From positions 30,710 through 94,709 of IMG/VR virus record IMGVR_UViG_3300021399_000109: a stretch of 64,000 nt of DNA; one strand, given 5' to 3'. The translations under genes were made by a program, and so were the position numbers. Positions 1 through 64,000 of this stretch are shown piece by piece (position 1 is the stretch's first letter; each line of letters starts with the position of its first letter). Source of the DNA: a virus. Lineage: Duplodnaviria; Heunggongvirae; Uroviricota; Caudoviricetes. The notes under the pieces were generated by a model. That model made no database searches. It was not told the origin of the DNA and worked only from the letters and a program-made list of their open reading frames with translations.

Positions 1-3000
1 AATAGCATCTCTTTGGGCTTCTAAAAGTTCATTTCTACGGTCAAGCAAATCTTGATTATAAGGGTCTTTAGCTATATCCTTTTCAATATTTTTTAATTCA
101 GCCGCATATCTAGCAGATTCATTTAAATAGGTATCATATTGAATGGCAAGCGTTCCCATTCTGGCACTACCTAATTTAGTATATTCGCCAGTTTCTTCCT
201 CAAAAGATTTACCTTCTTCAAGTAATTCATTTAACCATTCAGTTTCATCTGCTATTTGTCCAATTCTGTCAAGCGTCTTATCAAATCTTTCCCATTCATA
301 TTCACGAATAGTATTTTGATATTCTATTACATTATTTTCAGCTTCTGCAATAGCTTGAGATACCTCATCAATAGAATCACACATCTCATACCATTGTTCT
401 GACCATTTAGCAATTGTATTACTATTAGTAGCTTGTTCTAATTCAGTCACTAATTGATTATATTCTCGTTTAAGAACGTTTATTCTGGCTTCTTCAGTGT
501 CACGCATAATACCTGCATAATAACCAGACATCAAACGTCCAGATTTTTCTGCTCGGTCAGACAATGTTTCCATCATTTCAATTCTGAAATCAAGGTCTTG
601 AAGTCTTTCTTCATACCAAGTTTGATAATTATCAAATCTTTGTGCTACTAGTTCTTTTTCTCGTTCTTTTAATTCTGTAATAGAAGTTTGACATTGAACA
701 ACTTTATTATAATACTCTTGATATTTTTGAATTTTTTCTTTTAATTTATCATCCTTAATATCTTCAATTCTTAACTCGCCTTTTTTAATTTTATTAATAT
801 AAGTTTGAGATAAACCAATTTTATTTAAATAATTGTTATATGTTTCAATTGCCCTCTTTTGAAGGTCAATTTCTTCTCCAACTTTAATTAAATCTTTATT
901 TAAATTATTATTACGAGTGTCCCAAGTATTATAAACACTATCTATTATAGAATCAAGTTGCGCAATAGCTTCTTCAATGCGTTGAATTTTAACTTCTACC
1001 CAATCGAAGGTTTCTGCTGTATTATTATTGTTATTGTTATTATTACTAGATTTCTTATTAGAATTATTATTTCCACCACCAGATTTTTTATTTCCACTAG
1101 ATTTATTTGCCTTATTTGTAGTTGTTTTTTTAGTAGTACGTCCTGCTCCAGTACCTAATGAAAACGCATCTCCAGTAGTTCCCATTGCATGTGAGAATCC
1201 ACCAACTAGTACACCTCTACTATTAGAAACATATCCTTTTTTAAGAAGTTCTTCAGTTTGTTCATGATTAAGAACAATATCCCCTTTTTCTAAATGTGTG
1301 AATCCCATATTTCCATTATTGGCAATTCTCCATTTACCATCATGAATAATAAGTTCTTCACCCAATTCATTTATTAAAGCATCTTCATCTTGAGGGACTC
1401 CCCAATTACCTGAATATCTTCCATTAGCATAAGCGTTATTTCGACTAAATTTTGTTATTGTACCATAAGCATGAGCAGTTCCATTATATCGAGGAATATT
1501 GCTAGGCATTCCTGCTCTACTACCTGTGTATATAGTCTTCTTTTCCGTGATTTGTTGTATGTAGGTTTTAATCGTTTTCCCTGATAAATTTGCTAAATTT
1601 TTTGCTAAATCTTTAGCCCCTGTAGTAGCAGAAGATAAACCACTAACTGTAACATTACTACGAACAGAAGGAGGAATAGCGTCTAAAGAACTAATATAAC
1701 TTTTTACTCGTTTTTTCTCTCCATCTGAATTAGTAATAAAACGAGTATCTCTATCTTTAGTGGCTTCTCCTAACACTTCCCCATATTCATTAGCTTCTGC
1801 TTCTGCTTCTTCGCTGTCAACATTCATTGTAGTATTTGTTTCATTAGGTACACCTTCAGCCGCTTCTGTAACAGTATTAATTGCTTCAATAGCAACTGTT
1901 TCTCCGTTCATAGTAAATTGAACTTCAATAACCACATGTTGACCATCCATACCCTTTGTAGGGTCTTGTGGGGTATCTGTTTCAGTGTTAAGATGTAAGG
2001 TAACTTCCTCTTCTTCAAATTGTTGCTTTATTTGTTCAGCTTTTTCTTCAGGAGTTAATTCATCAAAATCAGCAGTAAAATGTAATCCTATTTCATTTAA
2101 TTCATCACTAGAAAAAGTAGCTAAAGTATTATAAAAATCTTGTTGGGCACTATTCAATTCAGATTCAAAATCAGAAGTATCTAAACCTAATCGACTAGCT
2201 TCATTTAATCTATTTTGTTTTAAAAGGAAATCGTCAAGAAGAACTCCAACCTGCTGATATTTTTCTGACACAGTAGATAAATCTACACCCATATCTCCCA
2301 TTTGAGAATCAGCTAAAAATCTTGCCCTTTTTTCTATTAAAACATCTAATTGAGAATTAGCATAATTTAAAGCCGCAAAAGTTTGAGGGTCATTTAAATC
2401 ACTATTTTTAAGTGTTTCAATAGTTTCTTGAATTTCTTTTACTTTATTATCAAATTCAGGTGTTTTTCCATCTTTCCCTTCAACATCAACAGATAAAACA
2501 TTAAAGTCGAACTTTTCAGCATCTCCACCAAGTCTTATAAGTTCTGCCCTCATATTAACCATTTCTTGCGTTAAACCTTGCAATCCTGGCAGGGCATCTG
2601 TCATTTGAACTTCAAAACCTGCATCTTGAGCCGCCTGAATAATAGCTTGAAGAAGTGATAAATCTACTCCAAGCATATCAGCTACTTTTTGGTCTCCACC
2701 TAAAATATCAAAATCAAACGAATAAATACCTGCTTCATCAACTGATACTAATTGGTCAAGAATAGCATCTCCCAATTCAGGCATTTCTTGTTTAGCTTTC
2801 GCTTTAACAACATCTAAGAAGTTAAAAATACCTTCACTTGTAGATTTCCCATTATCATCTACAGTAAAGAAATCTTTCATTGAATAACTAGTATTAGCAA
2901 CTTTATCATCTAATTCATTAAATTTAGCTATAACCTTATCAACGGGTGCAGTCATCATGTCTTCTTTGGTAAACATATTTACATATGCTCTAACATCATC

Positions 3001-6000
3001 CTGACCACCCCATCCACGTTTAATTAAATCTTTAGCCGTATCATAACCAGTTTGGATGTTTTCATATTTAGCATTTTCATTAGCTGAAGACTGTGCGTTA
3101 ACATACTGATTATAAGCAGAGGTTAATGCTGAATATTGAGCCATTTCTCTTTCTAAAGCATTAATATTTTCTTCAATACCCTCTTTACGTCTATTTTCAG
3201 CATTAATTTCATCTAATATAGATGTATCTCCTTGTTCATATTGGGCTTTTAAACCTTTTAAGGCTTCTTTACTATCTGAAAGTTGCTTTTGTAATTCATC
3301 ATATTGTTTACTTTGCTGTTTAACTTTAGACTTTTGATATTCTTTATTTAATTTTCTTAATTCTTTTTGGTTTAAATGTATACCGTTTGCTGTTGATTCA
3401 AATAACTCAGAAGCATCATAACCTGCCAAATCTTTATATAAAGCTTCTACATTTGTCACTTCTTCGGAAGATAAACCAGTCACACCATTAGAAGAAGCTA
3501 TGGCAGAATTTAAACTATTTATAGCGGCGGTTTCTTCTTCAATATTTAAAGTGGCTTGATAAGCACCTGCGGCAGTATCTCGTAAACCTTTAGAAAATTC
3601 TTGCTGAATCTCAGCATCAGATAAACTATCTATTTTTGAAAAAGCATTCGCATAGGCTTTAGCTTCATCATAGCTATAGTTCTCAAATTGTTCCATATAT
3701 TTTTGATAACCAAAACTATTAGGGTCTAATAACCATTTTTGTTGTAATATATCACTAAAACCTTTTGTTAAATCGCCCCTACCTTGGTCATCAAATATAG
3801 AATTAAAAAGGTCTATACTTGCGTCTTCACCAATTTCTTCTTTAAATTGGTCTACAAAAACTTGACGATAAAAACCAGCAATATCTTGGAACTCTTTCAT
3901 AGTTTTTGCATTTGCTAAATTACCTTTTCCAGAGCCAAGGTTTAACATATCAGCATAGACATCCCTAAAAGTATTTATATCTTTTAAGTTACCTAATTTA
4001 TAATATTCTGTAATAAAATCATCAATTGATTTTCCTGTTTTTTGGGCTAAATCATCTAATGTTTTATATGCTCCTTCAATATTACCAAAACCTTTAAGGA
4101 CTTCTATTTCGTGCATGGCTTCGCCTGCTTCATCTCCTGCACCCGCTATAAGGTTTCTTCCACCATTTTCTTTACTGTCATATTTCAAAATAGTATCTAT
4201 AGTTATGGCTTCATCATTTTCATTAGCTTTATCAATAATACCTCTAATATAATCCATGACAGTATCTTTATCTAACACTTCGCCATCTTCTGTAACTGTA
4301 GCAAAAGATAATGTTATTTGTTCACCATTACCTATATCGAAATCATCAGAACGTCCAAGAACGGTAGATGTTGTATCTCTAAAATATTCAGCTAATTCTT
4401 CTTCAGATTTATCATACCAAGTTTGTAAATTTTTAAAATTCTTATTTTTAGTAGGGTCTTCTCCCCAATCAATTGTTCTATCTGTACTAAGGTTAACACC
4501 CCCTACTTTTACTTCATCTTGATTTATAAGGTCTATAACGTCTTGTTGTTTATAACCTAATTTTTCTAATTCATTAAGCGAATTTTCATAATCATCTATT
4601 ACATAGTCTAAATTATCTTGATTTAATATATTTTGCCATTGTTCGTCAAAAACAGATTCATTACTATTTAAAGCATTATTAGCAAGTTCAACAAGGTCAT
4701 TGATATAATTATAATAACTTTCATAATCCTCAAAGCCTAATAATGTTTCTCTGTCCATGTTATTAATAGCTGAAGTAACAAAACCTTGTTGAGTTTCATT
4801 TAAATCCCAATAACTATCATTAGCTATGGCGAAAGATTGTGCCATAGTTCTCATTCGTTGAGATACTTCTTCAGAAGATGCTTCTGCTTCATCCACCAAT
4901 GCTTTAAACTTATTCATTGTTTCATTAAAAGAAGCATCATCCATATCAACTGAAAAACCATACTCTATTAAAGTATCATATTCTGAAGCTTTTGCCAATT
5001 CTTCTGGAGTATGAGTTTTTTTAGCAAATTCTACTCTGTCATAGCGATTTTCTGTTAATATCCTATTAACTTCAGCTTTAGCGTCTGGACTACTTAATAT
5101 TGAATCAAATATCTCTTTATCTTTATTCTGTATAGGTCTTTCTAAAGTTTTATAATGTTGGAAATCATCCCAAATAGACCGAGCATCTTCACCATTTTCT
5201 CCACCTTGAATTAAAGTTCTGGCGGCAGTTATTTGTTCTTGTTTATAAGCTTCTGTTAATTGTTCTACATTACCTTTAAGTTTAAGAATAGCATTACCTT
5301 GAGTATCATATCCAGAAACTAATCTAGGATACATATTTGCAATATCATTACAAATAGAAAGATATTCGCTATATTCTTCATTTGTTAATGTGAGATTTTG
5401 ATTATTAGCAAGATTAACTCCTCTAGATAATTCTTCATATCTTCCACTTAATTCTTCTGCTCTTGCTTTATTAGCATTACTATTTTTTTGAGAAGTTTGA
5501 TAATCACTCACAAGTGTTTTAGCTTCTTCTCTAGTTTCTTTTAAAGAAAGATTGGCTTTGTCTATAGCATTACTAATACCTTTGAATACTATGTATATTG
5601 TTCCAATTGCTCCTGCAATTAAAGCTAAATAACCCACTATAGGTAATAAAGATGATATAGAAGTGCCTATATTAGTTACAATTTTTCCTATGCCAGAAGA
5701 AGCAAGTCCTTTAAAAATACCTTCTTCAGCACCTTTTACTACAGAATCTCCTGCGGCTTCGCTTAAAGCCCCTTCTAAAACTTCTGTAGATGTTACTTCA
5801 GATGTTACTTCTCCTGCTCCTTTAATAGCTGTTTCTGTAGCTCCCTCAAGTCCACCTGTAAGAAGTCCTTTAATACCCCCTTTAGTATTAAATTGGAGTA
5901 AACTATTAACAAGTCCACCAAATAAAGAATTATTTTTACCATATCCAGTAGAACCAATAATTAGCCATTTTACAATATCTAATCCTGCTATTGCTAATAA

Positions 6001-6606
6001 TGCTGTTTTAACTAATCCTAAGTTATTAACAATTTTTAATATACCAGTTCCTAAATCAATAACTCCATTTACAAATTCTCTAGTTGATGCATTAGCCCAA
6101 AGTTCTTCCCAAGCGTTCTTTAATTTAATTAAGTGTCCTTCAACGCTATTCATATATTTTTCATTTTCAATAGCGGCTGAGCCTTGTGCATCTGTAGCTT
6201 CAGCATAAGCTTCTTTAAGCATCTCTGGAGATTGCAATATGCTTGCGGCTATTGACGCACGATTCTTTCCTGCAATCGTTTCTAACAGTAAGTTTGCTTG
6301 TTTAGTACCATATTGTTTATCTTTTTCTACAATTTCATCATAAATTTCTGCTATTTCTAAAAGAATATCATATGTACTTTTATATGCTCCTACATCATTT
6401 AAAATATCAATACCTTTATTATTATTGCTATCAACTTTAGTAGCTTGCATAATAACATCTCTAAGTTTAGAGACATTCTTAATCATACCCTCTACTTCTT
6501 CTCCATCAGCTTCAAGTTCTTCAGCAGAAGCTTCTGTACCAGTTAAACGTAATGCAATGGTACGCATTGCTTTACCCACCTTGGAAGGGTCTTGGGTGAT
6601 TCTATT
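1..6606 (-). CDS. Tape measure protein, 3' exon (runs off window start)
   Basis: Absent from ORF track because its stop lies outside the window. Reads NRITQDPSKVGKAMRTIALRLTG from 6606, continuing the TP901-type core of the upstream ORF. Spot-translated segments (e.g. ETIAGKNRASIAASIL; ...LLEAQRDAI at base 1) are in the same frame. Confidence 0.9.
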
Positions 6607-8189
6607 CAATTTTTATTAATATATAATACGCATTATTATATATAAAACTATGACTCTGGAAAAATTATAATATTATTTTTTTTAAAGTAAGAAAGCAATA
6701 CCTCTTTTTCATTATACCTTTCCCAATAAGGGATTCGAATTAATTTAATATTATTTTTAATACAATAATCTGTTTTAATTTTATCATGTTTAGTTAATAT
6801 TTCATAATCTTTTGTCCCATCACTATTCTTTCCACGAGGAATAGGATGGTAATGTTGTTCCCCATCAAATTCTATTAAAATATTATATTGTGGTAAATAG
6901 AAATCAAAAGGTAATACATGGACATCTTTACAGTCGGCAAAAGTTTTCTGAGATATATATTCAATTCCCCACAAATCTAATAATTCTTTAATTCTTTTTT
7001 CTCCAATAGACGAATAGCAATTTGGACATCTAGTATTTTTTTCTTTAACTAGACTATTATACGTTGCTTGCCATAAATTTCCACACTTTTTACATTTACA
7101 ACTAACATAATCTCCCGACTTATCTGGAACAATTAAATATTCTATCTCTTTATTTCGACTTTCTAATATTTTTCTTTTTCTATGTACGGGAATTAATCTG
7201 CTCTGTTTTACTTTTTCTCTACCACATAAATAACACCCATAACCAGATAGAAGATTAGAAGGAGATGATTTCCATGTGTAATTATGAATTATACATAAAC
7301 ATTCTATCTTTTCTTTTGCATTTTTATACTTTCCTAAAATTTTAATATTTCCATCAAAAATATTTTCTATTTGCTCATTAAATTTCTCTGGAGTCTTAAA
7401 ATTAGGATTACAATATTTACAACATTTCTTTTTTTGTTTAATAGAAGTCCATAAAGAATCTTGAACCCCTAACTCTTCATGTTTTAAACAAATATAATTA
7501 ATTCTTGTATAACCATTTTTACTATATTTACCTATATATTTATATCCGTTAGCTTCAGTAGCTTCTCTATATATAGGTTCAGGAAGTATTTCGGGTGGAG
7601 TCCCATTTTCGTACATACAATATGGACAATATCTCCCCCTAATAAAATTACTATAACGTATTTTTTGAACTCCCCTATTTTCATGTTTTTTACAAATATA
7701 TTGTAATTCAGACTGAATATTTCTATATTCAGTAGATACTAAGATATATCCTTTATTATTAAATTCCTTTTTTATATCATCATATTTATATTTTTTACCC
7801 ATTGTCATAATTTTTTCTTTACCTTTCAATAAAGTTTAGACCATTTTTTAACTCTTCGTCTTTACGTTAAGAGCCACACCTTTTCCATTTAAGGGGTTCT
7901 CACCCACTCCATATACGATTTGAGCCGTACTCCTATTGTTATTATTTATATTAATAACCCTACATGGGGATGGTCGTTGAGCGTTTCCCATATTATGATA
8001 ACATAAAATTCACTTTTATGCAAGCATAATTTAGGGACTTCGTTGCGAATTAGCCATTGTAACATCTTTACCTTTTTAATCCTTCATATAGTAGTTTCCC
8101 CTATATTGTGGCGTAAAGCTTTAGGCAATCAACGCAGTTAAATGTGTTCTATAAAAATATGTTTCCATATTTTTCAGGCATAAAATCAT
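6607..8189 (-). mobile_element. Group I intron (1583 nt) with endonuclease ORF, in tape measure gene
   Basis: 5' exon ends GCAGGU and intron ends in G (6607). P1 GCAGGU/GCCUG has the U.G pair, and a 9-bp P10 forms with the 3' exon. P, Q, R, S-like elements at 8118-8139, 8038-8055, 7971-7982 (GCUCAACGACCA) and 7838-7848 (AAAAAUGGUCU); P7 GACCA/UGGUC. Splicing restores VTAG|NRITQD in frame. Confidence 0.9.
6648..7829 (-). CDS. Intron-encoded putative homing endonuclease (CxxC repeats + Vsr/DUF559-like nuclease domain)
   Basis: Repeated C-x-x-H/CPYC units; C-terminal GEKRIKELL...LPFDFYLP...IEFDGEQHY...LIRIPYW. Lies wholly inside the intron, 3' of the S element. True start may be ATG at 7808. 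Confidence 0.8.
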   Translation of the reverse strand: MKGKEKIMTMGKKYKYDDIKKEFNNKGYILVSTEYRNIQSELQYICKKHENRGVQKIRYSNFIRGRYCPYCMYENGTPPEILPEPIYREATEANGYKYIGKYSKNGYTRINYICLKHEELGVQDSLWTSIKQKKKCCKYCNPNFKTPEKFNEQIENIFDGNIKILGKYKNAKEKIECLCIIHNYTWKSSPSNLLSGYGCYLCGREKVKQSRLIPVHRKRKILESRNKEIEYLIVPDKSGDYVSCKCKKCGNLWQATYNSLVKEKNTRCPNCYSSIGEKRIKELLDLWGIEYISQKTFADCKDVHVLPFDFYLPQYNILIEFDGEQHYHPIPRGKNSDGTKDYEILTKHDKIKTDYCIKNNIKLIRIPYWERYNEKEVLLSYFKKNNIIIFPES

Positions 8190-11100
8190 ACCTGCGGTAA
8201 CTAATGCGGCGGCTTCATAGAAATCATTTCCTGCTGTTGTTAAAGAAGCCGCACCATCTTGTAAAGCTGTTGCAAGTCCTTCAGTTGAAATCGGGAAATC
8301 GTTACCTAATTTATTGATAACATCAATAATTTCTGTATTACTAAGTTCATCATAAGCTTGGGACATTGCTATTAATGCTGTTGAAGCATCTTTAGCAGAT
8401 TCAAATTCAGATACATTAAATAAAATATTAGCGGCTTGTGCAGAATCAGTAGCTTCTTCTAAACTTTGACCTAATCTCATAAATTCAGCAACAGATTGTT
8501 GTAATGAAAGAGCATCAGTACCAATACTATCAGCTAAATCAAAACTTGTTTGTTGAAATTCTTTTAGTGTACCAATAGTTTCATTACTAACTTTTTGCAT
8601 TTCTGCTAAAGCTGAATCAAAATCTTTAAAAATAGTAAGTCCTCGTTTAATTTGATTAATAATAGCCCAAAAACTCATATAAGTCATCAATGAAGCGGCT
8701 AAATTTCGAACCCTAAATTGAATTACATCTAAAAATGTTCTACCTGTATTACCTGCTTCTATTTCTGCTTTACGAATGTTATAAAAACCTTGTTCTATAT
8801 CTTTTAAACCTTTAGTATTTACACCGGAATTTAAAATTCTTAAATATTCTTGTAAACTCTGTTTAGCTTCTTCAGATAAACCATGATTTTTCATTAAGAA
8901 ATCAGAAATTCTTTCAGACAGTCGAGTTCCGTCTGCTGTTTTAAAATTTTTACTATCTCTTTGTATCCCTTTAATTTTATTTAAAACATCATCTAATTGA
9001 GTATCAAATAATATTATTTCTTGTTCATCTAAAACATCTAAAGGTTTTTGAGATAATTGTGCTTTTAAATCAGCTAATCTAGTTAATTGCCCATCTAATT
9101 GTTCTATTAAAGGAGAAGCATTTGTAAAATCATTTGTTGAGTATGTTGCTTTTAATTCATTTATTTTATTAATAATACCATCTATTTGTTGAAATCTATC
9201 TGTATTTAAAGCAGTATTGAAATTCTGATTAGATTGATTAGTTCTTTGTTCATATTGAGTTTTTAAAGTATTAGCCGCACTCATAGAAGCCGCATTATTA
9301 TTTCTTTCTATGGCTTGAGTATTTTTATCTATACTAGCGGAATATTCATCTATTTTTAATTTTAAATCCGCTATAGCTTTTCCTCTATTAAGAGTAGGAG
9401 AAGACATTTGGTCTAGTTCTAATTTATGTAATTTTTCTTCTGCTTTATATAAATTATCATAATCACTTTGTAATTGTTTTAAACTATCTCTATCTTCGTT
9501 AAGAGGAAGTCTTTGAACTTGTCCAACAAAATCATTAGAAGCTTGAGTAACATCAGCACGTTGCCAAAGTTCTTTTGGTTTATTTAATAATTTTTCATTT
9601 AATCGTTCTGCTCTATTTTCAAGTTCTGTAATTCTTCTTAAATCCTCTCCATCTAAGAAACCATTACTTTGTTTTTTACTCATTAATTGCTGATATTCAG
9701 AAAGAACACTATATAATTCTTTATAAGTTTCTATGACTTCTTTCGCATTTGCCTTTTCTTTGTTATAATTTTCTATATCTTTACGTTCTTGGTCTACTGT
9801 TAGATTTTTATCTAAATATTTATTTTCAGCTTCTTGTACCCTAGAATCTTTCCATAATTCTCCTTGTTTTTGATTATATTCAGTTAATAAATTAATAGCT
9901 TGCTCATATTCTTCATTTAATTTATCAAGCCTATCTTTTTCCGAATCGGTCATACTTTCTCCCGACCGTTCTTTATCTCTTAACGCATAATATTGTCTAG
10001 TTTTTTCTGTTAAAACACCATAAGCATTAACTATTTTTTCAATATCACTTTCACGTTGTTCTTGAGCAACTTGAGTGTTTCTTTCATTATAATTAGTTTC
10101 TGCTTCTTGAACATTTTGCCTTTGCCAATATCCTGCATTATTTTGTTTATTATCCTGAATAATTTTTAAAGCTTCTTCTCTTTGTTTTTTTAATTCATCA
10201 AATCTATCTCTCCTTGAAGCAGACTTTAATTCTCCTGAAGAAGCTTTATTTTCTAATTCATTATACTCTCTAGCTGTTTTTGTTAATAATTCATAAGCTT
10301 GTATTAATTTTTTAATATTATTTTCTTCTTTTTCATGTTGATTGGGTTGAGTAGGTTGCGGTTGTGGTTGTGGTCTTTGTTGGGATTGAGGTTGAGTAGG
10401 TTGTGATTGAACAGGTTGAGTGGGTTGTGATTGCGGTCTTTGTTGAGGTCTTTGTTGGGATTGAGGCTGTGGCTGTGGTTGAGCAGGTTGAGGTTGAGTA
10501 GGTTGAGGTTTTTGTTTTTGTTCTTTTTTAGGTTTTGGTTGAGGTTTTTGTTGAGGTTGTGGCTGTGGTTGTGGCAAATCATTAATTTCTAATTGTTTAA
10601 AGAAATCAATTAAAGCATTATGATTATTAGCGATTTCTGTAGCTTTAGCATAATCGCCATTTACAATAGCGTCTATATATTCTTTTAGATTGTTATAAAT
10701 GTCTTTAATGTTAAAATTTTGTAAAGCATATAAATTTTGTTCATTAGGAATAGCAGGTAAAAAATTTTCTATTTCGGACTTTATTCGTTCCATATCTCCA
10801 TCTTGTAAAGAAGCTGAAGCCCCTTTTAAAAAATTTTGAATATGATTAATTAGACTTTCCCTTATAGCTTGAAATGCTGTAATATCTTGACTATTATTAC
10901 GATGACTTATTTCTTTACCTAAATCAGAATGTAAAATTTCTTGAAAAGCTTGTTCATTTTTTTCAATAATAAGCTTAACTTCTAAAGCTTGTTTTTTTAT
11001 TGTTGTGAACATATTTTTAAAATTTTCACGTAATGTTTTATTATCAAATGCTTTATTATCACCTTCTAATTTAATACTATTTAAATTTATATCTTTTAAT

Positions 11101-13544
11101 TCTCCTTGGAAATCATTTACATAAGAAACAATTAATGTTTTTAATCTTTCTTTTACTTCAGCTATATTCGCTTTAATTTGTTCTGAATTTTGTGGAGAAT
11201 TAATCATATCTAAATTTAATTGATTTAAAGTATTATAATCCTCTACTATTTTTTTCCCTACTATTTTTTTATCTGTAGAATATAATAAGTCTTTTCCTGT
11301 TTTACCTTTTGAAAATTCTATGTTATCGAAATTTTTTCTATTTTGATTAATTATTTGTAAAGAGTCAAAATATCTTTTTAAATCAATTTCTCCACTCTCT
11401 CCACCTAAAGAAATTCCTCTGATTTTATTAAATAATTCCATTAAATTATTTAATAATTCAATAAGTCTTTTTATATCACCTTCTGATTTTCCTACATCCA
11501 TATAGCCAACAGCATGTCCAATATCTATTATAGCATTTTTAACATCTGCGGCTTTTTGTTGAACACTATCTAATGATGTATTAACCTCAGTTACAGCTTC
11601 AGAAGCTTCATGGGATTCTTTTTCTAAAGTATCCATAGCCTGAGAAGCTGTTTCTGTACCTGTTTGATTTTTTACTTCTTTTGTCACTTCTTGACTGGTT
11701 CTAACTTGTTCTTCAGCTTTTTTTTCTTCTATTAATGCTTTTTTTCTATATTCTAATCCTTTTTCAAAATCAAGATTCTTACCAAATTTTTCATCCCAAT
11801 CTTTATAACCTAAAGACATTAATTCTTGTTTTATTTCACTTATTTTTTGTTTTAATTTTTCATATGCTTGTGTATATTTTTCAGGGTCTTGAATTTTTTC
11901 TAATTGTTCAGAAGGTTTTTTTAAATCTTTCTCTAATTTTTCTATCCTTTTTTGCCGTAAATCTTCATAAATACCTTCTTTATTTAATCTTGTAAAACCC
12001 CTTTGTTGAAATAAATTATCTGTTTCAACTCCAAGTTCTTTTAACTTATTTATTAATTCATTTACTTCATTTTCAATTGCTTCATATGCCTGTAAATAAT
12101 TTTTAGGGTCAGAATTTTTTTGAACTACAGAAGCTAATCCAGAGTTTAATTCTTTAAGTCTATTTTTAACATTAGCTATTTGTTGAGTGGTAGCTTGTTC
12201 ATCAAGTCTAGATTGTTTTCCCTTTTCTAAATCTAAATTTTTTTCATATTTAGATTCCCAACTCATTCCTTTATTTTGAGTTGTTTCATCTTTTTGTAAT
12301 AAAGGATAAAATTTTAAATATTCTTCTTTAGCTTTAGCAATTTCAGTAGCTAATTTTTTATATTCTTCTACATATTTATTAGGGTCTTTTACTTTATTTA
12401 ATTTTTTTTCTATTTTATCAACATCCCCTACAGCTTTTAATCTCTGTTTTTCTCTTATTTGCTCTTCTTCTCTTTTTTTCATTTCTTCTGCTCTTTGTTG
12501 TTCTGCTAATGTTTGTTTATTTTCTTCTTCTTTTAAATATTTCCAAGCATTAGCCATCTTAGGAGCAATTTTTTCTAACTCTTCTAAAGTGCCTCCTAAT
12601 TCTGTGTAGGCTCTAATCATTTCATACACGTTTTCTTTTTCCATTATACTTGCATTAGTTTTTACTTGTTGTGTCGTTCCAAGCATTTTTATTTTTTCTA
12701 TTTTAGCTAATTCTTGTTCCATTTTTTCTTTTTCTGTCAATTCTTTAGAAGAAGAATCTGAAGTAGCAGGAACTGTTGTTGGTTTAGGTGTTATTGGTTT
12801 AGTTGTTGTCGAAGGTTTTTGGGTAGAATCATTTTTATTATTCTTTTTATTATTAGTATTTTGAGAATTAGATGCTATTTTATCCTGTTCTTCTTTAAGT
12901 TCTTTTAAATTTTCTGTTGCTTTTTTTGCTTCTTCTCCTACTTTTTCTAATCCATCTGCTTGTTCTTTTAAAGCAATATTTAATTTTCCATTAGCTAAAT
13001 CATCTGTAACTTGTTTAATCTCTTTAATATCCGTATGGATTTCATCTAATTTACTTTCTAAATCAGAAGCTTGCCCAGTTCCTTCTCCTACATTTTTCCC
13101 AATATTAGCAATAGCATTTTTAATCATTTTATTTTTGTCTTCGCCATTACCCTTTTCTATTTGAGAAGCTTCTCTTAATAATTTTTCTACTTGTGTATTA
13201 TTAAAATGACCAATAATTGTTTTTTCTTGTTCTGAATTATTTCCTAATTGTCTATTTAATATACCAATTTTATTTATAAGATTATCTATATTAGAAATAG
13301 CAGTAGTTACATCTGCCCCGTTTAAGCTTTCTGCTAATAAAGAATCAATATTTAAGCCTTCTTTAAAATCTGTATTTAATTTATCTGCTAATTCTCTTAT
13401 TTTTTTTTCAAAATCTTTATTGTTTTCTAATTCTGCATTAAGTTCAATTTTATTATCTAAAGCCATTTTTTTTAATGCTTTAGCAATTTCTCCTGTATCT
13501 TTTAAATAAAATTGTAAACCTATCCGTTTAACAGCATCAGCCAT
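8190..13544 (-). CDS. Tape measure protein, 5' exon (1785 codons)
   Basis: Long coiled-coil ORF with strong RBS. TP901-family core at its end (DFDSALAEMQKVS...IIDVINKLGNDFPISTEGLATAL...AAALVTAG). The ORF-track tail MILCLKN...LIA is intron sequence. Confidence 0.9.
10341..10576 (-). repeat. Pro/Gln-rich tandem low-complexity tract within tape measure
   Basis: Degenerate CAACC(T/G/A)-type units encoding QPQPQ, QPTQPQ and QQRPQ repeats. Confidence 0.9.
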
Positions 13545-13562
13545 AAATACCTCCTTTCTTTA

Positions 13563-14054
13563 TTAACTAAAAGCAACTCTTAATATATGACTCCATACTT
13601 TATCTTCAAATTCTTTGCTTTGAACATATTTAACAGTTCTATCATAAATAGAAGGGGGAGTAATAACTCGATGTCCATGGTCTCCTTTCATCCATGCTGT
13701 GTCTATTACTTTTTGAGGTGTCCAAGTGCCAGTGGGATATTCAAACATATACATATCACTTACTTCTATCCCCCCTTCATAAAACCCTTTTCCTTTTACA
13801 GCATAAGGAAAATAAGAATTATTTCTTAAATTATCTGTTCGTTTATATCTAATAGGAGTATATAAATCATAAAAATAATCATTCATTAATTCTGGCATCT
13901 CTTCCATCAATTGTCTTTGTACAAACATTGCTCCTTCTGTAGCTATTTGCTCAGCCAATTCCTCTATCTCAGCATCTAAATTTATTTCATTGGTTGCCAT
14001 TTTTATTTCTACCCCTTCCATAAAAAAAATACTATTATTTTTTAAAATCCTCAA
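13563..14054 (-). CDS. Tail-region protein, possibly HK97 gp10-like (likely start MATNEIN near 14000)
   Basis: Position just before tape measure; DLYTPIRYKRTDNL motif; own RBS GGAAGGGG. Confidence 0.45.
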   Translation of the reverse strand: MRILKNNSIFFMEGVEIKMATNEINLDAEIEELAEQIATEGAMFVQRQLMEEMPELMNDYFYDLYTPIRYKRTDNLRNNSYFPYAVKGKGFYEGGIEVSDMYMFEYPTGTWTPQKVIDTAWMKGDHGHRVITPPSIYDRTVKYVQSKEFEDKVWSHILRVAFS

Positions 14055-14685
14055 TATTAATATTTTTTAGAATTTGAGTAATTTTATCTTCATCTAAATC
14101 TTCTACAAAATGCTCTAAACTTCCTAATAAACTATCAATTCCTTTAGCTATATAAGGATAAAAATCACCTAATTTTTTAGTAATCCAGTTCTGTACATTA
14201 TAATAATTTACCCTTACATCTCCAATTTTCATTTCAAGAACAGCTTCTAAAGTTGCAACTTCAGATTCTGGAATTAATTTAATTATTTTATCTAACAACC
14301 CATATCTACAAATTGAATTAAATTCTTTCGTCCATCCTTGCGCATGAACGTTAATATTAGTATAAAAAGCAATTAAGGTGTAAATATACAATAAATATTT
14401 TTTGCAAGAATCTACAGATACATCTCCATTTTTATCAAACATGGATTGCGCTACAATAATATCTGCATAACCACATACAACCTCAAAATTTGTATATTCT
14501 ACAGTTTTAACAGATTTTTCTAAAAAAACTTTCTTGGCTTCTTCACTTTTAAAACTATTATATTTAGAAATAAGCCAATCTAACTCAATCTTCTTTTCTC
14601 CCCAAGATGTTAAATTATCTTCTTTATTATTCTTATTATTTATATCTAAAACTTGATTTACGTCAACAATTTTTTCTTTATCCAT
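14035..14685 (-). CDS. Hypothetical tail-region protein (tail assembly chaperone candidate)
   Basis: 216 aa ORF with RBS; position only. Confidence 0.35.
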   Translation of the reverse strand: MDKEKIVDVNQVLDINNKNNKEDNLTSWGEKKIELDWLISKYNSFKSEEAKKVFLEKSVKTVEYTNFEVVCGYADIIVAQSMFDKNGDVSVDSCKKYLLYIYTLIAFYTNINVHAQGWTKEFNSICRYGLLDKIIKLIPESEVATLEAVLEMKIGDVRVNYYNVQNWITKKLGDFYPYIAKGIDSLLGSLEHFVEDLDEDKITQILKNINIEDFKK

Positions 14686-14697
14686 AACATACTCCTT

Positions 14698-15177
14698 TTA
14701 ATCAAAACTATTAATATATCCTTGTCCAATTAATATAGCATCAGACAAATCATCCGAAGTTGTTTCTATATTATAAATACTTTTAATTTTATTTATAGAC
14801 CATTTTTTTAATTCTTCTCTTTTTCTCGGAATTTTCTCTTCTCTATCTTTTATCAATTTTCTCCATTCCGTAGGTCTTAAAGAATGATATTCAATTCCTA
14901 ATTCTAAACATTTATACCGTATAGCCCCAAGTATCATTGTAAGATTCCGTTGTGCTTCAGCATTCCTATTTACGACTGTTAATTCTGTTACTACAATATG
15001 TGGTTGTTCTTTTTCAATTATTTTACATATAAATAGCATCATATTATTAATTCTATCTTCAGTATTTTTTATATGACTAGCATTATATGTATAATAAGAT
15101 TTAAGAACTCCATTTATAAAAAAGCTATAACCTGTAATATTAGTAGATGAATCTATTGACATTAATTTACATTCCAT
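14698..15177 (-). CDS. ruvC: RuvC-like Holliday junction resolvase
   Basis: SIDSSTNITGY N-terminal strand, IVVTE, PTEWRK and DDLSDAILIG acidic motifs. Confidence 0.85.
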   Translation of the reverse strand: MECKLMSIDSSTNITGYSFFINGVLKSYYTYNASHIKNTEDRINNMMLFICKIIEKEQPHIVVTELTVVNRNAEAQRNLTMILGAIRYKCLELGIEYHSLRPTEWRKLIKDREEKIPRKREELKKWSINKIKSIYNIETTSDDLSDAILIGQGYINSFD

Positions 15178-15183
15178 AATTAA

Positions 15184-15405
15184 TTACCTCAACTCATGAT
15201 TACACCATTTTTCATATATTTCTTCAGTATCTTTTTTTAAAAATACACCAACTAAAACATCTCTGTCATAATCATCTAAACTGGTATATAAATCTATAGG
15301 ATATACATGATGCTTAATATACATTAGTAATTGTCTTAAATTAACAATTCTTACAACATCTCTTGGATGATAACTTATTTTATTTATATTAGATTCAATT
15401 TTCAT
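15184..15405 (-). CDS. Small hypothetical protein (start MKIESN)
   Basis: AGGAGG RBS before ATG at 15405; the longer ORF-track start overlaps a terminator hairpin. Confidence 0.6.
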   Translation of the reverse strand: MKIESNINKISYHPRDVVRIVNLRQLLMYIKHHVYPIDLYTSLDDYDRDVLVGVFLKKDTEEIYEKWCNHELR

Positions 15406-15415
15406 TTTTCCTCCT

Positions 15416-15469
15416 AAAAACAAAAAAGGGAGTATAGCCTTGAATAGTAGGCTATACTCCCCATATATA
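15416..15469 (-). terminator. Rho-independent terminator
   Basis: GGGAGTATAGCCT/AGGCTATACTCCC stem followed by a T-tract on the minus strand. Confidence 0.75.
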
Positions 15470-15511
15470 AAATCACTATTCAACGCATTAAATTAATATG
15501 CAATACTAAAA

Positions 15512-15994
15512 TTATTTATTTTTTTTATACTTCTTTTTAAAAGCAGAAGCTTGAGATATTTTGTCAATATTATCTGATATTTCATCCGTAGAAATAGTAT
15601 TATTTTCAATTACATCAGAAATTGTTTTAGAAGTAGTTTCATCTACTACTACATTATCTACAGCAACTGAAGATAAATCATCTGTTTTACTATTCACTTC
15701 TTTTTCAATATCTTCATCCGTTTCATCCATGATTCCATAAATTTTATTATATGTATTAGCAAAAGATTTTGTATAATACATATGTCTTGAAGTATCTAAT
15801 TTTTCTAATTTCTTTTTTGCTTTGTCAGCGTCAATAACTTTATTCTCATAATCATTCATTACTTCATAAATATTTTTACAATTTTCACCACAAAAAATAT
15901 TCATATAAGTCGGAAGATGCTTAAACTTAGAACATCCTGTACAATATTCATAATCTTTCTTACATAATAAACATATCTTTTTATATTTGCCCAT
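15512..15994 (-). CDS. Hypothetical protein with N-terminal Cys cluster
   Basis: CLLC...YCTGC...CGENC; 160 aa. Confidence 0.6.
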   Translation of the reverse strand: MGKYKKICLLCKKDYEYCTGCSKFKHLPTYMNIFCGENCKNIYEVMNDYENKVIDADKAKKKLEKLDTSRHMYYTKSFANTYNKIYGIMDETDEDIEKEVNSKTDDLSSVAVDNVVVDETTSKTISDVIENNTISTDEISDNIDKISQASAFKKKYKKNK

Positions 15995-16110
15995 AATATT
16001 ATTTCTCCTTGTAATTCATATAAAATATTTTATAAAATAAAAAGCCATAATATTATGGCTATAGAAATAAGAAAGTGGGCTTTGACACCCACTCTCCCAA
16101 ATAAAAGAAA

Positions 16111-16899
16111 TTAGTCTTCTTCGTCATCAGCGGCGGCAAAGATTTCATAAAGAACCTTTTCATCACCGCAGTAGCCAATCTGTAAATCACCATTAAAGTC
16201 AAGCTGACCATCAGTAGTCAGATTAATAGTAGTTTCAGGGCTAGGTTGGAAGGAAGGAAGTACGATGTAAAGTGCAGTCAGAACATCAGGCTCACAAGGA
16301 GTTACACCAACTGCTTTAAGTGTAAGTTTAACAGTCTTAGGATAGTTACCTGCTGTATTAACAATACGAACACCATCACTAACCTTTCTTTCATACTTAA
16401 TAATATACTTCTCGGTATTAGAAGTATCTGTAGGCAGAGTCAGAGTAGTGCCAGAAACAGCAAATTCAGTTTCACTAGCCGCAGAACCAATAGTATAAGC
16501 CTTACCAAGAGAACCATCATTAGTAAAAGCATTAACAACAATAGTACCAGTTACAGCATCAGGAATGCTAACTGTTTTGTCAGAAGCCTTAGTAACAATA
16601 ATCTTGGGCATATTAATAATATTATCAGCAGTAGCCATAAAAGGGTCATTACCAGATTTAGCCCCAAGAACGTTCAGGTTAAGCATAGCATTGGTAGCAG
16701 TAAATGTACCAGTTTTTGCCTGCCAGAATCTTTTAATTAAGTTTCCTTCAGCGTCAACGGCATCCTTGGATTCCGCAGTAATTTCAATAGAAGCATCAGA
16801 AAGCTGAGTCAGAACATACAGCAGTTCAGCACCATCAGTAGTTTCCGCTGTAGCCATCTGGATTCTATCAATAATAAAATCGCCTAATTTGAAAGACAT
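16111..16899 (-). CDS. Major tail (tube) protein candidate
   Basis: Position; Thr/Ala/Gly-rich beta-type sequence; codon usage shared with the capsid gene (C-ending codons); downstream hairpin near 16071-16096. Start MSFKLG after AAAGGAG. Confidence 0.65.
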   Translation of the reverse strand: MSFKLGDFIIDRIQMATAETTDGAELLYVLTQLSDASIEITAESKDAVDAEGNLIKRFWQAKTGTFTATNAMLNLNVLGAKSGNDPFMATADNIINMPKIIVTKASDKTVSIPDAVTGTIVVNAFTNDGSLGKAYTIGSAASETEFAVSGTTLTLPTDTSNTEKYIIKYERKVSDGVRIVNTAGNYPKTVKLTLKAVGVTPCEPDVLTALYIVLPSFQPSPETTINLTTDGQLDFNGDLQIGYCGDEKVLYEIFAAADDEED

Positions 16900-16952
16900 A
16901 GCTTTATCTCCTTTCATAAAATTTTATTTATGATTCAATAAAATATATATAT

Positions 16953-17840
16953 TTATTTTTTATCATGCGTAATTTCTCGCATAAAATTAAACTGTTCTGA
17001 AGGTATTTTGCTACTATCCATAAAACCAGAATAAGCACCTTTTAATAATGCTGTAGACTGTTCATAGATTTGTAGTCTTTGAACACTGTCCATAAATTCA
17101 TAAATACCAACATTTTTTAATTCTTTTTTTTTATATTTAAAACCAGAATGATTTAAACAAGATGAAATCAAAGGTAACAAAGTAGAAGTAGTTTCTTCAT
17201 TTTTATGAAGATTATAATTCATTCTATCTTCCTCAATAATCCATTTTTTAGTTGTCTTTCCTTTAGCTTTTTCAACTTTAGGAAAAATATTAAAAATGGT
17301 TCTATAATATAAAGCCATCATATTATAAGTATTTTCATCTATTTCTATTTCTGGTTCTAATTCAGTTTCTGTTTCTTCATCTAATAAAGCAGGTTTATAT
17401 AAAACCATTGTCGGTTCAGGAACAGACACAGTTTCTTCCCCAGTTTCTTCATTAATTTCTAAGACAGGAGGAGATTGTTTAGTATAAATTTCAAATTTAG
17501 TAAAATCTAAATCACCAAGTAATATCTCTGTTGTTTTTTGTTCTAAATTTTTTACTAATGTAGCAAATAATTCAAAATCAGAAATTTTATTCCAATCTAT
17601 ACCTAAGTCCCATAACATTAGTCTATACATAGTTGGATTTCCAATAAAAACATTTAATACTCGCCAAAATTCAGATTCCCCATATTTTTTATCATACTCT
17701 AAAATATCCCCTATAGTTGGTTGATACATTTTAATCCCATTATATTCTAGAGGTTCTCCAAAGAATAATTGTAATTCAGATAATTTAGTTTTTGAATCTG
17801 TCATACTTATTATTCCTTCCCATGTGTCCCTTATTAACAT
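16953..17840 (-). CDS. Virion morphogenesis hypothetical protein
   Basis: 295 aa ORF in head-tail region. Confidence 0.5.
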   Translation of the reverse strand: MLIRDTWEGIISMTDSKTKLSELQLFFGEPLEYNGIKMYQPTIGDILEYDKKYGESEFWRVLNVFIGNPTMYRLMLWDLGIDWNKISDFELFATLVKNLEQKTTEILLGDLDFTKFEIYTKQSPPVLEINEETGEETVSVPEPTMVLYKPALLDEETETELEPEIEIDENTYNMMALYYRTIFNIFPKVEKAKGKTTKKWIIEEDRMNYNLHKNEETTSTLLPLISSCLNHSGFKYKKKELKNVGIYEFMDSVQRLQIYEQSTALLKGAYSGFMDSSKIPSEQFNFMREITHDKK

Positions 17841-18399
17841 TTGGTACAGTACCTGAAAATTTTAATCGTCTACAATAATATTTTGCATCAATTATCATAG
17901 GTCTACTTTCTATCAGATGAACTTGAAAACCTAAAACATTGCTCCAGTTTAACAAATCTGTAACTATATAAGCCAATAAATCTGTTCTAGCTACACCATA
18001 TTCAGTTTTCATGTTATCCTCATGTACTAGACACATTACTATAACTTCTTGATTTTTAATCGTATTATTATAATAATTTGTGCCAGTATCATCAATATCA
18101 AAAGCAATATAATTAATTACTTCCGTTTGAGTATCATTTAATTTTAAATAAGGGACTATTTTATCATGTTTTATGGATTCATTATAATCCATAATTTCCT
18201 GTCTCTTCTGGAGTTCCTCTTCTGTGGGATTATTTATATCTTCATATTTATTTAAAGGTCTAGGTTCAAATTTACCTAAAATTTCTAATAAATCAGGGTC
18301 TTGTTCAAACATTTCTTTTAATATTCGTTTTTTTAAAACTATATCATTATTACTATATTCATCTAAAACCCTTTCAATATTTTGTATATCTCTTTGCAT
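17785..18399 (-). CDS. Tail completion/terminator candidate
   Basis: 204 aa ORF; position upstream of tail tube. Confidence 0.4.
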   Translation of the reverse strand: MQRDIQNIERVLDEYSNNDIVLKKRILKEMFEQDPDLLEILGKFEPRPLNKYEDINNPTEEELQKRQEIMDYNESIKHDKIVPYLKLNDTQTEVINYIAFDIDDTGTNYYNNTIKNQEVIVMCLVHEDNMKTEYGVARTDLLAYIVTDLLNWSNVLGFQVHLIESRPMIIDAKYYCRRLKFSGTVPNVNKGHMGRNNKYDRFKN

Positions 18400-18400
18400 A

Positions 18401-19645
18401 TTATTCCACCTCCAATTTTACAGAAGTAGCATAATATCCATCTTTATCTTTAACAGATAATGTAAATTGATTTCCTGATAATTTTTTAGATTTACCAACT
18501 TTTATCATAATAGTATTATAATCATACTTTGTAATTTTAATAAGATTTTCAAGGTACTCCTTTGTTGATTCGTCATAAAGATTTTCTTCATCTATTAAAG
18601 CAACTCTCCATTCGGTTTCAACATTGTCCATATCAATATCATCTTCTTTAAACTCAGCCATAAAATAATAATTTTTCCCTATTGTCACAGGTATAGTATC
18701 TACAATGTTAGGGTCTTTTTCAAGTTCATTATTATCATTAATTATAGCGGAATAAATAGTCGAAATCCTTCTATCTACAGGTATATCTGTAGGTTCTTGT
18801 AATCTTACTTCGCCCATACGATTATAATAATTACATAAAAGTAAATCTATATTATCAACAGTTTTATCAACTTCTGTTTGTTTGAATGTCATTTTTATTA
18901 TTCCTAAAGGTACTAAATCTTGTACTTTAGTAACTTGGTAAACTTTGGGATTTATAATATTATTAGTAATCATGAATCTTTCATCATGTTGAATGTATCT
19001 GGAATCGCATAAATCATAATCATATAACTTATCCCCATATAATTGATAGGTATCAGGCATCCATCCGTTTGTAACTTGGTCAAGTTGAGTCATATAGTCG
19101 GCTCTCCAAACACCACTCGTATAACTATTAGCATTCCTAACACTTCCCCATACATGTAAAATTTTCATTTTACCATGTACTTTATATACCCATCTAAAAT
19201 TCCAATTACATCTAATAATATTATATCTAATAAATTGAGTAGCATCATCTCTACCCACTATCATCCATAATTTATTTACACTAAAATTAGGGTCTTGAAA
19301 AGGATTATCTGGTTGATAATTATAAAATCCAATATCAGGGCTATCATCATCTGGAATAAATACATAAGTTCCTACTGGATAATGAACATGCGGTCTAAAT
19401 TGTAAATAACTATCAACAGCATCCTTTAAAATAGAATAAGAAGCATGTTTGCCATATTTAGCATCAACATAATTCCATCCCTTTTCTTTATCTAAAATAT
19501 AAACCCTTTTATATCCTATATCATTCGTAAAAGTCGCATTCATAATCATATCTGACTGTGCTTTTCTTACTTCTGATAAATTCTGTCCTTTATTTAATAA
19601 AGCATTCGTATAATCTTGCAACGTAATAATGCCCATAATAATCAC
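18401..19645 (-). CDS. Head-tail joining protein candidate
   Basis: 414 aa ORF; position; C-terminal beta-rich (Ig-like) segment. Confidence 0.4.
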   Translation of the reverse strand: MIIMGIITLQDYTNALLNKGQNLSEVRKAQSDMIMNATFTNDIGYKRVYILDKEKGWNYVDAKYGKHASYSILKDAVDSYLQFRPHVHYPVGTYVFIPDDDSPDIGFYNYQPDNPFQDPNFSVNKLWMIVGRDDATQFIRYNIIRCNWNFRWVYKVHGKMKILHVWGSVRNANSYTSGVWRADYMTQLDQVTNGWMPDTYQLYGDKLYDYDLCDSRYIQHDERFMITNNIINPKVYQVTKVQDLVPLGIIKMTFKQTEVDKTVDNIDLLLCNYYNRMGEVRLQEPTDIPVDRRISTIYSAIINDNNELEKDPNIVDTIPVTIGKNYYFMAEFKEDDIDMDNVETEWRVALIDEENLYDESTKEYLENLIKITKYDYNTIMIKVGKSKKLSGNQFTLSVKDKDGYYATSVKLEVE

Positions 19646-19971
19646 CCCCTGTTAATCTTATCAACAAGGTTGTGTGCATCAAGAACAATTTTTCTATAAA
19701 TAGAATAGTCAAAATTTTCTTTTAAAGATTCTTTATGTGCGGCTTCAAGCATTGACATTATACCAACTATTTCACTAGGATAACCTAGCAAAATATTTAA
19801 TCCATCAATTTCTCTCATTAAATTATAAAAATACTTATCAAAATTCACTTCAGAATATTTTTCGGATGTTTTAGGGTCTTTATACAATAACATCCAAAAC
19901 ATTTTACTATGCAGTTGTTTTTTATATTGCTCCATTTGTTCTTCTGAAAAAGTACCATAAATAGTTTTCAT
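19642..19971 (-). CDS. Hypothetical protein
   Basis: 109 aa ORF, translationally coupled. Confidence 0.6.
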   Translation of the reverse strand: MKTIYGTFSEEQMEQYKKQLHSKMFWMLLYKDPKTSEKYSEVNFDKYFYNLMREIDGLNILLGYPSEIVGIMSMLEAAHKESLKENFDYSIYRKIVLDAHNLVDKINRG

Positions 19972-19973
19972 AA

Positions 19974-20498
19974 TCAGGTACTTCCTCTCAAAGTGGCACT
20001 TGCACTTGTTCCGTCAACATATTCATTATTAATATAACCACGGTCTCTAATTAAAGAACGTTGTTTATAATATAAGTCATCTCTTAATGCTCTAATTCCT
20101 GTTAAATGCGTACTTTCTGAATACCATTTTTCAGCAGAACTTCCAAACATTTGACATATATTAGTTAATGAATTAACTTTAGGTTCAATCCAAGCCAGAG
20201 CAATTCCATATGATAATAATTCTATGATAAAGTTTTTATCTGAATAGTCATCAATTGAATATACTAATTCAGCTTTAATAACATTATCATCATCGCTTAA
20301 ATCTACTATATTATCTTCTATAGGAAGAGTAATAGTAGAAAATAATCTATAGACGTAAGGAGCAGATATAGCAGAATGCAACCAACTGCATAAGATTGCA
20401 TTCTGCATTTTTACGTCTTTATATAAAGTCATAAGGTCATATGCTTCTACCTTGGTATAAAATCTTGAAAAGACTTCTTCATAACTAATAGAAAGCAT
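19974..20498 (-). CDS. Head-tail adaptor candidate
   Basis: 174 aa helical ORF two genes after the capsid gene. Confidence 0.45.
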   Translation of the reverse strand: MLSISYEEVFSRFYTKVEAYDLMTLYKDVKMQNAILCSWLHSAISAPYVYRLFSTITLPIEDNIVDLSDDDNVIKAELVYSIDDYSDKNFIIELLSYGIALAWIEPKVNSLTNICQMFGSSAEKWYSESTHLTGIRALRDDLYYKQRSLIRDRGYINNEYVDGTSASATLRGST

Positions 20499-20512
20499 AA
20501 TGCACCCCCTAA

Positions 20513-21112
20513 TTAATTATCATATAAACCTGTAAGTAACATAAGTTGAGTTCCAAAATAATCATCTATTGTTTTAATAACTTTAACGCTATCAAGTTTA
20601 CCATTTGCTATATATTCAGATGCAAGAGACTTGATAGACTGTTTAGCCCCTTCAGGAAGTCGGTCAAGTTCTTCCACAATTTTGTTAACAGGAAGACGGA
20701 AAATTTGAGATAAATCATCAACTGAATACATATTGTCATAATATTTCTTCAGTTTAGGACTCTGATTAATAAAATCTTCATCGTCTACTACAATAAATGG
20801 TTTAAAGAGAAAAGTTGAATTTACATTAATTGCCGCAACCAAATCTTGATATTCGATTTCAGTCTCAGCCCCCATAGATTCAAATACATAAGTATTACCA
20901 GTTTTGATACCTGTCATAAAAGTTTTTCCAACCATAATAGAATGACAAGGAATTAATTCTTCTTTATCAAAAACTTTTTTAGTAGGTTTTTTTTCAACTG
21001 GTTCTTTTGATTCTTCTCTTTCAACAATATCTGGAATATTTTTTTCCTCAATACTTTTATTGGTCGTTTTTGTTTTCATTGAACGTGCCATAATTTTCTC
21101 CTTTTTAATCAA
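20513..21112 (-). CDS. Hypothetical virion-region protein
   Basis: 199 aa ORF directly after the capsid gene. Confidence 0.5.
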   Translation of the reverse strand: MIKKEKIMARSMKTKTTNKSIEEKNIPDIVEREESKEPVEKKPTKKVFDKEELIPCHSIMVGKTFMTGIKTGNTYVFESMGAETEIEYQDLVAAINVNSTFLFKPFIVVDDEDFINQSPKLKKYYDNMYSVDDLSQIFRLPVNKIVEELDRLPEGAKQSIKSLASEYIANGKLDSVKVIKTIDDYFGTQLMLLTGLYDN

Positions 21113-21130
21113 AATAAAAATTTCTTAAAA

Positions 21131-22264
21131 TTATGCAAGAGTCCAAGCACCGAAGTAACGTCCAATCTGAACGGCAGTACCGAAACTTCTTTGAACTTCA
21201 TACTTCATGACATCATCAATTCTGCCATGCTCTTCACCCTTTTGAGTAATTTCATCAATTTCAGTTTCACCTTGGTCAATAAATTTCACGAATTTATTAT
21301 CTACAGCAGGCATAATTAAAAGAATATCATCATCAACAAGTTTCTTGGTAATATCATTTAATTCAAATCTCTGAGGAAGTTCAAACAGAGTAGTTCCTTC
21401 ATAAGAGCCAAGTCTACCCATACGAGCAACATCTTCTTTCTGAATTTCTGCTCTCCAATCAACATCAGATAAAGCACTAATTTTCTTCAGAGCAAGTTTA
21501 GTACCCATAATTACTACAGGGGCTTCATTAGCCATCTGAACATTAGAGATGATTTCATCAAAAGCATCCTTAGTAGAAGCACCAAGAGTACCATTACCAA
21601 CAAACTGCGCCTGAGGTGTAATTTTCTTATAAGCATTCATCATCTGAGAGAAAATCTCATTCTGAATTTTAATAGTAAATGCTTTACCAATCATACCAAC
21701 CAGAGTAGCCCAATCTTCCTGACCAACCAGATAACGGTCAATATCAGCACCTACAGCCGCACCATATCTGGAAAGCGGAATAGTATAAGGCTGACCTTCG
21801 GCAGGTCTTTGGAGTATGAAATCATGATGTGCGCCTGAGACACGAGCAATAGACAGAATAATCTTTTCATCTGTCCAGAACTCTACGTCATCACCTGCGG
21901 CAATATTTCTATATTCTACATAATCATTGAAAAATTCATTCTCATGGAAACCAGTTTCCACTACCATATCAACAACTTCTTCAATAATTTCAAATAATTC
22001 TGTCCCATGCTTCTTAAAAGCCCTTTTACGGTCTCTCTTGGTGGGGTTTTCAGACAGTTCAAGAATAGCGTAAACAACTTTTCTTAATTTATCATTGGCT
22101 TCTCTCTTAGAAACTTTATTACCATCTTCGTCAAAAATATCCTCACCAGTAGCAAGGTCAAACATCAGATTGCGAACAGCATCGTAATCATATGTGTTCT
22201 CCGTACCATCATTGGAAAAGACATTAGAAAGATGTTGAGTAGAAAAATTCATAATTCTAGGCAT
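21131..22264 (-). CDS. Major capsid protein
   Basis: 377 aa; follows portal, protease and a 158 aa gene as in SPbeta-like order; highly-expressed codon bias. Confidence 0.75.
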   Translation of the reverse strand: MPRIMNFSTQHLSNVFSNDGTENTYDYDAVRNLMFDLATGEDIFDEDGNKVSKREANDKLRKVVYAILELSENPTKRDRKRAFKKHGTELFEIIEEVVDMVVETGFHENEFFNDYVEYRNIAAGDDVEFWTDEKIILSIARVSGAHHDFILQRPAEGQPYTIPLSRYGAAVGADIDRYLVGQEDWATLVGMIGKAFTIKIQNEIFSQMMNAYKKITPQAQFVGNGTLGASTKDAFDEIISNVQMANEAPVVIMGTKLALKKISALSDVDWRAEIQKEDVARMGRLGSYEGTTLFELPQRFELNDITKKLVDDDILLIMPAVDNKFVKFIDQGETEIDEITQKGEEHGRIDDVMKYEVQRSFGTAVQIGRYFGAWTLA

Positions 22265-22292
22265 TGTTATATCCTCCTTTCTTCAATGATGA

Positions 22293-22769
22293 TTAGTTTC
22301 CAACTACGAACTTCTTCGCACTAGAATCCCAAGTAACAGTTTTATCCTTTGCAGGAGTACCAGAGAAAATTACATCTGACTCTTCAATAATATCCAGAAC
22401 AGACAGAACATAACCCTTAACTACACTCTGGGCAGGATTATAAAAGTTACTTTCTTTTGTAAATTTACGAGTAAAATCTTCAGCAATAATAACAGGCTGA
22501 TGAATGAAAACTGTAGGAGTAGAACCCGCATTGGTAACTTCAATATACCAATGTCCATTTGCGGCTTTACCACGAATAACACCTGCAAAATCACTAGGAG
22601 CAGTTGTTACATTATATTCATCATAACCATGCCAATTTGTAACACCGACAAGTTCACCATTATCAGTGTCTTCAGTAATGTAGCAATTCAGCACATGACC
22701 ACACATGCCGCTTCTAACTTTTGAAGGAAAGGCTACATTATGGGAATCAATACTATAACTAATAGCCAT
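22293..22769 (-). CDS. Head decoration/cement protein candidate
   Basis: 158 aa between protease and capsid; same codon bias as capsid. Confidence 0.5.
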   Translation of the reverse strand: MAISYSIDSHNVAFPSKVRSGMCGHVLNCYITEDTDNGELVGVTNWHGYDEYNVTTAPSDFAGVIRGKAANGHWYIEVTNAGSTPTVFIHQPVIIAEDFTRKFTKESNFYNPAQSVVKGYVLSVLDIIEESDVIFSGTPAKDKTVTWDSSAKKFVVGN

Positions 22770-22809
22770 GATTTATCTCCTTTCATAATATTAATTTATA
22801 TTTATTTAT

Positions 22810-24537
22810 TTATTTTTTAAACAGATTTCCATATCTGGACTTCTTTGTACTTTTTACTTTAGATTCAAACATAGGAACAACATTTCTCCTTTTATTTTCT
22901 TCCATGTTTTCTTCAAAAGTTTGCCTATTCTTAGCTTTGGTAGCATTATTAAGAATTTCATCACATTTATCTATAACTTCTTGTACTGTATATTTAGAGC
23001 AATCAGCTAAGACCTTTTTAGAATAATTAATATATTCTTGATTATCTTTAATTGAAATATAATCACTTGAATTAAAGGTGTCTTTAATTTTCATTTCATT
23101 CTCAGCATCTTTATATCCCTGAAGTTCAGACTGAATAGAAGAATAATTAGAACGCATTGTATCAAGATTATCAAGTTCTTCTTGTGTACAGAATGTCGGA
23201 TAAACAGATACTCTGTCTCCTGTTAATGAATAAACATCCTTTCTTTTTTTATAAGTCTGTTTATAATATTTTTCGTTCCAATAATCTACCATCACAACGT
23301 ATGAATCATAAACTATAACAGAATACCATGCATTATCAGATTCGGCATAGGTATCATTAACCAAAGTCGAAAGTGCCTGAATAGTATCATTTAAAGATAA
23401 AGAAAATGTTTTCACTGAACCGTCTGAATAATTAATAGAATAATTAGTGGCATAAATAGACTCAGGTTCAGAATCTTCTTCAAATTCTTCTATATTTACA
23501 TCTTCTTCATTTACATCTCCTTCGACATCAGCTTCTTCATCAGCGTTATCTTTTTCTGTATTATCTTCAGACTCTTCTTCAAAACTTTCATTTCCTTCTA
23601 CATTATCCTTATCTTCTTCAGAAGGAGTTTCTTCGACTTCGCCAAATAATTCATTAAGTTTTGATTCAAATTCTTCTTCTGACATATTTTCATAATCAAA
23701 ATCAATATCATCAAAAGTTTTATTAAATTTTGCAAGAATTTCTTCAAATCCCATTTCAGATTTTCCTCCTTCCCTTAAAGATGAATTTATATTAATAGAA
23801 GAAAGTGTATTATTAAGTTTTGTAACTTCTTCTAATAATTTAGAATTGATAAGACTATTATTTTCTGCGCTAAAATCAGCAAAAGTAATATTTGCACCTT
23901 CCATACCTTCACCAATTTCATTACCCTCTTTATCTACACCAAGAATAGTAATACCAGAAAACTCAAAGTCTTCTATATTAAGAACTTTATTTTTAGCATC
24001 AAATGATAACTCAAATACATTAAGTTCGACACTTACTTTTGCTTCACCACCCATTCGTTCAAGAATTTGAGCGGAATGATTATATTGTCCATACAAATAA
24101 CCATCTACATGAACATAAGTTTTGTCTTTATCTTCATCATATTTTAATTCAGCTTTACAAGACTCTGGAATTAAGCCAACAGGAATCTCATCATAAATCA
24201 TTTCTCCATCAACTTCATGCATTTCATGACCACCAAATTCTTCTATTCCATCTACTGTATGGATAAAAGCAAGAATAGGTTTATTCTTTAAAGTGGATAA
24301 TTTTGATTTCATTTTAGATTCTTCTATATAACTCTTATTCCTATTTTCACCTGTATGACAAGCTTTTAAATGTACTGGAACAAGAGTTGAGTCATCATCT
24401 TCACTAAAAGTTTTAATAGTTGCAGGAATTTGTACAACAACTGATTTACCAGATTCTTGTGAATTAAATTTTACTGATTTATTTAAAGACACATAAAAAT
24501 CATATAAATTATCAAGTGTTAAATAAATTTTTCTCAA
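22810..24537 (-). CDS. Prohead protease with acidic scaffold C-terminus
   Basis: CHTGENRN...KPIL...GGHE...VSVEL...FSGITILG followed by a Glu/Asp-rich scaffold; position after portal. Confidence 0.75.
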   Translation of the reverse strand: MRKIYLTLDNLYDFYVSLNKSVKFNSQESGKSVVVQIPATIKTFSEDDDSTLVPVHLKACHTGENRNKSYIEESKMKSKLSTLKNKPILAFIHTVDGIEEFGGHEMHEVDGEMIYDEIPVGLIPESCKAELKYDEDKDKTYVHVDGYLYGQYNHSAQILERMGGEAKVSVELNVFELSFDAKNKVLNIEDFEFSGITILGVDKEGNEIGEGMEGANITFADFSAENNSLINSKLLEEVTKLNNTLSSININSSLREGGKSEMGFEEILAKFNKTFDDIDFDYENMSEEEFESKLNELFGEVEETPSEEDKDNVEGNESFEEESEDNTEKDNADEEADVEGDVNEEDVNIEEFEEDSEPESIYATNYSINYSDGSVKTFSLSLNDTIQALSTLVNDTYAESDNAWYSVIVYDSYVVMVDYWNEKYYKQTYKKRKDVYSLTGDRVSVYPTFCTQEELDNLDTMRSNYSSIQSELQGYKDAENEMKIKDTFNSSDYISIKDNQEYINYSKKVLADCSKYTVQEVIDKCDEILNNATKAKNRQTFEENMEENKRRNVVPMFESKVKSTKKSRYGNLFKK

Positions 24538-24594
24538 AGTGCTAATTACCTCCTTTCTTTAAAAATATATATAAAAAATAAGAGCCGTTAGCCC

Positions 24595-24774
24595 TTAGAG
24601 ATTTAAGGCATTTGTATGTATTACTTTAATTTCTTTGCCCTCAAAAACAATTTTTGCATCATTTAAAAATGTCCAACCACTTGAATCACTAGAAACTAAT
24701 TGGAAACCTTCTTCAATTAATTTCTTTTTAGTTTCTTCATCTGTGGTTTTAATAAAAGTAGTTTTATTATTCAT
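24595..24774 (-). CDS. Small hypothetical protein (59 aa, MNNKTTFIKTTDEETKKKLIEEGF...)
   Basis: Hand-translated; fills the gap between portal and protease. Confidence 0.6.
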   Translation of the reverse strand: MNNKTTFIKTTDEETKKKLIEEGFQLVSSDSSGWTFLNDAKIVFEGKEIKVIHTNALNL

Positions 24775-24777
24775 CTT

Positions 24778-26385
24778 TTATCCCCTCGCAGTTTCTCTTT
24801 TTGTTCTACTAGCTTCTCCATCATCTGTTAAATCTGTATTATCAGAAGTTGGTCTTCCACCTGTAACGGGGTCAGTTGTACCACTACTGACTTCATCAGA
24901 ACCTGAAGTAAAGCTAGAGTTTAAAGGATAAATAAATTTATCTTGTAATCCTAAAACTTCATTTTCAAGATAATTTAAAGCTAATGTATCTAATTCACTA
25001 AATCCATTTAAAGTATTGTAAGCCAGTTTAGTAGGCAAAGAATATTGAGCCGCTTCTAATAAAGATTTTTTTAAATCATCCTGAGTATAAATAGAAGCAT
25101 GAAGAAATTTTACTTTAGACGGATTAGAAACATAATAATGCATAAAAGTATTTACATAAGCTTGAGTTTGGGGAAGTAAGGATGCTATTGCAAATTCTGT
25201 GTCTACTTTTAAAGCAGTCAAAACTTCAGTCGTACCAGTTAGTTCTGTTGAATTAAGAACTTGACCACCACCACCAGAATTAAGAATATTTTTTGTAGCA
25301 TTAGATACCCTGTTTACATCATTAGTATCATTATCATCAAAATTAATAGTCTGTAATTTTCCCGGCACAATAGCCGCAGAAGTATACGAAGGTAAAGCTT
25401 CATTTAACATTCTATTAAAATACTTAATTGCTAATTCAGGGTCAACTTTCCAATCATCAATATTCTTAGAACCTGTAATAGTCTCTAATTCTAACCATAC
25501 TAATTTATAAATAGCTTGTGCATCAGCTATTGCCTGAATATCTTTAACGTCTTCTAATTGAATTAAATCAGGCAGTAATCCCATAAAAGGTAAAATATGA
25601 AGTTGCCAATCTTCAGCACTATATTTTAAACAACAAGAATACTCTTCAGGAACTATCTGCCATCTCCCATTCATAGTATCTTTTTGATATTCTTTATACA
25701 TTGATTGAAATGGTTCACCTAATAATTCAAGCATGTATTCATTGGTTCCTGTAAAATAATCCATTCTCATTGCAAAGCAATAAGTTCCCCTCATATACCG
25801 TCCTTTAATTTGACAATAATCAGCAGGAAGTGGCATAATAAAGAATCCTGTATCATCATAAAAATGAACTCCATAAAAAACATCTTGAATAAAGCATGTA
25901 AGATATACTTTCAACATCTCTCTACGCAATTCCATATTATCTAATGTAACAAGTGTTTCATAATAAGACGATAATATATCATCCGTATTATTATCTTCTG
26001 TTAAAGAATAATTAGGAATTACAGACCTTGCATCTAGATTAAACATAGAAGCATTATAAATGACCAATCTCCTGTAAAGCTGAGAACGATACAAAAGATA
26101 CCATGAAAGATTTCTTAATCTGCTTTCATTACTTCCTACATTTCGTAAATAAGTAAGAATATCTTCTTTCGAAAAAGCATTTGTGGTTTTAGTCGGTGTC
26201 CTTTGTAAGTCTGTCAATAATTTTAATCCTTCTTCAGCTTTTTCAAAATTAATTTGAGTTAATTCATTAGCATGTTGGCTAAAAAAATTTCTCGCTTCAG
26301 AAGCTGACATTCTTTTATTATTTTCATTGATATTAGAAGGTGCTGTGTTATTAACACCTTTTTTTCTTTTCATTTGTCGTGCCAA
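24778..26385 (-). CDS. Portal protein
   Basis: 535 aa directly after terminase; SPbeta-like order. Confidence 0.75.
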   Translation of the reverse strand: MARQMKRKKGVNNTAPSNINENNKRMSASEARNFFSQHANELTQINFEKAEEGLKLLTDLQRTPTKTTNAFSKEDILTYLRNVGSNESRLRNLSWYLLYRSQLYRRLVIYNASMFNLDARSVIPNYSLTEDNNTDDILSSYYETLVTLDNMELRREMLKVYLTCFIQDVFYGVHFYDDTGFFIMPLPADYCQIKGRYMRGTYCFAMRMDYFTGTNEYMLELLGEPFQSMYKEYQKDTMNGRWQIVPEEYSCCLKYSAEDWQLHILPFMGLLPDLIQLEDVKDIQAIADAQAIYKLVWLELETITGSKNIDDWKVDPELAIKYFNRMLNEALPSYTSAAIVPGKLQTINFDDNDTNDVNRVSNATKNILNSGGGGQVLNSTELTGTTEVLTALKVDTEFAIASLLPQTQAYVNTFMHYYVSNPSKVKFLHASIYTQDDLKKSLLEAAQYSLPTKLAYNTLNGFSELDTLALNYLENEVLGLQDKFIYPLNSSFTSGSDEVSSGTTDPVTGGRPTSDNTDLTDDGEASRTKRETARG

Positions 26386-26400
26386 AACAGCACCCCCTTT

Positions 26401-27948
26401 TTAAATTTTTTTCTTTCCATATGTTCCTCTACGAATAGGTAAACTATTCAATAAAGAATCCACACTATTATTTTTAGGTTTCAATTCTAATTCTAATTGA
26501 CGCATACACCAAAAATTATAAGCTATAGAAGAGTATCTATCTTTTCTATAACCACTAGGTTCTACTACAGTAATTTGACCATTTTTAACAAAGTGTTTTA
26601 ATTTTATTAATTCATAAATAGCCATAGTAGTTTCAGCATAAGGCATTTTCATTTCGTCTTGCTGTTTAGGAAGTAATTTTTTATAAGGCTTATAATCTTT
26701 GGCGATTATATCATCAATTCCCATTTCTTGAACCAAGAAATTAATTCTACCATTTTTGATACCATTACGTAATAAAATAGCAATTTCATTGTTAAAAGCG
26801 GTTGTAGCTTTTACACACCAAACAACTTTATTAGCATCTTTAACTTTACACCTATCAGCCATATCTTGATTATTTTTAGCTGTTAAAGCTTTATATACTT
26901 TTCCTGTTTCTGGGTCATATTGGTCTTTAATAATAAAGTCGTACACACCCAAGCCGTTGCCATTTGTATCGAGTACCAAATCTGTACAATGATATTCATA
27001 GAAATATCTCATTACTATTAAACCAATTTCATCTGTAGTTTTACCCTCAAATGTTTCACCAAAAACAAAGTTAGCCTGATAAGTTACATCTGTTGCACGT
27101 AACGCATCATTTATATAAATAGCTGTAGCATCATTTCTTTTACTTCTGCTAGATGCCATTAAAGCTATATCTACTGACAATATTCGTTTATTCTGGAAAG
27201 AAACTTTTGGCACAGGAATACTTTCATTATAAAATTTTAAAGGGTATAATCCCTTTTTTAATCTTCTAATTTGATTTAAATCATTAAATTTAAATAAACC
27301 ACCATCAGTATCTCCAAACCATAAACATTCCATTTCCATTTGGTCAAGAATTTCATTATAATCGGCTTCTGAACGTTCATCTTCAACTTGTGAACGCATT
27401 AATAAACCTTCTTTTATAGAAACTTGATAAGGTATTCCACATATAAAATATTTTTTAGTATCATCAAAAAAGTTTACAGTATATGTCTTTGCCTTTTCAT
27501 ATAATTCTGAACTCTTAAAATAAGCAGAAGACATATATATTTCTTTATTTCTTTCTTGAAGATGTGCATATTCAGGCTTATCTAAATATTTAGGATGTCT
27601 TGGAGAAGTTAAGAATTTTCTTAATACTGTATTTAAAGTATTTTTATCTACTAACCTAGCTTCATCAATAATTAATATATTCGCTCTGGCAGAACGAGCA
27701 TTATCATTTGAAACTCTTGTTGTAATTATAGAACCATTTTTAAAAACTACTATAGCATCATTTTGCCCTATTTTACAGACTAATATTTCTTGTCGTAAAA
27801 TAGAAGATTGTTTCATAAAAATATTCTCTATTTTTAATAGGACTTCGTTAGCTTGTTTAATTGTACCAGAACTAACTACAATCATAGTTTCTGGGTATAA
27901 AATCGCTCTGACACAGCAAAAGATGGCTGTAAGCCAAGTTTTTCCTTG
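26401..27948 (-). CDS. terL: Terminase large subunit, exon 2
   Basis: QGKTWLTAIFCC... then Walker B ILIIDEARL, coupling motif YMSSA and nuclease SVDIA...KDRYSS. Frame extends 21 codons upstream of the ORF-track start. Confidence 0.92.
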   Translation of the reverse strand, partial: QGKTWLTAIFCCVRAILYPETMIVVSSGTIKQANEVLLKIENIFMKQSSILRQEILVCKIGQNDAIVVFKNGSIITTRVSNDNARSARANILIIDEARLVDKNTLNTVLRKFLTSPRHPKYLDKPEYAHLQERNKEIYMSSAYFKSSELYEKAKTYTVNFFDDTKKYFICGIPYQVSIKEGLLMRSQVEDERSEADYNEILDQMEMECLWFGDTDGGLFKFNDLNQIRRLKKGLYPLKFYNESIPVPKVSFQNKRILSVDIALMASSRSKRNDATAIYINDALRATDVTYQANFVFGETFEGKTTDEIGLIVMRYFYEYHCTDLVLDTNGNGLGVYDFIIKDQYDPETGKVYKALTAKNNQDMADRCKVKDANKVVWCVKATTAFNNEIAILLRNGIKNGRINFLVQEMGIDDIIAKDYKPYKKLLPKQQDEMKMPYAETTMAIYELIKLKHFVKNGQITVVEPSGYRKDRYSSIAYNFWCMRQLELELKPKNNSVDSLLNSLPIRRGTYGKKKI

Positions 27949-28237
27949 CGAATGTTATTAACTATAGGCTTTTTATCCTATACTCTGGAGGTTTCCCTCA
28001 TTTTCATCAATTGGTCATTTCCAATTCAGTCTAGCATACATTTTTACCTTCGACTTTACGTTAAGGTAGAACGGACTCGTGGGATATTATATTTATTCAA
28101 TCCTATGCGTTACGGTGAGCCACAACCTCTTCGTTATTTGTGCTTTACCTCGGTATTAGCATATATTCTCAATACTTAGCCTTTACCGATTTTCCGTTCT
28201 TTATTACCTACATATTTCTATGCAGGAGAGCCATTTG
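27949..28237 (-). ncRNA. ORF-less group I intron (289 nt) in terL Walker A
   Basis: Exon ends GGU and intron ends ...UUCG. P2 CUGCAUA-GAAA-UAUGUAG; 8-bp P3 AGAACGGA/UCCGUUCU (28193-28200 with 28068-28075); P7 GCAUA/UAUGC. Removal gives LAARG|QGKT. Confidence 0.9.
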
Positions 28238-28450
28238 ACCCCTTGCCGCCAAATACATTATATAATTATAGTGCATCATAACATATAGAAGAATTTTTTG
28301 AAATAATTTTAAATGTATTTCTAAAACTTCTTCAACAAATCTATGCGGATTTGCTCTATAAAAACCTGCTCTCCAAGCTACAGTTTCCATTATCTTTTGG
28401 GCTTTATCTGCTTCTAATTCCTGAACAGATTTTTTTCTTTCTTCAATCAT
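28238..28450 (-). CDS. terL: Terminase large subunit, exon 1 (71 codons)
   Basis: YRANPHRFVEEVLEIHLKLFQKILL...YLAARG terminase N-terminus; spliced product 586 aa. Confidence 0.9.
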
Positions 28451-29502
28451 AATTCAGAGTTCCCAAATATTTTATTAAATAAACTTTCGGAAGTAGGGTC
28501 TTCTCCATTATATTCTGGTTTATTTACAGTATATTTCCCAATAAATTTATCATACAATGCAGAAAAACCATTTTTTAATTCCATCATCTTTGCTAAATGC
28601 CCTTTAAAGAATACATCAATATAAAGCCCAATTTTATCAATATCCTTAAAATCCCCTTCAGGTTCGGGAATGGGTTTTTCATCTTCCCATTTAGCAATTA
28701 ATTGTCCAAAAGTTAAAGTGTCAGTTAATCCATCTCCTTCAGATTGATTAGGCTTAATATTTAATGAACCCATCATATCCTGTAAATCTTTATATAATTT
28801 AGAAGTATCGGCTTCACGTTTCTGAGCTTTATCTATTTCTAATTGTTTGCAACAAATACCTTGAAATAATATTTCTTGGCTTTTTGTATCACAAGGATAA
28901 CGACTTACCCAATCCTCATATTCCTTTTCTAAAAATACTAAATCTTCTTGTGGATAAGCCCCAAATCTTTTTCTACCTTTTTTAATTAATTCTTTTTTAT
29001 TTTCTTCTTCATCTTCCCCATCTTCAGTAACCTTAGTATATCCAAAATCTGAATTTTTCCAAGTATCCCCTTTATATTGAGGAAGACTAGATATTTGAAC
29101 TAAATAAACCTTAAAAGCTGAATTTTTAGGTCGTTCTCCAGTATTATCTAATGTACCTTTAACACAATCTTCATATAAAGAATTATAATAAGGTTTATTC
29201 ATCATATGTAATACCATTTGAACAGATTCTTTTGTTTCATTTGGTTTATCTTTTTTATCATTTCTTTGTTCTACCATTTGTAAAAGGCAATCTTTACAGA
29301 TAGGAAAATAACCAGAAGCATATTCATTATGATGATAAAAAGATAGTTTAGATTTAAAAGTATTACATCTATGACAATATGGAAAAGTTATTTCTTTTAA
29401 TTTATTGTAATAATCAGCAAGTTTAACATACGACTTTCTAACTTCTGCTACACCTGCTTTTTTGACTTCTTCTTCAGTTAAAGCATCCATTAAAAATGCC
29501 AT
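28447..29502 (-). CDS. Hypothetical protein with Cys motifs (terminase small subunit candidate)
   Basis: 351 aa coupled to terL; CHRC and CKDC; position only. Confidence 0.4.
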   Translation of the reverse strand: MAFLMDALTEEEVKKAGVAEVRKSYVKLADYYNKLKEITFPYCHRCNTFKSKLSFYHHNEYASGYFPICKDCLLQMVEQRNDKKDKPNETKESVQMVLHMMNKPYYNSLYEDCVKGTLDNTGERPKNSAFKVYLVQISSLPQYKGDTWKNSDFGYTKVTEDGEDEEENKKELIKKGRKRFGAYPQEDLVFLEKEYEDWVSRYPCDTKSQEILFQGICCKQLEIDKAQKREADTSKLYKDLQDMMGSLNIKPNQSEGDGLTDTLTFGQLIAKWEDEKPIPEPEGDFKDIDKIGLYIDVFFKGHLAKMMELKNGFSALYDKFIGKYTVNKPEYNGEDPTSESLFNKIFGNSEL

Positions 29503-29536
29503 ATTATATCACCTTCCTTTTTATTCATTTTTAAAA

Positions 29537-29607
29537 AGCCCCTGCTCAGATTTGAACTGAGATTTACTGATTGGAAATCAGTGAGCCTACCATTAGCCGA
29601 CAAGAGC
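29537..29607 (-). tRNA. tRNA-Gly (anticodon TCC)
   Basis: GCTCTTG/CAGGGGC acceptor, ACTGA-TTTCCAA-TCAGT anticodon arm, CTCAG-TTCAAAT-CTGAG T arm, U73; CCA not encoded. Confidence 0.85.
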
Positions 29608-29646
29608 ATATAATAGTGGAAAGATTATTACCCTCCCACTATATAG

Positions 29647-30858
29647 TTAATCTATTATAAACTTATAAGTTTCATTATGTCCATATATTTCATTAAATCC
29701 AAATATTTTTACAGCCCCATGAGTTCTTTTTAAAATTGAATGACTATAAGGGTCTGCTCCAATAAAAGATGGACATACTAATACTTCTTTATCAAAAGTT
29801 GAATAAGCGCCAATTGTAATTTCTTTAGAACAATGTTCATGCCCAATAATAAGATAATCTACAGGTTTTGCTAAATAATTGCTAACATCATCAATAGCTT
29901 TATCTATATTTTTTAATTGATGCCCATGCATAGCATAAATATCATGCGAGTCAATATCCAATTGAATATACATTTGATTTGTATTTGGCAATTTTACTTC
30001 TATTCGTTTATTATCACGCAACAAATCTTTAATATAATGACCAATAATATATTCTACGTCTTCTTCTGCTAATTCATTTGCTTTAGCGTTAAAAGCACGT
30101 ATTTGACTATGATTAGCCCTACCACAGTGATAATAAACAATTTCCGTTACAGAAGATAATTTATTTAAAAATTCTGCAATTAATCTACTTATCTCTACAA
30201 TGGTTCTAACCATAGATGTTTCATTTATTCTTAAATCATTTAAATGAATTAATCCTTGTATAGTATCGCCAAGTTCTAATACATGAAGACGAGTAACCTT
30301 TTTATTTTTTATAAAAAGAATCATTTCATTTAGAAGATAGTCAAAACGTTCTTGTACAATTTCCATTGAATATTCATCGCATCCTTCTTTAAATTTAGCA
30401 CCTGCATGAATATCTGCCAAACACAATACATATTCCTCTTTAAACTTGACTTCAATATTTTTTAAATCTTCAACAGATAAAGGAGAAAAAGAAACTAAAG
30501 GCAGAGAAATTATATTATCAGCAATTTGTTCATAAAATAATTCCCGTCTAGCTTCTTCTCTATCATATTTATTTCTTTCAACATTTAAAGCTTGTATTTT
30601 TTTTCGCTCTTTTTTTAAAGCGTTAATTTTATCATCTAAATCTGGATATTCAGAATTATTTTTTTTCAATCCTTCTTCATAACCTGCCTGATAAGCCTTA
30701 TACCACTTTCTATACTTAGATTCAGAATAGCTTTTGTTCAATAAATCATTTAATATATCCTTTACATCTGTCCAAGTACCAAGTTCATCTTTTAAAGAAC
30801 ACACACGATAAATTAAAGACTCATCAGATTCATTAGGCAATCTTTTTATATCTGTCAT
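29647..30858 (-). CDS. Calcineurin-like metallophosphoesterase
   Basis: ADIHAG, LGDTIQG, ANH, MHGH and GHEH motifs. Confidence 0.85.
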   Translation of the reverse strand: MTDIKRLPNESDESLIYRVCSLKDELGTWTDVKDILNDLLNKSYSESKYRKWYKAYQAGYEEGLKKNNSEYPDLDDKINALKKERKKIQALNVERNKYDREEARRELFYEQIADNIISLPLVSFSPLSVEDLKNIEVKFKEEYVLCLADIHAGAKFKEGCDEYSMEIVQERFDYLLNEMILFIKNKKVTRLHVLELGDTIQGLIHLNDLRINETSMVRTIVEISRLIAEFLNKLSSVTEIVYYHCGRANHSQIRAFNAKANELAEEDVEYIIGHYIKDLLRDNKRIEVKLPNTNQMYIQLDIDSHDIYAMHGHQLKNIDKAIDDVSNYLAKPVDYLIIGHEHCSKEITIGAYSTFDKEVLVCPSFIGADPYSHSILKRTHGAVKIFGFNEIYGHNETYKFIID

Positions 30859-30866
30859 AAATCTGA

Positions 30867-31541
30867 TTACTCCTTTTCTTCTTTTATAATAACTGTATCA
30901 GGTTTATAAAAATCAGTAAAAGAATTAATTACTTCACCAACATTATATTTAACAATTTCATCAGTGGTTAAATACCAATCTTTTCTTCTATTTTTATTAA
31001 AGGTTTTAACATCAATAGTAGTATGTTTTAAAATAAAATCTTTCATACCATCTATTTGACGTTGATAATTTTTTTTGGCTTCTTCAATTTGTTCTGCTGT
31101 TCCTTGAAGAACTCCACTACCACTATGAACTAAAAGTTGTGAATGATTAAATACAAATCTACGTTTACCACTTAAAAATATAAGAAAACCTGCTGACATA
31201 GACGCTCCCATAGCTATCGTATAAATAGGGATACGACTAGATTCAACTAAATCACAAAAGAAATTTGTTTGTTCTAAATCACCACCATAACTATGAATAA
31301 ATAAATAAATAGGCTTTAATGATTCTTCTGGAATATTAATTTCATCCATGTTAAATTGAATAATTAATTTACTAAGTTCTAATAATTCATAATCATCTTC
31401 AATTTCATAATCTATATAAAAAGTCCTGTTTTTATAATTATTCCAATATAAGACTTCATCTGGACTTGGTAAAACAGTTTCATTATTATTTTGTAATAAT
31501 GAAAGTATTTCTTTTGGAATTGTAAAGTTAATTTGTTCCAT
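30867..31541 (-). CDS. clpP: ClpP-like protease
   Basis: YLFIHSYGGD, AMGASMSAG (catalytic Ser) and LLVH (catalytic His). Confidence 0.85.
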   Translation of the reverse strand: MEQINFTIPKEILSLLQNNNETVLPSPDEVLYWNNYKNRTFYIDYEIEDDYELLELSKLIIQFNMDEINIPEESLKPIYLFIHSYGGDLEQTNFFCDLVESSRIPIYTIAMGASMSAGFLIFLSGKRRFVFNHSQLLVHSGSGVLQGTAEQIEEAKKNYQRQIDGMKDFILKHTTIDVKTFNKNRRKDWYLTTDEIVKYNVGEVINSFTDFYKPDTVIIKEEKE

Positions 31542-31575
31542 ATATATTACTCCTTTTTAATCCTTTTTTTTATTT

Positions 31576-32457
31576 TTATTCGAATAAATTAGCAAACATT
31601 TTACTAGTTGTACTACGAACATCTTCCCCTAAATAGATACATCCAAATAAAGGGTTCCCTCTTAATTCATTACACATTTTTACTAAAGGATTATTCTCAT
31701 ATCTTTTAAATTCATCTTGTTTATAATCCCCAGAAAAAACAATTCGACCACTTTCTCCTATCCTAGTACCTGCTAATTTAATTTGGTCTTCTGTTAAATC
31801 TTCTGCTTCATCAACTATCATAACCGCATTATTATATGTTGTTCCCTTTAAATAATAAAAAATATTTGATTCTAAAACACCTTGGCGTTTTAAAACATCT
31901 ACTTCTATTTCTCCTCCGTCTAATTGTTGAGCCAAAGGGAGAAAAAGTAAATTAGTCTTATCTTCTAAATCACCTTTTAAAAATCCGACTTCTTTGCCAG
32001 AACCAAGTGCTTCTCTAATAAGAACCATTCTAGAATACCAATCTTTTTCTTTAACTCCGTACAATCCCATCTTCATAGAGATATAGCTTTTACCACTACC
32101 ATATCCCCCTAAAATTGCACAAGCAGTAATATTTTTATTATTTAATAAGTCTAAACCGCAACGTTGCAAAGCATTCTTACCTTTAATATAATCACTAGGA
32201 GGAAGTTTTAATTTAATAAATTTTTCCCCATCAAAACGCATTTCTTTTTCAGAATTATCGTCTATATTTTGAATAAGAATATATTCATTAATAACAAATG
32301 ATTTTATATAATTTTCATCTACCATCATTTGATTAATATATTCTGTATTACCTTTAAGGACTTTATATCCCTTGTAAAAATTTTTATCCATAAGATTTAA
32401 ATCACTTTCTTTATATAATATTATAATATTATTTTTTAGCATAAATAGATTGGTCAT
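31576..32457 (-). CDS. phoH: PhoH-family ATPase
   Basis: GGYGSGKS, GFLKGDLEDK, LKGTTY, IVDEAEDLT and SGDYKQ. Confidence 0.9.
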   Translation of the reverse strand: MTNLFMLKNNIIILYKESDLNLMDKNFYKGYKVLKGNTEYINQMMVDENYIKSFVINEYILIQNIDDNSEKEMRFDGEKFIKLKLPPSDYIKGKNALQRCGLDLLNNKNITACAILGGYGSGKSYISMKMGLYGVKEKDWYSRMVLIREALGSGKEVGFLKGDLEDKTNLLFLPLAQQLDGGEIEVDVLKRQGVLESNIFYYLKGTTYNNAVMIVDEAEDLTEDQIKLAGTRIGESGRIVFSGDYKQDEFKRYENNPLVKMCNELRGNPLFGCIYLGEDVRSTTSKMFANLFE

Positions 32458-32635
32458 CAGAATTAATATATGACTGAATTAATCTATTATTTCTATATTC
32501 ATTTAAACACTTTACAGCATCATAATATTCACTCATATAATAAGAATGTCCATGTACTGTTTTATGTAAAGTAGAACCAAATTTAAATCCTTGTTTTTGC
32601 AAATAATTACTTTCTTGCTTACTAATTTTTATCAT
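32429..32635 (-). CDS. Small hypothetical protein
   Basis: 68 aa ORF with RBS. Confidence 0.6.
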   Translation of the reverse strand: MIKISKQESNYLQKQGFKFGSTLHKTVHGHSYYMSEYYDAVKCLNEYRNNRLIQSYINSDDQSIYAKK

Positions 32636-32682
32636 TATTTTTTCCCTTTTCTAATTAATTATAAATTTAGTCATAAGACTAG

Positions 32683-32755
32683 CGATTCTAACGGGATTTG
32701 AACCCATCTCTCTAGCGTGACAGGCTAGTGTTTTATCCTAATAAACTATAGAACC
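32683..32755 (-). tRNA. tRNA-Asp (anticodon GTC)
   Basis: GGTTCTA/TAGAATC acceptor, CTAGC-CTGTCAC-GCTAG anticodon arm, TTCAAAT T loop, G73. Confidence 0.9.
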
Positions 32756-32832
32756 TTATACAAAAAAGGGCTAATAAAACATTTTGTTTCTAATGTTCTA
32801 TTAGCCCATGCACTCAAAAAAAACGAAAGGAA

Positions 32833-32906
32833 TAGCAGGTGTGGGATTTGAACCCACGGTCTTTAGGTTATGAGCCTAACGAGATGCCGGACTTCTCTAA
32901 CCTGCG
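32833..32906 (-). tRNA. tRNA-Met (CAT), initiator-like
   Basis: C1xU72 mismatch, A11-U24, TTAGG-CTCATAA-CCTAA anticodon arm, GTGGG-TTCAAAT-CCCAC T arm. Confidence 0.85.
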
Positions 32907-33137
32907 ATATAAAAAAAGACCTTGTATATTTCAACAAGGTCTTTAAACAAATAAACAACGAATTATTAATTAAATGACATTTATTAATTATATTATATTA
33001 ACACATTATATTACCACAAAGCACAATGACAACCAAATTAAAACCAAATCAAATAAGGAGGAGGTGAGATGAAACATATAACACTAATTACCATAGCATA
33101 AAAAATAATTAATAATTCGTTTGAGAGAAAATCTATA

Positions 33138-33437
33138 TTATTCGTTAACAGCTTCTTTAAGATGCTTGCCAATCTTACACTTAACCACTCGCTTACTAGG
33201 CACTTCTATAGTTCCACCAGTCTGAGGATTCCTACAAACTCTGGCATCTCTAGTAGCAGTAGTTAAACTTAAACCGTCAAAAAGTTTAACCTCTTCACCA
33301 TCAGCAAGAGTATCATATACTACATCTTTAACATTATCCATCACAGCTTTAATATCTTTCTGTGAAAAACCAGTTCTAAAAGCAATAACCTTAATTAAAT
33401 TCGCACTATTCATTTTTTTAATCTCCTTTTTATCCAT
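33138..33437 (-). CDS. hup: HU/IHF-family DNA-binding protein
   Basis: LIKVIA...GEEVKLFDG...RDARVCRNPQTGGTIEVP HU signature. Confidence 0.92.
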   Translation of the reverse strand: MDKKEIKKMNSANLIKVIAFRTGFSQKDIKAVMDNVKDVVYDTLADGEEVKLFDGLSLTTATRDARVCRNPQTGGTIEVPSKRVVKCKIGKHLKEAVNE

Positions 33438-33472
33438 TTTATTTTTTATTTATTTATATTTATAAATAATTA

Positions 33473-33814
33473 TCAACCAAAAATATTGTTTGCAATTTCA
33501 GAACTTTTATCATCTAATACATTATAAGAAGTAATATAATTAACTCGTTCATTTCCATCTTTATCTGTAGTAGTAATTTTAATACCCTTACATTCAGGAT
33601 TTGTACAAGTCATAATATTAGTATTAGGAATAAAATCCATCATAGCACCACAAGCCTTACACTTATGTCTCTTACAAAATTTTTCTTGTTGACTAATTAA
33701 TTTATCTTTATTTTTTGTTTTTTTAGAGACAGGTTTACAACCAAAATCTTTAGCTACTTCTTCGAAAGAATTATAATGTGCAGTTGTATTCTTGTCTAAT
33801 CTATAATTATTCAT
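33473..33814 (-). CDS. Zn-ribbon hypothetical protein
   Basis: CKACG...CTNPEC. Confidence 0.6.
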   Translation of the reverse strand: MNNYRLDKNTTAHYNSFEEVAKDFGCKPVSKKTKNKDKLISQQEKFCKRHKCKACGAMMDFIPNTNIMTCTNPECKGIKITTTDKDGNERVNYITSYNVLDDKSSEIANNIFG

Positions 33815-33978
33815 TTTTATTCTCCTATAATTTAATTTATTTTTTTATTATTTTTTATATATCTTTTTTCCCTATCATATATTAACAATTTGCACCTTTA
33901 AAAAACACTTATTTTTATTGATTTTTTTAAGGGTAATTTTCATTCGGTGTACATAATAAAAATAAAAAGTTATATTTA

Positions 33979-36615
33979 TTAATAATTAATATTTTTTTGA
34001 AAACATTTCAAAAATTGTTTTGAATTAACACTATATAAAGTTTGTAATAAAATTATTTTATTTTTATTTAATTTACTTTTTATTTTATTATTATTATTTC
34101 GCATATTAGGAGTAATCATAAATGCCCTATTAATTAACCAAGACATTAATCCTAAATAATTACTAGAAATATTTATTCTTCGAATATCTTCAATCATTTC
34201 ATCAAAATCATTTCTCATTAATAAAAATTCATCTGAATCTTCTTCATATTTATTAACTTGTTTAAACATTAAATTCCAAGAATATTTTTCAATTAATTCT
34301 TCTACAGCTTTACATTTTCTTCTATCAATTTCTAATGGGTAACTAATAAAAAAATTATCCATAGAATAAGTAGGAGTATTTGGAGTAGAAACATTAATAT
34401 TATTTTCATATAAATAATTCATTGGACAAGTTAATTCTGGATTATAAAAAGCTTTTTTCTTTTTAACATTTGTTTTACTACGCTTTATATAACGATTATC
34501 ATTAAATTCTTTTATTGTTTTCCAAAAAATAGGATACCCATTTTCTGATATATTCATATCAGCTTTTATGCGATTTATTTCATTATTTAAGTCAATATCA
34601 AATGTCCTCTTCGCATTATCTATGGCGCATTGCGCAAGCGTACTTAAAATACAAACATAGTCTTTATACTTCTGGTCATCAAAATTATAAGTATATGATA
34701 AACATATTTGTGCTAAATTAGATGAACCACCTATAGCTATTTGACTTGATGCTAAATTATTATCTACTCTGGCAAAATCATATGAAGTATTACTATAAAT
34801 ATTTTTTTCTTTAGGAATATTATTAACTATAGTAGAATAATTTTTATAATATTGTTTAGCACAATTAACTATATCTGATTGATTAGTCGTATAAACCATA
34901 TCTGAGTCTTGGTCTGAGCCATTTGCTCTATCCTGAAAATCTGTATGTAATAAATTAACAGCAATAATAACTTTACCAAGATTAAAATACTTACTTAATC
35001 TATCATCATAATGATTATGTAAATAAAGCATATTCTCTTTACTATTATAAGGATTCCTAAATGATGCTAAATATTCGTTATCTTTAAAACGTTCAGTATA
35101 ACATTGAATACACCCTTCTTCCTGTAAAAAAGTATCATCTTTTTCTACATCTTCTCCTACAGTATAAAGAAGCATAGCATAAGGAGAACCAACTATAGTA
35201 AGATTATCAGCATTATTTATTACTTTACCAACTTTCACATTTTTTATATAATTAGTTAAAATTATTTTCCGTCTTTCTTTAAAATAAGAACTATATACAA
35301 AATCTGGGTCTTGTTCAACTAAAGCTATCAATACATCATAATCATTTGAAAAATTATTATTCTTTTTAAGATAATCAAGAAAGGCTTTGTTATCTGTTTT
35401 TAACATCTTTATATAATTAGCAGAACAAGCAACAATACCTTCCATTTTATTAATATCAAGAGCATTAATCATTTGGTATGACATTTGTTGTACATTACCC
35501 AATTTACTTGAATGAGAAGTTTTGACAATTCCAAACATTGAGTCATTATCTTCAACAACTCTTTGACACCAATATTCATATGAAATATTAAATTTTAACC
35601 ATTTCATAGCGTTGTCTGTAGTTACTAGTTTAATATCTTTGACTTTATGTTTAATACCAAACATATCTTCAATTTCTGCTATATCATATTTATCACCATA
35701 ATAGTCTTTAAACCATAATTGAAGATTAGTATCAAAACAAGCCATTTTACACATATGCTGTCTTAATAACACATAGCCATCTGCCCATTCTGGAAAAATA
35801 GAATGGTCAATTAAACCCTGTCCATCAAATAATGTATTCTTTAATTGATAATCTTTTTTTCGTACTGCTATACATTCTTTATTTTCATTCGTTTCAATAC
35901 TTACAACATCTCTATTAAAATAAGAATCAACATCTTTTAATATCAAAATATCATGTGGGTCGATTTTAATTTTACCAACAATCGTACTTGTGACCAATGA
36001 AGAATAAGCACCAATTTCCACAATAGGGGCATTTTTTTCTGGAAGTTGTATTCCCATATATAAATAATTTCTTGCAACTTCATATAATTCTTCCCTAATA
36101 AACATACAAGAACCTTTTTTAGCTTTTCCTGCTGTTCTATAAAGCATTTTGTAATGAATTTTTTCAGACTCAATAATTTTTCCACTTTTATTATATGTCT
36201 TCCAAAAAATATCTACTCCATCTTTATAAAAAATATGACGTAACACATCCTTACTATTTTTTACATAATTATCTTTATTCTCTTCAGCTTTCTTTTTTAT
36301 TTCTTCTAAACGATTTAATTTTTCTATTTTTTGTTCTTCAGTTAGTTTGTCATTTATTTTAGTTTCTTCAATTAATTTCTTTAAATGTTTACTTTCGTCT
36401 TCATAACTTCGTGAACCATATTTAAATTCAATACATATTATATCTCTGGTTGATTCACCTTTCCAAGTTTTTAATCCATGTTTATCCATAAAGTCTTTAA
36501 AAAGACTATTAGTAAGCATAGCAGGTTTCATATCATAATTTTCACGTACACCATGATTAACTTCATATATAGAACCTGCTACAAAATTCCAAATTTTAAC
36601 TCCATAGATAGACAT
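33979..36615 (-). CDS. yonO: YonO-like single-subunit (two-barrel) RNA polymerase
   Basis: 878 aa; RTAGKAKKG, DGQGLI, RQHMCK, FRNP and the metal-binding loop NGSDQDSD; located just before HU and the morphogenesis genes as SPbeta yonO is. Confidence 0.8.
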   Translation of the reverse strand: MSIYGVKIWNFVAGSIYEVNHGVRENYDMKPAMLTNSLFKDFMDKHGLKTWKGESTRDIICIEFKYGSRSYEDESKHLKKLIEETKINDKLTEEQKIEKLNRLEEIKKKAEENKDNYVKNSKDVLRHIFYKDGVDIFWKTYNKSGKIIESEKIHYKMLYRTAGKAKKGSCMFIREELYEVARNYLYMGIQLPEKNAPIVEIGAYSSLVTSTIVGKIKIDPHDILILKDVDSYFNRDVVSIETNENKECIAVRKKDYQLKNTLFDGQGLIDHSIFPEWADGYVLLRQHMCKMACFDTNLQLWFKDYYGDKYDIAEIEDMFGIKHKVKDIKLVTTDNAMKWLKFNISYEYWCQRVVEDNDSMFGIVKTSHSSKLGNVQQMSYQMINALDINKMEGIVACSANYIKMLKTDNKAFLDYLKKNNNFSNDYDVLIALVEQDPDFVYSSYFKERRKIILTNYIKNVKVGKVINNADNLTIVGSPYAMLLYTVGEDVEKDDTFLQEEGCIQCYTERFKDNEYLASFRNPYNSKENMLYLHNHYDDRLSKYFNLGKVIIAVNLLHTDFQDRANGSDQDSDMVYTTNQSDIVNCAKQYYKNYSTIVNNIPKEKNIYSNTSYDFARVDNNLASSQIAIGGSSNLAQICLSYTYNFDDQKYKDYVCILSTLAQCAIDNAKRTFDIDLNNEINRIKADMNISENGYPIFWKTIKEFNDNRYIKRSKTNVKKKKAFYNPELTCPMNYLYENNINVSTPNTPTYSMDNFFISYPLEIDRRKCKAVEELIEKYSWNLMFKQVNKYEEDSDEFLLMRNDFDEMIEDIRRINISSNYLGLMSWLINRAFMITPNMRNNNNKIKSKLNKNKIILLQTLYSVNSKQFLKCFQKNINY

Positions 36616-36628
36616 AAAGTAATACTCC

Positions 36629-37819
36629 TTATCTATTAAAATTTTCTAATACTTTTATATGTTGTATTAGCCTTTCACAAAAATAATCTATTTCTTCTTC
36701 AGTATTATTTTCATCAATACTAATTCTAATTGTATTTCTTGCTTCATTATCTGATAAACCCATTAGTGTTAATACTCTGCTTGGCTTATTTTCTCCAGAA
36801 GAACATGCCGAACCTGCTGATAATTTGATTCCGTCCAAGTCAAGTAATGTTATTAAATCTTTGGCACTAATACCACTAATTGTAAAAGAATTAATATAAG
36901 GACTACAATTTTCCACATCACCATTTTTATAAATGGCATGATGATGTACATCATAAGTTGCATATAAATGTTCTCTTAAATAATTAGAAAGGTATTCAAC
37001 TCTTTCCCATCTTTCCTCTTCCGTCTTAGCCAATCTTTCAATATGATTACCCATAGCGATAATATAATGAATATTCTCAGTTCCTGCTCTCATATCATTT
37101 TCCTGATGTCCACCAAGCATCATAGGTGTTAAAGGAGTATCATTTCTAACATATAAAAAACCCATTCCCTTAACTCCACCGAACTTATGAAAAGAAGCTG
37201 ACATAGTATTTATACCTAAGTCTTGAACATCAATAGGCATATGCGTTAATGCTTGTGTCGCATCTACGTGAAAATAAGCATTAGGGATAATATCTTTTAC
37301 TATTTGAACCATCTGTTTAATGGGATAAATAGTTCCTACTTCATTATTTACTAAAGAACAAGAAGTTAGCAAATTTCCAAAATATTTATAATTTTTAATT
37401 TTAGTTAAAATATCAGGCAATCTTCCTAAAGAAATTTGGCTTCTATTTCCCCATTCCATAACAAAATTTTGAACCCAAACATCATGTTCTTTTACAAGTA
37501 GCTTGCGTTGTTGTTCTATAGATGGATGGTCTAAATAATTCATGAGTACATGTGTTATAGATTCTTTATTATGAATGAAATGATTAATAGCCCAATTATT
37601 TGCTTCAGTTGCTCCTGACGTAAAATAAATTTCTTCAGGAGAACAATTAATATAACTGGCTATTTGCCCTCTAGCCTTTTCTACTTTATCTCTTACATTT
37701 TTTGCAGATTGATAATTAGCAGACGGATTATACCAATCATTTGCCATAGAAAATACAATATCTGTCATTACTTTCAAATCTGGCTTTGTAGTTGCCGCAT
37801 TATCAAAATAAATATTCAT
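36629..37819 (-). CDS. iscS: Cysteine desulfurase (IscS/NifS family)
   Basis: YFDNAATT, SGATEAN, HVDATQ, SASFHK (PLP Lys), RAGTEN and SAGSACSS (catalytic Cys). Confidence 0.95.
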   Translation of the reverse strand: MNIYFDNAATTKPDLKVMTDIVFSMANDWYNPSANYQSAKNVRDKVEKARGQIASYINCSPEEIYFTSGATEANNWAINHFIHNKESITHVLMNYLDHPSIEQQRKLLVKEHDVWVQNFVMEWGNRSQISLGRLPDILTKIKNYKYFGNLLTSCSLVNNEVGTIYPIKQMVQIVKDIIPNAYFHVDATQALTHMPIDVQDLGINTMSASFHKFGGVKGMGFLYVRNDTPLTPMMLGGHQENDMRAGTENIHYIIAMGNHIERLAKTEEERWERVEYLSNYLREHLYATYDVHHHAIYKNGDVENCSPYINSFTISGISAKDLITLLDLDGIKLSAGSACSSGENKPSRVLTLMGLSDNEARNTIRISIDENNTEEEIDYFCERLIQHIKVLENFNR

Positions 37820-37823
37820 AATT

Positions 37824-38111
37824 TTACTCCATTACATCATAAACAATAATTGGGGGATAATCTCCTGCATATGGAATAACATTAATGGCATTATAATCTA
37901 TCCATTCTACAGCATCCATAGAATCCCAACCCTCATTTACTTCCATTAAATATTCTACCATTTTATTATAAGAATATACCATATGATTGTCTGTACTAAT
38001 TCCTAAGATTGCAGGAGCATAATTTGGATTAATAAAATATCCTACTGCTAAATCCCCACATTGTTCTTTTATATATTCTTCAATTTCTTCATTTGTAGTA
38101 TTTATGTCCAT
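37824..38111 (-). CDS. Hypothetical protein
   Basis: 95 aa ORF with RBS. Confidence 0.6.
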   Translation of the reverse strand: MDINTTNEEIEEYIKEQCGDLAVGYFINPNYAPAILGISTDNHMVYSYNKMVEYLMEVNEGWDSMDAVEWIDYNAINVIPYAGDYPPIIVYDVME

Positions 38112-38344
38112 ATATTATCCTCCTCATATTCAACAAAATATCTTTTCATAGAAAGGACAGAAGATAAAGGATATTGTAAATGAACCTTTTCATCTGTTGT
38201 ATAATCATAATTAGCTATACCAGTAATAATTTTAGTTTTTTTATCTTGAATAAAATTCATTTCATAGATATGACCTTGTATAAAACCACAAGCATTACTT
38301 TTAGTATAAATTAATTTATATTTCTTAGAAAAATCAATATTCAT
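38102..38344 (-). CDS. Hypothetical protein
   Basis: 80 aa, overlapping neighbours in operon fashion. Confidence 0.55.
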   Translation of the reverse strand: MNIDFSKKYKLIYTKSNACGFIQGHIYEMNFIQDKKTKIITGIANYDYTTDEKVHLQYPLSSVLSMKRYFVEYEEDNIWT

Positions 38345-38919
38345 TTATTTATCCTTTCTTCATATCTTTTTCTAATTTTTTGTGCTTTATCAGAGATAAC
38401 CCTTGTATGAATAATAGGGTTATCTCTGACAACACCCCAAACTTTCCAACTTCTTTCAGTTGCTAATGTTCTATCTTCTATTTCTGATTCCTTATAAAGT
38501 TTATCCCATAATTGTTTATCTTCATAACAATCTCTACACCAAGGTAAAACCCATCCAATAGGGACAATTAAGGCATCTGGCTTTCCACATCCTATACAAA
38601 TGTTTTCAGATAAAATAAAATAATCATTTATAATTTCATCAACCTCTTCTGGACATTTGCAATTATGATAAAAACGTAATCCTCCAAATTTTTCTTTAAC
38701 TTCTATAGCAAAAAAATCAAATAATTGATTACTTTCTTTCAATAATGGTTTAATATCTTCAGCCATACAAAGAATTAAATCTTCCCAACCTTTAGGTACA
38801 TCATCCAAAATAGTTGTTTTATAATCCCACTTATAAGATTGTGTATCTCTGTCCCACCACATACTTCTTAAAAAAGGATATTCATTAATTATTTTTTTAT
38901 TTTCTTCAATCGTTTTCAC
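38341..38919 (-). CDS. Hypothetical protein with KEKFGGLRFY and CxxC motifs
   Basis: VKEKFGGLRFY...CIGCGKP...WCRDC. Confidence 0.65.
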   Translation of the reverse strand: MKTIEENKKIINEYPFLRSMWWDRDTQSYKWDYKTTILDDVPKGWEDLILCMAEDIKPLLKESNQLFDFFAIEVKEKFGGLRFYHNCKCPEEVDEIINDYFILSENICIGCGKPDALIVPIGWVLPWCRDCYEDKQLWDKLYKESEIEDRTLATERSWKVWGVVRDNPIIHTRVISDKAQKIRKRYEERINK

Positions 38920-39826
38920 CTTTTATCTCCTTTTGTATTACATTAAACATTTCATCAATTGTTAAATTTCCAATTGGATATTTAATACTAGAGATACTAT
39001 CCCTTGCAAAAGTTTCAGATACTAAATCTACATATAAAGTAAAACTGCCATCATCCCCCATATAAAACTGTTCCCACTGTTCAGGAGTAAGAAGTCTTTT
39101 TACTTTAAGCTGTTCAAGTGCAAGATTATCAAAACTAAGTACCTTAAATTTATTTTTTAAATCTTCAAGACTATTATAAAGCCAGTTCATTTTATAATTA
39201 AAATCTTCCCAACAAGAATGAAGATGGTCAGAACCTCTACCAACTTTTTTATATCCTAAAATAAGAACTTTATGTCTATTATCCGCAAGTTTCGTATATG
39301 CTTCAGGAGAAGTAATTCCCACAATAGTATGAATTACAGCATTAGGAAAATGTGTAGGAATATTCAAATCAATTAATTCTTTAATCCCTTCTTCAGAGTT
39401 ATCTAAAGAAATTCCAATACCATGAATTAATTCATTTTTAGTAAGATACAAAAGATAATCCCAAAACTTAGTAATCTGTTTTTGATTCACTGTTACATTT
39501 GTGATTACTTGTTCTTCTTTAAGCATAATAAGAAATTCATCAAAATTATAAGGAATATCTGAGTTAAGGTTTAATGCGATTTCTGTATATGGATGTAAAT
39601 TACCCCAAATATTTGTAAATTTCATTAAATTAGCATCCCGTCCCTTTTCAGAACAACCTGCATAACAAAAATCACATCCATTTGTGCAATAAGTAGAAAT
39701 ATTACAGTCAAAGTTTTCAGGATACTCAGGTTTAAATTCGTCATCCATTGTTGTTCTAATTTTAGTTCCATCTGTATAGATTCTTGTGTTTACGTTTCCA
39801 TTTTTATACATTCCAATAAGTCTCAT
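38906..39826 (-). CDS. Radical SAM enzyme
   Basis: CTNGCDFC (CxxxCxxC) near N-terminus followed by core-barrel-like sequence; no C-terminal SPASM Cys cluster seen. Confidence 0.9.
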   Translation of the reverse strand: MRLIGMYKNGNVNTRIYTDGTKIRTTMDDEFKPEYPENFDCNISTYCTNGCDFCYAGCSEKGRDANLMKFTNIWGNLHPYTEIALNLNSDIPYNFDEFLIMLKEEQVITNVTVNQKQITKFWDYLLYLTKNELIHGIGISLDNSEEGIKELIDLNIPTHFPNAVIHTIVGITSPEAYTKLADNRHKVLILGYKKVGRGSDHLHSCWEDFNYKMNWLYNSLEDLKNKFKVLSFDNLALEQLKVKRLLTPEQWEQFYMGDDGSFTLYVDLVSETFARDSISSIKYPIGNLTIDEMFNVIQKEIKGEND

Positions 39827-39845
39827 TTAATTTATTTACCTTTCT

Positions 39846-40151
39846 TTAATCATAATAAATTTCATAACAAAAAGCTATCATTTCATCTCCAGATGGAGTA
39901 ATAAATCTTGTATGGGCATCTGGTTCATACTTATAGCCTAAATATTTAGGTTCTTCATCTCCTATATCTTCATATTCTAATAGCCCATATTTTTCAAAGT
40001 CTTTAGGATAAGGAATTAATTCATCTTTTTTTAAATCTATTACTAATTCTCCGTTGATAAATTTTTCATATTCTTCTGTAGTACAAACACATAAACTATG
40101 ACTAGAAGAAGAATTAGTTTCAAATACATTGCTTCTAATATTAATTTTCAT
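39846..40151 (-). CDS. NSSS-motif protein D (short type)
   Basis: MKINIRSNVFETNSSSSHSLCVC...FITPSGDEMIAF. Confidence 0.8.
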   Translation of the reverse strand: MKINIRSNVFETNSSSSHSLCVCTTEEYEKFINGELVIDLKKDELIPYPKDFEKYGLLEYEDIGDEEPKYLGYKYEPDAHTRFITPSGDEMIAFCYEIYYD

Positions 40152-40156
40152 AATTA

Positions 40157-40447
40157 TTAACCATCCCTTCCATAACGACCAAAAGCTACCATTCTATCTC
40201 CAGAGGGAGTAGTAAAGTGTTCCTCATAAGTTTCAAGATAACCCCAACTTTCTTCAAAAAAATCCTCGTAAGTCTGATTATCTTCATTCCATCCATTAAC
40301 AGAATTTTTAGTAAATTCATCATTCCAATAATCATAATAAATTTCGCCTTTTTTCCAAGCATCAAATTCCTCTTCAGTACAAATACAAAGTGAATGTACA
40401 GAAGAACTATTGGTTTCAAACACATTAAATCTAATATTTTTTTTCAT
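40157..40447 (-). CDS. NSSS-motif protein C (short type)
   Basis: MKKNIRFNVFETNSSSVHSLCIC...FTTPSGDRMVAF. Confidence 0.8.
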   Translation of the reverse strand: MKKNIRFNVFETNSSSVHSLCICTEEEFDAWKKGEIYYDYWNDEFTKNSVNGWNEDNQTYEDFFEESWGYLETYEEHFTTPSGDRMVAFGRYGRDG

Positions 40448-40469
40448 ATTTATTTTCTCCTTAATTTAA

Positions 40470-40970
40470 TTAATCTGAATTTGTTTCAAGTGCTATATTT
40501 TTATTAAAAATAAATTCAACTACTTTTTTAGGATTATACAAATCAACAAGACAATCATCCAAATATTCAGGATAAGTCTGATGGTCAAATCCTATCCCTC
40601 TTTTACCTCTTTTAGGATATACAGGAACAATATCTGTACATAAAATACTTGGAGAAAATTTATTAATATAAAAAATAATTGCGTCTTTTATATCTTGCCA
40701 GTAATAATTACAATCTTTATTTACAAATCCTTTTATGTTTTCTCCAAAATAACACCATAAAGAAGTTAATATATAAGAGATTTTCTCTTTTTGACTAGAA
40801 TAAATTTTGTGTTCTCTTCCAAAATATCCAAGGGGAATTTTAATTACCCCATCTTTATTTATTTGAAGTTCTTCAAAATTAGGTTCTGACAATTCTTGAT
40901 TCAAAAGTACAAGACTGTGTATTGAAGAAGAATTAGTTTCAAATATACTATTCCTAATATTAGTTTTCAT
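40470..40970 (-). CDS. NSSS-motif protein B (long type)
   Basis: MKTNIRNSIFETNSSSIHSL...GFDHQT. Confidence 0.8.
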   Translation of the reverse strand: MKTNIRNSIFETNSSSIHSLVLLNQELSEPNFEELQINKDGVIKIPLGYFGREHKIYSSQKEKISYILTSLWCYFGENIKGFVNKDCNYYWQDIKDAIIFYINKFSPSILCTDIVPVYPKRGKRGIGFDHQTYPEYLDDCLVDLYNPKKVVEFIFNKNIALETNSD

Positions 40971-40996
40971 TTTTTTTTCTCCTATTATATATGTTA

Positions 40997-41164
40997 CTAC
41001 GTTATAGATTCAATAGTATCCATATTATAAATTCCAACCCAACGTCCATCTTTAAGTATGATAAAAGACTTCCTATCATAATAATAATCTGTAAATTCAT
41101 TACCTGACCATTTATCTTCTCTTCCATCTTTAAAAACAATATGAATCGTATTATTATCTCTCAT
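40997..41164 (-). CDS. Small hypothetical protein (55 aa, MRDNNTIHIVFKDGRE...)
   Basis: Hand-translated; GAGGAG RBS. Confidence 0.65.
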   Translation of the reverse strand: MRDNNTIHIVFKDGREDKWSGNEFTDYYYDRKSFIILKDGRWVGIYNMDTIESIT

Positions 41165-41177
41165 TTTTATACTCCTC

Positions 41178-41957
41178 TTAGTCCTCAGTTTTTATAGAAA
41201 TATTTTCTCTTTGATTATAATAGTCTGTTAATTCTTCTTCGCTTTCATTTCCAGTTAAAAAACGAGGGAATATTTCTGTAATATCATCCACGTTAATAAT
41301 TCGATGCTTATATTGCTTTTTAAATTCACAATACTCATCTCCATCAATAACCACCCAATATTTTCTATTAGTAAGAAATACTTCAAGAGGAATATTATAT
41401 TTAGTGAGAAAATTAAGAAGAAGCCCCATACTTTGATGGTCTACTCCACCAGTTTTATAGTAATCAAATTCTCTACAGGTAAAATGCTGTCTCTCTTCAC
41501 TATCCCAAGCAATACCCGTACATCCCCAATTCTCTAAATCTTCTTCATCGTCCCAAATTTTATCGCTAATATAACCAAATATTTTTCCGTCAAAATCTCT
41601 TACATATTCAGTTCGTGTGCCTGTATCAAATTTAAATCTTTTACATTCAGGAATATATTTACAAGCAATTCTTTCCAGTTCGTTAAAATATTTATCTACT
41701 GTCTCTTGTTTTACATAAACTCCACAAAGAGATGCAATGGCATAACGCATTTTATCATTAAAAGTACATAAAATACTATAAGGACTTCTACCAAACTCAA
41801 GGTCATTATCCCAAAAATACCATTCACCATTTTTATTTATATATATATCTTCATGAAATTCTTCAGGAGTATACATTCCTGTTGTCTTACTTGTTACAAT
41901 AGAGTGCATAGAAGAACTATTACTTTCAAAACAGTTCATTCGAATTTGTGTTTTCAT
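41178..41957 (-). CDS. NSSS-motif protein A (long type)
   Basis: MKTQIRMNCFESNSSSMHSI...GVDHQS. Confidence 0.8.
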   Translation of the reverse strand: MKTQIRMNCFESNSSSMHSIVTSKTTGMYTPEEFHEDIYINKNGEWYFWDNDLEFGRSPYSILCTFNDKMRYAIASLCGVYVKQETVDKYFNELERIACKYIPECKRFKFDTGTRTEYVRDFDGKIFGYISDKIWDDEEDLENWGCTGIAWDSEERQHFTCREFDYYKTGGVDHQSMGLLLNFLTKYNIPLEVFLTNRKYWVVIDGDEYCEFKKQYKHRIINVDDITEIFPRFLTGNESEEELTDYYNQRENISIKTED

Positions 41958-42121
41958 TTTTTTATCTCCTTTTTATTTGTTTTAATAATTAATAATCGTT
42001 TCTATATTTATCTGATAATTTTAAAGCGAATGGTAAAATAATTAATAATATTCCAATAATTCCTAATGCAACATCCATAATAACCTCCTTTGTTATATTT
42101 AACTGTTTTTTAACTATATAT

Positions 42122-42150
42122 AGAATAACACATTTCCCCCTATTTGTCAA
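42122..42150 (-). promoter_or_regulatory. Sigma-A-type promoter heading the NSSS/radical SAM/IscS/RNAP operon
   Basis: TTGACA-17-TATTCT. Confidence 0.7.
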
Positions 42151-42491
42151 GTCTTTTTTTCATTAATATTCCAATCTATAGCCTGACCACAGTCACAATA
42201 TTTTAATTTATGAAAAAATATAGAAGAATATTTATTTTGTGTTCCGAAATATTTATTGCAAGCAGGACAATAATATTCATAATTTACATCTGTGACAATC
42301 TTAATAGGTTTAGTTGGAGTCAATCTTTTTTTTATGTCTCTAATTGTATATATACTATTATTAATTATAATTTTACTATCATCATTTATAATATCACTCA
42401 TATATCTTTTATACCCATCTGTAAAACCATCTGTATATCCTAATTTATATTGAGTAAAATCTTTTGTATCTTTAATATTCACATTATCCAT
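42147..42491 (-). CDS. Zn-ribbon hypothetical protein
   Basis: YYCPAC...YCDCGQAIDW. Confidence 0.6.
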   Translation of the reverse strand: MDNVNIKDTKDFTQYKLGYTDGFTDGYKRYMSDIINDDSKIIINNSIYTIRDIKKRLTPTKPIKIVTDVNYEYYCPACNKYFGTQNKYSSIFFHKLKYCDCGQAIDWNINEKKT

Positions 42492-42616
42492 TTTCTATCC
42501 TTTCATTATTAAATTGTAAATATAACAACTACAATCATAACTATTACAAAAATTATTGGGGGTAAAATTTCCAAAAAGAATATTAATATATCTTCCATTA
42601 TATTTTTATCTCCTTA

Positions 42617-43003
42617 TTATTCTAATCCCTGTCTCCAATCATATAAATGTCCTTCTTTATCAAAATAGAAAGTCCAATCTCCAATCCATACTTCACCTGT
42701 TGCCATTTGACCATACCTCGCATCTACCATCTCTTGTGAATAAAAATAATAAGTTTCGCCATCAATTGTATGCCAACCAACTAGCATGTCTGCTTCAGAC
42801 CAACCACCATTATTAATGTAACAAAAACGTGCATCACCTTCTTGAACCCAAGCATAAACCTGTTCAGTATCTCCATCAGTATAATCTTCATATTCTTCGT
42901 AATCATAATCTGGAGCATCATAATCTGAAGCATATACATTTATAGATGGAATAAACATAATTAATATAAAAACGCTTAATAAAGATATTATTACTTTTTT
43001 CAT
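42617..43003 (-). CDS. Secreted protein with cell-wall (choline)-binding repeats
   Basis: Signal peptide MKKVIISLLSVFILIMF...VYA; GWHTIDGETYYF and GEVWIGDWTFYFDKEG repeats. Confidence 0.75.
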   Translation of the reverse strand: MKKVIISLLSVFILIMFIPSINVYASDYDAPDYDYEEYEDYTDGDTEQVYAWVQEGDARFCYINNGGWSEADMLVGWHTIDGETYYFYSQEMVDARYGQMATGEVWIGDWTFYFDKEGHLYDWRQGLE

Positions 43004-43017
43004 TATACTCTCCTTTA

Positions 43018-43338
43018 TTATTCTCTTTCCATTAAATACATAGTTGCATTTTTCTTTTTAAAGCCACACTTTTCATATACATGAATTGCATGTTCATTAT
43101 CAGCTTCAACCCATAAACAATTAATTCCGTAATCTTTTATCAAAGATTCAACTACTTCAGTGCCATATCCAATGTTTTGATATGGTTCATATATATACAA
43201 TCTTGATAGCATTTTTCCATTGATTTCAATTTCTGCTTCGCCTACTTTTTTATTGTAATTATTAAATATTTCTAATTCTAAATATCTCTCATTCTTCTTG
43301 AATGTTACACTCATAATTTTTACTGCTCCTTTTTTCAC
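43018..43338 (-). CDS. GNAT acetyltransferase
   Basis: LYIYEPYQNIGYGT (motif A) and NEHAIHVYEKCGF (motif B). Confidence 0.85.
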   Translation of the reverse strand: MKKGAVKIMSVTFKKNERYLELEIFNNYNKKVGEAEIEINGKMLSRLYIYEPYQNIGYGTEVVESLIKDYGINCLWVEADNEHAIHVYEKCGFKKKNATMYLMERE

Positions 43339-44939
43339 TTTAAATAAAATTTATTTATTTTATTTATCCTATCATCTTTGCTTCGTTCCGTAAAAATTCA
43401 AGGGCTTTATTATGCGCTTCTTCTGCTTTTGTTAATGTACATCCATATTCTTTATGTAAAGCCATAATATAATCAGCTTTAGTATATCCTAACTGCACAG
43501 ATGGTAAGGCTTTAATAATTTCTGTACACCATACAGGATACTGTTTAAACGCATCAATTGCCATTTGTTTGCTTATTAACACATCCATTATTTTAATTCC
43601 TTTCCATAAACTTCCTTATGCCAAATTTTCTTAAATCTTTATCATTACATAATACTGTCTCTTTTGGTGTGTGCATATTATATCTATTACAATAGCCCCA
43701 TTCACTATTTACTCGTTTTTTCCACATTTTACAATCTTTACATTTTAATATTTTTGTTTTATCTTCTTGGTATGGCTGATGATGCCGAATCTTAATCCAC
43801 GGAATCAAGCCATGAATGAAATGTGCAAAAAAGTCGTGTAATGCATGGAACGCTACTTTCCAATTTTTAATTAGATGTTGCATATATGTCATTTATTATT
43901 ACCTCACTACTCACTATCTTTCTGATATGCAATAAACCAATCTACTAAATCTTCTGTACATTCATTACAGAACATCCTATCTTGTGCAAAATATTTCCCA
44001 TATGTTTTTTCGGTAGTTATTTTTATAGTATTTTTAAATGGTTTTTTCTGTATTTTTCCGCATCTGTCACATTTATAAAGAATCATTCTTATTTACCTCT
44101 TCTCAAATTCTTTCTGTAATGAGGACAATTAATAGCCCTATATCATTCAAACTTTTACACTTCTTAACTCTTCCAGAGAACACCACTTTCCTTCACGTTT
44201 CCCTGTATGCTCATTATATAAATAAACAAATAATCTATCTGGTTTCTCATTGTCATTTATTGTGTCATTTAGATAATTGTCTTTTTCACCCAAATAAAAC
44301 CCATTTATTACTTTATGCGGTAGTGTGTATAAATTATCCATCTTTCTCTCCATTATCTTTTAATCTTTTGTCCACAATATGGGCAATATTCATAAAATGC
44401 TTTTTTTGGTAATTCTTCTCCACAATAACCACATGGAGTAATTACTCGTCCGTCAATACCCATTTCTGGAGATAATAATTTCATTGGTATCTGTTTTTCC
44501 AATGCTTCAATTGCTATATCTATTGCTTGCACAAAATCATCAAAACTTTTCTTGTCTACACGAGGTGGATTTAACCAACGTAAAATATTAATTGCATTTT
44601 CATTTGTCATCTTTATTTATCTCCTTCCAACTGTAGTAAATAAAATTATAATTTTAATTATTTTTGTTTATTCTCTTTAGTTTTATATCCAAAACAAAAT
44701 CCGAATATAAATGCTACAATTATCCAGACAATTGTGAATATATCAGCCATTCTGTTCACCACCTTCCACTAATTCAAGCATATCAAACGTTTTGGAAATT
44801 AATTCCATTGATACATATTGTAATTCTTCTATCGCTTTGTTTTTTACTTGAGAATCTATGTTTTCTAACACTCCTTGTGCGTATCCTATTTTTCTCTGAC
44901 TGATACTCAAACTATTTATTATATCAATTTGTCTTTCTG

Positions 44940-45140
44940 TCATTCCTGTCCACCTACTCTCCTATTCCATGCTTGAGATGCCAATAACACAGCATCCGAA
45001 TAATTCCCACTGTTATATAACATCGTTCTTGCTCCACATTTTTTATATCTTACTTCTGCTGATGCAGAAAAAAGTATACCACTGAACAAAACTGCTTTTC
45101 CACCACAAAACGGACAAGGTTTTAATTCTACTTTTTCCAT
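44940..45140 (-). CDS. Lar-like restriction alleviation protein
   Basis: LKPCPFCGGKA...AWNRR. Confidence 0.65.
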   Translation of the reverse strand: MEKVELKPCPFCGGKAVLFSGILFSASAEVRYKKCGARTMLYNSGNYSDAVLLASQAWNRRVGGQE

Positions 45141-48100
45141 TTCTACTCACCCTTTCCTATCTTATATTCAAGACAAAATCCAAATACAAATGCTGATATT
45201 TCGCAAATAAGTGTAATCTCGTTAATCATTTTCCATCACCACCTGCCAATGCACCTGCAAATACAATTGCAAGCGCAAGAAACTTCATATCAACAGATAC
45301 ATTTGTTAAATCAACCCAACTTAATACTATTATTGTCCATAAAACCATCGCTATAAGCGCATATAAAAATCTCATTCCCACTTCCATCCTTCCATCTTTC
45401 TTCCACAGTTTGGACAATAACTATATTCTGTGTCACATCGTTTATGACAAGAATTACACTCATATCTATTTTTCCCAAGTTCGTATAAATGTATTATCCA
45501 ATATCCTGTAGGTCTTGTTGAAAATATTTTTTGACAAGTAATACAATCCTTATTAATCATATTCTCTTCCTCTCATATCTGCATCACAATATAGACAAAA
45601 TCGTGCATAATGATATTATTCTTCTGGAATCCATTTCCCCTTTTCCCGTTTTAGTTGTACAGATGACAAACTCTCTTCATCCTTCATCACTTTTCATTTT
45701 TGCTCTAATCGCAGAAACATCTTTTGCTTCTGGCATATAAAAGTATTTTTGATTACACATAAATGCTGTTCTAATAAGCGATACCACATATACCGCATCT
45801 TCCTTACTATTGTACATCCCAATCGGAAAACCTTCGTCATTGCCAACATTGCCGACATATATATGATTACCCATTCTATTATGAACGTAGACAACTGCAC
45901 CATCATAAGGCGTGTCCACCGTCTTGTTCTGTGATATAATTCTCATTTTTATTTACCTCTCTTATTCTATTAATATTAATCCCACAAAACCACTGATAAG
46001 AAATATTAGATGTAAGAAACATATACCAAATGAAGTGCCATCTGTCATATCTTCTACTATGCGCCATGCCCACCAGATTATTAATAATATAAAAAATACT
46101 TTCCACATTTTTACTTTCCTCTTACCCATCTTTTACATCTGTCTACTTCTTCTTCTGTCATCTTCCAATAAAGTTTTTGATAAATTCTTTTTGCATCATG
46201 GTATCCAATGATATATCCTATAACACTTCCTATAATTGGTAAGAAGATAAGTCCCATTATGATAATTTTTGTCATTCTTGTTCTCCTTCCCACGGTTCAA
46301 TTACTAACCCAGTTCGTTTTCTAATTAGCTTTGCTATAGATGGTTTATATTTTTTAACACATACCCCACCATTAAACATATGTACCCAATAGTATTGTTC
46401 CTTTTCGTTAGATTCCATCGCTTTATCCCACTCTGGGTCTATAATTGGTTCAATATGCTTATCATAATATAGACGTTTATCATGAACAATCTTATACATT
46501 ATTCTTTCCTCTTTGCCATTCCACAATAAAATGTTCCCTCATACACTTCTTTAAGATTGAGTGGACACTTACTTTCAGCATCTAATCCTCTTCTGTATAC
46601 TCCATCACTGTCTTTCCAATACTTACAATCCTTACACCGAATTATTTCCGATTGTGCGGATGGCAATGCCATTATCCTGCTGACAATAGTTTTACATTCA
46701 TTGGCTCCATACGTGAATATACTCCCTTTACAAGTAAACGCATCAATTGCACCCTGTCTGCTGATTAAATCATCTGTCATTTCTGCTCTCCTTCTTTTAC
46801 TTCAATCAACGGACACCATTCAGGTCTTTTTTTGCAAATATTATTCAAAGACAGTTTTACCTCTGTCCAGTGTTCATAATCTTTCGCTTCACACATAAAT
46901 ATATCTTCTGATTCATAAAAACAAGGACACTCGTTACAACACGAGGGCATATCTATATCAATTTGAATCATTTCTACTCATCATCCTCTTCTTCATCTTT
47001 ATAAACCGTCAAGATAGTAATATCATCAATATCAGACTCATTAAAATTTCCTTCAGCTTCGTCTGCTGAATCTGCTTCAATATACCCTTCAAAAGTCCCT
47101 TCAACATAATATTTACTCATTCCTGTTTTCCTTTATACGGTTCTACTAAGAAAGGCATCCATGCAATAATGTTAGAATAAAACCATGCTAAATGTCCTGC
47201 ATCAATACATTTTCTAATACCTATAAATCCATCTTTAGTCGCAACAAGCACTCTCTGTCCAACTTCAGGTAATCTCTCTGTTACAAGTATCCATCGTTGT
47301 TCTTCTAATGCTTTAATTGCCATACTTATAGCTTCATTTTTCTTTTCAGAAGCATTAAAACTATAGCATTGTATAAGTTCATTAATTGCTTCGTTAACTG
47401 TCATTTTTGCTCTCCTTCTTCCATCTTTACTCCACAGTTAGGGCAGAATTTAGGATATTCCGCCAGAAATATATAGTCAGTCGAATATACATATTCGCTA
47501 AAATCTTTTCCGCATTTACTACATTTTATTTCTAACTCTGAATCACTTGGTATCCACTGTCCCGTTTTGTGTTTTGATTGTATGGATGGCAGTTTTTTCA
47601 AAGCTTCTTCTGCAACATTATATCCAGCTGATGGCGGTACGAAGAATCTGTCCATAACCTCTTCGCATACCGCTTCAATTGCCGCATCTGCATCAATCAA
47701 TCTCATTTTCTCTCCTCACTTCTTCTTGTTATTCCAACACGGTAACTGCACCATTGCCATTTTCATTGCAACCTGAATTGTCTCGCACCAGTTTTTAAGA
47801 TTATCTGATTCAATCTGGCTACATATTTCAGCAGGATTAATATCAAAAATCAGGTTGTTTAACTCTTTTAATGCTTCATCTGTCTTGGGTGGAAACCAAC
47901 ATTTCTGTTCCAATTCCTGTCTAATGATTTCTTCATTGTCCATGCCATCCACAACAAGACGTTTTGTAACCTTTACGGCATCCTCAAGTGTTAACATTAA
48001 CATGTTTCTTACTCCTTTCTGTCCAATGCGTATTCAGTTTATCCATGATACGGTTATATTCTCCATCTGTCAATACATTGTCAATCCACATCCTCAACAT

Positions 48101-49404
48101 AGCGTTCGCACACTCAGAATATCCAATCTCATGCGGCTCTGACTGTATAGTTGGGGCATTATCTATCCAATCAATAAATTGATTTAGTACCGTTTCCATT
48201 CTTGCAGTTACTTTCATTTTCCATGATTTCGTTGCGACTCTTTGCGCTTTACGTTTTAGCGCATCTGCATCAATTAGTCTCATCTTTATCGCCTTTCATA
48301 TCTGCACCGCAATTCATACAATAATTGTAATCAACTTCAGACCCCATACCACACTCTGAACATTCATACCCACATTCGCCATCTGTCTCCCATTTTAAGT
48401 GATAAATCCAATATCCTTTTTTCTGTTCTGACTGTATGAATGACAACTGCTCAATTCGTCTAACTGCTTCTTCCACACTAATGTATACTGCTCGTCCGTT
48501 TCCGTATTCAGTTAACGCATTAATCACTTGCTGTCTGCTAATCAAATCATCCATTCTCTTTCATCCTCGCATTAGAGCAATAATCATAATCTTTTCCAAT
48601 ATGGTCGCCATGCGCTTCACAGTATTTTATTCCACTCCATGATTCCGTTTGATATATACAATCCTTACACCGCACTACAGACTGAACGTCTGCGGAAAGC
48701 AGTTCGCTCAATTCCTTTTGTATAGATACATTCCTACCATCCTGTCTCCTTTCTGCCCAATGTGCATTTAATTTATCTATAATGTGTCTATATTCTTCAT
48801 CTGTCAGCATATTGTTAATCCACATTAACATGGCATTCGCACATTCAGAATATCCGATTTTATACTGTTCTGATTGTACAGATGGCATAGTATTTAACAT
48901 TCCAACAATTGCATATTCATCACAATAACAATCGCCCATTGAAAATAATTCTTTAATTTCTTCAATTACCTGTTGTCTACTAATTAAGTCTTTATCCATT
49001 GCTATCTCCTTTATATGGTTCTGGGCAAGGTTTCCATGCAATAGGTTTTGCATTATTAAATATTACTTTCATTCTATATTCATCGGTATGACTTAATTTA
49101 CCATTTTGAAAACTAATATGGTCTACAAATCGTTGCCCATCTGGGGCTTCAAATGTTACATAAACTTCATCAGAAATTGTTGTTCCAAATTGTTTCGTCC
49201 CAATCCATTCACGTTCTTCTGGCATACGCTTACTACATAAAATCCATTCTGGTTCTGGAACAATAGTGGGAGTTTCATCAATTTCCATAATCATACTTAC
49301 ACAAATATCTGTTTCAAATGGAAATTCCTTTTCTTCTTTGCCACACGGGTCAGATGGCATCCATTTAAGTACATTTTTTCTTAATTCATCTGCATCTATT
49401 AGTC

Positions 49405-49692
49405 TCATTTCTTCTCACCTACTCTTCTATTCCATACTTCAATTGCTCTTTTCCATGCCCCTCTTATTGCTTCGTATTCCTGATTTGGTTCAAGTTCTTT
49501 TCCGCTTTCGTAAATACCAGAACCTCGGCTATAACAAATTTTACACCTAACATGCCAATACTTCCCAAGAAATTTATTTTCAAAAGCAGAGCATATTTCT
49601 GCTTCTCCACCGCAGAATGGACACGGTTTTAATTCTATTTTTCCCATTCTTATTCTCCTTTTTTTTAATATGACTCTGGCAATGGCATCCAT
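49405..49692 (-). CDS. Lar-like restriction alleviation protein
   Basis: LKPCPFCGGEA...CKIC...VWNRR. Confidence 0.7.
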   Translation of the reverse strand: MDAIARVILKKRRIRMGKIELKPCPFCGGEAEICSAFENKFLGKYWHVRCKICYSRGSGIYESGKELEPNQEYEAIRGAWKRAIEVWNRRVGEKK

Positions 49693-51064
49693 GCCACAAC
49701 TTTTCCGTCTGTCTTTAAATCATTTGTTGTTGACCATTCTTTTGTGGATTTGTAATAATATCCAATCCCCATTGTTCCGTTTTCAGTAAAATACCATACC
49801 GCACCGTCAAGACATTCTATGCAAGATTTATAATCGTTTTCTTCGGGCAATCTTTCTGTCACTGGAATCCACCGCTGTTTTCCTAATGCTTCAATTGCTA
49901 TACTTATAGCTTTATTTTTCTTTTCAGCAGTTTTAGAATTAAAACTATAACATTGTGTAAGTTCATTGATTGCTTCATCAATTGTCATTCCATCACCGCT
50001 TTCCATCTTTTCCCCACAATGAGGGCAGTATGGTGTATTGTTCCACGGTTCTACACTATACCCACATTTAGAACAGTAATTATTAGTCCAAACACCCTTC
50101 TTCCATGATTCAATGGTAGGGGCTTTTAAAATTGTGTCAAATACCGCTTCTACTGAAACAAACCATCTTATTCCTGCATTGGGTAATTTTCTTATTTTTT
50201 CTATCAGTGCATCCGCATCAATTAAGCGCATTCTCTTCACCTCTCAAATCTGCTCCACAATGGGGACAAAATGATAATGTATGTATATCTTTTTCATACC
50301 ACGGCTGAAATCCACAAAACGGACAACTTGCATCCTTTGTCCAAGTACCTTTCTTGCGTTCTGAATATGAGTAGGGTAAATTATTAATTAGTAATATAAG
50401 GTCATAATTATATTTTATATAATTATTTATATGTTCTTGATATTCATCAAAATCTAAATTTAAATCTGATATTTTAGAAACCTGTTCTATCCAATAATCT
50501 TTTATTAATAGGCAATCTCCATTTTCATCTTTAAGTCTACATTCACGACAATTATCTGGTTTATGATACATATTTGTTAATACAACCATTTTTATCTCCT
50601 CTTATTCTTCTATTACATCCCAAAATCCTGCAACATTATTCGCTACCCAATCACAAGCTATGTCATTTAATTCATCTTCAGAAATATCATCTGGTAGTTC
50701 AATAACATCACTTTCAATACCATCTGGATAAAATACTACTTTCATTTTTTCTCTCCTTTTTTAATTTCATCCGTTGTTATTTTTCCGTAATGAATAATAC
50801 TACTAATCATCCAATCATAACCACAAAATCCTTTAGATTTCTTTTCAAATTTCTTAGCTTCTTTATATGGCATATGTTTTACAGTAATACAAGCTGTCCA
50901 ACCATCATCAAAATCATAAATAAAATCTTTACCCCAATATTCTTTTGGAACATCACAATCTCTTTGACATTTAATATGTAATTCTTTTTCCTGCGACCAT
51001 CTGTTATTCCATGAACCTACATTTGGCATTGTCAGTTCAAAAACAATCATCTTTATTCTCCTTT

Positions 51065-51094
51065 ATTATAGCATGTTTTTATTTCTTTTGTCAA
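51065..51094 (-). promoter_or_regulatory. Sigma-A-type promoter
   Basis: TTGACA-18-TATAAT with TG extension. Confidence 0.65.
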
Positions 51095-51591
51095 GAGGTA
51101 TAATAATGATTTTTTACATAATCTACTATTCCTTCTAACGTCCATTCTAGACAATCGGACGTTTCTTCATCTATAGCTTCTGTATAGTATTTATTATATT
51201 TATAAGTAAAAAGTTTTCCGACTTCCATTTGAATCCATGGATGAATTTTAGATACTTTATCTTCTTGAATAAAACCAATAATAGGTTTATGTAATTCATA
51301 AGCTAACATAAGTTCCTGTGCTGTACCCACACTATTTAGTTTATCTAAATTTACAATAATTATATCTGCTGTTCTAACATGATATAAATTATACATCATA
51401 GCTTCTTTTTCAAGTGTATCAGATGTTTCTTCATTCGGATTAAAATGACGCATTTGATTTACAGTTATATTATTATTTAAACCAAAGACACCATGAAATC
51501 GACTTTGTAAACAATCTCTCCATTTTTTACATTCTTTAGTATCTAAACCTGTAATACCACCAGATAAAAATATTTTAAAACTATTAAGCAT
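51091..51591 (-). CDS. Nucleoside 2-deoxyribosyltransferase-like protein
   Basis: IFLSGGI...WR...ADIIIVNL...SVGTAQEL..AY..HKPII. Confidence 0.75.
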   Translation of the reverse strand: MLNSFKIFLSGGITGLDTKECKKWRDCLQSRFHGVFGLNNNITVNQMRHFNPNEETSDTLEKEAMMYNLYHVRTADIIIVNLDKLNSVGTAQELMLAYELHKPIIGFIQEDKVSKIHPWIQMEVGKLFTYKYNKYYTEAIDEETSDCLEWTLEGIVDYVKNHYYTS

Positions 51592-52085
51592 TTGTTACTC
51601 CTTTATTATTCTTTTATTATTTCAATTGGACATTCTGAATAAGCTTCATGTAATACACAATATATTTTATCGCCAAATTCAAGATAACCATCTCCTTCAT
51701 CTATTTCATAATATTCTGTATAAGAAAATGGGCAATCATAACAACATCCTTTTTCAAAATCATCTGGGACTGTTTCTGTTAGTCTGACCTTCATTATATT
51801 TATCCCCTTTATATTTATTACATTTAATAATATCTGCATCAAATGTTATTTCTACGTCTTTACGACTAGCAGGACAATTAACATGTGTACATGTATCACA
51901 TAAATTCATAATAACTCCTTTTATTGATATATCTCAATCTCATTACCATCTTTATCATATTCAGTTACACATTCAATATATATATTTCGTCTCCGCTAGA
52001 TAAACCATCATTATCAAAAATATCCATAGCTTCATTATAAGAATTAGCTTTAACCTTTGCAACAAAAGTTCCTTCTATTTCATAA

Positions 52086-52430
52086 TTATTCATTGTTTAA
52101 TCTTCCTCCCCATTGTATTGACCTTGTATTCCATTTATCAATAACTTTTAACATAACTTCTTCTACTTCAGAAAAGTGACAAATGTCAGGTGAAGTAATA
52201 ACTAAATGTGCAATTTTTGCCACATACCTACAATCAGGACAATAAACTGAAAAACTTATTTGGTCTTTATTGCCACCCATTTGTGTAACTTCTACTTTTG
52301 TTGTAGGTGATTGTCCGCAAAAAGGACAGGGTTCTAATGTTTTTTCTTTTTCAGCTATCATACTCTTCCTCCTCTTCGTCCTCTTCCCAATCCCAATCTT
52401 CTTCTCTTTCAAGGTCTGTATTTTTATCAT
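52086..52430 (-). CDS. Lar-like Zn protein
   Basis: LEPCPFCGQ...YCPDC...KWNTR. Confidence 0.6.
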   Translation of the reverse strand: MIKIQTLKEKKIGIGKRTKRRKSMIAEKEKTLEPCPFCGQSPTTKVEVTQMGGNKDQISFSVYCPDCRYVAKIAHLVITSPDICHFSEVEEVMLKVIDKWNTRSIQWGGRLNNE

Positions 52431-52602
52431 AAGAAGATAAAAGTTCCCCTGTACCCTCTACCCATCCTTCAATCCAATCAACAAAGAATTGGTCTGCATC
52501 TTCAATTACGATTCTACCATTTGTAGTTTCGTATACAGAATCTGTTTCTAAATCATATACATTTAATGTAACTACCATTTCTACAGTACCATTTACAATC
52601 AT
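52351..52602 (-). CDS. Highly acidic small protein
   Basis: 83 aa ending EEDWDWEEDEEEEEYDS. Confidence 0.65.
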   Translation of the reverse strand: MIVNGTVEMVVTLNVYDLETDSVYETTNGRIVIEDADQFFVDWIEGWVEGTGELLSSYDKNTDLEREEDWDWEEDEEEEEYDS

Positions 52603-52626
52603 TTTTCTTCTCCTTTTATTTTTATA

Positions 52627-52866
52627 TTATTCTTCTTCGTCTTCATCTTTATCTCTAATACTGAATATCTGTCCAGTACCATCTCTAAATATTGTAATAT
52701 CTAAAGCATTAACAGGAGGTTTAGGTGCATGTCCCATACGAAAGGGGTATAATGCGCAAGTAGTAACTGCACATTCTTTTATTTCACTTGTTTGTCCACA
52801 TGCACATTGTAAACATTTAGCCCTTATAGCTTTCATAGCTGTTAATTTTTTGAAAGGTTTATTCAT
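52627..52866 (-). CDS. Cys-rich small protein
   Basis: KAIRAKCLQCACG...C....CALYPFRMG. Confidence 0.65.
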   Translation of the reverse strand: MNKPFKKLTAMKAIRAKCLQCACGQTSEIKECAVTTCALYPFRMGHAPKPPVNALDITIFRDGTGQIFSIRDKDEDEEE

Positions 52867-53785
52867 ACTTTCTCCTTATAAAATAATATCTTTTTATTTT
52901 ATTATATCTATCTAAACATTCTTCTAACCATTTTGTTACATTTTGAGGATGTGCGCATCTTTTCCCCCAATATATACAAGCAGATAGGAAATCTTTATTA
53001 AATAATGGGTCATCTTCTTCATTAGAATAAATACAATTTACTATTCGTCCTGTCTCAGTAGTATAATTTATATATACTGTATTTTTATCAGAATCAAATA
53101 CAGGATTCATATCTTCTTTGCCACCTGCCATAAAACAAACCATTAAAATAGAATAATTATAAACATTATTAATTAAAATACTATTGTCAACAGGTTTGCC
53201 AATAAAAAAATTATGGTAATTTTTTTTATTATCGTAAAAATTTATAATTTCGTTATTTCTTATAGTAAGAACAGAACCGTCAGAATATCTATATATATAA
53301 TCTATATATTCACATGTATTTATATAATTTATATATGAATTATTAAGTTTATATTCACCTTCTAATGATAAACATACAGGTAGTTTTATTTCTTCTTGTA
53401 TAATATACATATTTCCACGAAGAATATGTTTTTTAAAACTATCCTCACAAATTGTATAATATTCATATGGATTTGATTCTTTATAAATAATTTTTACTTC
53501 TCTTTCTTTATCCCAATAACTCTTATAAATATTAGATACAATTTTCATTTTACTATCAAAAGAATTAGAAGAACAACAAAGTGCTTGAGATTTTATTTCA
53601 TATGTCTCACTATTTGGATTTTTTAAAAAGGCTTTAAGGATTTCTTTAACAGTTGTATCTGCTATTGGTTCAAAAGGATTTGATATTTTATCTAATCTTT
53701 TACTTATTTTTATAGCTGTCATTTTTGAAATTTCTTCAATATCTTTACTAAACATTATACCTTGGTAATATTTTTTATTAGGCAT
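52859..53785 (-). CDS. Hypothetical protein
   Basis: 308 aa ORF with RBS; no motif recognised. Confidence 0.6.
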   Translation of the reverse strand: MPNKKYYQGIMFSKDIEEISKMTAIKISKRLDKISNPFEPIADTTVKEILKAFLKNPNSETYEIKSQALCCSSNSFDSKMKIVSNIYKSYWDKEREVKIIYKESNPYEYYTICEDSFKKHILRGNMYIIQEEIKLPVCLSLEGEYKLNNSYINYINTCEYIDYIYRYSDGSVLTIRNNEIINFYDNKKNYHNFFIGKPVDNSILINNVYNYSILMVCFMAGGKEDMNPVFDSDKNTVYINYTTETGRIVNCIYSNEEDDPLFNKDFLSACIYWGKRCAHPQNVTKWLEECLDRYNKIKRYYFIRRKYE

Positions 53786-53991
53786 TATTACTCCTTAACT
53801 TTCAATTATATTAATACATTTATCAACTATTTCCCAACATAAATCTGGTAGTGTATCCATAAATATTAAATATAAATCATTAGTTGGTTTAATATCATTC
53901 TCTCTTAACCAATTGTCTACTGCTTCTTCTATTGCTTCTTCCAGTCCTGATGATGGACTATATAATAAATCATTAATATTTTCTTGCATTT

Positions 53992-54192
53992 TTATACCTC
54001 TATCTTATATCTTCTAAATATATCATTAATAGTACATATACTAATATTTTTACTATTAATTGGAATTGAAACTGTACTGGTATCTTTTTTATAAATAACA
54101 TGACTTCCAGAAGTACGAATCTGTTTATAGCCATTATTTTTCATAATTTGTTTTATTTCTCTCTTATTATAATATTTCATTTTTCTTTCCAA
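53992..54192 (-). CDS. hicA: HicA-family mRNA interferase
   Basis: EIKQIMKNNGY..IRTSGSHVIYKK...VSIP (dsRBD-like, GSH catalytic His). Confidence 0.8.
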   Translation of the reverse strand: MERKMKYYNKREIKQIMKNNGYKQIRTSGSHVIYKKDTSTVSIPINSKNISICTINDIFRRYKIEV

Positions 54193-54875
54193 CTTTCTAT
54201 GTCCTTTAATTTAACTCCATAGAATCTGTGCATTCCATCATGAATAAAATATTTAGTAATTATCTTTCCATTATTTAATTTAAGGATATAATACCCGTCT
54301 TTTTTAGGAAGTTGAGAAATTGGATTCCATTCATTATTCATCTGTTTCTCTCTCCTTAATTTTATTTAATTTATCTTTTTTCTTATTAATAAGATGTCCA
54401 TGTGGTCTTGCTTCATATTTATCACAATGCTGACAATATCCTTTATAAGAAGCTTCACGATTTTTTAAACAAGGGTCAAGTGCAGATACATAATACTTAC
54501 AAGGGACTTCTCTAAATTTAGCCATAATTTTTCCTCCAATTATTTAAATCTAATTCAGCATACTGCTTCGTAAATTTTTTCTTTAGGGTTTTTTTAAGTT
54601 TTTTAATTAGGGTTCTCATTAGTTGCTCCTTCCTTATTTAAGGTTTCATTAATTTTTATTATTTTATATTTAATTATATTAAATTTTTCTGGAAGTGTAA
54701 ACATATAACCAGACATAATAAAGATGTTAAATAGGTTATTAAGTTTCTGGTAGTCTAATAAGTTCATTCTTTTTTTAAATTCTATATTAGTTAAGAATCT
54801 GACATCTGAACCTTTATATTTTAAATTATGTTTATTATACATAAGTACCCCCTTTCTTTAAATATTACCATTTTT

Positions 54876-54904
54876 ATTATAACCTATAGAATTAGATTTG
54901 TCAA
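54876..54904 (-). promoter_or_regulatory. Consensus sigma-A promoter
   Basis: TTGACA-17-TATAAT. Confidence 0.8.
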
Positions 54905-54948
54905 TAGGGAATATAGGGATTTAAAACTATCCCCCTACTTTATTTTAT

Positions 54949-55290
54949 TTAAATACATCCACCACAAGAACCATATCTAAAGTCTTCTGAATTAATAGCA
55001 TAATAAATTTCTTCTTTAATATATTTATCTTCTGTAATTGTATTAAGCCAATAATCATTTTCTTCAATCCATTCTGAACAGGATAAACCGTCACTATAAG
55101 AAGACCATTCTACGTCCCAATCTGCATCAAATCTCCATTTATAATAAGAATTATAAGTGTTCATGGGATGATTTCTTAAATCCGTAGGAATTTTATCTGA
55201 TACATCTTTATTGTTTATAATTAGTGTCCAGTGGCCTGAACAGACATTTGGATATTTACCACTCCATTTTGCTTCTACTTTTGTATTCAT
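54949..55290 (-). CDS. Hypothetical protein ending CGGCI
   Basis: 113 aa ORF with RBS. Confidence 0.6.
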   Translation of the reverse strand: MNTKVEAKWSGKYPNVCSGHWTLIINNKDVSDKIPTDLRNHPMNTYNSYYKWRFDADWDVEWSSYSDGLSCSEWIEENDYWLNTITEDKYIKEEIYYAINSEDFRYGSCGGCI

Positions 55291-55305
55291 TGTTTATCTC
55301 CTTTT

Positions 55306-55629
55306 TTATTTTAAATTATAATAAGTATCATAGTTATCTGGTTCAAAGGCTATCTCTTCATTTTCAGTTATAATTGAATCTTCATATTTTTTCACAAGTG
55401 ATTCTTCATATAATATATCTGCTATATCTTGTAATAAACAGTAGCCATCACATTCTTCTCCATCATATTTTACTGTTTCAGTTAATATGTCTAAAACATA
55501 ATGGGAATCTATTTGTTTATGAAGTAAATTAAAACATACTTTTAATAAGTAAGTTTTCCGACTTTCTACTGTAGAGTATTCAGGATTAATATTATTTGAA
55601 TTATTATAAATTACGTTCATTTTAATCAA
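55306..55629 (-). CDS. Hypothetical protein, first gene of the leftward arm
   Basis: 107 aa ORF with AGGAG RBS. Confidence 0.55.
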   Translation of the reverse strand: MIKMNVIYNNSNNINPEYSTVESRKTYLLKVCFNLLHKQIDSHYVLDILTETVKYDGEECDGYCLLQDIADILYEESLVKKYEDSIITENEEIAFEPDNYDTYYNLK

Positions 55630-55698
55630 TCTCCTTTTTTTTATTTTTTTAGTCGTTAAAAACTATTTTTTTTAAGTAATATTTTAAATGTCATTTTA

Positions 55699-55727
55699 AT
55701 AATAGCATAAAAAATAAGAGGTGTCAA
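55699..55727 (-). promoter_or_regulatory. Sigma-A-type promoter starting the leftward arm
   Basis: TTGACA-17-TATTAT with TG extension. Confidence 0.75.
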
Positions 55728-55840
55728 GGGGGGAATTTAAAAAAATATGTACCCCCCTGTTCCTGTTTTTCCTGTTCTTTCCTATTAATATATTATTAGT
55801 ATATTATTAGTATATTATATTAAATTATCATATTAATTAA

Positions 55841-55879
55841 TGTGGATAATGTGGATAGAGTGGATAATTTTGTGGATAA
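55841..55879. promoter_or_regulatory. Cluster of four DnaA-box-like 9-mers (origin candidate)
   Basis: TGTGGATAA (55841), TGTGGATAG (55850), AGTGGATAA (55859) and TGTGGATAA (55871); two are perfect reverse complements of TTATCCACA; AT-rich tract adjacent. Confidence 0.7.
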
Positions 55880-56034
55880 CATAAATAAAATATTTAATAT
55901 TAAATTATAAATAAAATTGTGTTTTGGGAGAAATGACGATAAAAGTAGCGATAATAAGGGATAATAAGAAGATAATAATTAAATAGGTAATTAAATAGGT
56001 AAAAACGTGGTTGAAATTATGTGGAATTATGGTT

Positions 56035-56063
56035 AGGATGTAGTCAGGATGTAGTCAGGATGT
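56035..56063 (+). repeat. 11-bp tandem repeat AGGATGTAGTC x2 plus partial third copy
   Basis: Read directly; other short tandem duplications flank it. Confidence 0.85.
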
Positions 56064-56252
56064 GTGGATGAAGTTCGTGCGGTGCGAGCCGATTTTCGGG
56101 TCTGCTCCATGGTTAAAAGTAGCCCTCCGATGTGAAAACAAACTATAATTTGTTGTTGCAATCCATAGGGAACGGATGTATATTTGAGTTGTGGAAAACA
56201 ATTTCCCGAAAAACAATACACAAACAGATGTTCGAAAAGGAGGAACAAAACA

Positions 56253-57149
56253 ATGTCAAGGAAAAATGCAAAGTGTACAAGGTGTGGTGTTATCATGGTA
56301 GCGGCTTCAATGGTAGCTACAGGATGCGCAAATAGGGGAGTTAACAAACGGTCTTTTATGTGCCCTGAATGTGCAAAAACAAATGAACGGTACGGAGCAA
56401 GGAACAATAAAGAAGTTGGTGGAGTTGAAAACGGTTTGCGCTATGGTATCGAGTTCGAATCAACTGCATCAACTGAATACTTCAGAAACATGATGTTTCG
56501 ATACGATTATATCGCCACTCATGACGGCTCTCTTAACAGTACAGGAGAGCGGCGGTATACAGTGGGTCGGAACGGCTGGTACACTGAATCATCCTGCGAA
56601 TATGTCAGTGCAACTAACAAGGGTTTAAAGCGATTTGCTAAGCAGTTCCTTGAAATTGAGAAATGCCACAACGAGGGACATGTTGAGTGGGACGATTCTT
56701 GTGGTACACATTGCCACATCTCTATCAACAACATGGAGAATGGTGAGATGAGTATGATTCGGGCCTATTACAATTCGCTATTCATGCCTTTACAGGCTGT
56801 AATGACTGCTAACCCTGTAAAGACTGAAGAGTTCTTTGGCCGCTATTTCTCATACTCCTTTGCTCGTGAAATCACGGAAAATACAAGAATGCGTGAAGAA
56901 GACCATGACGACCGTTACGCATGGATTAACGCCGTTCACAATAGCAATATTGAATTCCGTTTAAACAAGTTCCGCACGGCTGACCAAATGCTGACTTGTA
57001 TCAAATTTGAAACATGGGTTGTTAAGACCATTCTTAACAACTTCACAAGTAAATACAATAGCATCCCTCGTACGGAGCGCAAACAATTAGCAGTGAAAAC
57101 GGCAAACAAACTTGCCAAAAAGTTAGAATCTATCTACGCTGAAATGTAA
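56253..57149 (+). CDS. Putative amidoligase (COOH-NH2 ligase type 2) with N-terminal Zn finger
   Basis: AGGAGG RBS before ATG 56253; CTRC...CPEC; YGIEFE, HDGSL, DDSCGTHCHI, RYAWIN and IEFR motifs. Confidence 0.8.
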   Translation: MSRKNAKCTRCGVIMVAASMVATGCANRGVNKRSFMCPECAKTNERYGARNNKEVGGVENGLRYGIEFESTASTEYFRNMMFRYDYIATHDGSLNSTGERRYTVGRNGWYTESSCEYVSATNKGLKRFAKQFLEIEKCHNEGHVEWDDSCGTHCHISINNMENGEMSMIRAYYNSLFMPLQAVMTANPVKTEEFFGRYFSYSFAREITENTRMREEDHDDRYAWINAVHNSNIEFRLNKFRTADQMLTCIKFETWVVKTILNNFTSKYNSIPRTERKQLAVKTANKLAKKLESIYAEM

Positions 57150-57157
57150 CATTTTCG

Positions 57158-57194
57158 GGAATGGTTTCCAGTTGGAAACCATTCCTTTTTTTTT
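57158..57194 (+). terminator. Rho-independent terminator
   Basis: GGAATGGTTTCC-AGTT-GGAAACCATTCC plus T9. Confidence 0.9.
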
Positions 57195-57851
57195 GCCCTT
57201 CTATCCAATAATTGTTTTTAACAACTAAAATTTTGCTTTTCTCGTTTCCCTTTTTTTCAAGTTGTTAAAAACAATAAATAATCCTTAATTGTTTTCAACA
57301 ACTAAAATTTTGCAATCCCATGGTATCAACCTATAGTTTTCAACAACTAACTTTTACCCGTCCTTTTTTCAAGTTGTTAAAAACAATTATTTTCTCCTAC
57401 GTTTTCAAGTTGTTAAAAACAATTGGCAATCCTAAATTGTTTTTAACAACTAAAATTTTGCAATTCCCTTTTACCAGTTGTTAAAAACAATAATTAATCC
57501 TATTTCCATGTACTCCCCTTTTTTTAAGTTGTTAAAAACAATGTTTCCCTATGCGTCATTTTCAAGTTGTTGAAAACAATAATCAATCCTATTATTTTCA
57601 AGTTGTCAAAAACAATTGGCAATTCGAAAAAAGACAAGTTGTTAAAAACAAAATTCCGTTTTCTGAATTGTTAAAAACAATCTTAATAATTTTCAAGTTG
57701 TCGAAAACAATTAAGCCCGATTCAAATTTTCAAGTTGTTAAAAACAATGTTTTATTCCTTCAGTTGTTAAAAACATTCTTTTATCCGTTAACTGTTAAAA
57801 ACTATTATATTAATTGTCAAAAACTTTATATTGCCTATGTTCAAAAAGTCA

Positions 57852-58158
57852 GTTGTTCAAAACTATTTTTCTGTTTTTCAGTTGTCAAAAACATCATTTT
57901 AATTTTTCAAGTTGTCAAAAACTTTTAACAATTATCTCAATTGTTAAAAACTATTCTAATATTTCTCAAGTTGTCAAAAACTTTTACATTTTTCTTTAAT
58001 TGTTAAAAACTATCCATATATTCCGTTAATTGTTAAAAACATTTAATAATCATTTCAATTGTTAAAAACTATCTTAATATTCTGATAATTGTTAAAAACT
58101 ATTAACAATTATCTTAATTGTTAAAAACATTCAAAGATATTAATCAGTTGTTAAAAAC
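57852..58158 (+). repeat. Phased direct-repeat array: 11 motif copies at alternating 29/30-bp spacing
   Basis: Starts at 57852, 57881, 57911, 57940, 57970, 57999, 58029, 58058, 58088, 58117 and 58147; spacers differ in sequence. Confidence 0.9.
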
Positions 58159-58712
58159 TATCTGTTTATTGATTAGTTTTTAACAACTAACCTTTTATAT
58201 AATTGTTTTTAACAACATTTAATATTATTTATATTTTATCAATTGTTAAAAACATTCATTAATTAACATAGTTTTTAACAACTGGATAAATCATAGTTAA
58301 TTGTTAAAAACTATCTATTATTTTTCAAGTTGTTAAAAACAATTAAAGATTATTAATAGTTTTTAACAACTATATTTTTACCTATTCACTATTATACATG
58401 ATATATAACATATACTTTATATATAATATCTATTCTATATATAATCTATATTCCATATAGATTATATATTCCATATAGAATATCTATCAACAATATAACG
58501 GTTTTCAAGTTGTTAAAAACAATAATCAATCCTAAACTGTTTTTAACAACTTTGTTCTCTTCTCTGCCCTTCTATCTTCCAATAATGGGAACCATAACGC
58601 AAACAAAAAAATAAGTTGTTAAAAACAAAAAACACTCCTGACACTCCGGCAACTTGTTTCTTCCTATATAAGGAATTAAAAAAATCTTTTTTCAAAAAAT
58701 CAAAAAAATGTG

Positions 58713-58741
58713 TTGACGGTTCTTTTATAGTGTAGTATTGT
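58713..58741 (+). promoter_or_regulatory. Cassette 1 promoter
   Basis: A-tract UP element, TTGACG-17-TATTGT. Confidence 0.7.
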
Positions 58742-58787
58742 TAACTCAACCGAAAAACATTTTTTTATTTCATAGGAGGTCTTACTC

Positions 58788-59078
58788 ATGAAAAAAGCAA
58801 ACGCAACTCTTGCAACTCTTGACAATGGTTTCTATTTTGTCCCCATTGCGGAGGGTCTTCTTGCCTATGTAATGTGTACAGATGGGCTTAAATGTTTCAC
58901 TACCAACGAAAACCCGATTGAGATTGAGGGTTTAGCATATGAAAACGCTATGGAGTACTGGGACGCTCTCAATAATAACACTTTAGAGATGGTAGAACAT
59001 ACAAAAAAAGAAGCAAAAGAAATTATCAGTAGAGAATTAAATGGTCGCAAAATTTACGAAGTTTTCCTTGTCGATTAA
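58788..59078 (+). CDS. Cassette 1 early protein (96 aa)
   Basis: AGGAGG RBS; terminator 59088-59121. Confidence 0.85.
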   Translation: MKKANATLATLDNGFYFVPIAEGLLAYVMCTDGLKCFTTNENPIEIEGLAYENAMEYWDALNNNTLEMVEHTKKEAKEIISRELNGRKIYEVFLVD

Positions 59079-59610
59079 CACAAGGGAACAGGGAACATGA
59101 AAATGTTCCCTGTTTTTTTTTATGCCTATAGGAAAATTGTTTTTAACAACTTAAAAAACAGAAACGGAACCATAAAAAAATAAAGTTGTTAAAAACAATT
59201 AATAATCCAAAATTATTTTTAACAACTGTAAAAATATAAAAATATAAAAATATAATTTTTAACAACTGAAAAATAAAAAAGAAAAATCAGTTGTTAAAAA
59301 TAATAGAAATAATTCCTATTAAAGCAATATGTTTAACATACTTTATAATAATAGTTTTTAACAACTAAAAATCAATCCATACAGGAGAACAAGAATAATT
59401 GTTTTTAACAACTAAAAAATTCCTACGTCCTGCAAGGCAAATAATATTTCCTGCAAGCGAAACAATAAAATTAAGTTGTTAAAAACAATTGCCCGAACAA
59501 GGGAAACCGAACAAGGGAAAATTAAATTGTTAAAAACAATTATTTTCATTCAAGCGAAATAAAAAATCAAGTTGTTAAAAACAAATACCCAAAACAAAAT
59601 AAAAAAAGTG

Positions 59611-59639
59611 TTGACTTAACCAAAAAAAGGGAGTATTCT
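59611..59639 (+). promoter_or_regulatory. Cassette 2 promoter
   Basis: TTGACT-17-TATTCT. Confidence 0.75.
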
Positions 59640-59684
59640 ATAACCATAAACAAATACCGCACCAATACAGGACAGGAGGATAAC

Positions 59685-60023
59685 ATGGTCATTAAAGTTA
59701 AAAGCTGGTTTTATCAGCAGGAACAGACAAAAGCAGGCAGATATAACTTTACTTTAAAATGGGATACAGTGATTAAAAATACAGGAACAGTTAACCCTGA
59801 GACCCGCTCAAAATGGAAGGAAGTCGGGAACTGTTTTTATGGCAAAGTGGTTAAGGAAACAGAGAAGGCAATACAGGTTGAGCTGTTTTACTGGAACCTT
59901 AACAAGAGCCGTAATTATCGCTATTTAACCGATTTACCGCTTGAAAAAGATAAGCGGTGGAAAACATGGATACCCAAATCTGTTTTACTGGATGAGGGTA
60001 TGCCGAAATATTTTCCCAATTAA
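59685..60023 (+). CDS. Cassette 2 early protein (112 aa)
   Basis: AGGAGG RBS; ETEKAIQVEL...WIPKS; terminator 60025-60052. Confidence 0.85.
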   Translation: MVIKVKSWFYQQEQTKAGRYNFTLKWDTVIKNTGTVNPETRSKWKEVGNCFYGKVVKETEKAIQVELFYWNLNKSRNYRYLTDLPLEKDKRWKTWIPKSVLLDEGMPKYFPN

Positions 60024-60256
60024 TAAAAAAAGCGGAATTTTCCGCTTTTTTTATTTTGTCCCTAATTTTAAGTTGTTAAAAACAATCACAAAAACAATTG
60101 TTTTTAACAATTGTTTTTTTCTCTATAAAATTTAAGTTGTTAAAAACAAAAAGGAATCAACAATAGTTTTTAACAACTAAAAAAATTCTTACCGTTTAAC
60201 ATTTTCAAGTTGTTAAAAACTTTAAAAAAAATTTTTTTATTTTTTTTAAAAAGGGA

Positions 60257-60285
60257 TTGACTTTCCAAAAAAGATAAGATATACT
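60257..60285 (+). promoter_or_regulatory. Cassette 3 promoter
   Basis: TTGACT-17-TATACT. Confidence 0.8.
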
Positions 60286-60333
60286 TAACACATCAAGCGA
60301 ACAACAAATATTTTTTTACAGGAGGATAAAATA

Positions 60334-60546
60334 ATGACAATTTACACGGAAGAGAATGGCAACATCTATAACGAGAATCATGAGGAAGTCTGGGAAGGCT
60401 TCAAAGAGGGGGATGTTTTACTCCTTGAAAATATGCCTTTTGACCTGTGGGATGAATCCACATGGTCATTTATTCACGCAACAGGCGTTGCAATTTATAC
60501 AGGGAGGGGGTGGAGTAATCAGTACGAAAACGAAAACATTGCTTAA
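60334..60546 (+). CDS. Cassette 3 early protein (70 aa, acidic)
   Basis: AGGAGG RBS; terminator AAAGTGCC-GAAA-GGCACTTT 60549-60574. Confidence 0.85.
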   Translation: MTIYTEENGNIYNENHEEVWEGFKEGDVLLLENMPFDLWDESTWSFIHATGVAIYTGRGWSNQYENENIA

Positions 60547-60760
60547 ATAAAAAAGTGCCGAAAGGCACTTTTTTATTTTTTTTTGTTTCTTTAAAGTTTT
60601 TAACAACTAAAAAAATACAAAAAGAAAAATAAAGTTGTTAAAAACAATCAAACGCAAATAAAAAAAATCAGTTGTTAAAAACAATTAGCAATCCTAAATT
60701 ATTTTTAACAACTGTAAAAATATATAAAAAAACAAAGTTGTCGAAAACAATAAAGAATCC

Positions 60761-60820
60761 TTAATAGTTTTTAACAACTGAAAAATTGAAAAAATTTTTT
60801 CAGTTGTTAAAAACTATTAA
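60761..60820. repeat. Perfect 25-bp inverted repeat formed by two motif copies
   Basis: TTAATAGTTTTTAACAACTGAAAAA / TTTTTCAGTTGTTAAAAACTATTAA with 10-nt loop. Confidence 0.9.
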
Positions 60821-60855
60821 GTCCCAATTTCCAGAAAAAAAATTTAAAAAAATAG

Positions 60856-60884
60856 TTGCATTATCTAAAATATTCTGTTATGCT
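60856..60884 (+). promoter_or_regulatory. Cassette 4 promoter
   Basis: TTGCAT-17-TATGCT with TG extension. Confidence 0.7.
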
Positions 60885-60928
60885 ATATACAACTTAAAAC
60901 ACCGCACCAAATACAGGAGGATGATATT

Positions 60929-61201
60929 ATGAAGAACCTTATTTGTTTTGATTTATTTAGTCGTGGTTTTGTTCCTAAAGTTGATATAGAGGGAACAGTT
61001 TCCGAAAATCTGTTTGTTTATAAAAAAGGTAGTATCTGCAATTTCACTGAAGTTACAGTTTGCGAGTGTAGCCCTGAAAAAGTCGTGGTTGTTATCCATA
61101 ACGAATACTACGATGGAGAAACAGACAGAGAAGAAACAAAGTTCTATAAAATGCGTCCCGAAGAAATGAAAGATTTTTTTGACAAACATTATATAAGATA
61201 A
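60929..61201 (+). CDS. Cassette 4 early protein (90 aa)
   Basis: AGGAGG RBS; terminator AAAGTGCC-AAAA-GGCACTTT near 61200-61228. Confidence 0.85.
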   Translation: MKNLICFDLFSRGFVPKVDIEGTVSENLFVYKKGSICNFTEVTVCECSPEKVVVVIHNEYYDGETDREETKFYKMRPEEMKDFFDKHYIR

Positions 61202-61502
61202 AAGTGCCAAAAGGCACTTTTATTTTTTTATATACTTTTTTAAAGTTTTTAACAACTGAAAAAAATATATAAAAAAAATCAGTTGTTAAAAACAATTAAT
61301 AATCAATCAATAAAAATAGTTTTTAACAACAACAAAAATATTAACCAATAAATCAGAAAAGAAAAGTTTTTAACAACTGAAAAATTATAAAAAATCAGTT
61401 GTTAAAAACAAAAATAAATAACCAGATAACTAAGAGGGAAAGTTTTTAACAACTGAAAAAAAATATCCGAAAAAATTTTTTAAAAAAAATTCAAAAAAAC
61501 AC

Positions 61503-61530
61503 TTGCAATTTAAAATCAATCTGCTATAAT
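61503..61530 (+). promoter_or_regulatory. Cassette 5 promoter
   Basis: TTGCAA-16-TATAAT with TG extension. Confidence 0.75.
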
Positions 61531-61579
61531 AAAGACATCAGCAAACAACACAACACATTTTTTTACAGGAGGTCACACA

Positions 61580-61816
61580 ATGACAAAATACACACAGAAG
61601 GCACTTCGAGAAATGGTTAGGAATAATGTAGCCGTAAACATTACCAATGGCACGAACGAAACCAGAAAAGAAATCGAAAAAAAAGAAGGGTATTTAACCC
61701 AAATCGGTTATGCTTGCGGTATTTACGGTTGCAATGGAATGCTCTTTAAGGGGCATAACACCAATGAATTGTATGCCGTAACAGACAGAACAATGGCTAT
61801 TTACATCTTCGGATGA
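61580..61816 (+). CDS. Cassette 5 early protein (78 aa)
   Basis: AGGAGG RBS; GYACGIYGCNG; terminator ATGAGGGA-GCAA-TCCCTCAT 61818-61847. Confidence 0.85.
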   Translation: MTKYTQKALREMVRNNVAVNITNGTNETRKEIEKKEGYLTQIGYACGIYGCNGMLFKGHNTNELYAVTDRTMAIYIFG

Positions 61817-62115
61817 TAAAAATGAGGGAGCAATCCCTCATTTTTTTATTTCTATATTCCCTTAAAGTTTTTAACAACTAAAAAAATATAAAGGGAAAAA
61901 TAAAGTTGTTAAAAACAATTAAAAAAAGAAAAGTTTTTAACAACTGAAAAAAATAAAATTAGTTGTTAAAAACAATAAATAATCAATCAACAAAAATAGT
62001 TTTTAACAACTGAAAAACAATAACTAAAAAAATCAGTTGTCAAAAACAATAAAAATCTATAATAGTTTTTAACAACTTTAGAAAAAATTTTTTAAAAAAA
62101 AATAAAAAAAATATA

Positions 62116-62144
62116 TTGACTTTTTAAAAAAATCATATTATGAT
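62116..62144 (+). promoter_or_regulatory. Cassette 6 promoter
   Basis: TTGACT-17-TATGAT. Confidence 0.8.
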
Positions 62145-62188
62145 TAATACAACAACAAACAAGCCACCAATCAAAGGAGAATAGTATT

Positions 62189-62365
62189 ATGGCAAGAACA
62201 GCAAAGGAATATAGCGAAATCTTACGGTCTGTAATAACAATGAGTGTTCAAGAAATCTTCGCAAATCCCAATTATGAGACAAACGATTACTTACAGGGAT
62301 ATGCCTCGGGATTGCTTGAAGCAATCGACAAAATTAATAAAAGTCAGTTTTTAGTAGAAGATTAA
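62189..62365 (+). CDS. Cassette 6 early protein (58 aa, MARTAKEYSEILRSV...)
   Basis: Hand-translated, below track cutoff; AAAGGAG RBS; terminator 62373-62404. Confidence 0.8.
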   Translation: MARTAKEYSEILRSVITMSVQEIFANPNYETNDYLQGYASGLLEAIDKINKSQFLVED

Positions 62366-62599
62366 AACTGATAAAAACAGGGGCTGAAAAGTCCCTGTTT
62401 TTTTATATCTATCTTTTTTTAGTTGTTAAAAACAATAAGCAATCAATCATTATTTTTAACAACTAAAAAATTGTATTTTTTCAAATTGTTAAAAACAATA
62501 AAAATATAATATAGTTTTTAACAACTAAAAACATAATTATATTTTCCAGTTGTTAAAAACTATAATTAATAATTGGGATAAAAAAAATAAAAAAAATAC

Positions 62600-62628
62600 T
62601 TGACAATAAAAATATAAACCATTATAAT
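62600..62628 (+). promoter_or_regulatory. Cassette 7 promoter
   Basis: Perfect TTGACA-17-TATAAT. Confidence 0.85.
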
Positions 62629-62674
62629 TAAGGTACAATTAATTAGTTGCAAATAATTGCGGAGGGCAAAAAAA

Positions 62675-63082
62675 ATGACTATTAAAGAAAATGAAAATTT
62701 TAATAATATTTCACTTTATCCCCTTAATATAAATGAAAAAAATTTGAAAAAGGCAGGTAAGTCTTACCATATGAACAACCGAAATAACAGGTTTAAAAAT
62801 GTTTTGGAAATTGAGAGAGAAAAACTAAAAATTGACAAAAGTTTCTTGGTTGATAAAGGGCATAAAAACGGTCAGGAAGTCCACGTTGTAACAACAAACG
62901 GCATTATTTTTATCTATAACTTTATGAAATTATTTTCTTGTTCGCAAAATGCACTTGTTACAGTTTTAATAGCAAGACCTAATCAGGTGACAAGATTATA
63001 TAACGCTTGCAATCTCACACCAGACAAAGAAATTATTAATAAATGCTTTGAACATGTAAAGCAAGGATTGAATAATTGTTAA
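62675..63082 (+). CDS. Cassette 7 early protein (135 aa)
   Basis: GGAGG RBS before ATG 62675; VDKGH..G.EVH and VTVLIARPNQ; terminator 63088-63118. Confidence 0.8.
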   Translation: MTIKENENFNNISLYPLNINEKNLKKAGKSYHMNNRNNRFKNVLEIEREKLKIDKSFLVDKGHKNGQEVHVVTTNGIIFIYNFMKLFSCSQNALVTVLIARPNQVTRLYNACNLTPDKEIINKCFEHVKQGLNNC

Positions 63083-63329
63083 AAGGGAAACAGGGATTTA
63101 AATCCCTGTTTCTTTTTTAATTTTAAGGGAAACATAGTTTTTAACAACTAAAAAAATAAAATTTAAGTTGTTAAAAACAATAAACAATCCAAAATTGTTT
63201 TTAACAACTTAAAAAAAAATAAAAAAATATCAGTTGTTAAAAACAATTAAACACGAAACAAAATTTTAATTGTTAAAAACAATAAATTAATAAATCAAAA
63301 ATTTTTTTATAATTTAAATAAAAAATAGC

Positions 63330-63358
63330 TTGACAATTATATAAAAAAAGGTTATCAT
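63330..63358 (+). promoter_or_regulatory. Cassette 8 promoter
   Basis: TTGACA-17-TATCAT. Confidence 0.8.
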
Positions 63359-63407
63359 TAAGATACAAAAACAAAGCAAACAATCAACCAAAAAAGGAGA
63401 TTTAATT

Positions 63408-63698
63408 ATGAGCAGAACATGGACACAGGACGAAATTAGAGTGCTTATACAGACCAATGATAAGGTTTTGTATGGGGCTTTAAAAAAGCTTTACGCTTGC
63501 CAGACAGCAGAAGAGCAAGCTACAAGTACAACAAATGTACAGAATGGGACAGGGTTTAACGGAGTTGATGCTCCTATTCTGACAAGTTTTGCACAGTTTT
63601 TAGAACGTACTGGATTTTTAACTCCCAGACAGAAAGCACTTGCCAGAAAGAAGTTAAAAAAATATAATAGGCAGTTGACAGCATTAGCCAACGCCTAA
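63408..63698 (+). CDS. Cassette 8 early protein (96 aa)
   Basis: AAAGGAG RBS; QTAEEQ...NGTGFNGVDA...KKYNRQL; terminator 63698-63734. Confidence 0.85.
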   Translation: MSRTWTQDEIRVLIQTNDKVLYGALKKLYACQTAEEQATSTTNVQNGTGFNGVDAPILTSFAQFLERTGFLTPRQKALARKKLKKYNRQLTALANA

Positions 63699-63901
63699 AA
63701 AAGAAAAGCGGATTTTTCCGCTTTTCTTTTTTTTATAAAACTTTTCAAGTTGTTAAAAACAATAAATCCTTAAACGGAAACAATTATTTTTTTACAGTTG
63801 TTAAAAACAATAGTAAAAAAATAGTTTTTAACAACTAATTTTTTAAAAAATAGTTTTTAACAACTGTAAAAAAAATATTTAAAAAAAAATAAAATAATTA
63901 C

Positions 63902-63930
63902 TTGACATATAAAAAGAAATCTATTAAAAT
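63902..63930 (+). promoter_or_regulatory. Cassette 9 promoter (ORF starts 63988 and runs off window)
   Basis: TTGACA-17-TAAAAT, followed by AAAGGAAAG and ATG. Confidence 0.75.
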
Positions 63931-64000
63931 ACAATTACACCAGTAAACAAAAACTTATTTTAATTAAAAGGAAAGAAGAAAAAAACATGAAAATGAGCAA

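Follow-up and report, generated by a model that had tools for sequence, protein, structure and literature searches.

Ser/Cys-type sulfatases are matured by anSME/AtsB, a radical SAM enzyme whose substrates are whole proteins rather than short peptides and which recognises a short conserved motif near their N-terminus. In the RiPP maturases (SuiB/SuiA, PqqE/PqqD/PqqA, SkfB and MftC), a single enzyme processes a set of paralogous substrates, all with a conserved N-terminal recognition sequence, and the conserved leader is usually a handle rather than the part that becomes modified. The KpAvs2-Avap1-Avap2 defence operon combines Avap1, a radical SAM protein with no assigned substrate, with a small DUF6375 partner protein, Avap2, in a context of phage–bacterium conflict (PMC11564622).

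Here we describe a gene cluster that resembles these systems in part. The window, a stretch of 64,000 nucleotides from a rumen phage (IMGVR_UViG_3300021399_000109:30710-94709), holds four ORFs of 259, 166, 96 and 101 aa on the minus strand, followed directly downstream by a 306-aa radical SAM enzyme. The ORF listing confirms the first-pass annotation in this respect, which had placed four proteins sharing an N-terminal motif immediately upstream of a CxxxCxxC radical SAM enzyme lacking SPASM. We propose that the enzyme and its tagged clients form a self-contained two-component module in which the shared tag docks to the enzyme and is modified by it, and we put the probability of this whole explanation at about 50%.

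The module acts on whole proteins through a short N-terminal motif, as anSME does, and, if our reading holds, it would likewise convert a Ser into a catalytic residue beside metal-binding Asp and His residues. Unlike anSME, its enzyme has neither a SPASM domain nor auxiliary clusters. Unlike the sulfatase motif, the tag core FETNSSSxHS contains no (C/S)xPxR and stands at the very start of the protein, always with the same spacing from Met1; nor are the clients sulfatase-fold proteins, and searches against the sulfatase and alkaline-phosphatase families gave no match. With the RiPP maturases the module shares the use of several paralogues by one enzyme and, in the predicted complex, leader binding by strand addition. 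It differs from them in its clients, which are 96–259 aa long with confidently folded bodies (as judged from models of the 259- and 166-aa proteins); in having a family-specific enzyme hairpin where an RRE or PqqD would be expected (in the model); in the lack of SPASM; in the lack, over 238 loci, of a linked protease or exporter; and in a tag far more invariant than a leader.

The target of glycyl-radical activases is a C-terminal RVxG[FWY] loop, whereas the short clients end in VAFGYYGHD without an Arg and the predicted contact is N-terminal only. Unlike HxsA of the His-Xaa-Ser system (HxsB/HxsC), the clients have no HxS repeats, and matches of the enzyme to HxsC are weak. A relation to the Avap proteins was considered and rejected: the tagged proteins aligned to a proteobacterial DUF6375 protein with an hhalign probability of 0.06% and gave no match to PF19902, and the radical SAM neighbour of that DUF6375 protein shares only the generic core with the module enzyme. 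No publication on the tag or on its pairing with the enzyme turned up in full-text literature searches.

Organization of the gene cluster

The features of the locus are collected in Table 1. A hidden Markov model of the tag, searched against the whole 158.7-kb phage genome, recovered exactly the four ORFs (E 1e-11 to 1e-14; next match E 0.2), all of which sit in this one cluster. The 55-aa ORF between the two longest tagged genes has homologues only in loci L007–L009, and homologues of the 192-aa Cys-rich protein, which gave no match in family searches, occur at 5 of 80 enzyme loci.

Table 1 Features of the tag–enzyme cluster, in window coordinates
Feature	Position	Strand	Remarks
Candidate promoter-like site, TTGACA-17-TG-TATTCT	42122..42150	-	Upstream of first tagged gene
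Tagged client, body family A, long form, 259 aa	41178..41957	-	Conserved FGRxP, K..YA, G.VDHQS, IDGDEYC
N-terminal tag, residues 1-19 of 259-aa protein	41901..41957	-	Tag HMM, E 1.5e-11
55-aa ORF separating the two family-A genes	40997..41164	-	Lineage-specific, outside the conserved module
Tagged client, body family A, compact form, 166 aa	40470..40970	-	Q..K.SY, DHQT, F.FN, C-terminal T..D
N-terminal tag of 166-aa protein	40914..40970	-	Sole part predicted to contact the enzyme
Tagged client, body family B, 96 aa	40157..40447	-	Tag, HSLCxC, W..GE, acidic linker, C-terminal TPSGDxMVAFGxYG.DG
Tagged client, body family B, 101 aa	39846..40151	-	Tag; other member of the short pair
Divergent SPASM-less radical SAM enzyme, 306 aa	38906..39826	-	C47/C51/C54 and invariant barrel residues
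Cys-rich protein (CxxC..CxxC), 192 aa	38341..38919	-	Overlaps enzyme stop; lineage add-on
NifS/IscS-type cysteine desulfurase, accessory	36629..37819	-	Aminotran_5, E 1.4e-55

The cluster had been described as a single sigma-A operon that also holds IscS. Such an operon is plausible. The genes lie on the same strand, no terminator-like site was found in the interval between the enzyme and the desulfurase, and a promoter-like site stands upstream of the first tagged gene, but promoter-like matches in the region are no commoner than in shuffled sequence (82 versus 77). The cysteine desulfurase is the third gene downstream of the enzyme, and the NifS, DndA and IscS models match it below their cut-offs. 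We rejected it as a core component, since it is found at just 4 of 80 enzyme loci and 20 of 238 loci overall; it may plausibly supply Fe-S clusters from outside the module core.

Linkage of enzyme and tag across genomes

The pairing of enzyme and tag is close to obligate. At 79 of 80 IMG/VR loci that encode the enzyme, one to six tagged ORFs adjoin it on the same strand, and the single exception is a sequence cut 778 nt upstream. Viewed from the tag, the enzyme is present at 68 of 79 viral loci and at 63 of 79 loci in cellular assemblies, a distribution that disposes of the scenario in which most NSSS proteins would have no radical SAM gene beside them; among viral tag loci of adequate length, it is absent within 8 kb at about 8 of 76. 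When all 238 loci are taken together, the recurrent genes are those for the tagged proteins (207) and the enzyme (206), the next neighbour family reaching at most 21. Across viral and cellular loci, a single enzyme is accompanied by 1–10 tagged paralogues.

The tag and its clients

The 19-residue tag has the consensus M-K-x-x-I-R-x-G-V-F-E-T-N-S-S-S-x-H-S and occupies the extreme N-terminus; each of the four ORFs in the window opens with MKxxIRxxxFE[TS]NSSSxHS[LI]. Among 277 distinct tagged proteins, residues R6, E11, N13, S14, S15 and H18 are conserved at 99.6–100%, with S14 and S15 fully invariant and N13 and H18 nearly so, whereas the bodies of the same proteins are only about 30% identical. 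Because the tag codons vary at synonymous sites, including switches between AGY and TCN serine codons, conservation acts on the protein and does not reflect recent gene conversion.

Behind the tag, the bodies group into two families, in agreement with the two ORF types recognized earlier in the window, a long pair sharing (D/E)KxxY..SL and G.DHQ[ST] and a short pair sharing CxxEE..GE and F[TI]TPSGDxM[VI]AF. Family A is marked by DHQS and DGDE motifs; family B is short, ends in AFGYYGHD, lacks both DHQS and DGDE but keeps the tag, and has a Cys at position 23 in 87% of its members. Families A and B have residues in common only within the tag, and none is conserved beyond residue 19; a modification site present in every client would therefore either fall inside the tag or not depend on which residue occupies it.

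AlphaFold2 models of the two family-A clients reach a pLDDT of 87 (259 aa) and 88 (166 aa). In the former the tag strands join the body sheet, and in the latter residues 1–20 score 46–61. Tag pLDDT is low in both monomer models, which fits a segment able to leave the body.

Searches with the tagged proteins were largely blank. The four proteins of the window and 43 relatives had no Pfam match, NCBIfam, PADLOC and PDB profiles returned no known family, and among PHROGs the sole match was phrog_28997, annotated as of unknown function. Comparison of both models with the PDB (Foldseek, VIA-wide) gave nothing informative, the best Z scores being 4.4, on a variable insert, and 2.8. The AFDB clusters, BFVD and Atlas yielded only uncharacterised proteins of viruses or bacteria and, at a TM score of 0.54, one Tad2-like (PF11195) cluster. 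Blank fold searches with predicted models do not establish the client fold as new. A tblastn search of GenBank phages with the 259-aa protein likewise found no match, though the Lak and Ma-LMM01 genomes carry the tag on direct reading. Several readings of the client motifs were also set aside, as motif order and fold gave them no support: a 2H-phosphoesterase, a metallophosphoesterase or an alkaline-phosphatase/iPGM enzyme on the one hand, and pyruvoyl/Ntn self-processing or intein-like Asn-Ser cleavage on the other.

A divergent radical SAM enzyme

The enzyme carries the cluster motif C47-x3-C51-x2-C54, which is invariant in 44 relatives. Beyond this CX3CX2C motif no Cys is conserved among them, which implies that the enzyme has neither a SPASM nor a twitch domain; a SPASM search of the 44 members gave no match. 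With neither auxiliary clusters nor further conserved cysteines, the enzyme is a poor candidate for anSME-type oxidation, sactionine-type crosslinks or Cys-dependent epimerisation. Other family features are an N-terminal hairpin, YxNGN..DGTKIR (residues 7–26), and the invariant barrel residues E82, N110, T112, G136, G138, S140, N162, H166, K186, D233, Y255 and S277. The SAM-binding strand has the family consensus TExAIGGN, in which E82 and A84 are invariant; in the window enzyme it reads TEIALNLN, with NLN replacing the GG(N/G) of most relatives.

Judged by profile searches, the enzyme largely evades Pfam. It scores 11.9 bits against PF04055, for which the gathering cut-off is 29.5, and 22 of the 44 relatives match that family at E<0.01 (best 3.7e-11). 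It matches phrog_16999, annotated as an Fe-S oxidoreductase, at E 3.7e-34. The best PDB sequence matches, all weak (E 0.02–0.03), are SkfB, 8wm2 ('Fe-S radical SAM') and 5v1q (a radical SAM protein). Fourteen of the 44 members weakly match TIGR03977/HxsC (best E 7.5e-6), and matches to MoaA, viperin and NrdG are equally weak. Family searches found no PqqD/RRE domain in the enzyme or its neighbours.

Predicted docking of the tag into the enzyme

Co-folding of the enzyme with the 166-aa family-A client gave an ipSAE of 0.83 (0.89, 0.83 and 0.81 in individual runs), compared with 0.28 for the best control. In the calibration, 58 of 80 solved complexes and 2 of 110 mismatched pairs attained the corresponding mark; our runs differed from the calibration in using custom alignments and in carrying ligands. 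The runs had at least 83% of contacts in common, and partner pLDDT was at least 73.

On the client side, the interface comprises residues 1–17 and 20–21 only. On the enzyme side it comprises residues 19–31, 40, 82, 84, 110–112, 135–138, 162–166, 186–188, 231–233, 253–257 and 277, nearly all of them family invariants. The contacts with the lowest error are made by tag residues 2–11, and H18 and S19 fall outside the confident contacts. The prediction passes against its controls through the tag alone, and the earlier proposal that the NSSS motif is a recognition site is well supported by the co-fold together with the co-occurrence of tag and enzyme. Modification of the NSSS run and a protein-derived cofactor, which the same annotation put forward, draw no support from either test. 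Docking of the tag so as to plug the active-site barrel is, as a prediction, well supported.

Proposed mechanism and alternative explanations

In the predicted complex, which was assessed with controls, tag residues 2–9 would pair as an extra strand with the N-terminal hairpin of the enzyme (residues 19–31), which would serve as a built-in leader-binding element, and tag residues 10–17 (F-E-T-N-S-S-S) would extend to the invariant residues at the barrel top. We infer that the tag is covalently modified: the enzyme would cleave SAM and take a hydrogen atom from the tag, most likely from S14 or S15, and the covalent change left behind would mature the clients, much as happens to sulfatases under anSME. 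Within family A, this strand of the tag may then lie beside the invariant K, DHQS and DGDE residues and complete a functional site. A more specific version, which we regard as speculative and unlikely in its full form, is that S14 or S15 becomes a new protein-derived catalytic group (e.g., an aldehyde or a Ser-His or Ser-Asn crosslink) without auxiliary clusters, and that this switches on a phage-wide set of family-A enzymes, with their K/DHQS/DGDE site, and small family-B partners for host takeover or counter-defence.

A different possibility is that the tag is a handle only, docking the client while the radical chemistry takes place elsewhere, for example at a residue that follows the tag closely and with constant spacing (Cys23 in family B, or a backbone position) or on something bound by the body. 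RiPP leaders usually serve as unmodified handles, which counts against modification of the tag, and known leader-guided maturases use the conserved piece as their handle. The lowest-error contacts also involve the leader-like part of the tag, residues 20–21 are confident contacts when H18 and S19 are not, and Cys23 is frequent in family B. However, conservation across both families stops at residue 19, S14 and S15 (invariant) together with N13 and H18 (nearly so) are more constant than is usual for leaders, and residues 12–17 are within the predicted interface, facing the barrel invariants. We consider this explanation somewhat unlikely.

Two further explanations would assign the tagged proteins other roles. 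As interchangeable specificity or regulatory subunits, they would use the polar residues of the tag to complete the active site for a non-protein substrate (nucleotide, DNA, RNA or metabolite) brought by the body. The insertion of highly invariant polar residues among the enzyme invariants, the 1–10 paralogues per enzyme, the invariant polar motifs of family A (K, DHQS, DGDE/GNDN), which suggest a binding or catalytic site, and the frequent nucleic-acid-metabolism genes nearby would all agree with such a role; yet no recurring neighbour defines a pathway, the bodies have no recognisable ligand-binding fold, and a plugged barrel would leave little space for a second substrate, so that we hold it to be distinctly improbable. 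Alternatively, the NSSS proteins could be independent metal-dependent enzymes of the same pathway, with the motif as their own active site and no contact with the radical SAM enzyme. Their invariant E, H, D-H-Q-S and D-G-D-E residues do resemble metal ligands, and the tag strands are part of the body sheet in the 259-aa model, but family B keeps the tag without DHQS or DGDE, the co-fold beats its controls through the tag alone, tag pLDDT is low in the monomers and no hydrolase fold was matched. This last explanation is very unlikely.

If modification of the docked tag is the correct reading, the module would be a widespread virus-encoded protein maturation system with hundreds of loci, built on a minimal radical SAM enzyme in which a hairpin of its own, in place of an RRE, recognises the clients. 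Radical SAM enzymology would gain a new reaction or mode of recognition, and thousands of 'hypothetical' phage proteins would be given a function. What is new is a SPASM-less, Pfam-evading enzyme that partners a phage tag, together with two families of client bodies without a matched fold.

Distribution among phages

Outside the rumen phage, the pairing is found in the 540-kb Lak megaphages, Lak-B6 among them, in the cultured cyanophage Ma-LMM01 and in genome assemblies of cultured gut Clostridia, in which the elements are probably prophages. Such elements are present in Eubacterium plexicaudatum ASF492 and Acetivibrio ethanolgignens. The description of the tagged proteins as early effectors in the first-pass annotation is not borne out in Ma-LMM01, where the early genes are gp054–063 and gp128–130 are not among them (PMC5780444). 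Overall, the linkage spans phages of Bacillota, Bacteroidota, cyanobacteria and candidate-phyla hosts. Genes near the module often belong to nucleic-acid metabolism and include those for an RNA ligase, a kinase, a methylase and a PAPS-reductase-like protein.

Gene cluster in the window

Four proteins of the window, of 259, 166, 96 and 101 aa, begin with the motif MKxxIRxxxFE[TS]NSSSxHS (the tag, about 19 residues; proteins bearing it are called clients), and they are encoded together with a 306-aa radical SAM protein (the enzyme).

Genes of the tag-enzyme cluster and its surroundings
Feature	Position	Strand	Remark
Tagged ORF, 259 aa, family A	41178-41957	-	First in transcription order
55-aa ORF	Between 259-aa and 166-aa ORFs	-	Second in transcription order
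Tagged ORF, 166 aa, family A	40470-40970	-	Third in transcription order
Tagged ORF, 96 aa, family B	40157-40447	-	Fourth in transcription order
Tagged ORF, 101 aa, family B	39846-40151	-	Fifth in transcription order
306-aa ORF, radical SAM	38906-39826	-	C47-x3-C51-x2-C54
192-aa Cys-rich ORF	Overlaps end of 306-aa ORF	-	
Two small ORFs	Between 192-aa ORF and cysteine desulfurase gene	-	
NifS/IscS-type cysteine desulfurase	36629-37819	-	
YonO-like polymerase gene, 878 aa	33979-36615	-	phrog_8308 match, E 2e-88

Each of the four tagged genes has its own Shine-Dalgarno sequence. Their tag codons show synonymous differences, among them AGY/TCN serine switches, which indicates selection on the peptide. 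Searched with a tag HMM, the 158.7-kb phage genome as a whole yields these four proteins and no others, and it encodes one member of the enzyme family. A second small radical-SAM-like ORF outside the window (~144318-144860 of the phage genome, plus strand; 179 aa, GCPYRCEGCHS) is unrelated to the enzyme and, judged by eye from its sequence, looks like an anaerobic ribonucleotide reductase activase. The YonO-like protein has NGSDQDSD at the position where two-barrel polymerases have DxDGD, and among relatives only the closest (L008, L009) retain its gene beside the module. DNA of the phage is also found in sheep-, cattle- and goat-labelled gut metagenomes; outside the possible source sample and a second run from that study, the matches are partial only.

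The tag and two client families

Among 277 distinct tagged proteins from the collected loci, R6, E11, N13, S14, S15 and H18 are 99.6-100% conserved, the E11 and S14 figures leaning slightly towards the pattern because the logo started from a motif pattern before its extension by HMM. F10, T12 and S16 are each conserved in more than 90%, and the spacing is fixed, with Met1 8-9 residues before F10. Beyond residue 19, a hydrophobic strand pattern is the only shared feature.

Without the tag, the bodies sort into two BLAST-connected families rather than a set of unrelated proteins, which is new, and the two types that the first-pass annotation distinguished in the window sequence are real. Family A (174 members, 103-328 aa) includes the 259- and 166-aa proteins and is marked by K..Y, DHQ[ST] and DGDEYC or T(G)NDN; family B (79 members, 67-153 aa) includes the 96- and 101-aa proteins and is marked by Cys23 (87%), W..GE and a C-terminal TTPSG.K.VAFGYYGHD. 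Both families are present at about half of the loci, and most others have A only; 95% of tagged proteins have a pI below 5.5.

The four window clients and 43 relatives gave no match in Pfam, NCBIfam or PADLOC, and PHROGs returned one unannotated family only. The 259- and 166-aa proteins were modelled by AF2 at pLDDT 87 and 88 (residues 1-20 at 46-73), and structure searches with the models against PDB, AFDB clusters, BFVD and Atlas returned uncharacterised proteins only. Among the Atlas hits, a 261-aa viral cluster annotated Tad2-like (PF11195 in 97% of its members) shows a 117-residue alignment with the family-A model (TM 0.54) and may combine a family-A-like body with an anti-Thoeris sponge domain. 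P0111, a 395-aa protein from an ENA metagenome, joins a long and a compact family-A protein, each with its tag, in one ORF, so that the second tag is internal, which reflects a natural fusion or else a missed stop.

Linkage of tag and enzyme

The enzyme family also occurs in Lak megaphages (46% identity) and in Microcystis phage Ma-LMM01 (gp128, 34%), and tagged ORFs adjoin the enzyme in both. The N-terminus of Ma-LMM01 gp130 is MLSIQVRQGVFETNSSSTHS; three tagged ORFs can be read directly downstream in the Lak-B6 sequence, and related Lak-size IMG/VR contigs have a fourth. In IMG/VR, 79 of 80 enzyme loci have one to six same-strand tagged ORFs beside the enzyme, the sole exception lying on a contig cut 778 nt upstream. 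In the reverse direction, the enzyme lies within 8 kb in 68 of the 79 viral loci found via the tag (3 of the remaining 11 end at a contig edge) and is present in 63 of 79 tag loci of bacterial and archaeal genome assemblies, where many of the remainder are 2-5-kb contigs. The association of the motif with this radical SAM family, proposed in the first-pass annotation, is thus borne out.

Neighbour clustering over 238 loci recovered only two recurrent families, with the tagged proteins at 207 loci and the enzyme at 206; the next commonest was found in 21 loci and cysteine desulfurase in 20, and the 192-aa Cys-rich protein occurs in 5 of 80 enzyme loci. Thus, the conserved unit consists of the enzyme and the tagged proteins and nothing else. 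In one exceptional IMG/VR lineage (L099, L102, L107, L114), a single tagged family-A gene has no enzyme family member within 8 kb. Its neighbours encode a GP88-family protein with CxxCxCxxxC, a CxxCxxCC protein, a metallophosphoesterase, a PAPS-reductase-like protein and a cysteine desulfurase, which may point to a different Fe-S partner. The largest array seen, ten tag-motif ORFs within 12 kb beside one enzyme, is on L210 and L213, near-identical contigs from one Prevotella and one Fibrobacter rumen MAG; their presence in MAGs of different phyla suggests mis-binned phage.

The radical SAM enzyme

The window enzyme scores 11.9 bits against the Pfam radical SAM model, under the cut-off, and matches phrog_16999 'Fe-S oxidoreductase' in PHROGs (E 3.7e-34); PF04055 is detected at E<0.01 in 22 of 44 relatives (28-88% identity). 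NCBIfam gave weak generic matches only, including tungsten-cofactor maturase, MoaA, HxsC, viperin and NrdG models. Across the 44 relatives, no cysteine is conserved other than the three of the cluster motif, and hence the enzyme has no SPASM or twitch domain. That the phage form of the tag goes with an enzyme of ~300 aa that lacks SPASM and evades Pfam is new; our literature search found no paper on the tag or on its pairing with the enzyme.

A radical SAM ORF on IMGVR_UViG_3300045988_177881 (L122:7160-8026) contains 11 in-frame stops, all TGA, and L108 is similar. Four of the 11 align with glycines of the window enzyme (G10, G191, G196, G257), of which three are invariant in the family, and one TGA lies within the GGG SAM-binding motif. 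The phage of L122 therefore reads TGA as Gly (code 25), in agreement with the binning of tag loci L177 and L181 with Gracilibacteria and Absconditabacterales MAGs.

Predicted docking of the tag

A co-fold of the enzyme and the 166-aa client, run on alignments of 44 and 43 sequences, respectively, with SAM and a 4Fe-4S cluster present, gave ipSAE values of 0.89, 0.83 and 0.81, versus 0.28 for the best control. In the calibration of the tool, 58 of 80 solved complexes and 2 of 110 mismatched pairs attained this ipSAE mark; the calibration applies only roughly here because our own alignments were supplied and ligands included. The runs have at least 83% of contacts in common, with partner pLDDT of at least 73. 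The client interface comprises residues 1-17 and 20-21 only, with the lowest expected errors at residues 2-9. On the enzyme, it includes residues 19-31, a family-specific hairpin (DGTKIRTT) ahead of the radical SAM core, and residues 40, 82, 84, 110-112, 135-138, 162-166, 186-188, 231-233, 253-257 and 277, nearly all family invariants; thus, invariant residues of both partners are predicted to be face to face.

The model supports tag-enzyme binding, and the placement of the tag in the barrel by a controlled co-fold is new. At its N-terminal end the tag would be leader-like and bound by strand addition, and F10 to S16 would extend into the barrel. Docking of the tag is the best-supported step and is very probable.

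Possible functions of the pair

We infer, with a probability of about 0.5, that clients are modified within the tag. Several observations favour this reading: (i) the two client families share residues in the tag only, (ii) the invariance of these residues exceeds that of ordinary leaders, and (iii) they are predicted to lie against barrel invariants. On the other hand, the enzyme has no auxiliary clusters, and the tag modification reading is further disfavoured by the absence of a conserved Cys to serve known oxidation, thioether or epimerisation mechanisms. What is conserved in known leader-guided systems is the handle, which favours a tag that serves only as a grip; we regard this as possible and clearly second to modification within the tag. 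It is rather unlikely that the tagged proteins are adaptor subunits for a non-protein substrate, and quite improbable that they and the enzyme are pathway neighbours only.

In function, the module comes closest to anSME acting on sulfatases and to leader-guided radical SAM RiPP maturases. It differs from the former in lacking SPASM and (C/S)xPxR, and from the latter in lacking SPASM, an RRE and short precursors. The radical SAM protein Avap1 and DUF6375 protein Avap2 of the KpAvs2 operon (PMC11564622) are unrelated to this pair.

The suggestion that the clients are early effectors found no support: the Ma-LMM01 module, gp128-130, lies outside the early genes gp054-063 and is also absent from the late genes named in the same study (PMC5780444). 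Cultured systems for testing the module are Ma-LMM01, Eubacterium plexicaudatum ASF492 and Acetivibrio ethanolgignens.

Follow-up and report, generated by a model that had tools for sequence, protein, structure and literature searches.

Multicopy 16-bp sites between the early cassettes of an SPbeta-related phage are putative operators of a phage-encoded regulator

Organization of the Rightward Arm

The window (the whole stretch of 64,000 nucleotides analyzed) comes from the 158.7-kb genome of an uncultivated gut/rumen phage (G000) related to Bacillus phage SPbeta. Two arms diverge at a candidate replication origin (55790..56070), which contains AT-rich tatattattag repeats, four DnaA-box-like TGTGGATAA elements (55840-55880), and two copies of GGATGTAGTCA, coincides with the cumulative GC-skew minimum, and borders the motif field without being part of it. 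The rightward arm opens with an amidoligase-like gene (56253..57149, plus strand, 298 aa) and its intrinsic terminator (57157..57186, plus strand). Behind these lies an ORF-free array (57211..58626) of 38 motif copies at ≤1 mismatch (29 plus, 9 minus), together with double variants. The array includes a co-oriented run with strict 29/30-bp spacing (57853-58158), and an AT-rich segment with two copies of TATATTCCATATAGA breaks it at 58380-58500; the mechanical ORFs within the array (57551-57928 and 57814-57999) lack a ribosome-binding site.

The remainder of the arm in the window consists of plus-strand cassettes of promoter, ORF, and terminator, alternating with gaps that hold clusters of the motif. 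Cassette 1 (58713..59114; promoter TTGACG-17-TATTGT, AGGAGG, 96-aa ORFan at 58788-59078) is followed by 10 copies in 59115..59610 (-+--+--+++), and cassette 2 (59611..60056; 112-aa ORFan at 59685-60023) by five in 60057..60256 (+-+-+). Cassettes 3 (60257..60578; promoter TTGACT-17-TATACT, 70-aa ORFan at 60334-60546) and 4 (60851..61226; 90-aa ORFan at 60929-61201) are each trailed by six copies, in 60579..60850 and 61227..61502, respectively. Seven copies (-+-+-+-, in 61846..62115) separate cassette 5 (61503..61845; promoter TTGCAA-16-TATAAT, 78-aa ORFan at 61580-61816) from cassette 6 (62116..62402; acidic 58-aa ORFan at 62189-62365), behind which 62403..62599 holds five. Cassette 7 (62600..63115) has a consensus promoter, TTGACA-17-TATAAT, and an ORF of ~135 aa (62677-63082); five copies in 63116..63329 lead to cassette 8 (63330..63735; 96-aa ORFan at 63408-63698) and a last cluster of four (63736..63901, ++--). 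The final segment (63902..64000, plus strand) carries promoter TTGACA-17-TAAAAT and the start (ATG 63987) of the gene for a 68-aa winged-helix-like protein, which ends at genome position 94902, 193 bases beyond the window (L001:697-903).

The Repeated Site and Its Placement

The original prediction described about 88 copies of a 12-bp motif within 57211-63866, a number that we recover when variants are included (86 copies with ≤1 mismatch plus two TTGTCGAAAAC double variants). Enrichment over shuffled sequence, proposed as a check, is extreme: the window holds 70 exact TTGTTAAAAAC matches versus 0.23 expected (largest shuffle, 2) and 81 matches to TTGTYRAAAAC versus 0.59 expected. The extent of both the field and the unit needed correction. 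Rather than ending at 63866, the field runs ~10 kb beyond the window end, with 134 copies over a 17-kb arm (genome positions 87.9-104.9 kb), and the conserved unit is not 12 bp but 16 bp with a T-rich 5′ flank, tttttNAGTTGTTAAAAACAAT, whose 16 positions hold 1 to 2 bits each. There are no exact copies outside this arm in the rest of the 158.7-kb genome; the first 57 kb of the window, where a single near-match had been noticed, contains eight one-mismatch near-matches, which look like chance occurrences, and no exact copy. Every unit pairs a T-run with an A5 run, and G at positions 0 and 3 and C at position 11 are as invariant as the tracts. The spacers between copies are all unique.

Copies of the motif shun ORFs and core promoters, and the ORF-free 1.4-kb array is filled as well. 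As predicted, the gaps between terminators and promoters are occupied: each such gap of ≥180 bp carries 2 to 10 copies, and gaps of <110 bp, which lie inside small operons, carry none. The claim that cassette ORFs are spared holds for the window, where real cassette ORFs contain no copies; two one-mismatch in-ORF copies (TTCTTAAAAAC) occur, both past the window end. Both orientations are used, and the alternation noted originally is found in most gaps but not in the 1.4-kb array, which is mostly co-oriented at 29/30-bp spacing. In the source arm, the copy closest to a promoter lies ~70 to 95 bp before the inferred start. Across 45 cassettes, the promoter-proximal copy is centered at -70 to -130 (mode, -80/-90) and never overlaps a -35 or -10 element.

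Recurrence in Related Phages

What is new here is that both the tttttNAGTTGTTAAAAACAAT-type site and its layout recur in other metagenomic phages, at least six in number (L186, L187, L188, L191, L192, and L107). The samples that yielded them are unrelated, and identity to the source phage in shared proteins is 42 to 62%; the variant spectrum (TTGTCAAAAAC, TTGTTGAAAAC) and the extended consensus are the same across all seven. That the 16-mer is letter-perfect between unique spacers, despite 42 to 62% identity in the arm proteins, argues for selected protein-binding sites and against tandem duplication, as the original prediction had it. Where strain variants can be aligned, identity is 90.7% at motif bases, versus 83.7% at other intergenic bases.

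The arm is also replaceable. In the close relative G001 (portal 88% identical in amino acids, flanks 86 to 95% in nucleotides), 15.7 kb of tightly packed operons stand in its place, and the motif is absent from this genome as well as from G002, G003, and G005. The suggestion that relatives might carry analogous arrays of other motifs is borne out twice. Contig L194 has an identical cassette layout with 24 copies of aGTTG-N4-CACCt-type sites (aGTTG-N4-CAACt; 0.014 expected), sharing the aGTTG half-site with the source phage but differing by 3 bp in half-site spacing, and L190 combines the same arm architecture with the motif TTTTYRAAAA.

Candidate Binding Proteins

We consider it fairly likely, from these patterns of conservation, that a dedicated phage-encoded protein binds the motif copies. 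The candidate is the 68-aa protein, a basic (net charge, ~+5), lineage-restricted ORFan with five clusters among 1.84 billion representatives. Its family is present in all six sufficiently sampled TTGTTAAAAAC arms and absent from G001, G002, G003, G005, and the L190 flank; a divergent member (P0035, E 4e-11) lies on L194 beside the aGTTG-N4-CAACt arrays, the single contig on which co-variation of binder and motif rests. The AF2 model (pLDDT 92) is nearest in shape, among Atlas entries, to winged-helix HTH_24/IclR domains (TM 0.58) and FtsK-gamma (TM 0.51 to 0.54), and the VIA rows are mostly Myb, homeodomain, MarR, and Sso10a DNA binders (Z 4 to 5), although all of these matches are weak and the Z values (≤5.5) are at a level that helical models often reach by chance. 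Neither a significant Foldseek match nor a Pfam match was found for it. Co-occurrence with the arms is not unique to this family, since the amidoligase-like gene accompanies them just as consistently and the 58-aa (cassette 6) and 96-aa (cassette 8) families are each found in five of the six motif-bearing arms; all of these families could be no more than conserved components of the arm in one clade. The 3-bp difference in half-site spacing between the source phage and L194 is, moreover, awkward for a rigid dimer. On co-occurrence and co-variation, we propose the 68-aa protein as the binder only tentatively, at somewhat less than even chances.

Two other proteins that had been named as possible binders fit less well. 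A close relative that lacks the motif has an HU homologue 92% identical to that of the source phage, so HU is not motif specific. The amidoligase-like protein, which leads the arm in every phage found with this architecture (L186, L187, L188, L190, L191, and L192), joins an N-terminal CxxC...CxxC zinc ribbon to an amidoligase (glutamine-synthetase-like) domain; one homologue carries PF12224, and the AF2 model of the arm protein (pLDDT 91) retrieves glutamine synthetases in Foldseek (probability, 0.99), marking it as an enzyme of that fold.

Putative Operators of an Early Regulon

Given where the observed sites lie, how they are conserved, and how they co-occur and co-vary with the 68-aa family, the reading that we prefer, at about even odds, is that the motif copies are operators through which one phage-encoded, sequence-specific binder controls ~27 stand-alone early cassettes as a regulon. 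Under this model, the near-consensus sigma-A promoters would fire once the arm enters the cell, and the binder would build up, occupying first the ~40-site ORF-free array, for which we infer a buffering role, and the gap clusters. Packed nucleoprotein arrays, with one protein unit per 29 to 30 bp, would then span the DNA from each terminator to ~30 to 50 bp upstream of each -35, and the promoters would be switched off together, either by covering or bending of the UP-element region or by trapping of RNA polymerase, with the core promoter left free. Simple steric repression is unsupported because the sites never overlap the core promoter. The -80/-90 position would also suit an activator, but repression appears roughly twice as probable, and the operator arrays probably shut off the early genes. 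Of the roles originally offered, a silencing or regulatory coat over strong promoters comes closest to this reading.

Alternative Explanations

Recombination, another of the roles originally offered, has probably acted on the arm. If the gaps served as substrates by which self-contained cassettes are gained, lost, and shuffled, through homologous recombination or an Xer-like tyrosine recombinase, one would expect what is seen: every relative has its own cassette order (with the 68-aa gene first, fifth, seventh, or ninth, for example), strain variants differ by whole cassettes with internal junctions ≤32 bp from a motif copy, G001 has exchanged the whole arm, and an intact Xer-like recombinase lies 4.5 kb past it. 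Such exchange, however, requires homology and not an exact 16-bp site with unique spacers at 42 to 62% protein identity, and it leaves unexplained both the 25 to 40 co-oriented, phased copies of the ORF-free array and the presence of 2 to 10 copies per gap where one would do. The cassettes are all co-oriented although sites occur both ways, with no site-specific inversion seen; the recombinase is a core gene, present also in motif-less G001, G002, G003, and G005; and motif pairs lack the 6- to 8-bp crossover spacing of tyrosine-recombinase core sites. Shuffling is probably a real by-product but is unlikely to be the selected function.

We hold it equally unlikely that the arrays recruit or titrate a host DNA-binding protein, such as a Spo0A-like regulator or a nucleoid protein, so that early promoters are boosted from time zero or the factor is drawn off the host chromosome. 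A host protein is available before phage proteins are made, the proximal sites lie at classical activator positions, and the two variable core positions are exactly those that turn the core into TGTCGAA, which we take to be the 0A-box consensus; in one Clostridiales MAG, five copies cluster between gyrA and hup. The dominant core, TGTTAAA, nevertheless lacks the C-G of the 0A box, near-consensus promoters should need no activator, the + - + motif triplet occurs in only 1 of 185,579 species genomes, and in the MAG the motif is only ~2.3-fold over control, its cluster lying in a different setting, a transcribed 3′ UTR. The motif also differs in L194 and L190, of the same architecture, and is missing from G001, a pattern more readily explained by specificity carried by the phage than by a conserved host factor. 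The related proposal of a sponge for a host regulator is disfavored, as the motif varies with a phage protein family.

Slightly less probable again is a role in genome mechanics, with the big phased array, and perhaps the clusters, acting as a centromere, as iterons for copy-number control, or in packaging or DNA entry; comparable cases are sopC/parC, the P1 incA iterons, and the injection-stop region of T5. The strict co-oriented array with unique spacers resembles centromere and iteron arrays, and the GC-skew minimum, with its AT-rich repeats and DnaA-box cluster, is 1.2 kb away. By synteny, the arm may be the first DNA into the cell, because the corresponding yonP/yonR interval of SPbeta holds the packaging start (bioRxiv 10.1101/2021.11.22.469490). 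Against this, 70% of the copies are scattered along 17 kb and invariably occupy terminator-to-promoter gaps, which points to gene control; L107 has its big array in mid-arm rather than at the arm start; closely related phages manage without an array; and ParB, a ParA-type ATPase, and a Rep protein were all not found in the phage, leaving the suggested segregation function without its ParA or ParB partner.

Finally, a protein-independent DNA structure, in which bent or cruciform-forming T-/A-tract units insulate strong transcription units or enhance promoters, accords with the tracts in each unit and with the strong single-strand folding of gaps with inverted copies (z = -6.1) but is very improbable, given that G and C positions are as invariant as the tracts, that the co-oriented array folds little (z = -2.0), and that the sister system of L194 uses a G/C-containing palindrome without A-tracts.

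Comparison with Known Systems

Within the extent of our literature search, the statement that no described element has this sequence stands, and the regulon reading is best compared with systems of similar logic. The master repressor of SPbeta, MrpR/SroF, has as its operator a repeated element (SPBRE) that precedes early promoters (PMC10516654; bioRxiv 10.1101/2025.11.27.690993). The resemblance is one in concept: a single repeated intergenic element, a long asymmetric site in both cases, would place many early promoters of a rightward arm under one phage regulator (MrpR, also YopR/SroF), and a syntenic backbone (portal, terminase, exonuclease, HU, and YonO-like polymerase) precedes a divergent arm. 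SPbeta, however, has ~10 promoter peaks with one site each, in contrast to 134 sites here, at 2 to 10 per gap plus the ~40-copy ORF-free array. Homologues of MrpR, YopP, and YopR are not detectable in the phage by phmmer; its sole integrase-family protein keeps the catalytic residues and is present also in motif-less relatives, and the candidate binder is instead the 68-aa winged-helix-like protein. The comparison does not imply a temperate life cycle for the phage.

Other parallels are partial. KorB-OB of IncP plasmids and the omega heptad arrays of pSM19035 form global operator regulons of ~12 sites or short heptad runs, whose binders, ParB-type or ribbon-helix-helix proteins that act also in partition, regulate at a distance or cooperatively. 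They share with our model a small DNA-binding protein and many dispersed sites, often upstream of promoters, that co-regulate a whole backbone, but no ParB or ParA was found here. In the Bacillus phages phi29 (p6/p4) and SPO1 (TF1), phage-made DNA binders cover phased positions close to early promoters (24 bp for p6) and silence early transcription with no classical operator on the core promoter; p6 and TF1 recognize DNA shape or modified bases and have little sequence specificity, whereas the present site is highly sequence specific and the HU homologue is shared with a motif-less relative. The phased tandem arrays of F sopC (43 bp, 12 copies), R1 parC, and P1 incA resemble the ORF-free array in their short sites and fixed period, but each sits at a single locus with a cognate partition or Rep system, a system not found here, where most copies are dispersed and placed relative to promoters. 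The cassettes themselves recall the PeSL (promoter-early stem-loop) cassettes that Arbiol, Comeau and Krisch reportedly described in 2010 from hyperplastic regions of T4-type phages, in that small ORFans, each equipped with an early sigma-70 promoter and a stem-loop of its own, stand in runs and are shuffled among relatives; the PeSL repeat, however, is the promoter and stem-loop itself, whereas here a separate, multicopy 16-bp site and a gene-free array are added.

Copy Number and Conserved Unit of the Motif

In the window, the exact core TTGTTAAAAAC has 70 copies where 0.23 would be expected, and the degenerate form TTGTYRAAAAC has 81 where 0.59 would be expected. The 88 copies that the original prediction placed between positions 57211 and 63866 are reproduced: 86 differ from the core by no more than one base, and the other two are double variants. 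The motif field does not end there, since copies run on for ~10 kb past the end of the window. Across the whole phage genome (G000; the source record is a single 158,709-bp virus genome of 29% G+C, rated complete by CheckV), the stretch from 87.9 to 104.9 kb holds 134 copies when one mismatch is allowed; outside it there are zero exact copies and 15 scattered one-mismatch matches. The 12 bp first proposed fall short of the full conserved unit. This reads tttttNAGTTGTTAAAAACAAT, with 16 positions at 1 to 2 bits each and a T-rich 5′ flank, and its inner part (TTGTT-AAA-AACAA) forms a 5-3-5 partial dyad. A literature search with the motif string matched only unrelated papers, Rfam returned no family for positions 55500 to 64000, and a scan of IMG/VR with a motif pair yielded just four unrelated single matches. 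A near-match, AGTCGTTAAAAACTA, is situated at positions 55651 to 55664, downstream of a TTGACA-17-TATTAT promoter and within the 5′ leader that precedes the first gene read leftward (55306 to 55629). Since it departs from the consensus at a T that does not otherwise vary, it could be either a weak binding site or a coincidental match.

Architecture of the Early Arm

The rightward early arm consists of ~27 monocistronic or very short units, each laid out as a near-consensus sigma-A promoter (TTGACA-17-TATAAT), a C/A-rich leader, AGGAGG, a small ORF, and an intrinsic terminator, and 48% of its 17 kb is noncoding. Motif copies sit downstream of the terminators, whose stems vary between cassettes, and the real ORFs of the window contain none, as had been claimed. 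Two further claims apply only in part. Saturation of every gap is true of terminator-to-promoter gaps of at least 180 bp, which hold 2 to 10 copies, but not of gaps shorter than 110 bp, which hold none; and alternation of orientation describes most copies in the gaps but not the 1.4-kb gene-free array between the first arm gene and cassette 1, whose 38 copies include a co-oriented run (57853 to 58158) with strict 29/30-bp spacing and unique spacers. The minimum distance between neighboring copies is ~26 to 29 bp, a hint at the size of the footprint. Across 45 cassettes from G000 and five relatives, the promoter-proximal copy is centered 70 to 130 bp upstream of the inferred start (with modes at −80 and −90), is randomly oriented, and never lies over the −35 or −10 element. 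The big array is interrupted at positions 58380 to 58500 by an AT-rich stretch with two copies of TATATTCCATATAGA; several pairs of promoter-like hexamers also lie there, on either strand.

The cassette 5′ leaders (58741 to 58787, 60286 to 60333, 61531 to 61579, and 62145 to 62188) are C/A-rich and nearly G-free (e.g., caaacaacacaacac), as are those of a sister system on contig L194 (CAACAAGAAAACAACAC), and may represent a conserved unstructured leader or a translation enhancer.

Pfam assigns no family to 28 of 30 arm proteins, the exceptions being an AIG2/GGACT-like protein and a DUF932 protein, and detects no DNA-binding domain apart from HU among 58 arm and neighboring proteins. A related-locus search with two arm proteins as queries gave no match, and an Atlas feature search with a 96-aa protein returned nothing but unnamed viral clusters.

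The first gene of the arm (56253 to 57149) encodes a zinc-ribbon plus amidoligase (glutamine-synthetase-fold) protein. It is always first in such arms, in at least eight phages, and is absent from relatives without the arm; homologues extend down to 39% identity. Its membership in the Amidoligase_2/glutamine-synthetase-like group follows from fold and family profile: Foldseek matches its model to glutamine synthetases at a probability of 0.99 (TM only 0.32 to 0.37), and PF12224 matches the homologue P0020, with the window's own protein under the Pfam threshold. The protein may be a host-takeover ligase.

Relatives With and Without the Motif

The close relative G001 (IMGVR_UViG_3300031760_004803; portal 88% identical at the amino acid level, flanking DNA 86 to 95% identical) has neither the motif nor a hyper-repeated 11-mer, and where the arm would lie, its positions 28505 to 44185 (15.7 kb) are occupied by closely spaced operons with two consensus promoters and with large genes of 768, 642, 530, and 475 aa. 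One module has here been cleanly exchanged for another between phages with such similar flanks. The motif and hyper-repeated 11-mers are likewise lacking from two complete but more distant relatives, G003 (portal 54% identical) and G005 (portal 44% identical). Arm and motif together therefore form an exchangeable module, not a family trait.

Among the matches listed in a metagenome scan with the motif pair, most are single chance palindromes or belong to an unrelated Ga0268261 repeat family; also among them are strain variants at 75 to 90% nucleotide identity (L070, L112, L169, and L097) and a more divergent contig, L107, whose arm proteins are 42 to 56% identical and in which the exact 16-mer is kept, with a co-oriented array of ~20 copies. 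Inside that array (L107:3390–3590), the variant GTTTTTAAAAACAAT, with T for G in its left half, appears in five successive copies, which could reflect either a local site subfamily or homogenization. In the Ga0268261 sample, the same 34-bp palindromic match recurs near the contig end in L057, L059, L062, and ~40 other contigs; it belongs to a dispersed repeat, unrelated to the motif, from an organism of that sample.

Six contexts of the amidoligase-like gene for which DNA is available (L186, L187, L188, L190, L191, and L192) are organized alike: after the gene come 0.6 to 1.7 kb free of ORFs and then small genes that stand singly and far apart. Gene spacing is the same in the context of P0025 (a homologue with no DNA available), and the short contig L189 stops just beyond the amidoligase-like gene. 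In five of the six contexts (53 to 62% identity), gaps and array carry the same motif and extended consensus with the same minor variants, and densities in motif-bearing relatives reach 105 copies in 13 kb. Analogous arrays built on other motifs, which the original prediction proposed seeking in relatives, exist in L190 and L194. The former, from a more distant SPbeta-like phage whose amidoligase-like protein is 39% identical, displays the same architecture at positions 8300 to 20800, with gaps occupied by aaaaaaN5aTTTTYRAAAAt (33 copies, 28 of them intergenic, versus 1.6 expected).

Where strain variants can be aligned, 90.7% of motif bases are conserved, versus 83.7% of other intergenic bases and 88.8% of bases in ORFs. 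Taken together, the motif-less relatives, the strain variants, the deep relatives, and this base-level conservation argue for selection on the recognition sequence.

The sole + − + motif triplet in 185,579 species genomes is found in the Clostridiales MAG UMGS1908 (L118/L175:4630–4750), where five motif-like copies in alternating orientation lie between the stop codon of gyrA and its terminator, with hup downstream. This cluster probably consists of REP-like hairpins with no relation to the motif.

A Candidate Binding Protein

When arm proteins were clustered from seven sampled arms, only two families proved to be present in all six arms bearing TTGTTAAAAAC: the amidoligase-like enzyme and a 68-aa protein (alignment A1). 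The 68-aa protein is basic (net charge of ~+5) and lineage-restricted, with five clusters among 1.84 billion representatives and near-identical copies only in a word-index search; it is absent from the motif-less relatives G001, G002, G003, and G005 and from the sampled flank of L190. In L186 and L187, its gene is the first cassette past the array. The predicted structure, a confident model, has five helices (pLDDT 92). Foldseek against pdb and afdb gives nothing significant, Pfam no match, and an Atlas feature search no usable match. The top Atlas shape matches are winged-helix HTH_24/IclR (TM 0.58) and FtsK-gamma (TM 0.51 to 0.54), and VIA rows at Z 4 to 5 are filled with the Myb, homeodomain, MarR, and Sso10a DNA binders; for so small a helical domain, such resemblances are suggestive only.

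The most telling result, a single case, is the co-variation of protein and site on L194, a 2,576-bp Logan contig. It encodes a divergent member of the 68-aa family (P0035) and has the cassette layout of G000 (terminator, site cluster, promoter, small ORF), with gaps containing 24 copies of aGTTG-N4-CAACt versus 0.014 expected. The aGTTG half-site is common to this element and the G000 motif.

Other proteins are less suitable as binders. HU is 92% identical in the motif-less G001 and is thus not the specific partner. The Xer-like recombinase is a core gene of motif-less relatives and has an intact active site: the sole PF00589 protein of G000 (317 aa, 4.5 kb past the arm) retains R, HxxR, H, and Y and best matches XerA/XerC. 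We set the amidoligase-like protein aside on account of its enzyme fold, with its zinc ribbon leaving some possibility of DNA binding. A 308-aa ORF (52859 to 53785), considered as a look-alike of the SPbeta master repressor MrpR, is unsupported by a PDB sequence search and is conserved in G001. Across the G000 genome, no HTH_3, ParB, ParA, resolvase, or serine recombinase family is detected.

Comparison With Known Repeat Systems

The closest described system is that of SPbeta, in which a single master repressor, MrpR, binds a repeated element (SPBRE) that lies upstream of ~ten early promoters (PMC10516654). The G000 arm has a comparable repeated intergenic element upstream of early promoters, but it is not a member of this system. 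In place of ~ten sites, one per promoter, it has 134 copies, more than 10-fold as many, disposed in arrays and at 2 to 10 per gap; its candidate binder has a different fold; and phmmer recovers at the sequence level no homologue of MrpR/YopR, a catalytically dead integrase-fold repressor (SPbeta YopR, YopP, and YopQ have no match among all G000 ORFs at E ≤ 1). As for lysogeny, G000 encodes an Xer-like recombinase and no serine recombinase, and 185,579 species genomes contain no prophage-like motif triplet. A quick k-mer comparison also revealed an element, AAAAAATATGTATA, common to SPbeta promoter regions, which we do not equate with SPBRE.

The arm also resembles the T4-type PeSL cassettes, small ORFan genes with their own early promoter and stem-loop that are shuffled among relatives. 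There, the repeat is the promoter plus stem-loop unit, whereas in G000 it is a separate 16-mer between terminator and promoter. The cassette order differs in every relative, and junctions fall within 32 bp of motif copies, so the repeats seem to double as recombination homology, probably incidentally; this role is a trait in common with PeSL cassettes.

Of the remaining comparisons, the phased tandem array recalls a partition centromere of the parS/sopC/parC type, but searches of the complete G000 genome with PF02195, PF01656, and PF13614 recover neither a cognate ParB/ParR-type binder nor a partition NTPase, and we reject the centromere reading for want of these partition proteins. With regard to an iteron-type origin, AT-rich stretches are present at 58380 to 58500 and 55790 to 55830 and DnaA-box-like repeats at 55840 to 55880; no Rep gene is recognized, and most copies are remote from all of these elements. 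The REP/BIME-like elements raised in the original prediction are hairpin palindromes in transcribed 3′ untranslated regions scattered chromosome-wide, and the motif departs from them on each count: the unit is only a partial dyad, long co-oriented arrays have little folding potential, and copies lie outside transcripts and are confined to one arm. A CRISPR is dismissed by the 16-nt repeat, the 13- to 14-nt spacers, and the occurrence of copies in both orientations.

Proposed Regulatory Role

The best reading of the sequence evidence is that the motif copies are operator arrays for an arm-encoded regulator, and we rate the arm as a putative global operator regulon of a mobile element. The promoters are near consensus and need no help, and the regulon includes the gene for the putative binder. 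For these reasons, we consider autogenous shut-off likelier than activation for the early arm and favor repression by a clear but not overwhelming degree. A classical operator overlapping the core promoter is absent. Since the sites end ~30 to 50 bp upstream of the −35 element, repression would require a cooperative nucleoprotein array, which could cover or bend the UP-element region or trap RNA polymerase. Repression of this cooperative nucleoprotein kind is known from p4/p6 of phi29. The gene-free array may serve as a nucleation center or as a decoy that delays shut-off.

An extension of this operator model, which we regard as rather improbable, is a self-timing early-gene program: the winged-helix-like protein would have to fill the decoy array (~40 high-affinity sites) before it could coat the clusters that precede ~27 strong promoters and so shut them all at once. 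The copy number of the array would set the length of the early phase, and a newly acquired gene would be wired into the timer automatically because each cassette carries its own operators. Protein binding on the entering DNA may additionally help ratchet the arm into the cell.

Phage genomes are usually tightly packed, and in G000 motif copies take up ~4 kb (2.5% of the genome). Since at least eight uncultivated phages of gut and rumen keep this design, it must bring a benefit that covers its cost. If the operator model is true, the arm follows a portable regulatory standard in which cassettes of promoter, gene, terminator, and operator cluster are freely shuffled under one master switch; this would explain the co-regulation of dozens of host-takeover ORFans in large SPbeta-like phages and would extend the SPBRE/MrpR idea to a different binder and a far higher site density. 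The arm is also a natural test case for decoy-site titration and far-upstream repression, and its insulated strong cassettes, with the protein/operator pair, could become parts for Firmicute synthetic biology.

Phage Kinship and Genomic Neighborhood of the Arm

By portal protein, the nearest cultured relatives (25 to 30% identity) are Brevibacillus phage Sundance, Bacillus phage PBC2, Lactococcus phage 949, and SPbeta-like Mammaliicoccus phages, all large siphoviruses of Firmicutes; no relative of the arm turned up when the genomes of cultured phages were searched at the DNA level. The SPbeta gene order is kept: portal, terminase, exonuclease, HU homologue, YonO-like large protein, and a divergent small-gene arm with many terminators. 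The YonG and YonJ families occur in relatives, as does a weak RdRP match.

The arm diverges from the leftward genes at positions 55760 to 56070, where the GC skew reaches its minimum and three tatattattag repeats and two copies of GGATGTAGTCA occur. An AT-rich stretch (55790 to 55830) is followed by four copies of the DnaA-box-like TGTGGATAA within 40 bp (55840 to 55880), making this a candidate DnaA-dependent origin. In SPbeta, packaging starts in the yonP/yonR interval (bioRxiv 10.1101/2021.11.22.469490). By synteny, the packaging start of G000 may lie near the same divergence point, and the arm would then plausibly be the first part of the genome to enter the cell.

Among the products of the leftward early region are a protein similar to the HicA toxin and two zinc-ribbon proteins similar to the restriction-alleviation protein Lar (53992 to 54192, 52086 to 52430, and 44940 to 45140). 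Just past the arm, beyond the window end (L001:12821–16238; genome positions 106.8 to 110.2 kb), are genes for a GmrSD-N-like protein, a SprT-like protein, and the intact Xer-like tyrosine recombinase, which is only 51% identical in G001, versus ~90% for neighboring genes.

Follow-up and report, generated by a model that had tools for sequence, protein, structure and literature searches.

The phased repeat array of a large, SPbeta-like rumen phage was found to be the densest, largest and most regular member of a family of operator-like sites, rather than a solitary locus. The array lies within a stretch of 64,000 nucleotides (designated here as the window, to which all positions refer unless genome positions are specified) of a 158.7-kb IMG/VR phage record. 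Approximately 135 copies of the same site (with at most one mismatch) are located within genome positions 87.9-104.9 kb, i.e. in 17 kb of the 158.7-kb phage genome, where they occur in both orientations and in front of approximately 25 promoters. Such a distribution is operator-like and not that of a local, single cis-acting locus. The reading favoured here, with moderate confidence, is that the array represents a close-packed binding array for a putative phage-specific early-gene regulator, for which it may act as a nucleation site or sink.

Eleven TTGTYAAAAAC cores (with one mismatch at most), all on the + strand, were identified with starts at 57853, 57882, 57912, 57941, 57971, 58000, 58030, 58059, 58089, 58118 and 58148, corresponding to core-to-core spacings of 29, 30, 29, 30, 29, 30, 29, 30, 29 and 30 bp. 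The strict 29/30 alternation of 11 co-oriented cores that had been described initially was recovered at the same positions. This strictly phased array (57853..58158, + strand), with its 59-bp two-site higher-order unit, is included in a series of 22 successive sites of the same orientation (57478..58158, + strand), in which neighbouring sites lie 36-51 bp apart on the left and 22-30 bp apart on the right. This series in turn belongs to a 39-site cluster of ~1.4 kb on mixed strands (57214..58626), which fills a gene-free interval whose previously assigned limits (57150-58787) hold and which constitutes the longest non-coding stretch in the region. Inverted two-site composite elements of 44 bp with an AATCCT centre, repeated as ~75-bp units, occupy positions 57214-57476 of this cluster. 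Beyond the phased array, orientation is mixed from 58176 onwards, as had been noted, with seven sites (- - + - + + -) spaced 28-38 bp apart (58176..58369). These are followed by an AT-rich tract (58380..58495) containing ~18-bp repeats, with sites on both flanks; the tract includes the two previously reported copies of TATATTCCATATAGA, at 58447-58461 and 58465-58479.

The window contains 102 matches to TTGTYAAAAAC (with at most one mismatch), compared with 11.05 ± 3.2 in dinucleotide shuffles, and since none of 100 shuffles reached 102 matches, chance is excluded as an explanation for the enrichment of the core. A single Logan contig from another sample spans positions 57562-58111 with three mismatches and no gaps; apart from this contig, Logan contigs break or are scrambled within the repeats, and did not provide usable ends, depth or variants. 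An Rfam search (cmscan) of positions 55500-60000 at E <= 1 returned only two sub-threshold chance rows, both of which are located outside the array.

Autocorrelation of positions 57840-58170, which had been proposed as a check of the phasing, was highest at lag 59 (0.673), followed by lags 118 (0.62), 29 (0.556) and 30 (0.532), relative to a shuffle maximum of 0.483, and fits a two-site unit of 59 bp. The spacers, previously considered unique, are instead diverged members of two related and alternating classes (18-nt and 19-nt), which generate a 59/118-bp higher-order repeat. Mean pairwise identity was 0.58 within the 18-nt class (letter-shuffle mean of 0.40, maximum of 0.52) and 0.43 within the 19-nt class (shuffled mean of 0.34, maximum of 0.46). 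Both the two spacer classes and the better fit of periods 59 and 118, which outscored 29 or 30 in Tandem Repeats Finder, are in line with an alternative explanation, according to which the array is a by-product of tandem amplification (by slippage or unequal crossing-over) of a 59-bp two-site operator module; single sites may then bind a regulator, the array itself being functionless. Much of each 'spacer' belongs to the conserved flanks of the site, T-rich on the 5' side and WAT on the 3' side, and because the site, with these flanks, is longer than its core, only ~5 bp are free per array unit.

The full site is asymmetric and approximately 16 bp in length, reading about AGTTGTTAAAAACWAT, with the T-rich 5' flank preceding the TTGTYAAAAAC core. 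An A is present at position -2 in 97% of sites and a G at position -1 in 81%, positions -9 to -4 are rich in T, and the core is followed by W-A-T. Exact copies of the core number 118 in the whole genome, 117 of which are found within genome positions ~86-106 kb. Around 96 of the 135 sites are located outside the main array, in ~25 clusters upstream of promoters (~26 clusters altogether), and both orientations are used (49 forward and 36 reverse exact 13-mers). Many of the array sites are off optimum, carrying an A for the G at -1 or a C at core position 5, which would fit a graded, concentration-dependent filling of the array. In this genome and in those of its relatives, distances below a floor of 22-26 bp hardly occur between neighbouring sites; ++ and +- pairs are most often 29-30 bp apart, and -+ pairs 36-39 bp. 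As 29-30 bp is the modal spacing above this floor, the array can be regarded as the close-packed state of the site, and ~29.5 bp from centre to centre appears to be the minimum packing distance in the array. On B-DNA, 29.5 bp corresponds arithmetically to 2.81 turns, such that each site is turned by ~-69 degrees relative to the one before and a full turn takes five sites (147.5 bp). Positions 56000-60000 had no blastn match in the phage collection, a scan of IMG/VR for two phased cores yielded a single match, on one unrelated contig, and nothing relevant was found in the literature on Tsamsa-type phages, 949-type phages or the motif string.

The genomic surroundings place this site family in a recognisable phage type. 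Genes for a portal protein (24778-26385), a YonJ-like exonuclease (29647-30858), a YonN-like HU protein (33138-33437) and a YonO-like RNA polymerase (33979-36615) are located in the window, YonG, YonD and YorF domains (Pfam) are also encoded by the genome, and, as judged from these similarities, the genes and their order match those of Bacillus phage SPbeta. All genes to the left of 55.6 kb are located on the - strand, while those from 56.25 kb onwards are on the + strand. The first + strand gene (56253..57149), which is the upstream neighbour of the array, encodes a protein with an N-terminal four-Cys Zn-ribbon and an Amidoligase_2-like domain; PF12224 was matched by 23 of 28 homologues of this protein, and the gene is syntenic with the array in all relatives examined. 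A search of viral contigs for loci related to this neighbour protein found none. The left boundary of the array is formed by the intrinsic terminator of the amidoligase gene, consisting of a 13-bp stem followed by a T run (57157..57186, + strand).

Downstream of the array, which has no promoter of its own, a sigma-A-type promoter (TTGACG-17-TATTGT; 58713..58741, + strand) precedes the first early cassette, whose ORF (58788..59078, + strand) encodes an acidic protein of 96 aa without a known family. Eight more intergenic clusters, with 3-7 site copies each, are found within 59139..63863, each preceded by a terminator and followed by the next UP-element with its sigma-A-type promoter, and the series of clusters extends past the window to genome position 104.9 kb. 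In total, ~25 single-gene cassettes follow the array (genome positions 89.5-105 kb), each comprising a small ORF with a strong RBS and usually a terminator. Every cassette has a near-consensus TTGACA-17-TATAAT promoter with an A-rich UP-like region, 65-75 bp before the ATG. The 3-7 site copies per cassette, in both orientations, lie between the preceding terminator and the promoter, at 29-53 bp from the -35 element. Given 3-7 sites before each of ~25 strong promoters, the protein that reads them would most likely be a global regulator of the early arm, and probably a silencer or shut-off factor. Certain features of this arrangement sit less easily with the regulator reading, as simple repression would usually involve sites over the promoters rather than upstream of them, where the present sites are located, and as the promoters are near consensus, so that activation seems unnecessary.

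Relatives were identified as syntenic contigs through homologues of the neighbouring amidoligase protein. The same core was found in L010, L011, L013 and L029, in which the neighbour protein is 53-59% identical. In L029 (~80% nucleotide identity), the gap following the amidoligase gene measures 1634 bp, compared with 1638 bp here, and harbours 20 co-oriented sites, 11 of which are spaced 29, 30, 30, 29, 30, 30, 30, 30, 29 and 30 bp apart. L013 (neighbour protein 59% identical) has a collinear array with spacings of 28, 29, 30, 29, 30, 29, 29 and 28 bp. Over 290 aligned bp, the L013 array and that of the phage studied here are identical at 107 of 110 core positions (97%) and at 119 of 177 spacer positions (67%), with three gap columns. 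A three-way alignment with L029 and L013 showed that the arrays differ mainly through the gain or loss of whole 29-30-bp units. In L010 and L011 (neighbour protein 57-59% identical), the same core is present in all intergenic regions, while the gap after the amidoligase gene is shorter (0.95-1.2 kb), with co-oriented runs that are all short and irregular and with other repeats (CTGTTCC). L029 retains the AT-rich tract with its flanking sites and L013 likewise has AT-rich tracts, whereas L010 and L011 lack the tract.

Since cores are 97% and spacers 67% identical, and since a spacing of 28-30 bp is kept across lineages, the cores and their approximate spacing are, as these alignments indicate, under purifying selection. 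The arrays of the relatives lack the strict alternation while keeping the approximate spacing, and the 29/30 alternation is hence concluded to be a lineage-specific trace of 59-bp amplification. The initial annotation had suggested that length is conserved while spacer sequence is not; this is borne out by the 28-30-bp spacing in L029 and L013 and by spacers that drift to 67% identity, with the qualification that the spacers are still related. Similarly, its expectation that the spacing would be conserved in related phages is correct for L029 and L013, but not for L010 and L011, which keep the site without the regular array.

These comparisons also bear on the amplification by-product, in both directions. 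The whole-unit gains and losses among relatives and the lack of a regular array in L010 and L011 are as expected from it; however, 9-11 units persist in three lineages in which spacers are down to ~67% and cores remain at 97% identity, almost no sub-unit indels have accumulated, and the position of the array after the amidoligase gene is constant. A functionless array is consequently considered quite improbable. The same observations nevertheless temper the regulator reading, as strict phasing is not essential to a system that L010 and L011 operate without a regular array, and as the 59/118-bp repeat provides a historical cause (tandem amplification) for the 29/30 alternation, which need not be functional in itself.

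In the more distant relatives L024 and L028 (neighbour protein 39% identical), the same architecture is present in the same places with a different, related site, ATTTT[CT]AAAAAT, which is two substitutions removed from TTGTCAAAAAC, a variant of the site found in the phage studied here. Site variants also exist within the clade (TTGTTAAAAAC versus ATTTTYAAAAAT). L028 lies on a 155-kb contig that was binned in a Clostridia MAG of 3.1 Mb, in which 24 of 25 copies of the L028-type site are located on the phage contig. As the site differs between lineages and its copies are confined to the phage contig, it is concluded to co-evolve with the phage lineage, which favours a phage-encoded reader over a host factor.

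The opposing explanation is that a host global regulator or nucleoid protein reads the sites, with the array as a decoy that titrates the factor, or as a platform from which the recruited factor silences or activates the early arm. This would account for the fact that no phage DNA-binding protein could be assigned as the reader; furthermore, phi29 and similar phages carry arrays of host Spo0A boxes, and the phage studied here also has host DnaA boxes near the array. Besides the lineage dependence of the site and its confinement to the phage contig in the MAG, this explanation is countered by the lack of the paired site in 401 sampled Clostridia genomes. In addition, no match of the full site to the consensus sequences of the Firmicute regulators Spo0A, CodY, Rex, TnrA, LexA and DnaA, or to that of IHF, was recognised. 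A host-read site is therefore held to be distinctly unlikely.

Candidate readers were sought among the phage proteins. Six-frame HMM searches of the whole genome gave no match to HTH_3 or RHH_1, and a tblastn search of the genome with SPbeta YopR did not reveal an MrpR/YopR homologue (best E of 3.2), results that weigh against the regulator reading. The only clear DNA-binding domain within the 64-kb window is that of the YonN-like HU protein; its identity to the HU proteins of L010 and L011 is 23-24%, although the site is common to these phages, and this lack of covariation led to its rejection as the reader. Two early proteins were likewise set aside: one of 96 aa (phrog_21015) has homologues in Xanthomonas, Stenotrophomonas and Rhizobium phages, and one of 86/105 aa, the best conserved among the site-sharing genomes, is acidic, which does not suit a DNA binder. 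A lineage-specific early protein of 68 aa (genome positions 94696-94902), for which a confident model of five helices was obtained (pLDDT of 91), may be considered as one candidate reader; a basic protein of 135 aa (62675-63082 in the window) and an HTH_39 protein (genome positions 124803-125039) may be considered likewise. Foldseek comparison of this model with the PDB returned nothing at E <= 0.001, and in VIA-align its best Z was 5.6, the many homeodomain, Myb, MarR and winged-helix rows at Z 4-5 being within the noise for small helical bundles.

An origin of replication was also considered, in which the phased sites would serve as iterons for an initiator and the AT-rich tract at 58380-58495 as the unwinding element, with the dispersed copies as secondary or control sites (cf. 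DnaA boxes and P1 incA). Over the whole genome, cumulative GC skew is lowest at genome position 89 kb, which corresponds to the array, though this minimum coincides with the strand switch and transcription alone can explain the skew. The array is located 1-2 kb from the start point of two divergent gene arms, no non-coding stretch of the region is longer, and the AT-rich repeat tract with flanking sites occurs both here and in L029, with AT-rich tracts in L013; L010 and L011, however, are without such a tract. Moreover, ~96 of the 135 sites are elsewhere, in ~25 promoter-upstream clusters, and no Rep-type family was detected within ±10 kb of the array, the adjacent gene encoding the Zn-ribbon Amidoligase_2-like protein and the replication module (DnaB, primase and Pol III alpha) being situated at genome positions 120-140 kb, i.e. 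30-45 kb from the array. A better candidate is present 2 kb upstream, where four tandem DnaA boxes (two exact TTATCCACA and two with one mismatch; 55841..55879, - strand) in the divergent intergenic region adjoin an AT-rich stretch with 11-bp repeats (55780-55840), an arrangement that is kept in L029. This cluster represents a candidate DnaA-dependent origin that is separate from the array and, from its sequence, both more conventional and likelier than the array. The iteron-like origin that had been put forward for the array does not agree with the spread of sites over ~25 promoter regions or with the lack of a Rep-type gene within ±10 kb, and we judge it unlikely.

The array had further been likened to a partition centromere (parC-, tubC- or parS-like) or a packaging (pac) recognition array, and phased direct repeats in non-coding DNA are indeed reminiscent of those of parC and tubC. 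The 29.5-bp spacing nonetheless differs from the contiguous repeats of 11, 12 and 20 bp of parC and tubC, and the sites are dispersed over 17 kb in ~26 clusters rather than confined to one or a few loci. The suggested search for TubZ, ParA and Rep genes was performed: six-frame HMM searches of the whole 158.7-kb genome revealed no ParA (PF13614 AAA_31 and PF01656 CbiA), ParB_N or tubulin/TubZ match (StbA_N/ParM is not counted, as its control was silent), and neither partition Pfam families nor a Rep-type gene were present within ±10 kb of the array. The sole tyrosine-recombinase-like gene encodes a 317-aa PF00589 protein that aligns with XerC, XerA and XerD and in which the C-terminal Tyr region is kept. 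This recombinase looks Xer-like and catalytic, which suggests integration rather than plasmid maintenance. As regards packaging, the terminase genes are ~30 kb away from the array. Centromere function is accordingly unlikely, and very little credence can be given to the centromere or packaging reading as a whole.

The regulator reading may be formulated as follows. A phage-lineage-specific protein would recognise the asymmetric ~16-bp site and fill the clusters upstream of ~25 sigma-A-type early promoters, and could thereby regulate the whole early arm. On the array, the bound protein would coat ~0.7 kb as a helical and probably cooperative nucleoprotein filament, in which the proteins may spiral round the DNA, or the DNA round them, rather than being aligned on one face. 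The promoter-less array, with its 22-39 close-packed sites, could then constitute a high-capacity nucleation centre, sink or timer that sets the threshold or timing for the filling of the weaker promoter-upstream clusters; alternatively, it may be a boundary that separates the amidoligase/origin region from the cassettes. The nucleoprotein scaffold that was originally proposed is retained in part: phased sites of a protein-binding type, with conserved core and spacing but drifting spacers, make a nucleoprotein array a fair proposition, whereas the segregation, origin or packaging role assigned to it is not supported.

In a more far-reaching version of this reading, which we consider rather unlikely, the DNA-binding protein would have a new fold or belong to a new family and would polymerise cooperatively on the 29.5-bp-phased array. 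The resulting helical filament, with one turn per five sites, would serve as titrating timer or nucleation centre and, all at once, turn ~25 strong early promoters off or hold them silent in the lysogen. If correct, this would amount to a chromatin-like silencing device in a phage. The reader protein, once found, would probably reveal a new DNA-binding family, and together with the array it would illustrate how, in nature, an entire genome arm can be silenced or timed cooperatively by an array of sites. The regular 59-bp two-site unit is a ready substrate for structural work, while the conserved cores and free spacers define targets for mutation. The tempting reading of the array as a centromere or iteron locus is corrected by the present analysis, with the separate DnaA-box cluster as the likelier origin.

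Several known systems share features with the array. The parC-ParR (R1 and pSK41) and tubC-TubR systems, whose centromeres form superhelical or filamentous complexes, and the omega heptads of pSM19035 also consist of phased repeats, presumably coated by a small DNA-binding protein, and omega combines the roles of global promoter regulator and centromere binder in a single protein that acts on arrays of direct and inverted repeats. Their units are, however, contiguous, 7-20 bp long and located beside a par operon, unlike the sites studied here, which are 29-30 bp apart in a genome without a detected ParA, ParB_N or TubZ. Iteron origins and control loci (P1 oriR/incA and lambda ori) and DnaA-box clusters (datA) similarly comprise direct repeats of one protein site beside an AT-rich tract (a resemblance that, for the tract, does not extend to L010 and L011), and the promoter-less array could titrate its binding protein in the manner of incA or datA. 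Conversely, the array has no adjacent initiator gene, its sites extend over 25 promoter regions, its spacing is 29.5 bp rather than ~21-22 bp, and a separate DnaA-box cluster is present 2 kb away.

Protein p6 of phi29 binds every 24 bp, represses the early promoter C2 and activates replication. Common to p6 and the binding proposed here would be a regular multimeric array with a non-integral helical period, wrapped or spiralled DNA and the regulation of early promoters. In contrast to the site family described here, p6 reads bendability rather than a conserved core, and its period is 24 bp (12 bp per half), as opposed to 29.5 bp (9.8 bp per third); we know of no p6 homologue in this phage.

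Global control of early genes by many copies of one operator is known from few systems, among which are the stoperators of L5 and the SPBRE elements of SPbeta. Cluster A mycobacteriophages contain ~24-36 asymmetric 13-bp stoperators per genome, recognised by the L5 repressor gp71; these are single sites, oriented with transcription and located inside transcription units, where they block elongation. As in the phage studied here, many asymmetric sites of ~13 bp are positioned in the non-coding gaps of one genome arm, and their sequence varies by sublineage, as expected for co-evolution with a phage repressor. The present sites differ in being clustered, in both orientations, in terminator-to-promoter gaps and four times more numerous, and no gp71-like HTH protein is recognisable.

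In SPbeta, the SPBRE element is found in early promoter regions and is bound by the master repressor MrpR (YopR) (PMC10516654). The similarity concerns genome organisation, with the YonD/E/F/G/J structural block, the YonN-like HU protein and the YonO-like RNA polymerase on one strand, followed by a strand switch and the early genes, as well as the recurrence of one short conserved element in early-gene promoter regions, which in this phage is present before every early promoter. Conversely, the SPBRE core, common to six MrpR-bound SPbeta promoter regions, is AAAAATATGTATATA-like, whereas the site described here is AGTTGTTAAAAAC; SPBRE occurs approximately once per promoter region, roughly 10 in all, compared with 3-7 sites per promoter and 135 in all in this phage, in addition to the 39-site promoter-less array. 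Moreover, an MrpR/YopR homologue is not detectable here (tblastn E > 3), the sole tyrosine-recombinase-like gene being catalytic-looking and Xer-like. From these comparisons, the array system is nearest to SPBRE/MrpR, with the same phage type and the same logic, yet not a member of that family. It is also larger than either SPBRE or the L5 stoperators, comprising ~135 sites and a conserved 39-site promoter-less array in a 159-kb genome without a recognisable classical repressor.

Four tandem DnaA boxes of the TGTGGATAA type, two exact and two with one mismatch, were identified at window positions 55841-55879, with additional boxes carrying one mismatch each at 56063 and 56190. The tandem boxes adjoin an AT-rich segment (55780-55840) containing 11-bp repeats, and 2.6 copies of a AGGATGTAGTC repeat are also found beside DnaA boxes (56035-56063), all of these elements being located between the divergent genes where the coding strand switches. 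The stretch at 55780-56100 is regarded as a candidate host-DnaA-dependent origin. It is retained in L029, a relative with a collinear site array. In L010, L011, L013 and the sister lineage (L024 and L028) it is absent, the equivalent region being taken up by other tandem repeats (e.g. six copies of TAGATGTTAR in L013).

Within the AT-rich tract of the gene-free interval, a near-consensus promoter-like match (TTGATA-18-TATAAT, 11/12) was observed on the minus strand (window 58461-58490). This putative promoter is directed leftwards into the array and, if real, would yield an antisense non-coding transcript across it.

The corresponding gap in relatives also harbours repeats. In L010 and L011, which lack a regular array, dense CTGTTCC/CCTGTT pyrimidine repeats are present on both sides of the amidoligase gene (L010:10900-11350; L011:9075-9780 and 10950-11340), and the far side of the gap carries complementary GGAACAG-type repeats and minus-oriented sites, so that the gap has a dyad architecture. 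The gap that follows the amidoligase gene in the sister lineage (L024:11050-11270 and L028:7120-7230) contains three to four co-oriented CACCAAAAA repeats, which were not detected in the remaining intergenic regions and represent a second, gap-specific repeat. Metagenomic contigs of closer relatives, recovered through their amidoligases (P0002-P0004, e.g. L012), stop at most ~90 bp past the amidoligase gene, indicating that short-read assemblies break at the repeat array; such arrays are probably under-represented among assembled phage genomes.

Six-frame analysis of the whole 159-kb genome detected no XRE-type HTH_3 or RHH_1 domain, and the only recognizable DNA-binding domains that emerged belong to a YonN-like HU protein (window 33138-33437, minus strand) and to an HTH_39 winged-helix protein of 78 aa (genome 124803-125039). 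Separately, the Pol III alpha gene (genome 132407-137429; L020:18407 to L021:3429) appears to be interrupted by a LAGLIDADG endonuclease ORF, as PHP and DNA_pol3_alpha domains are followed by a 298-aa LAGLIDADG protein and then the HHH_6 C-terminal part.

Comparison of the early arm with those of L029, L013, L010 and L011 revealed that single-gene cassettes have been reordered, gained and lost, with, for example, the 58-, 68-, 96- and 135-aa and DUF8033 cassettes differing in order. The flanking site clusters persist despite this turnover, and may also act as recombination joints in cassette exchange. The most conserved early product is a small, very acidic protein with a C-terminal DEEEDEEW (genome 100384-100644; L019:6384-6644), which shares 84-88% identity with the N-terminal half of proteins 206 aa long in L010 and L011, and which is encoded by the first cassette 3' of the gap in L024 and L028. 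This protein resembles a DNA mimic or anti-restriction protein.
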